Notes under the pieces: generated by a model
Told to the model about the DNA's origin: nothing
The model's database searches: none
Seen by the model: only the letters and a program-made list of their open reading frames with translations
In this document: one piece after another, positions 1-50,417 of the stretch
Numbering within the stretch: the first letter of the stretch is position 1
Layout: every line of letters starts with the position of its first letter
Made by a program: the position numbers and the translations under genes
NCBI GenBank assembly: GCA_027604505.1
Contig: JADIIX010000038.1
Span: 124,001 to 174,417 of the forward strand
From: Gonapodya sp. JEL0774
Taxonomy: Eukaryota
Length of the DNA stretch: 50,417 bases
Reading direction: 5' to 3'

Positions 1-1481
1 ACCACCTTCACTTGCAGCGGGAATTATCTTCGGAGAGTGAATCTCTGTGAAGCCATGTCCGTCCAAGTATTCTCGGAAGAGCTTGGAAACTCCAGCCTGG
101 ATTTTGAAGATAGCTTGGTTCGTGGTGGTCTATCGAGAGATGATAGTTTCGTGTGATGGATCATATGATGACGAAAACATGAGACTCACCCTTAAGTCGA
201 TGACCCTATGCTTCAGTCTCGTGACAAGAAGCACTTTGGGAGCCGATTGCTCAGTGGTCGGCGCCTTTTCAGAACAAAGAAAGCGGACTATCGGTATTCT
301 CCACTTACACAGGCGAAATACAGCGAAAGACACTCACTTCCTCTGCTTCCTCTCCCTCCTCATCCTCACCGGGCGGCAGTGGTCGCGTGGCATCTTCAAG
401 TGTGAATGGCAACCGCCCGTCACTTTTATTCTCACAGAATAACTTACCGAAGCTCCAGTTCAGTGACTGCGAGACGCATCCACCACCAATAGTCTTCTCT
501 CACCTGACTGATTTGCAGTTCAACATCCTGCACAGTGCACGACTTAACGAGATCCGGAACTTTGGATACCTTTGCTTCCACGAGCACAATGGATTCAGCC
601 GGGACGCTGAGGCATAGCCAACATACATGATATTGTGATTCCCATTTGATCGCTATCGAGACTCGCTTCTCATACCTGGAAACGAATTTAATCATTTGCT
701 TGCTGACGGTGTTAGCATCAACGGAAACGACTGCCTGGACTGTGTGTTCGCGCTGACGAAGCACCAAAAAGCCCTTCTTGGCACCTGCAGCCGAATAGCT
801 TGTTCGTCACCCACAAAACAGATTAATTGACGACAACAAATCTCACCGACACCGCGGTAGGTCTGCACACGGGCACGGAGGTGTACGACCTCATCGGCAA
901 TGGCCGCAGAGAGATCTTTGATGTTGGTCCGTTTTTGACCTGAATGACTGGACACGTAAGCAAAAGGTTCGTGCATTCTGACAAAAGAAAATGTATATCA
1001 CCTGTTCTAGATGTCGATTGGTTGACTGGGAGTTCGCCATATTTGCCCTTGGAGTAGTCCTGAGTGATTCAACAGGAGCAGAGGTGTTCTTCACTGGGGC
1101 AATGGGCACGGTAGACAAACTCATCGAGCTCACATCTGCATCAGCAGCAGCTTTTTCTGCGGCCTTTCGGGGGATGCATTAGTTGGAATCTAAATCGTTG
1201 GAAGTGTTCTTGCAGCCGACAGACTCACCAGTTTCGCCGCCATCTCCTGCTTCTTCGCCTCCTTCTCCTGTTGTTGCTGATGATGCAATCCAGGCGTAAG
1301 TCATATTTCAATCAATCCAATCAATTCGATCCGTGACACAGGAGGAACCCTTGGAACATGCAACACTTGAATGTACCTGAAGCTTCTTGAGGGCCTTTTT
1401 TGACAGAGGCTTCCCGTCCTCCCCGAGAACTACTTCTTCCTCTTTCGATTCAGCTGCGGTTGGTTCCGTGGTAGGTTGCAT
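1..1481 (-). CDS. DARS1: Cytoplasmic aspartyl-tRNA synthetase, 5' part (spliced; continues beyond the window start)
   Basis: ATG at 1481 gives [37 protein letters not shown]-fold exons follow: [36 protein letters not shown]...[13 protein letters not shown]. Then come [11 protein letters not shown] and the motif-1 region [39 protein letters not shown]. Confidence 0.93.
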
Positions 1482-2334
1482 TGGCGTAGAATCCGTGAAA
1501 GTGAACGATGTTTTTACTTGAACAGTGTGGCACGGACGATGCTGGGCTCGCCCAACAAGGTTGCGGGAACACCCTTGTAACGCAGTATGAATTTATAGAT
1601 GGCACGAACGACCACATACTTTCTTACAAATTAGATGATGATGGTCGAGAAGGCTCATGGGGAAGGCATTGTTCAGATCTATTCCCAAGCACGCTTCCAC
1701 AAAACACTGATTCCAACTCTCAATCCACAGTCAAGTTCCTCACCAGAGCGGGATTCCAGAATAACACATTGTCCGTGTATGTAACTTGTGCAACCGTTGT
1801 TGCGATTCGTTTACTTATAGTTTGAAATGTACCAAACTGGGAGAGCCAGAGAAGTCACAGAAATCAAGTGTGCGGATCTCATGGAGACCCAATCATCAGT
1901 CTGAGGGTATGTAAGCGTGACAAGCAGCGACGTTTCGTTGATAAATCTTGCAACTTGCATCATGGTACAACAAATCAGGAGATTTGTCTGCAGTGAACCA
2001 CTCCAAAATGCCAATTGACGTCGTATGTGACCAAGCAGTCCATCTTCATTGAGCAGAAGGTTATTGGTGACTTCCATGGGCTAATTTGCGGGCGTTTGCT
2101 TGAAAAGCTCATTTTCAAGGATTCCTAAATCCAAAATATCGTGGTGTTGTATGTCGGGTCGGAACGGTGAGCTCAGCACTTAAGGGCGAAGTCAGCATCC
2201 CACAGTACCAGAGATGGTGGCGTGGCACCCAAAACTTGGAACCCTCACTCTCTCGCGGGGAGACCCACAGCGTGCCACCCAAACTCAGCCCTGGTCAGCA
2301 CTGTTTCCCCCAGACCCGATTGTCTTTAATCGCG

Positions 2335-5300
2335 ATGGCATCGACGAAGCCAAGCCGGGTGTCCGTCACATTGGCTCTCAAGAGACTCGCCCTCTCCAGT
2401 GCACGAAACCCTCTTGAAACAATCGCATTTTCCCTCACAATAGCGGCAATAGCATATGTCGCTCTTGTTCATTATTTCTCGAGATTCGGAGTGCACCGAG
2501 TATCCATTTTGCAACCAGAGCTCGACGTGTCGGGCGCAGTCGACAGCTTTCCAGCAGGATCTCGTCTCTCGCATGTGCTTGTGGACGGATCCAAGGACAT
2601 TGTTCAGCTTCCACGTGACGCTGTCAGTGGCTTCAACGAAGCTCTGTTGGTCACCATTTCTACCGCTGACGAAGAATACACCGACTTACTCAGTCGCCTC
2701 CTCTCTTCTCGGGTCGCGGCCAAAGACCCACTTGGACATTACTTGCCTGTCGAAAAGCTTTGCGTAACGAAAGACGGCGAGTGCGTCAAGTTTGCAAGCA
2801 GATCAGAGCACCCCGTGGACGACGCGAACCGATTTGCATATTCTTGGCTGCTGGACGCCTCCACCCCGGAGCAGCTCGCAACCGCCTTAGGATGGCAGGA
2901 AAACCTGCTAAGCGTCATTGTTCCGGGGATGAAGAGTCGCCTTACATTCCAGAAAGACCCTACCACGTCGCGCGCGCGGGTGACAGGAATAATGGCGGAG
3001 GGTATCAACGACCTTCGAGCGTCGTGGGAGGTGAGTTTCATGCACAATTCTTGTGTTCACTACATAAAAAGTAACAATAAGTTCATCTACACTGCATTCA
3101 CTAGAACTCTGAGAGCGTCGACGTGGTTGTTGTCGGAGTCGGATGGGTGCTGATGTTTGGAACGATCGTTTCGACCTTCCTTAAACTTCAAAAAATTGGA
3201 TCCCGATTCACCCTCGGTGAGTTTGCGTGATGTTTCAGTGCTCCTGTGGAGCTCCGATGAATTCATTCGCTCCATCCTGCCAGGGTTCGCCGTTCTGCTC
3301 AGCAGTTCATGCGCCCTCACATGTGCATTAGTGCTCGCAAAGACACTCGGGGCATCGTTTTCCCTCGCCCAGTTGAGGTAATTTGCCATTGATGCATGCA
3401 GCCTTCAACAATTTACCATGTTGACCGTTGTTTGTCGTTCAGCGAGGCCCTCCCCTTCTTTGTTGTTGCTGTGTCATGGGATCGCCAAATCGAGCTCGCG
3501 CGCAGCATTGTCTCTTTTGAACAAGGTCCCACCGAAGCAACCAAGCGACTGACCGTGCGTGACAAGATCGCTGGAGGACTGGAACGGAGCATCTCCAAAA
3601 TTGTCAAGGAGTATGCAGTTATCGCGACAGTACTCTTCTGTGGAGCACTTACGCGTGATTATGGCATCGCCTTATTGCTCATTCAATTGTAATCAGTTCG
3701 TTAAACGTTCCCTTCCTCGTGCAGGCATTCGTGGCCTCAACGACTTTTGCTTGCTCGCGTGTCTGATCACCATTTTTGATGGATTGTATCTCTTCACTTT
3801 ATTTACTGCCATTGTCACCGCAAAACTTGAGGTGAACCCAGCTTACTGGTTTCTGCACTCTTGATTGAGAATTCACAAAGCCTCTCCTTCCTGTAAAGCT
3901 CAATCGCATTCGTGACACTCAGGCGGCTCCCAGTGAGTCGCGAGAAGCTACCCCGCAGACATGGCGTCTCCGACTCTCTGGATTTAGCTCTTTTTTGCTC
4001 TCCGAGTTCTCTGTTACAAGCTGGACTGAAAGTCCTTTGGCTGGCAAGATAAAGCTTTTCATAGTGAGCACAGCTACCAGACATACCAATGATATCGAAA
4101 TTCAATTCTATCCTCGGCAACAGGTTCTGGGTTTCCTTGTTGTCCACGCTCTCAACGCGTCAGCTGGCTTCTCTCTCATTGCCTCGGACGAACCTTCCAT
4201 TCGATCGGCACAGTATGGTGCTCTGCACTCTGATGTGCATCGTGCGTTTGAGCTCCTTGGCCCAGGCACCATAGTTCTTGTGGGCAAGAAGGTTGCCTTC
4301 GAAACTCTTAAGACCTCAAACGGATCTTCGAACGACGATGGTTACCCATCGCATGACTCTACCTGGACCAACGTACTGGCGGCAACAGCTGTTGTCGGAT
4401 GGGGAATGTATCTCAGTTCTTCCGGAATTGGGCTCCCTGGACAAGAAAAGAAGGAGGAGGCAGGGAAGGTCAAGAAAGTTGACGAAGGGGACGATGTGAT
4501 CAAACCACTCCCGTTGTTGGACGCCCAGGTCAGCGTTGAACGCTCAAAGGAGTCGAAACACGTACATATTTCGGAGGCGGTGGTGGCTTCCGACGCGAAA
4601 CTACTTCGGTCTCCAGGGCGACGTGTTTCTCTATCACTTCGACCTGACATTTTAGTACATGCACGGCGCCCATCATTCAAAGCAGAGCGAGAGAGTTTAC
4701 CTGTAGCGGAGTCTCGGTCGCGACGTCCGTCCTTCAAACTCGATCCGCCGCAATCTATCCCACTGCCGAGGCACGAGGATTCTGGCATCGATGTATCTGC
4801 CAAACTCGGTACTCTTCGATCGGTGGAGGAATGTGTTGCCATCTCCAAAGCGGAGAGCCCCATGTCACTTACCGACGAGGAAATAGTGCAGCTTGTGGAG
4901 AAGGGTGCCGTGAAAGATTATTCGCTGGAGAAGTGGTGCTTGGACCCTGTCCGTGGAGTGAAGATTCGACGAATGCTCGTTGGTACGTGCGCGAGGCCAG
5001 AGAGCTCGTCGCCGGTTTTCACTGACCCATATTCGATCTTTTAGCAAAAAGCATTGCTCGGCCTCATGCCGGTCAGCTTCTTCCCTACCACCACTACGAT
5101 TACGCTGGTGTGATTGGACAATGTTGTGAAAACGTGGTCGGGTAAGTAAACCGCTAAGGTAGATGGCTCTTCACTGTGTCGTTCTGACCCCTTTTGCAAT
5201 TCCAGATACATGCCGATCCCTGTAGGCGTAGCCGGCCCTTTTGTCGTAGACGGGAAAACGTACCAGATCCCTATGGCGACCACCGAGGGCGCACTTGTGG

Positions 5301-6611
5301 CTTCCACCTCCCGAGGTTGCAAAGCTATCTCTGCGTCTGGGGGTGCTCGAACGGCTATTTTGGCCGATGCTATGACCCGTGGACCAGTTGTCGAGTTTCC
5401 CTCGTCGGTCCGCGCCGCGGAGGCCCGAAAGTGGGCGGACTCGGAAGAAGGATTCCGGCATCTCAAGGCTGCATTTGAGAGTACAACGAGGTTTGGCAAA
5501 CTGAATAAGCTCAAGTTCGCAAACGCTGGTCGTTTGCTGTTTATCCGATTCTCGACGTTTACTGGGGATGCAATGGTGAGTCCCGTCACAGCTATGTTTG
5601 AGAAACACCGGTTAGATCCATTTTTGCAAATGCATATAATCTATCAGGGAATGAACATGATCAGCAAAGGTACAGAGAAAGCTCTTGAAGAGATGTCATC
5701 AGTATTTCCCGACATGACGGTTATCTCACTCTCCGGTAACTACTGCACGGACAAGGTATGAACAACGGATATCTGTTTCCAACGGCCTTGGTGCTGAATG
5801 TCATTCCACTCCATAGAAACCTGCGGCGATTAACTGGATTGAGGGCCGTGGAAAGTCTGTAATTGCCGAGGCAGTCATCTCCGCTAAAGTCGTGCAGACT
5901 GTGCTGAAAACAACAGTTCCGGCCATCGTGCACCTGAACACGAGCAAGAACTTGATTGGGTCTGCTATGGCTGGCAGTATTGGTGGTTTCAACGCCCATG
6001 CCGCCAACATTCTCACCGCCGTGTACATTGCCACGGGACAGGATCCAGCACAAAATGTTGAAAGCAGCCAGTGCATGACACTGATGGAAGCGTGAGTGCT
6101 TGTTAGCTACATCAATCACCTCCACGCGTCCTTACTGTGAATTTATAAAGTGTCAATGGAGGTCAAGATCTCCACATCTCCGTCACCATGCCTTGCATCG
6201 AGGTCGGCACTGTTGGTGGTGGCACCACATTGCCCCCTCAAGCTGCTTGCTTGGACATGCTCGGTGTCCGCGGTCCTTGTCACGAACAACCCGGCCGAAA
6301 TTCACAGCAGCTGGCAAGGTTGGTTGCCGCATCGGTTATGGCAGGTGAACTGAGTCTATGTGCGGCTCTGGCAGGTGAGTTCTGCATGAAAACAGCGCCG
6401 ATGTCCTCGGAATCCCAACACACAACGTTGATCTCCAGCGGGCCACCTTGTCAAGTCCCACATGGCCCACAACCGCGCTCCCCCGGCATCCTCTCCCCCG
6501 GCATCCTCTCCCCCAGCGTCCTCTCCCCCGGCATCCTCTCCCCCGGCATCCTCTTCCCCGGCATCCTCTGGCCCCGTGTCGTCTACAACACCTCCAGTCG
6601 AATCGAAATAG
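2335..6611 (+). CDS. HMG1: Class I HMG-CoA reductase, fungal type (N-terminal HPIH-like segment, sterol-sensing domain, catalytic domain); multi-exon
   Basis: N-terminus [12 protein letters not shown] and SSD segment [11 protein letters not shown]. Catalytic motifs: [72 protein letters not shown] and [12 protein letters not shown]. Stop TAG at 6609-6611. Confidence 0.97.
6480..6569 (+). repeat. 15-bp tandem repeat, about 6 units of CCCCCGGCATCCTCT, encoding (PPASS)n in the HMGR C-terminal tail
   Basis: Read directly: five PPASS units plus one SPASS, in frame after HNRA. Confidence 0.95.
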
Positions 6612-6847
6612 CATGGCGATGAATCACTCGCGACACATTGGATTCTCCTTCCGTCTTGCCGCTGTTAAGTGGCCAACAACTATAGATCAAATCCAATTTT
6701 CAAGCTTGCTCTGCAATTTCCTCATGCACTGTCAATATACGTTATGGCACTTGACTTTTAGAATATATCCGGATCATTGTTATCGTTAGCAAATTACATC
6801 CAGCGACCTGATGTTATGTCTTGGTATAATTCCTCGTTCATAGCCAA

Positions 6848-8350
6848 TTATAGTTCCCACACCATGCCTTTGGAATCCATTTCATTTTGCACTGTCGCGG
6901 TGCGTATGGCTTCCATCACTGCCAAACCTGCACTGCTTTCCAACCTAGCAATATCCTCTGGCGTGATAAAATCATTAGACGCCCGCTGGGCGAATACCAT
7001 GGCGCATGCGGCCGCGCGAATGAGAGGGGGTCGCACTGAGTTCGCTGGGGATGTGGCAATTTGTCGCCTTGAACATTCAGCCATGTGGAAAAGGAGGTAG
7101 TTTTCCATCTCAAAGAAAAGCATGGATGGATATCGTGAGCAGAGATCCGTAACCAGGGAGTCGTTTTTGTCGTCAAAGAAGGGATCCTTGTGAAAACGGC
7201 TCCCGTCAGATGCAAGTTTCACGTTCCCACTGTGTCGCAAAACGATCAAAGAACCCATTCTTTCGGCCATGTCAAAGTTCTCACGGCTTGAGCAGCTTCA
7301 ATCGCCAACTCCCTCATATACACCAACAAACACCTTTGTTGCTCACTTTTCTTCCCTGGCTGGCATAAAAGTAATCTGTGCTCGCATTTAAACCCGTTTC
7401 CACACTCTTTGTACCCAAGATTCGCTTGAGATTCTCTTCAAGCAGTTGCTGGAGTTGTTGGTCCGACGGAACAGGACGGGAAATAAGGTACGGCGGACCT
7501 AAACATGGAGTGAGATGAACGCGCTAAATCAGTGTGCAGGACCACTCACTCACCGTCCTCTCCAACGAAGTGATCATGATTCCGCAAAACACAAACACTC
7601 GCTTCGGCCACAACCACTTGACCGATGAGACCTCTTTCTTTTTGTACGGATCCGCAGGAGCCAAATCTGATGAACAAAAGTTCACCCTTTGTAACAGCGC
7701 GAATTTCACGTATGAGCTTCAAGTGTTATGGTAGAAGAGTTCGGATGTGGAAACGATCGTTGGGGTCGGACGAGTAGATGGCAACCAACACAAACGTACC
7801 ATTTCCGTGACGGCAAGCCCCATGCCAATGGCAACGATAGAGACGGGGACCCCCTTGTAGCACCCTGCAACGGAAGAGTGAGATACTCGCTCAAGCAATT
7901 GGCCGTGCTCATAACCATGCTGGAATCCATCGCAATGGCCCCGATCAATTTCATTATTCCATTTTTGCGGACCACTTATTCCCATATTCCACCTGTCTAA
8001 TCGTCAATCGGCTTTACTCACCTGTGATCGTCGTCATCAGTCTCTTCGAAGTCATCTCGAATGGCTTCGGCTCGGCATCCAGCAACTTGGCAAGTGTCTT
8101 GGCACGATGGACATCCCCAACTGTAATAATCCGATTAGCCACCTCGCCAACTTTGTCGTACGCATCATTATAAAATGGATATTTTTGGATCGGTTCAGGG
8201 AGTCGGCAGGGATCAACCATAAACGCATGAACTGAAGTGTAACGAAGATGGGATGGCAACGGAGTTCGAACATTTGGTTCCCAGATGATACGTGCGACCG
8301 TCAGCAGATAGTGGGAAGTTAGCTGAGAGCATGGGAGCACTTGGAGCCAT
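6848..8350 (-). CDS. Purine/uridine nucleoside phosphorylase (PNP_UDP_1 family); multi-exon
   Basis: Spliced translation MAPSAPMLSANFPLSADGRTYHLGTK/FGEVANRIITVGD, then YKGVPVSIVAIGMG, FFEMENYLLFHMA and IRAAACAMVFAQR. Confidence 0.85.
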
Positions 8351-8637
8351 CGCCGAATGCTGCTGTGGTTGCAACGTGCTTAGTATTCTGTGATTTCGAT
8401 CAAACGGAACCTTCCTCGGTCGGCTGATAAGAGGAGCACCAACTAGACTGACACAAGCTCCGACATAATGATCAAACCCGAAGATTACAGAACCATGACG
8501 ATTTGAACCGTAACGCGCACAGCAGCGATCTCAAGTGGCGGATTCCACTCTTTACGTCTCCCCCGCGCTTTTTTGTTGCTGGCGAGAAGAGAAGCAAGTC
8601 AACCAACTGGAGACGAGACAATACACGGACACACGCA

Positions 8638-11600
8638 ATGACGCGCAGCCAACAAACAAAGCTGGACGCCACATTCTATGCACATGGCGTTTTTTGTGCC
8701 ACGCACCAACTTCTCATTCTTGTGGTTTGTGCGGTGATAATCCTTGCGCTCTCGAGTCCCGTTGCACGGCATATATACACATCTTCGATGAGAGCTTCTG
8801 TAAGCAGCACTGGTTACAACATTGCAAATGGAGACTCGAGGGGATCGCAGGCGAGTGCACAGGGCACTTCAGAGTCCGCGGAGTGGGCAGAAGCGTGGAA
8901 AGAGTGGAACAATGCTTTTAACCCAACAGACGATTTGAACTCCAGTCGAAAATCGTGAGTTTTAAGCGTGTAATGTACTTTCGGCTTTGTGGATTCGCTG
9001 TGTGGAGTTGCTTGCTTGATGGTGAGACGAGGGTGCAAGACATTGTCGGGGAGGACCGCCATTATCACTTGATACTGGGGACTCGCTTTTCAACGATGAC
9101 GCTTTCTTACTTGTGTAAACAAATTGAATCTGAAAGGAGGATGTTGTAAAGTCCGTGGAGAGGGCGATGATGCGATAAAGACCTTGGTGGACCTCAACCG
9201 CTGTCCTTCACGCTAAGACTGTGGAGAATGGCTCAGGCGAATATCTCACGTGCGCCCTCGCTTACGCCCTCTTTCACATTTTGCACGAACGCTTTGGTTC
9301 CTCCTGCCGTGGCTTTCGCATTTCCACAACCTCGCAGCTATCGGTTCCTTCATATTGCGCCCGTCGTTTTCTCCCTTCCTTCTTCCACCATGCACTCCTT
9401 GACCAACTATTCCCAACCTGATGTCACCCACCCGCACGTCTCCGCTCGCTTTCTTCGCCCTATACTCGACAGTCTCCATGCCTCAGGACTGCGGCAGCTC
9501 TGCTATAAACGCCGACCAACGCACATATCGGAGCTCCGTGATAAGGGCAGCTTAGACTGTCTGATGTGGGCTCAGAGCGTGAGGTGCATCGATAGAGGAT
9601 CAGGCTCAGGTTCAACTGGGCGCATGCCTGTGAGACCCAATGAGGAGGTGGAGCTTGTGAGGGCCGTGGAAGACATGAGGAGGTCCGTGGAAAAAGAAAT
9701 GGGACATGCTGGGTCGCCGCTACCCGCAGAAACCGATAAAACCGCACTCAAGACCGACGCTGTGCCAGTGAACAAGAACGATATGTCGTCGCTCGTGGAG
9801 TCAGACGATATCCATCTCTCCTCTTCCACCATAACACCGCAATCGCCGACCACGCGAATCGAGCCCAAACCGGAACCTTCGTTCCTCGTCTTCTTTTTCC
9901 TTGATGGTGACCCTCCCTCTATCATCCCTACTTTTCATAACATACTTGCCTCGTCCTTTCTCCTCCTTAACAATTCAACAACATCCGCATTGCACGTTGT
10001 CTCATCGCATCCACCAACTCTTCGTTCTGATTACCTCTCAGCACAGTTCCCATCAACTTCTCACCGAGTGGACTCGCCCCACGTTCTGCGTCCCTCGTAT
10101 TTCTTCTCTGCTGGCGGTACAAATTTCTCCGCCGAACACTTCCTCATCATCCTTGCTTACCTGCTTGTATTCTTACACATTTCCCTAAGTCTGGGAAAGG
10201 TGGATCTAGTTAAGAGCAAGTTTGGACTGGGCTTCGTTGCAGTATTGACGGTTGTATTGAGTTTGATCATGAGCGTGGGGCTATGCGGGATGCTGGGAGT
10301 AGAGTTTTCCATTGTGCCGTGGTAAGTCCACTTTCATAGGAATTCTTGTGACTTTGCTGGGGAGGTGGAAGGGAGTCGAATATAAACGAGCTTCCTCTGG
10401 GACCCGGGATGTTTAAGAGAAGGAATGTGAAGCAATCCCTGCCGATCGCAATCGCCCCAAAGCGTCGTTGACACATTCTTCATCTCTACTCATTTGACGA
10501 ATCGTTAAGGGAAGTTTTCCCGTTCCTCATCATCGCGGTCGGTGTAGAAAACATGTTCACAATCACTTCTGCCGTTGTGAATACGTCGATGGACCTCCCG
10601 GTTAAGGAAAGGGTTGGTAGAGGTGAGTTCATATATTTTGGAACTGGAGTCTCTTGGACTGAACCGTGTGGTTTCATACACTCAAAGGTCTCGGTAGTGT
10701 TGGCGTCAACATGTTCGCATCGATATGTGTCGAACTAGCAATTTTGCTTGTTGGCTCGGCGACAAATATTCCCGCATTTCAAGTAAGTTAAGGAGTGATT
10801 GTAATCCTCGAAAGACAGGGTTTCTGATGTGGTAGTGGGACGGATAAATGAGACTACCACGCTTTCATGAGGTATTCGGTGATTTCACCAACTCTCCTCG
10901 CACCGTAACATTTAGGAATTCTCTTTATTTGCCGCTGTGGCCATCCTTATGGACTATTTTCTCCAGCTCACATTCTTCACCACGGTTTTGTCTATCGATA
11001 TTCGACGATTAGAGGTAAGGCCGACCAAACAACAAAAATGAACTCGACAGGTGTGCGTGGTGCTCACGGTTGTTACCTTATTGCATACCAGCTCTCTGAT
11101 CTCCAGAATCGCCGGGTAGCTGCGATCATTCGGCAGCACTCTAGTGCTGATGTTGCCTCTCTTGGTGCTTCGGGGGCTCAAGCAGAGGCCGGTAGCGCGT
11201 CACCCGCGTCGAAAGCCGGTCTCTCAAAGGAGAAGCGCAAGGAAGGAAGAGGACTCCCTGTCACGTTAAATCACACCATTGTGAGTAAAAATAGGACTGC
11301 AGTCACATTCACTGATTCATACTAAAATGAGTCTCCCGTGGACTGTGCCCAGATGATTCTTCTCCTTGTGTTAATCGGTGTCATTGCGTACGAGATTCTT
11401 TTTGTCCAAAGTCGCATTTCCGCCCCTTCACCCATATCCATGCAGGGAGAACCCCTTGGGGCAACACCAACACCTACTTCAGACGACACGCCTCTCAGCC
11501 CAGACCCACGTGCAGTCCGATTGTATGAAAGGCTGTTTGAAGTACTTGGTTGGGAGCAGGAGCCATGGGGTCGCCACTATGAGTTTACGGAGGTGGCTGA

Positions 11601-13935
11601 ACCATGGGAAGTGTCCGTTAACTTCAGGCCAGGCAGCTCAGATATACTCCGAGATACTGATGCTTGTGACGGTGACGAGGATTCACTCCTTCTTGCGTCA
11701 CCGAGCCCCGTATCCGGTCGTGTTCGTTCCCGCCCTCTACTCGCTTTCAATGACATCTTCCAGCCTTCGAGTCTCTCAGCGGCGTTTTGGGTAACTCTTG
11801 CACTAGTGTTGTTTCTCGGCATGAGCATACTCGCCTTTGTAAGCCTCACCAGCACGTTACATCAGGTGCTCAGTGATGGCTGGGGATGGTTAGCGGACTG
11901 GTGGACGCAATTCTGGACGGAAAGGACAGTGGTTAGCGCTCCTACTTCTTCTAGTAAAACCACGAGAGAAAAGAAAAGGAGAACACCAGCATTAGTGAAG
12001 GGACATGTCTCCGGAAGTGATCGTAGAACGGCTCGGAGTATGGGGAGACCAGTAGCGGAGGGAACACTCGGAAAAAGCATCAAAGGTGGCTGGTTGCAGA
12101 GAAAAGCGGAACGGAAAGTTGTTTTGGGAGAGTCATGGTTGCCTGCTGGTACTCATCAGGCGAGTGAGGCGAGTCCTCGACCGACACGACACCGATTCTC
12201 AGTCGATGTACTTCAAGCATCGGAGAGCGGCCAAGGTAATACAGGGAGAACCCAGAAGAAGCCATTCAGCTCTATCGGCAATACTGTCAAGACATTAAAT
12301 GTGTCGGATGCGGGCTGGGTCGCCTGGAATTTGGCGTTTGACTGGGATACTGTTCGAATAGATGACCGCCTTGTGGTGCGATTCCCATCGGAGGTCACGT
12401 GCGCTAAGCTTGGGATAGAGGCTAACAAAGGTGATAATGGGGATGTTTGGAAGAGACATTTTCTTGCAATTGGAAGAATGGATGGGAAAGTATCGGTACT
12501 GGAAATGAGTCCGGATGGAAAACCAACGAAAACTCTCGTGGGAATTACGAGAACTCCAATAACTTCTAGAGTTGGTACCTCAGAAGCCACTACCCATGCA
12601 CCTATTCGACATATTGTATTTTTACGCCACGACCACGTGTCAACGGGTGGGCGAGCGAGAACGATTGCGTTTGTTACCATATCTGCGCATGGATGGATAT
12701 CGTTGTTCGAGATATACGGATCCGGAGAAGAAACGTCTCTCAAGTGTATATGCACTGTGGACTCAGAAGTCGAAGAGGTGCGCGAATGCTGGGCCGCAAC
12801 CCACCGCACACTGTTTTTGTGCTCCATGAGCGACGATCTTTTGTTTCTCGACTTAAGTGCGGACTGGGAATCGCCTGAGGTCGAAAATGCTTCTCCTGGA
12901 AAGGTCGATGTCGTTAAACGCAATGCTGGGGTACAAAGCATGAGTGTGGAGCGCATCCCAATTGGAGGAGAGCAATTTACTGTAGTTGCTTGTGGGCTTA
13001 AAAGTGGGGACATCGTTTTGCTTGAGTTTCCGTCATTAAACGTCATCGGGAGGTTGCTAGGGCACTCAAAACATCCAGTACAGAGCGTTTTCGTGAGGAT
13101 TCTGCCCAATACTCGTTCCAACTGCACAGGAAACGCGAGTGTGAACTGCGTGCTGGGAGCGACTTTTGGTGATGACAGGGCTCGTGTGTGGGAGGTAACT
13201 TTCACCGTCTCGGAGGACTCAGCCCATCTCAGTCGCCCTCAAGGCACAGCTCAGTCTCAGGAATCCCAAACGTTGAAAAGCCATTCTTCGGTGCGGTTTG
13301 CCGTGGAGAAGTTCTATGGTGAAGTTAATCAGCCGGGAAGTCGGGATCTCCATATCACCGCTACTGAGCTTTGGGGTTTGAGACGACGCAAAATGTTCGG
13401 TCTGTACCCTGCGGTCCCCCAGTCAATACTGCTCAACAACGAAAATTTGAAAAGAGTTGATCAACTTAATGGGACAGCCGACGGCGCTTGGTGGTGGGAG
13501 CTGTGGATATGTAACTTTGGAGCCGGAGTGGACTTCGATGACGGAGACGCAGCAGAATCTGCAAGAATCTTGCCACTCTCTCGGGCAGTACTTCTGTTTG
13601 AAGATCCACTACAGGGAATCGGGGCTTGCGAGATAGATCATGACGACGAAGGCGACCCCGTCATGGAGCGTGCTGGGAGACCGGGAAGTGACTCATTCGA
13701 ATCGGAGGGTGTGTCGCCGCACTTTGCGACGCCCGCCCTCACCGCGAATCCAGTAGTGGGCCACAATGACGTTTTATGTTTCGGATATAGCGACGGTGTG
13801 GTTCGGGTCGTCAAAAGCACGCTTGAACGTACGGACAGAAAATCAGAATTTCACAGCGCTGCATCGTCGGCATATAGTAATATCGATCTTGATGTTGTTG
13901 GAGTGCAGGACGCCAGTCGCAAAAAGACCCAGTAG
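8638..13935 (+). CDS. SCAP: SREBP cleavage-activating protein (SCAP/Scp1): sterol-sensing domain plus a divergent WD40-like C-terminus; multi-exon
   Basis: TM1 region [77 protein letters not shown] and [26 protein letters not shown] (MELADL equivalent). The long terminal exon has beta-propeller-like repeats. Confidence 0.88.
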
Positions 13936-14258
13936 ATAAACCCAGTAGATAATGTAAATTCATGTATCATATCGCAAAGAAAAGCAACAGCAAAGAAAGA
14001 CCTACAAGACCGTGCCAAACGAGTGTTACTATGTAACTACCAAGAGTAATCCACGATCTTTGTCAGAACTAATGGTTTCGATGATCTGTTTCAACAATTC
14101 AGTACATCAGCGTGGGGTGTGAAAACTAAGGACTGAAAGATTGTGGTCGGGAGGGAATCACAAACACGTCAAGATTGAAAAGTTGAAAGTGTCTCGGTTT
14201 GAACATGTATTCATGCAAAAATCTCCAATCGATAGTGCGACCCTTCTCATTTTGTCGG

Positions 14259-15088
14259 CTACTCTCCATGTTTGAGTACTCGGACGAACTCGCGATAGTT
14301 GAACATGCCTTGAGGGTCGACAGGGGATGCTTTGAACATAATGTCGACCTGGAATAGCGGGACAATGGCAGTGCCCCAAAGATGACTTCCTCTTTTGGAA
14401 GTCACAAACAAATTTTCGTAGGCGAAAACGCACCTCTTCGTCCGTGAACCTCTCTCCCATACTGGTCATGAATTCGCGAAGCTCATCGGCATTAACGAAT
14501 CCCAACTTCTTTTCGTCAAAACATTCAAAAGCTTGTAGGATTTCGTGCTCGGGATCTGTTCCGCTCATTTTCTCTCCCATAAGGGTCAAGAACATCGTAA
14601 AGTTAATGGCACCTGGTGCTTCATTAATCATATCGTCGATGAACTCGTCAGTTGGACTTTGTCCTGTCGGTCAAATTAGTTGTGTTATTTGAGGAGGGGG
14701 AACTGTTCATGGCCGCAAAACTTGCCGAGTGAAGCGAGCATATCCTTCAAATCTTCTTTGTCGAGGAATCCATCTTGATCGTGGTCGATGATGGAGAAAG
14801 CCTCTTTGAATTCCGCGATTTGCCGTTGGTCAAACATGGCGAACACATTTGAGTTTTGTCTGACCGCGCGCTTCTTCTTGGACTTCTCCCTGCGAGATGA
14901 CTGCCAAGAGGCATGCAAAAATGGTTGCGATTCAAATCAACCGTCGTGTTGGATCAGACTCCCTCAACTGCCCGCCGCCGTCCGTTCCATATCCCGAATA
15001 TTCTCGTCAACACACTAAACCGGAGCACGAGTCTCTCCAGTATTATCCATCCATCTCAGCCCCACGAAACGTCGATCAAACTGACCAT
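14259..15088 (-). CDS. Myosin II regulatory light chain (EF-hand); ATG on a micro-exon
   Basis: ATG|gtcagt at 15088, then [77 protein letters not shown] and [14 protein letters not shown]. Confidence 0.93.
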
Positions 15089-15578
15089 CTTCGAGCTTAG
15101 ACCGGTGACTATTGGGAAAGCCAGATGAGCACAACCGCAAGATGCGGACCACAGCAGCGGCACAAACTCAAAAATGTCACACCCCAAACATAATCATCGG
15201 AATGAATCCATTGATTGTGAACATTCCCATTATTACACACGGCGTTATCCTTCACGTCTTTTCATGGACGATCGCTTCGGTGTTCTCTCGTTTTAATCTC
15301 CTTTCCTGACAATACTGAGACAAGAGATGTTTACAAATGAAGGGAGGACAAGGAGTTGCGGGCAGAGAAACGCCACTTTTTCGCTGGCAAAGAAACTGGC
15401 ATAGGCATGGAAGTATGTGCAGTGATCTCCCACGGGACGTAATAATCTGGTGGAGAGAGACAACGTTGAGGACAAAGAGAAAATCAACCACTTTCTAATG
15501 AAAAGTACTGCTTGTTCATTCTGTGCTATGTTAATAAAAGCTAAACTTCCACACCAATATCAGAGTAGGAGCATTTGA

Positions 15579-17693
15579 TCATCGCCGCAGGGCGGCTCGA
15601 AGGGCCTCCTTGCTTCTGCTGTTGCGCTGTAATTCAGGAGGTCGAACTTTAGGATCTCCACCTTTGACATTCGATGCGGACGAGCGTTTCTCCACAAGCG
15701 ACTCTCGAGAATCACCAAACTGTGACATCGACCCTTGAGTTGTTTCATTTGTCGGATTACTTGCAGCCAATGCTTGGCTTGCGTTATCTTCATTCGCATC
15801 ATCTTCCTCATTAACTCGATCTTTTCCAGTAAGCTTCGATCGTCGCTGAGATTTAGTCAGCAGCGCCAATGTCAGGACCTCTTTGAAGGTTTTGAGCCCA
15901 AGCAAACTCACCCTGAACGCGAACCAAATGCCCAATGCTCCAGCAAATACGGTCAGTGCTGATCCGACCCCGACACCAACAGCGGCTCCTATAATCGCAG
16001 CCTAGTATTCAAATACATGAACTGTTCAAAAACAGTCTTCGCAGGATCCTCCATTTAGCGCCAAGCATTCTCTCACCCGCGATAACCCTGTCGTCACTGC
16101 AGTGGTGCCCGTCGAAGCCGAGATGGTAGTTGTGGATAGAGATGTACTTGACACTGTCCGTAACGTTGATCCAGAGCCGAGATTTAAAGGGTTTGTCAGT
16201 TTTTCGACACACTTTGATTCTGTTGCAGTGCTTGCGCCAGAGCTACCAGGATCCATCTGCAACTGCCCAAACAACAGATTACTGTAGCTGAGCATTGGCA
16301 GATTAGAGCACGGATAATTGGCTGTCTCGAAAGAAGAGTCAAAAAGCTGGACACCTGCAAAATTTGTGAAGGATTTGAGGCGGGAAACCAGATTTGTGGT
16401 GTACACTTGGGAGGGATACACAAAATCTCCAGTCTGAACGATAATACCGGCAGTTAGCAAAGTGCTATCGGAGCACCAAATCTTGCCAGGCCCACCATGG
16501 CCTCCACCCATGACTCGTAACCCCATCCCCAGCTTGGTAGTTGGACGACAAGACTTGCATCAGTGCTTGCATTAGTCTGAAGCCAGCCACTCCAAGTAGT
16601 GATTGCGGACCAAAAACCATCTTCAGTAGATCCCCACGAACAACCAGCGCTGGCCCGGAACACCACAGTAAGATAATCAAGGAGAGACGGGACATTAGAA
16701 AGGACCGTGTTCGGGTAAACAGGCCCCGTTCGCGAGTCCGGATACAAGCAGCCAACACTAACTGTTTATCAGTGATACATGGTCAAGGAGGTAATGGTTA
16801 AGGTGAGATGGGAGCATACCTCCAATTGTGTACTTTTTCGACTGCTCTGCGTCCATCAGGCTCCTCAATGTTCTCAAGAAGCTCACATATGCCAGAGAAT
16901 ACTCGTTTGTTCTGCGAGAAAGAAATGATAATGTGAAGGCAAAAGCCGTCCTCTCAGCAAGACTCACAAAATGGACAAATCCACACCATCGAGAATGGCA
17001 GTACCCAATGGTCGAACACTGGAGTTGGACCTGAAGAACATATCCCAAACTTGTTGTGCAGACTTAACACCGTCGGCTTCACTCTTAAGAGTTTCTCGTC
17101 TCGCTCCTGCCAGTCATATGGTGAGCAGTTTGCAGGCTCAGTTCGCTTCAGCATTGGAAGTATTTCCCACCAATTGCGAGTACAACACGCTTCCCTGCGC
17201 TTTGGCAGCTTTTCACGCCCTCTTCCACTTTCGGACACCGCAAAACAGTGTACCCGACTGTCTTTGTCTCGTAACCTGTGTAAGCATTCCCGAGGTCTGC
17301 TCCACAATGGGTGCTGAAGTCGATTGCAGGCAGATCTCCCGTCGAAAAGTGATCGACCATCCACCCAATCGAAATAAAGGTATGATTGGTTGTTGCGCAC
17401 AGTTGAGCGAGAGATAGCTCAGAGTAAGTTGCATCTTGAAGAATTGAAGCTTTATTTTGACCCCAGAAAGTCCCGAGCTGTAGTTGGAGGGTAATCGTGT
17501 ATAAAGCAGTGGATTGGGATCAATATCGATATGCTGCCTGGAATCGCGCCCAGACTGTTGCTGTCTGTACCTGGAAAGGTCGTGAGAGACCGAGTGTTGA
17601 ATTTAACGGAAGGACAGCTTGAGATCCAGACAGCCAACCCAAAGCAACGAGACCGATGTACGTGATGGTTTGGAGAGTGTGGTGATCAAGCAT
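15579..17693 (-). CDS. Type I membrane protein: GH18 class III chitinase-like ectodomain (catalytic motif degenerate), Ser/Thr stalk, one TM helix, ~90-aa cytosolic tail
   Basis: Signal-like N-terminus MLDHHTLQTITYIGLVALGWLSGSQA. GH18 motifs TFWGQN, CPKVEEGVKSCQSAGKRVVLAIGG, RPLGTAILDGVDLSIL and NFAGVQLFD. Stalk STSLSTTTISASTGTT, TM AAIIGAAVGVGVGSALTVFAGALGIWFAF, tail RRSKL...ALRR*. Confidence 0.82.
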
Positions 17694-17944
17694 TGGAGTC
17701 GAATGTTATAATCCAAGCGAACTCGATCACCCGTGCAGCCGATGTCCCCACTCACCTCGGGGCTTCTTCACAATTGTTCACCCACATAATTCATCCACAC
17801 CTTAAATCGCACCGTCAGTGATTCTCAAACAAAATGTTATTCACGTGTGAATGGAATGCATCATGGAACTATTTATACAAGATAATTGCAGTTACGATCT
17901 GGCTTGGATATCCAACCCTCCTGTCCTCCTACATCTGAATGCCA

Positions 17945-19543
17945 TTATTCGATGAACAACTCGCCACCAATCATTAACTCGTCATTCCCTTCAATTTTCG
18001 ATCCCTTTCTTTCGAGGTGATCCCGGTAAAACCGCTCCGCGAAGTCCGGTGCTGGTAGATCGCGCAAAGTGAGAAACGAGTCTATGTAGCGTACGAGCAG
18101 TCGATAGATGATCAAGAATTATGTGAGTTCTGAAGGGACAAGGATTAAAAAATGTTTCACCGACCAGTTTCTAGCCAAGCAGCTGGGGCATCTCTGAAGT
18201 CAAACACAGGTTTGATGGGGTTGAGGATCATGACGGCGATTTCTGGCTTGTACCATTCTGCGGGGGGCTCAGGCTTACTGAAGATATTCAGATTGAGGAC
18301 GGTTTCCGGGTCCGGGATAAATGTTTCTTCTTTTTTGTTTGATGGTAGGGAAGTGCACAAGGTACAGAAATGACAAAACAAAGTGAGCAAGTGATCCGCA
18401 AAAGTCCGACCTCCTCACTCGCACTGGTCGGTAGGCCACTACAACTTGGCACTTCAAAATTTTCCGCAGAGACGAATCTCTCGGTGATACGGTCAGTCAA
18501 TCTCCACATTCGAGTTCGTTGATTCGCAGTTAAGTGTTCCTTCTATCAAGAATTGACCGCTCGAATTACAACCGCAACGTACCAATTGTTTCTCGTGGAA
18601 CCCCACTCTCCACATCGAAATCAGAATCCGAGCTGAATCCAATGGATCGCAAAATTTCTGGCAGGGCATCGTCGCGGGCATGCTGGGAGAACCTTTGCCG
18701 GCCGCTATGAGGATTGGCCACTCCGATTCCGCCATCAGAGTTTTCAGTATTCCCTCGGACAACATCGCTTTCATCATCCAGAGACAATTGCGCAATGCCA
18801 ATGTCCTTCGGCTCAGTTATTCCCGCAGAGTCACCAACTCTGACGTTACGACGGCCGTTTCCCGAGCCAGGTCCCCGCTCTTCCGGTGTGTTAAATTTTT
18901 CGTCTGCTAGGACCAGTAGCCTCCTACCCGGCTTCACGCCAGTTTTGGGTGCGACAGAGCCACGAAGTGTTGTCCGCGGGGCGGGAAGACTGATGGGGGC
19001 TGGCGTCTGGGTCGTTATATCACGCAGGAGAGCACGCGGACCGGGAGTAGTAACAGGTGCCAAAGAGTTTGAGCTCGCTTTTAGATTACTACCAGAAGGG
19101 CCGGTCACAGTGGGTTTCGATAGGACGGAGGTCTGGGGTTTCGTTGCTGGTGTCAGAACACACAGCGGTGGCGGAAAGAGTGGAGGGAGAGGGAATCATG
19201 GCATGAATTCAACATTTCGAGCGATGAAGTATGCTCTGTTACTTGCCCATCATATCCAATAAATCAAGGACGTCCCAAACGCACCTGTTCCTTTTGCCGC
19301 TCCCCCCACCTTAGCCAATCCAGCACCACTAAAACCAGTTTTAAGCACAGCGGTGCTGTTGTACCCTGCTGATGGAGCTTTTTTCGTCATCATCTGCTTT
19401 CCCGGGGGACCTCTTGGCAACGGTGCTTCTCGCATATCCATGACCTTTCGCGCTGCGGGTTTGATGCCCCCGATCCCAGCTGGGGCATTCTCTTTGTCAA
19501 ATGTTTCACGTGTCCCTCTCAATGCCGCAAGGCGGGTCGCCAT
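17945..19543 (-). CDS. Disordered protein with KEN box and D-box-like motif; possible securin-like APC/C substrate
   Basis: N-terminal FDKENAP and RALLRDIT motifs. Basic N-terminal half, acidic Pro-rich C-terminal half. Splice-consistent exons end in ELFIE*. The gene is well supported; the identity is inferred. Confidence 0.45.
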
Positions 19544-19895
19544 TTTAAGATGGCGCCTGATGAATGCTTGAAATTGTTATGTTTGGGTTGTGGTCGACAG
19601 GTTCGGCAGCACGCACGCGCCAGGCAACGGGCCGGGCGCACATGCAGAACACCACACAACATCTGAAAAGATATCCACTTGCACTCGTCACAGCACTGCC
19701 GAACCAGCCTAGTGGTCGGCGAACATTCAGGTGCAAGGGACCCCACGAAAGGAATTTATTCAGTTCTCTCCATGAGAGGAGTTTGAAGACGCATACCAGA
19801 CATTCAATTGCGAATCGTCTATAAGCGAAATGCGAGTTACATTCAAATGATCATTATGCAAACTACCAATGTATTAGAGTATTTTTCAACTGCGG

Positions 19896-22800
19896 TCAGA
19901 ATCGTTCACCAAAGTGATGAAGGTAACCATAGCCCTGCTGCTGTCTGTTCAGTTGTGAGCATGCCAGATCGACATTGTCCATCATTACAGCTGTTGAAGA
20001 TCGTTCGAAGTCAGTGTGGGGTGACAGAGCAGTCATGTTACAAGAACTCACCCGGACCACATGTGAAGACTCCAATGTCCTTCGCGGGCACCTCAGCCGA
20101 TTCACCGAGAATGGGGGCAAGGTCCTCCGGTGCGTGAATCTCCCGAATTTTTCGGAATAGAGATTCGAAATTTGGCCGCCCAAAGTGTGTTTGTGACCTT
20201 AAGCCTGTGAACAGTGACTGCCCATTAATCCTCGCGAACGAGCGTTCAGTGATCTTCATCGGGGGAATCGCAAAGGTTAACCAGACAAAACTTTCTCAAT
20301 GCACATCGTGAGCTCACATAAAGCATGGTTGTCCGTAAGTCGTACTTTTCCGTGATGGCTGTAATGAAAACATGTGCATCCAGCACGTGCAACTCATCCT
20401 GTTCCTCGAGGTCCTTGATTAGGTCCACCATCCACTCGAATTGTTTTTGACTCCTCGCAACCCAGATGAAATACGCTTTCCGTATCCTCTGCTGCGCGAA
20501 GATCCCAGGAGCCTTGTTGGCATTGAAAACCAATTCCTTCATTATGGAGGCGAAGGGGGTGACACCGATGCCTGCATTTCATACCATTGTCAAGACCATG
20601 CAAAGTACCACTATGATGTCCGATGCCCTTAACGTACCTCCTCCAACGAATATGGCGACGGGATACCGTGCGTAGTCTCCGTGACCGCCACCGAATGGAC
20701 CATCGATGATTGCACTCCCGGGCACAGTTGCACCAAGAACATCTCTAGCTCGCGTTGTCCATGGCCCAACTGTGCGAATGTGGACCGATAAGTAAGGGTC
20801 ATTGGGTGCCGAGCTGATCGTGAAAGGGTGGAACTCTTTGGTGGAAATCTCAGGGAGTGCAATCCTCAGCCATTGGCCCGCTTTGTAATCGAAATTCGAA
20901 GGCTTTCTCATCTTGACGAGTGTCACTTCAGAAGGGAGCAAAGCGGCCTCTATAATGGGCACTTTGAAGGCCCGACGTTTTGCAGTAAAGACAGAATCCA
21001 AACGGTAGACGCTTAGTTGAATAAAAGATTGTTGAACGAAAGGCTCGCTTATGAAAACGCATGGTATCCACGAGCCTCACATCGTAGGGACTAGCATGAA
21101 GTACCAATAGAACGGGGGCTGAACAAGCTGTGCTGCACCGTGAACGATCATTGCGAGGTACCATATGGGATGCAGCCTGTGGAAAAACCAGAACACGGTG
21201 AAGACATTCCGTCGCACGTACTATGAGAAAGAGAATCAAAGTTAGCAAAAGCCCAAGGAGTTACGTCGCAGAAGCTCACTTCATGTGCATATGTGTAAAT
21301 CAAAACCATTAAAACTGTGAGTACAAGGCCCGAAAAGCCTGTCACAGTTTGCCAGCAGTAGTAGAAGAAAGACAGCAGTTCATCTGAGTAATGGTAAACA
21401 TCCCGGAAGTAGCACAACATGTCATCCGAAGGCTGGGTCGAGAAATTGTAGAAACTAGAAAAGGAACTGATCAGGGATGCAACACCATACATGATATTCC
21501 TATAGTATACTCACTTGAAGAAGTGGCCAACAATGTGAATGATCGACATTAGGAAGCCAGTCCATGCTACATTAAACGCGTTAGCATTTAAATATCGACG
21601 AAAATGCGGTGCAACTAACCAGCTATGATGTGGAATTCAAGGTGTTCATCGAATGGAATGAATTCAGCGAGCCAAGTCCCTCTGAGCCAAGCGATTGTGT
21701 TCCGGCACCTGTTCAAGCAGAATCAGTTAACCTGATGCGAAACTCGCAGGGCGGTACCTCACATTGACAAAAGAACCCAAGCATAGCACCACATTTGTGC
21801 GGAAGCGCCACCACGCGTGACTTCGGTAGAGAAAATAGACCGTGATTGGAGGCAAATTGATGAGATGAGGTGAGCATAAGATCTTACTTGCAACTCCGTA
21901 GCCAGTGATCTGCCGTAAACCTCCATGCTCCTTGTTGTGATAGTACACGTAAAAGCGCTCAAAGAAGATGCCAAGTGTTGATGCGAAAAAGAAAATTAAG
22001 AAGATGATTTCCCTGCGCTTGTTGGTGATGTATGCCTTCCAAAACCCGAATCGACTTGATTTCCGAGGAGCCTGAGGAGCACTTGTCGTACTTCTAGTCA
22101 AAACCTCAGTTCCGATTCGTTTCGATAGTGGCGTCGGAGAGCGTAAACGAGATGTGCTGGAAGAACCACGGGAGATATTCTCCACCAGGTTGCGGTTTCG
22201 GTTCACAGCTGAAGTGAGAGCACGGTTCACTGCACTGTTTCCTGCTGCTCCCCCTGCCGTGGTGAGTCCTCTGGAAACCGTGGGGGCCAAGGTTGACTGA
22301 GGAGCAGATTGCGCGTCTGAAGGAGCATCCAAGACACCTGCAATAGTGATGGCTTGAATAACATTCTCCCCAAAAGTGTTCATCACGTGACGGAAATCCT
22401 CGAAGTTCATCATGTCGACCGGTCCACCTCGTCGCCTTTCCACCTCCTTCCACCAAGTGTCGACAACCGCGGTTGTTGCATTGTTCAAGGTACTTTTGTC
22501 AAGCTCTTTCGCAGCACTACCTTCACTCAAAAGGGATGTCAGCATAGTGAGAAGTTCTTCTTTCGAGAGACTTCCATTGCCGTCGAGATCTGTAAATGAA
22601 CAGTGCAAGGGCACATTATTGAGTCACTTTCACTCTTCTTGGTCTCGACCGAAACACGATTAACTCACCATGCAAGTCAAACAGTAAACGCGTTTTGGCA
22701 TCCACACTGCCATTGTTGAAAATAACCATCATGTCCAGCAATTCTCGGAAGCTTACATATCCACTAGAGTCCTTGTCCACCCAGTTGAAAATTTGAGTTG

Positions 22801-25800
22801 CAAAGAGCGAGTTCCTATCGACACGGAAAGCAGCGGCAAATTCATCCCGTGACAGCTCTGCCTGGGCAAGTCCTCCAGGTCCCCCCGATGGACCGGAGCT
22901 GTCACGCTTGAACCAGCCGGTGCCGCTTCTGGTTCCCGTGCCATTACCACCACCCCGGCTCTGAGGTGCAATGATATTGGCTGCAAGGTGAATACGGCAA
23001 GGCTGAGTTTGACTCAAACTCCTGAATTTGTGAAAACGGGGACATACCGATTTCTCTGAAGAACTGTTCGATCTCGACGGTTCTTTGCGCACGGCTCTTA
23101 ACGATAGACATGAGTTCCCTGTGTTTCTTCGTCAACAACTGTGACATTCGAGGAAGCCGAGCCTTGTATTGGTAGTCTGTGAGGCGCGCAACGAATTCAT
23201 CCCGAGTGGTGGAATCAGTGAACCTGAGCCAGATCTAATTTCCGAGCCGCATTAATTACCACTCCGCGAAACCACAGGTACCTCACTAAGACGCTTCACT
23301 CACATCATACTCTTTGGGGACCTGAAGGACGATCTCGGGAAGCTGAACCGCTTCCCTGCTTCCGAACATCATCCACTTCCTCGACGTCTGTCCTCGGAAG
23401 TCCACGTTGCCTTCGGGCGTGGCCTCTGAAAGTTCGCCAATCAGAATATCTCCAAGTCGATCGTAAGCGACTTCCCGGATGACCTTTGCCGTGTCTCTGG
23501 GATTGACCAGCTGGAGCTTATTATCTGATAACAACACAGTAACCGCTGTTCCGTCACTTGGATCCGCCGAGTCTGGCTTTGGGGGAGCTCCTCCATCGTG
23601 AGTGGCTGGTAAATCCTTGCCTGCGCACTCGGTGGCTGGAAACACGTCAGCCAAGTCCTTCCCCGCGAATTCCTGTGCCTCTCTGATGAGCGGTGACCGA
23701 GCACCCTTGCGAGTGCTTAGCCGATCCTTCTTCTTTGCAGCAGCGCGAGCTCGTCGGATGAGTCTTGATCTCCACCAACGAGCCAACGGCACTGTCAAAC
23801 CCGCAAAGATCATCAGAAAAATGGAGACAAATATGACACCCGTGATTTGGTATCCAGAAAGCTTGAGATAATCAAACTGCTCAGGAGGTGTGCACGTCAA
23901 CTCCGCGGTATCCGTTGAATTTATCTGCTTGGGCTGGTGGCAGTAGAAAGTAGGAGGCGGTTCGTGCCATACATCATCCTGGATAGCCCAGTCGGGAATG
24001 CCGGTGTTGCGAATGATGATGGACCGCATGGAGTTTTCGGGGCTGCGAATGAAGTCAACCTCGGCGGGAGTAAAGTAGCCGGAGGTGGGGTTAGCGAACC
24101 AGAATCGGTCCGCATCACGGATACGGCTGAACTGGTCCACCAAAATTCTGCAAATCAGATTATAAAAGGTGAGTGTAGGTGTGTTTGGATCGACCGCGAA
24201 ACAGCAACCGCTCCGCCGACCCTCGGATCCGTACTCACGCTCCAAACAACTCTCCCATCTCCCCCTGCGTCGTTTCTAGAAGTCCTCCCACCCACGTATC
24301 AATATCATCCAAATCTCCATGATACAGATCTTCCATTTTCTTTGCAATAGGCTTGACGCCGTTCACGGGAATGTCCCAGTCGCCAGTGATGTCCTGGAAG
24401 GATGTCTTGCGAGTGAGATTGAAGAAACGGCGGGCGGTGTTGTAGTCGGGGATTCCTGCAAAAAGGGAAAAGACGTCTTTTGGATTCACCCACAGTGATC
24501 TCTTTTGGCTGTTCAACCCACCTTCCTCTCGCCCCCGTTGGATGTTGATCGCCATCAAGTCCCTCCTCGACATTTCCAAGGGTCCAAACACAAATCCTCT
24601 CAAATCTTCCGTAATAATGTTATCCTCTTTCTCGGTGACCTGAGCGGTCAATCCAAGCAAAAACTCCGCCAAGTCGGTTTGAGAGCCTTCGGGGAACGCA
24701 CCGCGGAATCCTCCATTGTTGCCAGCACCGGTGGCGTTGACCGCAAACTGGCCGGAAGTGTCGGCACCAAGGTATTCTGGAGAAGATGGGAAATGTGGTT
24801 TCAGGAATGCGACGTATCGTCCTGGGACAATACAAGAACCCGATCCTTCATCCTCCGACTCACCATTCGGATTCCAGTAACTGTTACAAGTCCTGAACAA
24901 CTTGTTGTTCAGAAACTGGCAGCTCCCATTCCTCCCCACAGCCGGATTCTGGGGATCGGCAGTGCCCACCGTCCGTCTCCACACTGCCGGTGGAACCAAA
25001 GTGTGACCGTATCGCATCGCCGCTGCTTGGAAAATGACGGAAATTTGGGGGTGTCGGCTTGGATCGTAACCTCTATAAGGAGGTAGAGGTCGCCCGGCGA
25101 AGACGGGGAACCATTCTTCGGTGACGACCTGTTGGGTAGCGAAGAGCGCATCGTTAAATGCCAACTCAAATCCTACCCAGCTTCTTCAAGCGTCCAACAC
25201 CACCAAAGCCGCCTCTGTACCACATCGAGCTCACCTTCTGATGCAACGCAATCACCCACCGCCTGGCTTCGTTGAATAACCTCTCATCGTCCCAATTCGG
25301 ATGCAAGGCCTGCAATCTCGCCGCTTGGAAGTTGTGCTCACGGAACCAAAGTACACCCATGGAGAGAAGCATGGGATTTTCACTGCCGTGGTTTGGTGGT
25401 TACGGGTGATCAGACATTACCTAAAAAGACACCTTCACTCACTTTCCTCTGGGATTACCCAATTTATGAATTCTGAAAGGACTCTTCAATTTGTGGTCTC
25501 TGGGCGGTGCCGGATTGAACATGGGCAGTCCGACGTCGTTGTATTGGGGGAACTTCCCCGACGCGTCCGTGGCGAGAGTTCCGCCCACGTGTGTGCGGAG
25601 AGCGTCGGACCTGAAATAGGGGTATATATACAGTAAGCATTGAGACGACTGCAAAAGTACGCGACGGGGCGGATTCCCCGAGGAAACCCCGCGCATCACC
25701 GTGACAATCTGGGGAGACCCTTCCTTCCACTCACCAGGCTCGCGCAGTCCCATACACCAGCCCGCCATCAATCCACGGCGTAATTTCGTTGATCTGAACC

Positions 25801-27080
25801 CTCGGACCGTTGATGGCGTGTCCTGTGGTCGCCTCGTACCGGTTCCGGAGCAAAGGAATGATTGCATCACCTGTGGACTTGGGGTCATAGAGGGGGTCGC
25901 CCTTGGGAATCGGGATGTTGAAGTACTCGACGGGGCAGTGGGGCCGTTGTGCGTCGAGGATTTCCTCAACGACTTGTTGACCTGAAGGGGAACGGGGTGG
26001 GGGGTGTCGTCGGTGGTGAGAGGAGACAAAAGCAGTTTTCAGGGACTTATACGCCGTCTCCAGGTTCCATGAGTACGCTTGCTCTCAGTGGCAGTCATGA
26101 AGTGCTTCAGAGGTTTGTGAGTGTTCCGCTCCAGAACATAACGGCGCCGTTCCACCACCGGCCTATTTCATTTACCATCCTTCGATAGTTTCTCTCATTC
26201 CAGAAAATTCAAAACTCCCTTTCAACCCACCGAAGAATGTCATGAACGCTGTCTTTCCCTTGGTACTCCCCATCCCCGTTGGCCCAGACATGAGCTCAAC
26301 ACTAAGCGTTCTGGGATTAGGCCTGTGCTCCCCCGCAGGCTCTTCGATACCATCGGTGTATTGAGGTGGGGGCCAGATGAGCATAGGCGAGTCGATTGCA
26401 CCCTGGTTTGCGGGAGCAGAGGAGAAAGGTGAGTGAGGATGCGTGAGGCAGACGAGAAACTTCCCCAAAGCAAAAACAGAGCTTGCGAAGTGTAGAGGCA
26501 GTTGCAGTATGGAGGGAGAGGGGGATCGGTAGGTGGAACTGCGAACACGTCACCGCCACCAGGGACCAGGTACGCTCCAGCATAACGACCACCGAGCGCG
26601 AATCCCGTGTCACTTGCGAAATTCTAGCGTTGTCACTTAATTGTGACCCCAGTCACGCCCGAAAAAAACATCCCAAGTTCCGCCCAAGGGAATGTTCGGG
26701 TTCAGTGAGTTCTGAGCCGACGACAGACTCACCAACGTCGGCACCGCCAAATTGTTGTAAAATCCATCCCACGGAGGAAATTCACGCCAGGGTTCGTCGT
26801 CGAGATGGTTGTCGGTTGGTGCCTGGGGAAATTTGACTGAAAACGTGTTTGCAGTTCCGGAGGTGAAGGGCAGAGGGGATGAAGTGGATCCAGCCCCCGT
26901 AGTCGAGTTTGCGGCGTTTGCAGCCGGGGATGTTGAGGAAGAGTTTGTTAAAGAAGAGGGAGGAGGAGTCGATGGAATTGGGAAGATTGAGGGGGTTGAC
27001 GTCGGTAGAGCGCCGGTTGTGGAGGGGAAGGGAGGCTGGACCAGACTGACGAGGGGGCCACGCTTAGCCGGATGCGCCAT
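19896..27080 (-). CDS. DUOX: Dual oxidase: peroxidase-homology domain, TM, PH-like domain, EF-hands, 6-TM ferric reductase, FAD- and NADPH-binding domains; multi-exon (possible extra first exon at 27566-27505)
   Basis: Peroxidase domain: [91 protein letters not shown] and [16 protein letters not shown]-like QVPKEYDL. EF-hands [12 protein letters not shown] and [12 protein letters not shown]. Heme His pairs EFH...IIHIVGH and FFHRLH...IVHG. FAD motif [16 protein letters not shown] motifs [12 protein letters not shown] and FTCGP. C-terminus HHFGERF*. Confidence 0.97.
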
Positions 27081-28118
27081 GTAAGGAAAATTGAGTTTGA
27101 TGTGCGGGGCGGGGGCAGGAGTTGGATTGAGTTGGGTTGAATTGTGTGCGTGGGGCTCTCGAACTCAATGACGGTGTTTCGTGCAAGGAAAGGGGTGCCG
27201 AGAGTGCGGGTGGAGTAATGAAGGGAATGAGTTGACAACAAAAGGGAGAAACAAGAAATAGGAGCAAACGAATTTGCTTGAGAACAGAATGAAAATGGGG
27301 GCTGGAGAATTACGAGAAAATATATTGTCCGAGTGTGGGGAAAGCCTCTGTGGCAAAGTCCGGTGGGTTGCCGCACAGGCAGGGCACAGGCAGGCATTGT
27401 GCCCCCCCCCCTCCACCCGAGCCGTGCCCTGCAAGGACACCCGACGCACTCTGACTTGCATGGAATCCACATGTAGGAAACAAAGCACGTTAGACGGCAC
27501 GTACTACTCCTGCTCGTTCAAGTAAATGAAAACAGCAACCGCTGTAAACACCAGAAGCTCCGTCATTGCGGGAAGGACGGAGTGGCTGTGTGATGAGGGC
27601 CTACTTTTTGCATCAATATTCGTAATCTGTAAGATTTGAATTCTATGTATGTATGAGACAACCCCCTCCTTTGCTAATATTTTGTCACGATTGACTTGGT
27701 TTCGGATTCAAGTTGTTTTGTCACGAGTAATAACCACTCGTTTGCTACTGTCTTACAAGGGAGGTTCGTGCAGTGGATTGAACCTGTTCTGAAAGATTTT
27801 GCTTGGAATTCAAGGCAAAGAGGAGGGCAGTGGTGCCGAAGAGGCGGGGTTTGTTTATGGAAAGAAAGTGCTGAGCTTGCTGACCGTGAATCGCCGAGGG
27901 CTGGCTGGCGGTGCGCGGAATGACCTGAAAACCTTCGTACACTCTCCAGGCACCCCCCCCCGTTACGAACACGTGAATCGACTCTCCCGCTCCTTTTTCT
28001 CTCTGTGCATCAAACTTCCATTTCCACTGGTGCACAAGAAGATTCTCTCGCTCTCGTCAATTCGGAGCCGTGACACCATACGGACCGACTGGAATTTCAT
28101 CCACACTCATACAGGATC
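27081..28118. promoter_or_regulatory. Putative bidirectional promoter region between divergent DUOX and DUOXA
   Basis: Divergent start codons at 27080 (or 27566) on the minus strand and 28119 on the plus strand. No other convincing gene lies between them. Function is inferred from the arrangement only. Confidence 0.55.
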
Positions 28119-31056
28119 ATGTCTGTCTACGACTACATCCCCGCGGACTTCTCGTCATTTTCGCTCTTCAGACTCTCCCCATGGCCGTCTATTTGGCCCT
28201 CCCACATAACTCCATGGCGTGCGTTCCAAGCTCTATTTCCGCCCCGCGTTGCGCCAGTCCCCACTATTTGTTCCCTCGTCGTCTTCTTACCATCTCTCTC
28301 TCTCCACTCCTTACAGAATTCTATTACGAAGGTGTCACTATTGGCATCATTTACGGTTTCGTCGTGGTTCTGGCTCTACTGTTTCTCCCGACATTTAACT
28401 TGTCGAATCCGGTACGTGAAGTTCCCCTATTACTCGATGTACGGAGGGTCCACTTTGTGGGGCGGGGGTTGGACGTGGTCGTTGGACCGGTGCCCCACCA
28501 GGAAAGACCTGCAGGTTCTCAGTGCACGCTGACAACAGAAACAGGCTACAACGATGCCGCACACAGCGGGTACTCCTACCAGCCTCTATGCGCACAGATT
28601 GGGAAACAACTACTTGTCCAGCCCTCGGGTGGCTTGCTAGTCCTTGGATGCGCTGTCGCGAGAGTTGGCACGCGTGAATGTAGGGCGAAACAATGGTCCA
28701 GCTGCTCGATTCGCCACCCAATATTGTGCAGAAATCACATGCGTGATTTCTCGAGGCGTGAAATCTTCTTACTCTTCTTCACCACCAACTAACCAAACTC
28801 CTCCCCGTCCTCGGACTTCTCCCATCGTCAACCTCGAACCCCACCACCCCCCCAACCCCACCCCACCACAGCGCACCCGCGCGTCGGCCCTACTCTTCTT
28901 CTCCTCCCTATACGTCTCGTACGCCATTCTCCCTCTCGGTATATTCGGATACTCGTGGTGCACAGGGACCGTGGAATCGCGCATGCCGGTCGCGTTTGGA
29001 CCCGAGGGCATCGAGGTCAGGGCGAGAGTGGGACTCCATATTGGACTGCTGGGGCTGAATGTTACCATGGAAGGTGGGTTTGGGGTCGGTCGATGGGAAT
29101 GGCGGTGTTGTGGGGGGTGTTTTCGCTTGCCTTGACCCAGAGGATGGGAGTGGAAGCAGGGACTCGGACTTCTGGAAACGTAGGGCGAGAGTGGTTTGCA
29201 CTGCATTTACATTGGATGACCATCCAGTGACATATGGCGATCAACCACGCTCAGGCTTGATCTTGGCTGGGGTGGGAGCTCTCCATACGGTGCCGGTCCC
29301 GAACGTTGAGAGCTTCATGATACCGCACGGCAAGCAATGGACACCGTGGCAAGGATGAAAACTGTCTCTCTAGATTCTTTTCCCTCCTCATTTTCTCCAA
29401 CTCTGCCTCCCATCCACACCGCATCTCGCAATGCCCTTCACACTCCATCATCTCTGCACACGTAGGCCTCCCTCTGACCCAACATAACCGCACCATTTAC
29501 TACAATGAGCATTACCCATGGTCGAGCCCATGGGCACAAGGGAGAACGGGATTTGGGAAGTGAGTGTGAGACATGGGTGCTTGGGGCTTGGGATGGGCAA
29601 AATGTGAGGCATCTGAGAATACGATCCTGTAAGCACAGGACCAGTGGCAATGGAAGAGAAAGAGTGGTTGGCTAGGTCGCCACATGACAGTTGTACTGGA
29701 AACGATTGTTTGGTGCGAGTTGCAAACACACTCCTTCTTATATCAGCCTCCTTTCCCCCCTTCTCACTTCCCTCTACTCAAAAGATACGCCAACCACCTT
29801 GCCCGTGTCGCCCGGGAGCGTCAAGAGCATGGTGTGCCGACTCCCGTACAGTGGGTCGCCGAATACTTTTGGCTCGACGGAGAGAGGATTAGGTGGGGGA
29901 GAAATTTCAGGACGGGAGCACATTATGCATTTTTGATCTTGAGGTGAGTTGAAATGTAGAGAGAATGAAATTGATTTGCTGGGGGTGTTGGGCGAACCGA
30001 AGTCGAGAGAGCGGGAACGATGGGGCACGAATAGCGAATGTCGAAAGAGTACTTCAATCGCCATTACTCAATTTTCCTCTCGGATGCTCCACTTCAATTG
30101 CACCTGGCACCTCTCCTCTGCACCAGAACTTGCGCGGTCGGCGTCGCCATCATCCTAGCGATCTTCATGGTCGGGGCTCACACCATCGGTTCCTGGCTCA
30201 CCTTTGTCCTGGGTGCCCTTATTATCTCCGCCGCCGTCACATTTGCTGCCTACGTCGGGCCCATCTGGAATCTGAACCCCTTGGCCATACCGTTTCGGGA
30301 TGGCAACCTCACCTGCTCGTTTGGCCCTAGTTTCTGGGGTGTGGTGGTTGCGGGGGCGCTATGTATGATTGGGAGCGTAGCAACAAGTGGGACCGTAGTG
30401 GGATGGTGGGTTTTGGGAGCAATAGGGGGACCAAATACTGGTGTTTTGGAGACTGCCAAGACATCTGACCTCGTTCGTTCCTTTCTGGTCGTTTTCGCAC
30501 CCTGTTCTATGACTGTAACAGGTGGTCTTCCTTCTACGGCGATAACTATGAAGAGATTGAGCCTCACGCGACATTCCCACTGGAATCTGAGAAGGAAAAG
30601 AAATCATTCATCCCGAAGTTGAATCTACCACGCTTTGGCAAGAAGTCAGAAGAGAAGTCCTCGGAAGAGTTCTCTGGTGCACACGATATACCGCTCAAGT
30701 CTGGTGGATGGCTTAGCGGTGGGTCAGGCAATGGGGGATACCTACCCCTCGACGGAGGTGCTGCGATTTCGCGATATAGCGGCGAGGTGGGCCGATATCC
30801 GACCGTCTCCGGTCCGCCACCCCCTCTCGGAAACCCACCTCCACCACCGGGGTACACCGCGTCCCCCTTACGGTCGGAGGTGTCGTTTGGCGGGACTGTG
30901 ACTGACCCCTTCGCAGATCCAGCCCCTAAACCTGCAGCATTGATAGCACCGCCCAGGTTGAGCAGCACTGGGGCGGGGGTGGGGGGAGGGGGGACAGATG
31001 TGGTGGTGCCAACGATCACCTTTACGAAAATGCCGACAAACGAACCATCACACTAG
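28119..31056 (+). CDS. DUOXA: Dual oxidase maturation factor (DUOXA/NIP family); about 7 exons, with a Pro-rich C-terminal extension
   Basis: Spliced translation includes VRARVGLHIGLLGLNVTMEG/LPLTQHNRTIYYNEHYPWSSPWAQGRTGFGK/Y, then HGVPTPVQWVAEYFWLDGERIRWGRNFRTGAHYAFLIL and IPFRDGNLTCSFGPSFWGVVVAGALC. These are the characteristic DUOXA blocks, with several TM segments. Confidence 0.92.
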
Positions 31057-31258
31057 GCTCGGGGAGAGATTGTTTGGGAATATCACGTGCCATTTTATAG
31101 TTTTCGTTGCCATCCACCTTCTTTAGCTTTGGGACGTTGCTTGGTGGAAAAATTCACAATATGTACGAATGGATGATGTATCGCATGGACCGTGCGTTCT
31201 GGTTGTAGGAGGGTTGTCCCGTCTCCAAGCATCCTCCACATTTTCTGCTCGAAATTCA

Positions 31259-33483
31259 ATGGACGAAAACAACACGTCTCTGATGAGCTCCCTAGGCGCG
31301 CTTAAGCGCCCTCAGCTACAAAAACTAGCCAAGGAGAATGGCATTCCCGCAAATGGCAAGGTGAGTGTGACCGTTGGCGCTTCAAGCGGCGGCATGAAAG
31401 CACTTTAGGGGAGAGCTCTCCCGGCGGAAAGACTGTAAACGCACAAAAAGTTGTTTGTTGTGGCTAATCGGATAGAGCTTGGGCGAATCGGATCGCTCAA
31501 TGCAGACGATGCCTTGGGTGGTTTCCGGCCCGTGTTCCAAGTCACTCTTCTTCGATGCCGCCCGTCCACGATTCCACTTTAATGCTCATAATATTTCATT
31601 TAAAACATCAGAACATTGACATCATCCGCGCTCTTGAGTCGCTGAAGGTCTCCTTCATCGCCGCTGAGAAGCCCCTGGATAGCGGGCGGGGCGCAAGTAC
31701 GCTCCCGCTTGGGGACACCAAATCCCATCCATTGACAAAGACAGCTAGCGGAGTTACAAATGCGGGAGGGAAAGCTTCGGTGGGGAGGACTCCACTCGGG
31801 ATATTGTCGGTAAGCACTCACATGCCCCTTGGAACTCACACCCACCGTAGAAAGGATTGCATTCATGCCCCTGACTTCGTCACGGAAATTTGTAAAGTCT
31901 AATGCCCAGCAGCCATCTCCATCGTCCATCCCAAGGCTCTCCAGCTTCAGGGTCGCCTCTTCCAACCAGAAGGCACCTGAAACATTTTCTCAGCCAACAT
32001 CAGAAACCACCCTTCCTCCACCTTCACAAACCTTCTTCTCAAGCCCGGAAATTGATGAGGTTGATAGTGCAGATGAGGATGAAGACTCTCAATCATCCGA
32101 CGGTGAAGTTGAAGACACCATGGATTTTGGAAAAGCTCGGAAGAAGGGATTACTCCCACTGAGGCTGACTATGGAAATGGAAATCAGTCCTAACAGAAAG
32201 AAGACTTCTAGTTGTAAGTGCAGACGTTCATCAATTCTCACTCCCGTTGCTAGGGTTTCCCACCTTGTCCTCCAATTACCGTCCCAACAAATATTAACCC
32301 CGCCAACATGCTATCATCAATAATCCGGCAGGTGGCACACCCCGCGTCATTCCTCCGACAGAAGTACCCCCAGAGATATCTGCCGCTGTTCATGCGGAGT
32401 TTGAGGCGAGAGTCCGCCAACAAAGTTCGTTGAGTTAAGATTCTGATATTGCTAGAATTTTGTGTCAAATTTTCTCTTTTGTAGAACGATCTTCAATTCC
32501 TCGACGGTCCCCGATGAAAGCGTTAACCAAACTTGTGCGGCGGGAGAATCCCGGTGTTGTTGATGCCACAACCCCGTCGGGAAAGTTCATGATGGCGCAC
32601 GAAAAGCAGTTCAAAAAGTGAGTAAAAATTAAATTCCAGTTCATCCGAGGTTGGCATGATTGTATCGAGTTCTGATCCTCAAACGTAAATACCTGCCCAC
32701 AGGATGGAGGGCATCGATCGCCACTACCTTGCCCAACGTGCTCGTTCTGCATCTAAACCACCGTTGTCTGTGGTAGAGCCTTCTCATCTTGGTGCACCTC
32801 CAACAGTTAAGGAACTGGCAGGAGCTACTTCCGCGCTGCCTTGTGCTACCGGGCAAAGACATGCCACTCTCCGTAAGCCTACGATTCCAGTGGCACGTAA
32901 GTCTGTTCTACCTCCCGTTATCAAGAAGGCAGGCGCACCAGTGGTCACCAAGACTCCTGTTGCAGCAGTGGGCACTAGCAACTACTCAAACCTAAAGAAA
33001 GCAGTGGAGCACGTACCGCGTGAGCACACACACAACTCGGTGCAAGTTGAAGAAATTACAGAAAACAAGAAACGGAAAGCAGAAGAGGGGAATGGAGGAA
33101 CTTCAAACACAGTTGCTCGCTTGACGAGGGGTTCCACTTTGGTGGCTGTCCGACCAGAGGGCAAGAGGACAAAAACCGAGGGACACAGCACTAAAAGCGT
33201 GGATAGTTCTTTGATCCAACAGCAAGTGAGTACCGAACACGTCCTTTCACTTGAAGTCGCCGCGGCGTCACCTCGGTTCTCACCGTAGCGAGCGACTCTG
33301 ATCGCCCCACCTGCGAAGAAAGCAATCAAGCCCCGTGCGGTTCAAGATGCGCACACATCACCTGCGAAGACACACCTCGCCGAACCTGCTCGACAGAGAA
33401 AATTCGACATCAATGCTTCCCTGAAAAAGCCCCTGAACTACGTGCCACACAAAGGTGCACTACCCAAATTCGGCCTTAAATAA
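31259..33483 (+). CDS. NUSAP1: NuSAP-like nucleolar/spindle-associated protein; multi-exon
   Basis: N-terminal SAP-like LKRPQLQKLAKENGIPANGK/NIDIIRAL, central KFMMAHEKQFKK/MEGID, and C-terminal RKFDINASLKKPLNYVPHKG. These match the three conserved NUSAP blocks. Confidence 0.7.
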
Positions 33484-34099
33484 TTACAGGTTATAAGATA
33501 TTCTGGAACCAAGCACAGCTCCTCTTCAAGCCTGTAATTTGAATTGTAGAGCGCGGGCTTCTTTTGGGTCTCCAACATTCCCATTCTTAAAAACACTGAT
33601 ATACCATTAGTAGTATCTATGATGCGGTTATTTGTTTTTGGAGAAGTTTAGTCAATTTGTGTATTTCGCCGGCCATCCCGAACGCGCGGAGTGCTGACAT
33701 TCTTTGCATTGGTTGGTGCACAGCCGAGCGCGTGAATCCACAAGAGTTTGTCGCATTCGACGATCGTTGCCCATCGCTGGGAGAGTCCACACCGGATGAG
33801 AACTTGTGCTTTAGATTCCGCTGACCCCTTTATGTAATTCGGCGGGGATCCTTGCCTGTCCCTTTGGTAGGAAAATGCATGTCACACAAAAGTCCATAAA
33901 ATAGTCCACCAATAGTGGGAGATCGGCACAACTATACATAGCAACACATAAAGTAGAGGAAAGTTGTGGAATATTTATCGCGTTGTAGAATTTTTATATC
34001 GGAGGTTTCACCTATGTTCCCCTCTTTGATATTGGAATTGTCAAACCGACTGGTTTCACTCTGTAGCCAACTTTTTGCACCCAAGGATCAATCACCATT

Positions 34100-36758
34100 C
34101 TCATTTCTTCTTGTTTTTCTTTCCGGCCTTCATGGATTTCTTGCTTGCTGGAGCGGGCTTACAACCTTACGCTTCTTTTGCGGTATCTCCTCCCAAATCT
34201 CTCCCGCAGCTTTCGCCTTGGCCTCTGCCTCCCACTCCCGTCTAAACCTGGCGAGTTCATCTTCTATCACTGGCGCCATAGCAGGGGTGTCCATGGCTGT
34301 GTGCGACGTGTACAAGGCCGATGTGTGGATTTGCTCGGTTGCTTTCTTGAGACCCAACCCCCAGTGTCCAGTTTCTGACTGAACCCACACCACCTCCATG
34401 TCCTCTAAATCATCTTCATCATGAGTGAACATTGCATTGGCTCAGGATGACCTTGTGCGACATTGCTTGGCAGAGTGACTTTCCTTTTTGATTGCCCCGA
34501 AGCTCGGCGGGTGACCTTTCCGTTGACCTCAGATTCAGGCCTAGCGGTGTCCTCGAGATTCTCTGTGGCTGTAGGGTTCGGGGTGATTGTGATTGCCCTG
34601 CGTCCACTCAGTAAGGTGGGGCCTTTGACGTGCCTTCCCACAACCTCCAGCAAGTCGACTCCTGTGAGGACGGAAATCCGATCAACCGCTGAAAAGGAGA
34701 GGCCAAACTCGCTCAGCACGCTAAGAAGGTAACGGCGGGTCGCTGGTGTGGTTTCCAAAGTTTGATCGGTAGGGTCGATGGGACTGGGTTTCTCCTCCGG
34801 ACTTGGGCTTCCTGACGGGAAACTTTTACGAGACTGCTGCACTCCACTCTCTTGACCACACATGCCTTGTGATAGAGCACTGATGTCACACACAGTCGCC
34901 TCTGCTGACGACTCTGCGTCTGCGATTGCCTTGCCATCATTCGGCGACAGCACGATTTGGTTTGGAAGGTTGAAGTTCTCTTCGTGATCTGAAATCATGT
35001 CCATTATGTCCATGGGACCACTGCCGTTGTCTTCATAGTCTGCAGAGGGGTTTTGTGGATCGTCGGGAAACTATGGAAGATCTCCACCAGACCGACGCTC
35101 ATCCATGGCCCGATTCACAACTCGCATGAGCACCAGAAGCGCATCTTGAAACGTGACGGAGAGTTCTTTGTGTGCTTCTCGCTCCGCTACGAGTTGGACA
35201 ATTCGCTTAAGGACCGACAAGGGGGAACGGCACGGGCGGAACAAGTTGAAGGATTCAGTATTGGAATACACAACAAAGAAACCTGGTGTTTCAAAAACCA
35301 CAGCGAGTTGTACACTCACCTTTCTTAGAACGTTATTCTGCTTGCGAAGGGATTCACTGTTCTTGGGTTGTCTAATCTTATTGGATGCCGCCAACGCCAC
35401 TTCAGGGCGCTTCGTTGCCGGCAGCTTCGATAACTTTGCGATACCACTGTCACGTTTCTTGGTGGTTTTCGATGGCGCTGATCGCCTTGGTGGTGGCATA
35501 GTACGTCTTGGGAGGGCGGGCGCTATAGGTATTTTCACTGTGCATTGCTGATGCCCGAACATCACGACAGAAGTGCCTCCTGCAGCAATCTGAACGCTGT
35601 AAGGATCTGGACCCGGACGCACATTGATGATTTTGGGCTTCACTGACTTGGGCATCACCGCCTCAGAGTCCGATTCGGAATCAGAGGACGAACCTGATTG
35701 ACGCTGCTGCAGCCTCTCGGCAACATCTGCTGCAAATGCAGCGAGGCCAAGGTCATTGACACTCCTCCCGTGCTTGTTGGACCTCGATGGAGCAGTTGCA
35801 CTGAGGTTCGGACGAGTCTTCTGTGGTGGTGGAAGAGCGGATCCTACCGGCGACAAGTACGAAAGAGCCGGTGAAGCATCTTGCGGCACCGAGGGCAACC
35901 TCACTGTTAGTCTTGGTCGGTTGACCAGCCCAGCCGATAATGGAGGGGCAGTCGCTTCTGCCGCTGCAGGACTTGTTGCCGAGGGCCACGAAGTCGCTCC
36001 AGGTCCACTGTGCACAGATTGCGTAGGAGCGAGCATATCCTTTTTTTTGCGTTTGATTTCCTGTAGGCTTGCTCGAATATCGTTCGTCATTATACCCACC
36101 ACCGTCACGATGTGCCCGTCTTGCGTCTGAGCCAGAAGTCACACCCGGACCCATCACCAATGCACTCTTGCATCGGTGACTTCAATGTTCCAGACCGCGC
36201 AGGTGAAACTTCACCCTGCCGCTCAACTACGAGTACCTTCCCGACAACAATCTCCTTTCGTGAGACAAGCTGCTGCTGTGGCTGCACCTGCGTGACAGCA
36301 AGTACCGCGGTAGCAGAGCCCGCAGCCACATCGGGAGTTGTATGGATTGGCCGTTTCGCAGATGAATTGCCGGCAGGAACGATTGAATGCAGCGTTGGCT
36401 GTGCAGCGTTTCTGGCAGGCTTGGCGGCGACGGAGGCAGAGCTCGACGTAGACATGAGTTTACCTTGTGAAGTTTGATACAAGTCCATTTTCTGCTCTGT
36501 ATGAGGTGAATGGCGCGGAGGCGAGAGACTTGTGGGTCCAGATGGAAGTACAGTCTGATGAGCGGCGGTAGCTGTAGCAGCCGAAATGGAATAATACTGA
36601 GCCATCTGACTCTGATAATTGGGCTGTGCCCAATAGTGTTCAAGCTTTCGGGAATCGAATTGGTAGGTGTTGTAGGAGTCTTGACCAAAACCCTGGGCAC
36701 TTGGGTTGGTATTCGAGGCAGGAAAACCTTGGGGTAACAGAGCGAACTGGAATGACAT
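34100..36758 (-). CDS. Hypothetical low-complexity S/P/Q-rich protein (multi-exon; could be two genes; ends approximate)
   Basis: Long consecutive minus-strand ORFs (253, 345, 202 and 100 aa) with coding-like composition. No recognisable domain. Confidence 0.5.
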
Positions 36759-36913
36759 TGGTTGAGTTGTAAGGGCCGGAGTATGCAAAGCGCCGACACC
36801 TTGCGGGATCGGGACAACCTGCGGAGACGTGGAGTCAGTCACACGATAGTGCTTGGCTGTGGTCACTGGTGAGTTCCCTTTCCTCCTTCAAGATCATTTG
36901 AATATTACAAGAA

Positions 36914-39900
36914 ATGGAGAAACGGAGCAAGACAACTGAGTATGTCATCTGCATCGATTTGTTGACGGAAGTCTTGATGCCATCACAGTATCCATCACGC
37001 TGTACCAGTATCAATGCTTACATGAACATCCATCATTTCGAGGAGCTAATGTACACTTTTCAAAGTCACGAGAATGAAGACGGATTTGATATTGACACTG
37101 TGAGTGTGTCGATCTAGCCTGTGTGACCCTGGAATCCGTGGATTGACGAAAGAGTCGTTCAGTTCCGTCGAGTCTTCCGCGAGATCCTTGGGGGAGCGCT
37201 TTCATACGACCAAATGACGCAACTTTTCATGAAGATTGACGCGAATTCGGATGGCTGTCTTTCTTGGGACGAATTCTCTACATACATGATGATGGGTGCG
37301 ATTGGAAGCGCGGACGAAAGCACCGATGTATTTGATGAGCGCATTCGACGACTACTAGGATGTCCACATCGTGATATGATCAGGAGGGTTGACTTTGTTG
37401 CACGTGAGCGCAAGTACATGACGGTGGCTCGTGATGGGACGGTTTGTTTTTGGAGCCCCACACTCCGGCTGCAGAGGACAGTCGCCACAAAAGAGCTTTA
37501 CAATGAATTTGAGGCGGGGTCGGGGACCAAAAATGGAACCAACTATTGGGTCATGGATGCCGTGTTCCTTCACGACCACGGGAAGCTGGTGGTGATCACG
37601 GACCACCGGCAGCTATGCATATACGACGTTTTGGCCATTAAGCCGAGAGCCATCGCTGTAATAAGTCCACTGGAAGATAACCCTCTGTGTGTTTCATATC
37701 ATCGTGAGTTCATCAGTGTCGAAGCATGTTGATTCATGACATGATTAGGAGACACCCGCAAAACGCCCTGTCTCAATTCAGCACGGTACGACGACGAAAG
37801 AGATCTTATGCTCTTTGGTGACGATGGAGGCTTCGTGAATGTTTTATCATTCACTCGAAAATTTTTCATCGAATCCTCAGCCGATGGCCGACCAAATGTG
37901 ATCGACCCTGCAAAGCTCGGTCGCAAGGACAGCCTCGAAGTCAACAACATATCATTGTCACGGCGCAAGGTTCATAGTGAATGGGTCCAGAAGGTTTGCT
38001 TTCTGGCCGAAATGAATGCTTTTATCTCGTGCGCACCGGAGAACTCGAAGTCACTCGTCATTGGGGACATGGATAGGAAAGCCGAACGCTACATACATGC
38101 TCCCAAGGGTATTAATTGCTTTGAGTACTGCAGAAGACCAAGCTTTCTTGTGACTGGTGGAAGGGACAAGGTTATGTGAGCGATTGCGTTACTGTAATTA
38201 ACCAACTTCCGCAAACCAAATAACTATTTCAAAGCCGTCTTTGGAATCCATATGTTCTTTCGAAACCTGCCGGAACTCTGTACGGACACAATTCTTCGGT
38301 GACGCAGGTCCTTGTTAATCAAGACGAATCGCACATCATATCTCTTTCTGAAGACAAGATCATCAAAGTCTGGAACGCTCGCAACATGACTTGCCTCCAG
38401 ACACTCACGGATAAGGTACCGCATCGTCCAGAAAATGTCATCTCGACTTTGTACTTCGATTCCATAAATCGCAGATTGCTTTGTGGCAGTAACAAGTTGG
38501 AGACCTTCTCGGTAAGCCGTCTTAAAATCTTCAGTTATGTACTTGACGTTTAGCTTGCTGCGTGGCGTGTGGGTGCGTTTGCGGGGCCTCAAGCTTTTCA
38601 GGAGCAATCGGAACCAAATAACAAGAACCCACGACGCAAGCGTTGTTGCTGCACTCTTCAATGAAAACTTCCATCAAGTTGTTAGTGGCAGTCAAAACGG
38701 CACAGTGACCTTGTGGAATATGGGTACGGGCGAGAAGATATTTCAGTTTCATAATCTCCACGATGGAAATGAAATCACAGCAATGTGCTTTGACAAGTCT
38801 GGTCGAAGGCTTATCACGGGAAGCCGGGATGGCAAAATTAAGGTGCGATTTCAAATTGGGCAATGCCAACTCGTCCTTCTCACAGATCCACGGTTTTCAG
38901 ATGTGGAACTTCAACAACGGTCAACTTCTCAAAGTAATGATCAAGGATGACCCAGTCGAAGTAACTGACCTCATGTACATTGAAATAGGCTCCAGCAAGT
39001 ACATTGTTGCAGTCGGATGGGACGAAATGGTTTCAGTCTTTATGGATGACCCAGGCGAGGACGAAGCGCGCCCATGCAGAGTACTTGCAGGTGAGGGTAT
39101 TCATAAAGGGTGAGTCTGCATCTCAACAGTAAGTCGACAGTATCTAATACAGGCAACTCACGCGCAGACACACCGACGATATTACGTCTATTGCCTTCTC
39201 GGAACCTAACATTCTGGCGACGAGTGGCGTTGATGGGTCGATTGTCCTGTGGAATTTGGAATCCGGTCACTGTAAAGGCCAAATGCAAGAACCGTACTGT
39301 CATCTTCGTAACCCGGAAGAAAAGGCGATAGAGAAGGTGTGGACTTTCGATTTGGCAATGTAGCGACGTTCCTCATGACCTCGCTACAATTATAAGCTGT
39401 TGTTCCTCAACAATTTAAGTCCAAGTGCTCTGAATACACGGTCAACGCGGATTCCGCTGGTGTCAACTCATGCGGATGGTATTTTGCGAGTTTGGGATGT
39501 GCACGAAGCGCGAATGGTCTTTGAGGTGTGGACTTCTCATTTTCTACTGCCGTGCTGAGTGGCTGATGCTCATATCGCAGCTGGATTGCGAAATGTCGGA
39601 TGGAGAGGGCCTCACCGCCATGGCGGCAAACTCAGACTCTTCAATTCTCTTGCTGGCTGGCTCAAAAGGCCATGTTCAAATGTGGGATGTTTCGAAACTA
39701 CGCATTGGAGAAGGAATATCTGTGGCTGATATGGCGAGAACGCTATCACTGACGAAGACATGGCGAGCACACATAGACACGATCAACAGGTGTGGAACCT
39801 TGCTGTACCTTGTCGATTACTGCTTCATACATAATCTTGCTTCATCGCGTCGAAAAGTATCAATTACGTGGGAATGTACAGCGTGATCATAACCGCATCG

Positions 39901-40834
39901 CGAGATTTCACAGTCCGAGTTTGGTCGTATGATGGTTCGTCTCGCTGTCGCAAAAAGCTTTTCCAATTTACTTTGAAGTTGCCTAAGACAGGTTCTCATA
40001 TCGGCATCTTCGGACAAGCAGACTCGTGGACCCTGGACGACCCAACAACTTTCATGTCAGCACCAGCCGACTTGAAGCACGACGCCATGTTTGAACAACA
40101 GCGCAGATCTCTAGCAAAAATGCATGCAGAGAAAATGAAAGAGGCCGTCATCTCAGCGTGGAAAACTTCCCCACCTCGTATGTGTCAAGATGAATGGTAC
40201 GATGAGCCATCGCTCACCAAGGTTTGACAGGAACCCCAAATACCAAACCAGAGCAGCCATTTGAAACCGAGCGAGGTTTGATTCTCTTGCCAACGATAAT
40301 TCGCTAATGACATTGCTGTATTGATACTTCCGCGCTCCCGACTCCTTGACCTTCTCAAAAGGGATCGTGCTCCACACAAGCGCCGGATATACGATTACTT
40401 CGGAGAACCTAGAAGAAGCTCGAGGACTTCGCCTTCGCGCCATCGAAGAGCGTGTAGTCAACAAATGGCGTGACTTCATCGCATTACGGCAGTCTGCAAG
40501 GAATTTCGCAGTGGTATGTTGTGCACAAATATCTGTCTACAAGTTCTGTCACCGTATCATCTGCCACATATAGGACGGAGATCTAGTGAAGAAAACATCA
40601 GGCAGGGTCCGTTTCTTTACTTCAGTCGTTTTGATTGTTCTCCCCTGCGCCTCAAATGAGAGCACTTTGGTGCTGACAATACAATTTGACTTGCAGCACA
40701 AGTTCTTTACGTTTCAAGCGGTTTCATCACGCCCTTCGACCTCAACTCGGCCGTCTTCGCATAAATCAGACGGTGTGTGGAAGTCAGTGGCGTGGTTTCC
40801 ATTGGACGATTGCCAGGGTCGGGAGGAGCGCTAA
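36914..40834 (+). CDS. EF-hand plus WD40-repeat protein of the WDR49/WDR64/EFCAB8 (cilia-associated) type; multi-exon
   Basis: N-terminal LFMKIDANSDGCLSWDEFSTYMM, followed by many WD repeats: VTGGRDK..RLWNP, SLSEDKIIKVWN, SGSQNGTVTLWN, ITGSRDGKIK, TSGVDGSIVLWN and TASRDFTVRVW. Confidence 0.8.
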
Positions 40835-40934
40835 GAACAGAACGCGAATGAAGAGGTGGAGGAGGAGTATTTCCCATCAAATGAGCGTATTTACATATTT
40901 ATCCTACTTGTTGAGCCACTCAGTAGCATATTCT

Positions 40935-41606
40935 CTACTCCTTCATGGCGGTGAGCTGCAGTAACACGACAACTGTTAGAACTGCAAGGAAGTAAGGCCG
41001 CACGATTAACTGACCTCCACTAAGAGTTGCCAATCTGACGGATTGTCAAGGGCCACAGACTGCTTAAGCGCTCCGATTGCATCATCTTTGCCTGATGAAA
41101 AGAAACGTAAACATGAACAGAGCGACGAGAAGTAAAAGCGTGGAGGGTACGCAACCCACGGTTCACGGCAATGCAAGCTCGTGCCATAATTTGATACGCA
41201 TTGTACTGTTATTCCCGAGACAATTTCAATTTCTCTTTTATGATCAGTTCATTCTTCGTGTTAAAATAGTTCCACTGACATTGAGCGGATCCAATTCAAC
41301 AGCCTTTTCAAACGAATCAATCGCTCGAGCATAATCTTTCTTGTTGTAGAAGCCAACGCCACATCGGAACCATCCGAGAGAATTTCGAGGAACAGCACCT
41401 TCGATGCAGTCAGTTCCAAACTGATGAGCGCCGCACTGATTGCAACTAGCTCTGGGACCAAAAAATACCACACCGATTCGCAATAAGAGCCATTCCTCAG
41501 CGGTTGACTGCTTGCCACTTGTTTTTGAATCATCCATCGAGTCCCCCGCCGACATTGGTTGAAGTGTTTGTGGTGGAGCCGTTTGAAGGCCTCGTGCTTT
41601 GGCCAT
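40935..41606 (-). CDS. Small TPR-repeat protein; multi-exon
   Basis: LGWFRCGVGFYNKKDYARAIDSFEKAVELDPLN/YNAYQIMARACIAVNR/KDDAIGALKQSVALDNPSDWQLLVE/LTAMKE* with GT-AG junctions. Confidence 0.72.
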
Positions 41607-41707
41607 CGGCAGCAAGTACCTTATTGAGGCTGCATTTATTTATGTATTTACAAATGTGCTCACTCTCCGTTTCCCCTCCTTGATCTGACAGACTTAATTA
41701 ATAAGGA

Positions 41708-44700
41708 ATGGATTTTGGAGGGCTTTTCGGATCCAGACTCGAGGAAAGCGGAGACGAGGTTGAGGAGGTGTCCGAAGAGTTCCCGTCATCCGCAGTTCCC
41801 ACACCATACACAGACAGGATCGACCCTCATTTACACACCCTCGACGGAGATTACTCTCAAATACGTTTTTCTTCGCATGGGCATTCGGAGCAGACGCGAT
41901 TCGGTGGAACCAGTCAGCCGATCGACCCACAGACGGAGAGTGTCCAGGCAATGCTCCATCTTCTTCGAGCGGGAAGGATTCGGTTTTCAGACTTCCTGCA
42001 GTCCACCAGGAATCTTGGTAAGACACCAGGTCCACAGAAGAAAACGATTTCGAAGAGGGGTGAGCTCAAGAAGTCCCTACGATGGGTGGTCTCAACACCA
42101 TGTCAATCTCCGATGTCTATTGCGGTTTGAATGCAGTTGCGTTCAGTGATAGGACGTACACAGTCGAACCCACTGATAAAGAGATTTTCAGCTCAGATCT
42201 TTTGGATTCAGCCTTCCCCACACAATCATATGAGGACTATTCCGAGAATGACATTATCGAAATGGCTGGCGAAGGAGACGGTGGAATGGGGGAGGTGGTG
42301 GGCAAATTTGAGGTGTTTTAAGCTCGTTTCACCTGCATTAATCGTGACACAATGCTTCCATCAGAGGGAAGATGAGAAAACTGACTCGGCTTACCCGACA
42401 ACTCTACCGGATGGAGCTGTTGGACTAATGGACTGGGAGCAATCTATTATATGGGATGAAAGCGAGAACCGGGACTTGTCTGTGTTGCGTCCGTGAGCAT
42501 GAATGCGAAGTAGTTCCTGTGCTCAGCTTTCATCTTTGTTCTTTCAGTGAGACCTTCTTAGGTATCCCCACAGACACCAGACCGGAAACCTTGGCGTTCC
42601 TCCCAGAAGTGGACACAGCGGAAGATTGGACAGGTCTTGTCGTATGGGAAGAACAACAGGGACCTTCAATTGAACGAAAACGCCGTATCTTATTTGAACG
42701 AGAGCTTTCGGAGGCGTCAAGAATTAAAAAATGTCCGTAAATCAATTGTTGATTTGGAATGATTGCCCGACCACGTCTATAATATCTCGAATGCGATGTT
42801 GGCAGGGAAAAGTGACAGCAACAAAACGGTGCGAGCTCTTTCCTCAAAAGTCTTGACCTGATGAGATTATTAAAGGGAGTTGTGCTGGTCGTTTTCATGA
42901 TCAACAGATAGCCTTGTCGGAATCACTGGGCGCCAGTGCGAGTTTGGATCGATACAACATTGGCAACGATCGGCTCTACGAGAGCGGTTATCGTGTTAAA
43001 TCGAACCGCTTCCGTCAACCACTGGGGCAAATTACCCTATCACACGCCGTACCGGCACTAAAACTTCAGGCAAAGTCGGTGAGGAGTCAAACGTTTGTGG
43101 AAGTGGTGCTTCTTACTCCTAATGCCTGAGTCTGTGTTAGCACAAGCAATTTTTGTCGACGGCGGACAAGAGATCGTTTCATCGACCACCTTTCCGGTTG
43201 CCACTGAACACAGACCTCCAAATCGCCCATGTGAAGGGAGGGAAAAAAGGCATGATGAACCGAGATAATGGGGATCCACTGGTTAGTACGAAGGAACTTG
43301 GTCTGAAGGACGGTGTGAATTTCGTGCTGCTTGAGTACTCGGTGAGTGTCGGAATCTTTCTTGGCAAGCAGAATGTCTCACTCTAGAAACTACAGGAAGA
43401 GTATCCGCCTTTGTTAAATAATCTGGGAATGGCGTCTCTAATCCACCGGTACTTTAGAAAGATGGATGAAAATGATAACCAAGTACCGGAGGTGAGCTGT
43501 TGGAAGGTTGAAGCAGTTGTATCCATGCTGCGCTATCCGTCAACTTTTTGTTTGTACGGGTTTTTGCAGTCGGAGGAATATGGGAGTGTGTATGCACTGG
43601 ATACTATGGATCAATCCCCATTCTTTGGCTTTGGTGATGTATCCAGGGGGGACATCGTGACAGCATTGTACAACAACATGTACCGAGCACCCATTTTCCG
43701 ACATGATGTTCGAGATGGGGATTTTGTTCTTGTAAGGTACTTCAAAAATCGTTATCTCGGACCTGCGGATTGCATCTTGAGGTTCACTTTGCTGGCAAAT
43801 CACCGTTTGAAGACACCGACACCGCAGCGACAGCAAATACTTCATACGCGAGATTCCTGCAATTTTCGTAGTGGGACAGACACTCCCATCCATAGAAGTT
43901 CCGGGTCCCACATCTCGGAAAGGAGTGGGAATTCTACGAAATCGAATGCAGGTACGAAAACGACCGCTTTGGTGTATAAGGACACTATGCTTCCACTTGC
44001 ATGTGCACAGGTCTTCGCCACGCGATTACAGCGTGCGAATCCTCAAGCTCCCGGATTCAAGATGGAGGTGATCGCCCGGGAGTTTACTGGCATTAATGAC
44101 ATGCAACTTCGCCAGAAGCTGAAAGTAATTCTTTGCAACATTCGGGTTAGTTTTTATAGCGTCTCTCACGGGATTTAACACAGGAATTCGCAAATTACAA
44201 CCGGCGCGGGGAACACAGTGGTTACTGGCGAGTCAAGGAGGAGAGACTTTCGGAGGAGGAACTTCAGAAGCTTGTCTTACCCGAACAAGTAAGAATGTTG
44301 AAGGGGGATCAGTGAGCTGTGTTGCTAACCGGGTTTTGTGATGTTTGTGAGGTCTGCGCATATCAATCCATGACTGTGGGCCACCAACGTCTGCGAGACG
44401 CTGGTTATGGATACGAAGAATTTGATGATAATGAAGAAACGGAAACACAATTAGAAATTGAAGTACAGCTTGCGCCTTGGAGTTGGACGAGAAATTTCAT
44501 TTCGTCGACGCAGGTGAGACACAGTGTTATCAAAGGTTCTAGTGTCGCTGAAGCTTCCGTTTCTCAACAGCAACAGAAGTTCCTTCTACAACTGCGTGGG
44601 GAAGGAGATCCCACTGGAATGGGGGAAGGGTTCAGTTTCTTACGAGGCCGAAAGGGAGATCATCAAAAACTAAGTAGGAGTCCTACAGTTCTCCACATTT

Positions 44701-45544
44701 CGAAGATGTCTCAAACCAGTTTGCATCAAACAAGACATAGACGAGCAAAAGGGAAAGGCACATCAGAAGATTTCACATGCGGGTTTGTGCCATCTGACAA
44801 CACTCCAGCCGCAATTAATTTTGTTGGACCAATGATATTCCAATTTAAAGAAACTCAACTTGGTTACAAGAAGGAAATTCAACGGATATGGGACGCACAG
44901 CGGAAGTCCCTCAGTGACAAACGGGGCCCACAAATAAGGTATGTGAGACCTGAATCCTGTATAGGAAATTGCAATTTGACGTTGTTGGCAGCGAGGAGGA
45001 GGAAAATTTTCTCTACGCGGGTGAAAGTCGCAACCATCAGACAAATGCAGATCGTTGGGTTCGTGCTGGCTCCCCGACGTCACCACCTCCTATGAGCCCG
45101 AGTTACGGAGGTCCTGAGGGAAATTACTCTGATGCTGAGGAAGATGCTGCTTCGGTAGCAGAAAGTTTGACCTCAGGACTTCGGGCACGAAGCGGAAAGA
45201 TCCTTGTGATAACAAGAGAAGTAGGTGACTCGGTTCACGAGTACCCGACGTGTGTTGACCTCGGGATTCCCAGTATCAAATGCAAGATGGGTCCATTCGC
45301 ACGCGAACAACGGTTATTGAGGATCCGCGCATTGCAAAGTTCTACACCAAGTAAGTAAATTGTGAAGTCTTTGTTGATTGTGCTTGGATGATAATCCGCT
45401 CATTTCAGACAGCGTGACCTAATAGAACGGTACACAGACTCTAATCGCTTCCGTACACGTATCGCTGCATTGAAAGCGGCCACTGGTCACAAGGTTTCCA
45501 AGCGGGGAGGCCGGGGCAGAGGACGGGGGAGAGGAGCTGCTTAA
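41708..45544 (+). CDS. TAF1: TFIID subunit 1 (TAF1, DUF3591 core), fungal type without bromodomains; multi-exon, 3' end approximate
   Basis: LDRYNIGNDRLYE, LSHAVPALKLQ, RSFHRPP, VLLEYS/EEYPPLLNNLGMAS, LYNNMYRAPIFRH, VCAYQSMTVGHQRLRDAGY, QLAPWSWTRNFI and GEGDPTGMGEGFSFLR. Confidence 0.92.
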
Positions 45545-45615
45545 TTGGAAGATAATGATGTGACATACAAACTAAAAGTTCATTGTTGTGAATATTACCC
45601 CCCCTTTCTACCTCT

Positions 45616-46454
45616 CTAATCAGAGCGGACCTAGTTTAACAGAAGTGGCTCAGTTTTGTGAACGTCTAAACAAATGTGAATCCGACACTTCACTCACCCA
45701 ATCAGGATCTTGAAGGAATGGAATGAGAACCTTTGATCCCGTTTGGAGAAGTGGATGACCAGCAACGCTGGGGGTTCATCCCCCGTCAAAATAGCAAAGC
45801 GTCTGCAACAAATTGTAAAGAGATCACCTACATGGTCAAAAATCTCTCCAATGCTGTCCGCCTTTGCTCAATCACTGGGACCCGGAAGGATCAGGTCGAT
45901 AAGTCTTCATTCAAAGTCACACAGCACGGAATTCACCTTCGTCCGAAAATTTGTTGAATAAAACTTTCCCAGGCAGAGGTGGAATATTCACCTGGATTTC
46001 ATTTACCATGGTGTATGATCGGCAATGCTCACAGAGAGCACCACGAGCAGTCGCTCACCCGAGTTGTTTCTCGCTCCAGTGCGTCCCTGAGCCATTCAAA
46101 GTCACTATAGCGCCTCCGAACAGAAGACTGCTTGGACTTGAAGGCCGGAATATTGGTTCGGACGACGACCTCATAGTCAACGACTTTCAGGGCATTTGAA
46201 CTCCCGCATCAATGCGTCCATACACCTATGAAGAAACTTACAACGTCCTCCACTGTTATCATGGTGTAATGGACTCCTGACCTCAATCTACCGCCGGCAG
46301 AGAGATGATTCAATGCTGAGCGAAACGCAGGAGGTTGGATAGTGAAACCCACCTCCAGGAAGTTTTCCGGGACCCCATAACGCTCTTCCGCTGTCTGACT
46401 TTTCAGATCAGGTCTGTTTCCAACAACCTCTGCCCATGGACGGGACGACGACAT
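45616..46454 (-). CDS. SNX3: Sorting nexin-3 (PX-only); multi-exon, largely invisible in the ORF track
   Basis: [80 protein letters not shown] and [23 protein letters not shown]. Confidence 0.93.
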
Positions 46455-46547
46455 TGAAAGTTTGAAATTTCTGCACCACTGCTTAGTTGCAGGAGGTGCA
46501 TATATGTGCATCAACCCTTCCCCTCAATAAATAAATTAGTTCATGCA

Positions 46548-48586
46548 ATGGACATTTTCTGGATATCGACAGCTCTTGCCACGGCGGTGATTCTATCTTT
46601 TACAGTCTTGCGTTTGTCCTCCAAAAGAGGAGGATCGACACATCCCACCGTTGTTGCGTTCTTCCATCCCTACTCGGACGCAGGGGGAGGGGGGGAGCGA
46701 GTCCTATGGACCTGTGTTAAAAGCATCACAACACATTATCCTAGGTGTAAGTGTGTCGTTTACACAAGAGCTGTTGGTCTCAAATCAGAGGCCTTACTGG
46801 ATAAGATTGAAGTAAGTGAAAGGGGGAGTTATCAGCTAGATTGTTTGCAAATTTATGTGTTCTAGGCTCAATTTAACATCAAGCTAGCTCGAGAGGAAGT
46901 GGAATTTGTTTTTTTAAAGTGTTGGAAGTGGATTCGTCCGGACAGGTGTGTCTGTTCCCTGTCCTTCTGGTGTTCCGCAACCTTTTAGACGCGGACTTCA
47001 AAAGGTACAAAAGATTTACGCTAATTGGGCAAAGTCTGGGTAGTCTGATTCCGGCTTTTGAAGGCCTGTGGAAAAGGAAGCCCGATGTCTTCATTGGTAA
47101 TTCTTTGAAACATGTCTTTGTGTGGTTTCACGAACCCAGCGTAACAAACGCATTTACAATAAAGACACAATTGGTTTAGCTTTCACTCTTCCGCTTGCAA
47201 AGTACGTCTTTGGATGCCGTACCATTGCTTATGTTCATTATCCAACTGTGAGGTGAGTGTGGCTATGCTGTCAAATGTTGCAGGAAGCTGAAATGTGCAC
47301 ATCACACTTTGTTTATAGTACAGACATGCTCCGAAAAGTTCAGAGTAGGGTGGAAGATTATTCCAATTCATCTCTTGTGGCAAGGAGTGTCCTCCTATCC
47401 CAGTTGAAAGTGTTGTAAGTTGCACAATTTACAACTTGTGAATTTGCAAATAAAATTCCACCTTTTAGCTACTACAAACTATTTGCGTTCTTCTATGCTT
47501 TGGCTGGCTCTTCAGTAGACTGTGTTATGGTGAGAATGTCCCTACCTGGATTGATGGATGATGCCTGCTTCTTCTTGCCACAGCTCCATTTTACTGATTG
47601 TGCCGTGTATGCATGATAAATGGCAGGTTAACTCAACCTGGACAATGGGTCACATCAATACCATTTGGCGGGTTCCCGATAGGACTTCACTGGTCTACCC
47701 ACCTTGTAATGTGGAGAAGTTGACATGTGCTTCCTTTAATGATAGACAGCTCAAGATTGTGTCTGTTGCACAGTTCAGGTGTGTAACACAGCCAACACCC
47801 CTTGGGCAGTTGTTCTTTGTTAACCCATCAACAAAAAACTACCTTGGTGACCAGGCCAGAGAAGGCACATCTCCTTCAAATAGATGCTTTTGCCTTGGCT
47901 TTGAGAAAGCTGCAAAGCAAAGGCATTAGTCTTCAACTTATTTTGATTGGAAGTTGCCGGAATGATCAAGATCAAGCATTGGTGGAGAAGCTCAAAGAGC
48001 ACACAGACCATCTTCAATTAGATGTAAGGTATTTTTACATCATTTAGCTCATTTTGTGCTGAAAAGAATCTGTCTGTCTTGAAGGGTCATGTTGAGTTCC
48101 TTACCAATGTGGACTTTTCTGTTTTGGAATTCCACCTCAAAACTGGTATGATTGGACTTCATACAATGACTGAGGAGCATTTTGGGATTGGAATTGTGGA
48201 GTACATGGTAAGTTCCAGAGACATTACTTTTCAATGCAACTGACTTGTACCCCATTTCTATGCAAAGGCAGCAGGCTTGATTACTATTGCACATAACTCA
48301 GGTGGACCAAAGATGGACATTGTGGTAGAGCATGAGGGTTTGCCAACTGGTGAGTCTATTTTTTTCAATATTCAATTCAAAGAAATTGCAGATGCTAAGT
48401 CACACGTTAGGCTTCCTGGCCACAACAGTGGATCAGTTTGCTTCAGAATTGGTGAAAGTAGCAAATATGACAGCCATTGAGCGACAACAAATATGTGAAA
48501 ATGCCCGTGCACATGTCCAGAAATTCTCAGACAATGCTTTTGAGCAGCAATTCTTAAGAGTAGTTTCGAGTCTATTGGAACCATAA
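46548..48586 (+). CDS. ALG11: GDP-Man:Man3GlcNAc2-PP-Dol alpha-1,2-mannosyltransferase; multi-exon
   Basis: N-terminal TM, then [80 protein letters not shown] and [12 protein letters not shown]. Confidence 0.95.
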
Positions 48587-48979
48587 TTCAGTGACAATTA
48601 AATTACTTGTGCTCAATCTCATATGATTGTGGTGAGCAGAAATTTAGATCATTTTTTTGGGGCGTTTGTAGAATACCAAAATCCGGTTAGTGTAACTTGA
48701 AAGGAATACAATGCACATGACTTCAGATAACTAATCACACAGAATACCACTGTGACCTCACCCTGGAGTCACTGCCCAAACTATGAGAATAGCTGACATG
48801 GAATTATGTAATGTCAAAAGCATGAGCAAGGCACCATCCTGCCTGAGACAGAGTGCTTGAAATTGATCGTAAAGAATCTCTAACCTACAACAGACAACAA
48901 ACCCTGTGGTGCCTTTGCCACAGCACCTAACATCTCTGACACTGCAATCTTACACCACACACATGTAATGGTTTATCAT

Positions 48980-49498
48980 CCAACAGGTAAGTTTATGGAG
49001 GTTTTATCGAAGGAAGTTGTCATCTCCTAAGTCAAATGTCTCTACAAACTAAATCACTAAATCACCAATACTACTAAAGTACAAAGGGAGTCAGGTCCCT
49101 CAGTCCACGGTTGAAAACCACCAAACACAAAATGACCACCCTCAGTCAAGGAAACAGAAGTCACACCAAAGCTTACAGAGGGATCAAGGCACCTGAAAGA
49201 ACCCTGCCTCTGTCCTGGCACATCCACAATACCACCACTCCATCTGGACCAACAGGTAAGTTTATCAAGGATTTATTAAAAGAAGTTGTCATCTCCTAAA
49301 TCAAAGGCCTCTAAAGAGTAAATCGCCAATCCTACTAAAGTTTGAAGGAAATCAACTCCCTCAAGTTGAAAACCACTAAACACAGAATGATCACTGTCAG
49401 TCTCTTGAACAAAAGTCAGACAAGAGCTAAGAGCTGGTAAGGCACCCAAAAAACTCTGCTTCTGTCCTGGCGAATCCACAACAATGCCACTCCATCCA
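48980..49498. repeat. Imperfect tandem duplication, period about 269 bp
   Basis: CCAACAGGTAAGTTTAT...GAAGTTGTCATCTCCTAA...CTACTAAAGT...GTTGAAAACCAC...TCTGTCCTGGC...CCACTCCATC occurs from 48980 and again from 49249. Confidence 0.88.
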
Positions 49499-50340
49499 GG
49501 TGGTAGCATCCACAAAGGTCTTTACCACCGTGGGACTCATATCCAAAGCTGCACAGTCAATCAGGTGGTCCGTGACATTAGTACCGTACCAACTGTGCAC
49601 TGGGGAGTAGATGGACTGGAAGCGCTGCTCCACTGTGGTCCAACTCCAGAACACTCAATGGCATGATCCCTTGACAAGCAAACTCCAGCTGCGCAGTTGA
49701 TGCAATCCTCGTGCAACAAGACAAGTCCGGATTGGCAGCATGAGTAGGTCTGCCCAATACTGGCACTTAATTCTCGATCTGGCGTCCAAGTGTTGGTGGG
49801 GTTGCATTCATGGTCTAGCTCAAATTGCAAACACCACAGTCTTGTTTGCTGTCATCTCATAGTTCTCTCCCAAAAGAGACTACACTAAATCCACTCGGCA
49901 TGCAGTGCATTTGGCAGGGGTGGGTGAGGAGGGGGGACGGAACACTGAAGTGGATTGGCAATGTTTGAACACACCAAGAATTTGTTGTCAAGTGCAGCCA
50001 CCAGTCGGCTCCTCCAGTGGTATATCTGTCCAGTATATGCTGCATATGGGATCAACCCTGCCAAGGGCATGGATTGTAGACAGTGTCACAACACTCCAAC
50101 TCCAAGAATGGTGGTATCCAATTCCAGTTTGTGCGAAGAGCACACTCCTGACACTTCTGATAGATCTGCCGGAGCTCACTCAGTGGTAGCAAATTCCATA
50201 ACCATTCAAATGAAGGCCATATAGGTGTGGATTGCTGATTGTGGGTGCCATCCTGTGATGTTAAATCCCACTGACTTCAGAATTGCTGTCACTCCATCTG
50301 CCTTCTTGAATTGATCTAAGCACAACTTCAGCCAGTTCAG
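48980..50340 (-). mobile_element. Decayed non-LTR (LINE-like) retrotransposon: post-RT thumb region, Cys/His C-terminus and 3' end
   Basis: Broken minus-strand frames: KKADGVTAILKSVGFNITGWHPQSAIHTYMAFI*MVMEFA (resembles the Y..FIRP..EY block after LINE RT domains), QIYQKCQECALRT and CINCAAGVCLSRDHAIECSG. Stops, frameshifts and strong CpG depletion are present. Confidence 0.68.
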
Positions 50341-50417
50341 CTGGGGCCGCCCCCCCCCCCCCCCGAGAACGCGGACCACCGGAGGGGGGTGTGGTGTTGA
50401 GTAGTAAAGTTGACGCG

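What the first reader, a model, noticed from the sequence alone, without database searches (positions are those of the whole stretch)
19896..31056. Complete head-to-head DUOX-DUOXA system in an apparently fungal genome
Seen: a full-length dual oxidase with every domain intact, transcribed divergently from a DUOXA gene about 0.55-1 kb away. Both are spliced like their neighbours. Established: DUOX and its obligate maturation factor DUOXA are known mainly from animals, vertebrate DUOX/DUOXA pairs are head-to-head, and the textbook fungal NADPH oxidases (NoxA/B/C) lack a peroxidase domain. Inference: this is a Ca2+-activated extracellular H2O2-generating complex, either retained from the opisthokont ancestor or acquired long ago. 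The linkage is either far older than vertebrates or arose convergently.
Basis: partly seen in the sequence, partly recalled or inferred. Interest (0 to 1): 0.93.

Follow-up and report, generated by a model that had tools for sequence, protein, structure and literature searches.

The report
Animal-type peroxide enzyme pair in fungi
An aquatic, swimming-spore fungus (Gonapodya) carries intact back-to-back genes for dual oxidase and its helper protein, a pair that makes hydrogen peroxide in animals and is predicted to do so here, and it likely inherited the pair from the common ancestor of animals and fungi.

Summary
DUOX (minus strand, 19896-27566, 1776 aa, 21 GT-AG introns) and DUOXA (plus strand, 28119-31056, 487 aa) are intact and divergent, 552 bp apart (1038 bp from the alternative start). 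The exons match GenBank proteins of Gonapodya sp. (Monoblepharomycota). G. prolifera has orthologues (80% and 62% identical) under consecutive accessions, which argues against contamination. Chytridiales also have full DUOX. Fungal DUOXs form one clade outside animals (100/100). Nesting inside animals is rejected (AU p=7e-9); the species tree is not (p=0.49). Two DUOXA introns sit at the same positions as in animal-clade loci. All NOX catalytic residues and two canonical EF-hand loops are present. The peroxidase domain keeps the proximal His but lacks the distal His, as in invertebrate DUOX. Nine searches found no paper describing a fungal DUOX or DUOXA. DUOXA also occurs in red algae and a DUOX-like protein in a green alga. 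Expression, binding and H2O2 output are untested.

The parts
19896..27566 (-). DUOX gene, 22 exons, 1776 aa (alternative start at ATG 27080)
   Evidence: 80% identical to G. prolifera KXS19340.1, and matches KAJ3340743.1 exon by exon where the models agree
27505..27566 (-). Candidate first exon encoding a hydrophobic leader (possible signal peptide); absent from the GenBank model; unconfirmed
   Evidence: only 1 of 7 enumerated first-exon models is hydrophobic (max 10-residue hydropathy 2.94; 2.25-3.2 in the animal and choanoflagellate entries that have a leader)
26793..27045 (-). Ser/Thr/Pro-rich N-terminal stretch (54% S/T/P) with two N-glycosylation sequons; likely an extracellular stalk
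23925..26792 (-). Peroxidase homology domain (aa ~106-690): proximal His412 kept, distal His replaced by Glu (188/189), Cys198 matches human C118
23781..23837 (-). TM0 helix (aa 720-738)
   Evidence: hydropathy scan
22555..22777 (-). Two canonical 12-residue EF-hand loops (D1028-E1039, D1064-E1075)
21008..22017 (-). NOX transmembrane domain: heme ligands H1343, H1357, H1436, H1449; oxygen-site R1300 and H1361; Thr-Gly at 1402-1403; loop-C Cys1378
   Evidence: human numbering from PMC7794343 passages
19896..21007 (-). FAD- and NADPH-binding dehydrogenase domain
   Evidence: Pfam FAD_binding_8 E 8.6e-18, NAD_binding_6 E 4.1e-14
27567..28118 (.). 552-bp divergent intergenic region; likely a shared bidirectional promoter (inferred)
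   Evidence: no expression data
28119..31056 (+). DUOXA gene, 7 exons, 487 aa: five hydrophobic segments, luminal sequons N128 and N140, Pro/Gly-rich tail

Best explanation
These are intact, divergently oriented DUOX and DUOXA genes of the fungus Gonapodya, predicted to encode a calcium-activated NADPH oxidase and its maturation partner that release hydrogen peroxide outside the cell, and likely inherited as a linked pair from the common ancestor of animals and fungi. Shown: gene structures, domains, catalytic residues, host, adjacency in a second species, a fungal DUOX clade outside animals, and shared DUOXA intron positions. Inferred by homology to human DUOX1-DUOXA1: (1) both genes are co-transcribed from the 552-bp spacer; (2) DUOXA assembles with DUOX in the ER and escorts it to the plasma membrane; (3) Ca2+ binding to the two EF-hands activates electron flow from NADPH to FAD, to the inner heme (H1343/H1436), to the outer heme (H1357/H1449), to O2 at R1300/H1361; (4) the peroxidase-like domain sits outside, stapled to loop C by C198-C1378, and may bind heme but is probably a weak peroxidase at best. 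The most likely use is Ca2+-triggered surface chemistry such as wall or cyst hardening, wound response or defence; this last step is speculation.
For: Intact ORFs and splice sites recovered independently. Best solved-structure hits of the G. prolifera orthologues are mouse/human DUOX1 (E 1e-276) and DUOXA1 (E 4.5e-17); the Atlas structure match is DuoxA, TM 0.73. R1300, H1343, H1357, H1361 and C1378 all lie 213 residues from human R1087, H1130, H1144, H1148 and C1165; H1436 and H1449 lie 211 from H1225 and H1238. C198, C1378 and R1300 are invariant among the rows that cover them in a 47-row alignment (42, 46 and 46 rows). G. prolifera KXS19340.1/KXS19341.1 are consecutive, each with longest contig 808,289 bp; the window's are KAJ3340743.1/KAJ3340744.1. 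Conservation is concentrated in functional domains: peroxidase 514/585, TM 199/220, dehydrogenase 274/305, against N-terminal stretch 38/73. Full DUOX also occurs in Chytridiales JEL0842 and two Entophlyctis. 12-row IQ-TREE: fungi 100/100, animals 100/100; Holozoa not rejected (p-AU 0.49), fungi within animals rejected (6.6e-9), Gonapodya with animals apart from chytrids rejected (2e-6). DUOXA introns 132.1 and 216.2 recur in 19 and 23 of 37 genomic loci, most of which fall in the clade holding Sycon (FastTree 0.986). Unnamed locus L014 is sister to Gonapodya (99/98) and shares introns with both groups.
Against: No expression, binding or activity data. The signal peptide is uncertain: four database models of fungal DUOX lack one, and the G. 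prolifera N-terminus resembles window residues upstream of my proposed acceptor, which favours the 27080 start. Orientation in G. prolifera was not seen, only adjacency. No Chytridiales DUOXA was identified among the 20 DUOXA hits looked up by name, of 150 listed and 251 found. The order of fungi, choanoflagellates and animals is unresolved (49/7), fungi+animals is not rejected (p 0.31), the root is one long algal branch, and the groups were named after I had seen earlier trees. DUOX itself shares only 1 of 20 intron positions with three intron-poor animal-clade loci, which chance can give. The 37 loci include near-duplicates and L014 itself, and most are unnamed. The named fungal hits were only Gonapodya and Chytridiales, so vertical descent needs many losses. 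DUOXA in red algae and a DUOX-like protein in Spirogloea show a patchy range in which gene transfer cannot be excluded.
Confidence: 0.72

Rival explanations
1. The same enzyme pair, but acquired as a linked, intron-bearing DNA segment by ancient eukaryote-to-eukaryote transfer (from a stem holozoan or another protist) into the ancestor of Monoblepharomycota and Chytridiomycota.
For: Patchy fungal range among named hits; DUOXA in Porphyridium and Compsopogon and DUOX-like proteins in Spirogloea; fungi+animals not rejected, p-AU 0.31; a tightly linked pair can move as one unit.
Against: Fungi form their own deep clade that follows fungal taxonomy, and nesting in crown animals is rejected. GC3 is 0.58/0.62 against 0.42-0.57 for six neighbouring stop-to-stop frames, which are not curated genes. 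The DUOXA tree does not join Gonapodya to red algae.
Confidence: 0.17
2. Both genes were inherited vertically, but the head-to-head arrangement arose again in Gonapodya through selection for co-regulation in a compact genome.
For: Linkage is shown in fungi only for Gonapodya; G. prolifera has a second DUOXA on another scaffold (KXS16191.1); Duox B/DuoxMF B are often unlinked in animals (PMC11721785).
Against: The same orientation is published for sponges, Salpingoeca and bilaterians; 7 of 46 metagenome loci show DUOX upstream on the opposite strand and none in another arrangement.
Confidence: 0.08
3. The fungal DUOX has no signal peptide, so its peroxidase domain is not exported as in animals, and the protein works on an internal membrane or is mis-targeted.
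For: Four database models of fungal DUOX begin without a hydrophobic leader.
Against: A candidate leader exon exists; the C198-C1378 pair, sequons and S/T/P stalk fit a luminal or extracellular position; the GenBank model has other errors (an extra exon and fusion to the next gene).
Confidence: 0.07
4. Contaminating animal or protist DNA, or a chimeric contig.
For: The pair is textbook animal.
Against: An adjacent orthologous pair in a second Gonapodya assembly; fungal DUOX clade; no step in GC across the window.
Confidence: 0.01

Closest known systems
Human/mouse DUOX1-DUOXA1 complex (PDB 7d3e/7d3f, 6wxr; PMC7794343, passages seen)
   Same: Domain order, four heme His, oxygen-site Arg/His, peroxidase-domain-to-loop-C Cys pair, two EF-hands, DUOXA fold with both luminal sequons, head-to-head genes (PMC2871058, passages).
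   Different: The proximal heme His is kept in the peroxidase domain (lost in mammals); S/T/P-rich N-terminal stretch; uncertain signal peptide; long Pro/Gly-rich DUOXA tail; fungal host.
Salpingoeca rosetta Duox EGD74734 / DuoxMF EGD74736 and sponge pairs (PMC11721785; section 6 and supplement searches seen, figure not seen)
   Same: Non-bilaterian head-to-head Duox/DuoxMF; same distal Glu-Glu and proximal His pattern.
   Different: That study sampled four holozoan non-animals and no fungus; the Gonapodya pair lies on the other side of the deepest opisthokont split.
Chytridiales DUOX (KAJ3411720.1, KAJ3213002.1, KAJ3392583.1; automatic GenBank names)
   Same: Sister clade, full architecture, about 40% identical overall.
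   Different: First EF-hand loop degenerate; a DUOXA partner was not identified.
Fungal NoxA/NoxB/NoxC (PMC9421330, passages and supplement search seen)
   Same: NOX catalytic core; NoxC is also EF-hand regulated.
   Different: No peroxidase domain, TM0 or DUOXA. That survey included another G. prolifera protein (KXS19446, 'Unknown') but not KXS19340.

Membership tests
DUOX (dual oxidase) | N-terminal animal heme peroxidase homology domain | tested here: met
   An_peroxidase on three window ORFs; 430 bits on the orthologue
DUOX (dual oxidase) | Extra TM0 helix between the peroxidase domain and the EF-hands | tested here: met
   hydropathy peak at aa 720-738
DUOX (dual oxidase) | Two EF-hands | tested here: met
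   two canonical loops; orthologue passes the EF-hand_6, EF-hand_7 and EF-hand_1 cut-offs
DUOX (dual oxidase) | NOX transmembrane domain with four heme His, a fifth His and Thr-Gly | tested here: met
   H1343, H1357, H1361, T1402-G1403, H1436, H1449; signature from PMC3591440 passage. Pfam Ferric_reduct is 25.4 bits, under its cut-off of 28
DUOX (dual oxidase) | FAD- and NADPH-binding domains | tested here: met
DUOX (dual oxidase) | Cleavable signal peptide and extracellular peroxidase domain | tested here: inconclusive
   one candidate exon; database models lack a leader; the conserved Cys pair supports an outside position
DUOX (dual oxidase) | Ca2+-dependent H2O2 production | not testable with these tools
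   needs an assay
DUOXA (PF10204) | DuoxA profile above the curated cut-off | tested here: met
DUOXA (PF10204) | Five TM segments with a glycosylated luminal loop | tested here: met
   five hydrophobic peaks; N128 and N140 align with sequons of human DUOXA1; Atlas TM 0.73
DUOXA (PF10204) | Binds DUOX and is required for its maturation | not tested
   inferred from homology only
Active peroxidase-cyclooxygenase heme peroxidase | Distal catalytic His | tested here: not met
   Glu-Glu at 188-189 where PDB 8s6c has Asp-His-Asp; no His in either register
Active peroxidase-cyclooxygenase heme peroxidase | Proximal heme-ligand His | tested here: met
   H412 aligns with the His of lactoperoxidase; His in 47 of 47 rows
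Head-to-head Duox/DuoxMF locus | Divergent adjacent genes | tested here: met
   adjacency, but not orientation, in G. prolifera
Head-to-head Duox/DuoxMF locus | Co-expression from a shared promoter | not tested
   no reads were available to lay on the locus

The most novel reading that the evidence does not exclude
The head-to-head DUOX-DUOXA unit predates the animal-fungus split and has stayed linked since, making it one of the oldest functionally coupled gene pairs in eukaryotes. Early fungi keep a working Ca2+-triggered H2O2 machine that the familiar fungi lost. With DUOXA in red algae and DUOX-like proteins in a green alga, the system may reach back towards the eukaryote ancestor.
Probability: 0.6. 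Interest if true: 0.72.

Novelty: new member of a known kind. Interest (0 to 1): 0.57.

Why it matters
[quoted passage not shown] An intact linked pair in fungi adds a fourth NADPH oxidase type to the kingdom and likely moves the origin of DUOX, DUOXA and their shared-promoter layout back to the opisthokont ancestor. It also gives a culturable, non-animal system in which to ask what DUOX did before epithelia, thyroids and cuticles existed, and whether the heme-ligand-retaining peroxidase domain is catalytic.

Tried and rejected
No genome assembly is held for this window, so flanking synteny and paralogues could not be searched. No RNA holder was listed; this says nothing on expression. A FastTree grouping of Gonapodya DUOXA among red algae (0.79-0.90) vanished under IQ-TREE, where red algae grouped together and Gonapodya had no supported sister; I rejected it. 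The careful searches did not finish, so those are quick trees with SH-aLRT only. DUOX intron comparison was uninformative: 1 exact match, and two near-misses one codon off (370 vs 369, 1678 vs 1677) that I did not count. DUOXA intron 163.2 lies 5 nt from the common 165.1 and was not counted. Nine of 46 loci (L001-L005, L007, L009, L011, L015) were left out of the intron count as apparently unspliced. Long introns showed no consistent excess folding (z 1.5 to -2.2 against mononucleotide shuffles). GenBank's fused models (DUOX plus the next gene; DUOXA plus NUSAP) are rejected as annotation joins: my ORFs stop at 19896 and 31056, and the G. prolifera orthologues are unfused. PMC8327215 and PMC9524095 (passages) added nothing on fungi. 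Look-ups of this scan by sequence and by place returned nothing.
Full report
Observation. Six-frame reading gave two spliced genes. DUOX runs on the minus strand from 27566 (or 27080) to 19896: 22 exons, 21 GT-AG introns, 1776 aa, one terminal stop. DUOXA runs on the plus strand from 28119 to 31056: 7 exons, 487 aa. A spliced aligner using a profile without the window or G. prolifera rows recovered 20 of 20 DUOX introns in its range and 4 of 4 DUOXA introns in aa 39-298. Pfam on 18 window ORFs found An_peroxidase, EF-hand (under cut-off), FAD_binding_8, NAD_binding_6 and DuoxA (two ORFs above cut-off), but not Ferric_reduct, whose helices are split over short exons. The start codons are 552 or 1038 bp apart.

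Host. A DUOXA exon is 100% identical to a Gonapodya sp. JEL0774 protein. The GenBank 'Dual oxidase 1' KAJ3340743.1 and its neighbour KAJ3340744.1 map onto the window exon by exon. Both GenBank models are fused to the next gene, and the DUOXA model lacks its first 163 residues. Gonapodya is a monoblepharid fungus. G. prolifera has orthologues at 80% and 62% identity under consecutive accessions KXS19340.1 and KXS19341.1, each with a longest contig of 808,289 bp. So the pair is adjacent in a second assembly, though its orientation there was not seen. G. prolifera has a second DUOXA on another scaffold. Contamination is therefore very unlikely.

Range. Full DUOX architectures occur in Chytridiales JEL0842 and two Entophlyctis and in Salpingoeca rosetta and S. 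infusionum. A version without Pfam EF-hands occurs in the green alga Spirogloea. Both DUOX searches listed only the best 120 hits (of 409 and of 178), mostly animals, so the fungal range is a minimum. An exhaustive search with the DUOXA orthologue found 251 proteins and listed 150.

Origin. In a 47-row FastTree, a 25-row quick IQ-TREE under a mixture model and a 12-row careful tree, the fungal DUOXs form one clade and animals another, both at full support. AU tests reject fungi inside animals (p 6.6e-9) and Gonapodya with animals apart from chytrids (2e-6). They do not reject Holozoa (0.49) or fungi+animals (0.31). The root is a single long algal branch, and I named the groups after seeing earlier trees. 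The DUOXA tree is unresolved at depth. Introns add independent evidence. DUOXA positions 132 phase 1 and 216 phase 2 recur exactly in 19 and 23 of 37 genomic metagenome loci. These counts include near-duplicate loci and L014; most of the 17 loci placed in a tree fall in the clade with Sycon, and L012 and L013 have DUOX partners inside animals. With six common positions among about 780 sites, two matches among four introns has a chance near 4e-4, or about 0.03 with tenfold site bias (my arithmetic). L014, an unnamed contig of 31% GC, encodes a DUOXA sister to Gonapodya (99/98). It shares introns 65.0, 132.1 and 216.2 with the window and 85.1 (called at 86.1 in most loci), 132.1, 165.1 and 216.2 with the animal-clade loci. 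It is probably another fungus, which is inference. DUOX shares only 1 of 20 positions with three intron-poor loci, which is uninformative. Seven of 46 loci show DUOX upstream on the opposite strand, none in another arrangement; the three placed in a DUOX tree are animal. Vertical descent from an intron-bearing opisthokont ancestor is the simplest reading; an ancient DNA-level transfer remains possible.

Mechanism. The orthologues' best solved relatives are mammalian DUOX1 and DUOXA1. Human numbering from PMC7794343 (passages) maps with constant offsets: R1300, H1343, H1357, H1361 and C1378 to R1087, H1130, H1144, H1148 and C1165; H1436 and H1449 to H1225 and H1238. C198 aligns with C118. Both EF loops are canonical. 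The peroxidase domain keeps the proximal His but has Glu-Glu at the distal site, as do all 42 rows covering it. A review passage states that C. elegans Duox binds heme with low peroxidase activity while the mammalian domain does not (PMC8228183). I infer ER assembly with DUOXA, delivery to the surface, and Ca2+-gated electron flow from NADPH through FAD and two hemes to O2, giving extracellular H2O2. The weakest step is export of the peroxidase domain: four fungal database models lack a leader, one candidate leader exon exists, and similarity to the G. prolifera N-terminus argues for the downstream start. The biological use is unknown; I favour Ca2+-triggered wall or cyst hardening, wound response or defence, by analogy with animal roles tabulated in PMC3591440 (passage).

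What is known. [quoted passage not shown] Its four non-animals are holozoans, and the Duox and DuoxMF entries I found among them are S. rosetta EGD74734 and EGD74736 (I did not see every occurrence for the other three species). PMC9421330 (passages; supplement search) lists NOXA/B/C and an unclassified chytrid NOX for fungi, and includes a different G. prolifera protein but not KXS19340. A Hydra preprint (10.1101/2022.10.04.510867; passages and section 6) calls DUOX metazoan-only in its text but marks some sequence as found only in G. prolifera in a figure I could not see. Nine searches of the held library listed no paper describing a fungal DUOX or DUOXA; most subscription papers are not searched.

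Verdict. This is a real, intact member of the DUOX-DUOXA system in an unexpected kingdom. It is automatically labelled in GenBank but apparently undescribed. The antiquity of the linkage was partly known; the fungal case likely extends it across the deepest opisthokont split. New member of a known kind; interest 0.57.

Noticed in passing
P0146 (KAA8490679.1), P0142: DUOXA homologues in the red algae Porphyridium purpureum and Compsopogon; no red algal DUOX appeared among the listed DUOX hits.
   Followed up: partly
P0052, P0124: Two Spirogloea muscicola (green alga) proteins have peroxidase plus NOX domains but no Pfam EF-hands, like unnamed P0054, P0093 and P0131; these may be Ca2+-independent DUOX-like enzymes.
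   Followed up: partly
L014:430-2002: Unnamed AT-rich contig with a DUOXA sister to Gonapodya (99/98) carrying both Gonapodya-type and animal-type intron positions; probably another fungal lineage.
   Followed up: partly
P0132 (KXS16191.1): Second G. prolifera DUOXA on a different scaffold; its partner is unknown.
   Followed up: no
window 17948-19567 (-) and 31208-33480 (+): The genes GenBank fused to DUOX and DUOXA each carry a KEN motif near their start; the right-hand one hits Pfam NUSAP (45.8 bits), so both flanking genes may be mitotic regulators.
   Followed up: partly
window 25611-30521, introns over 100 nt: All 8 introns tested have a G-skewed 5' half and a C-skewed, pyrimidine-richer 3' half, without consistent excess folding.
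   Followed up: partly
listings: Precomputed Pfam PF26659 is on most animal DUOX entries but on none of the fungal or choanoflagellate ones; I did not look up what the family is.
   Followed up: no
window 5150-6619, 9171-10322, 14158-14667, 37127-39883, 43387-45092, 46458-46862: Neighbour ORFs hit HMG-CoA reductase, a sterol-sensing domain, EF-hands, EF-hand plus WD40, DUF3591 and ALG11_N.
   Followed up: no
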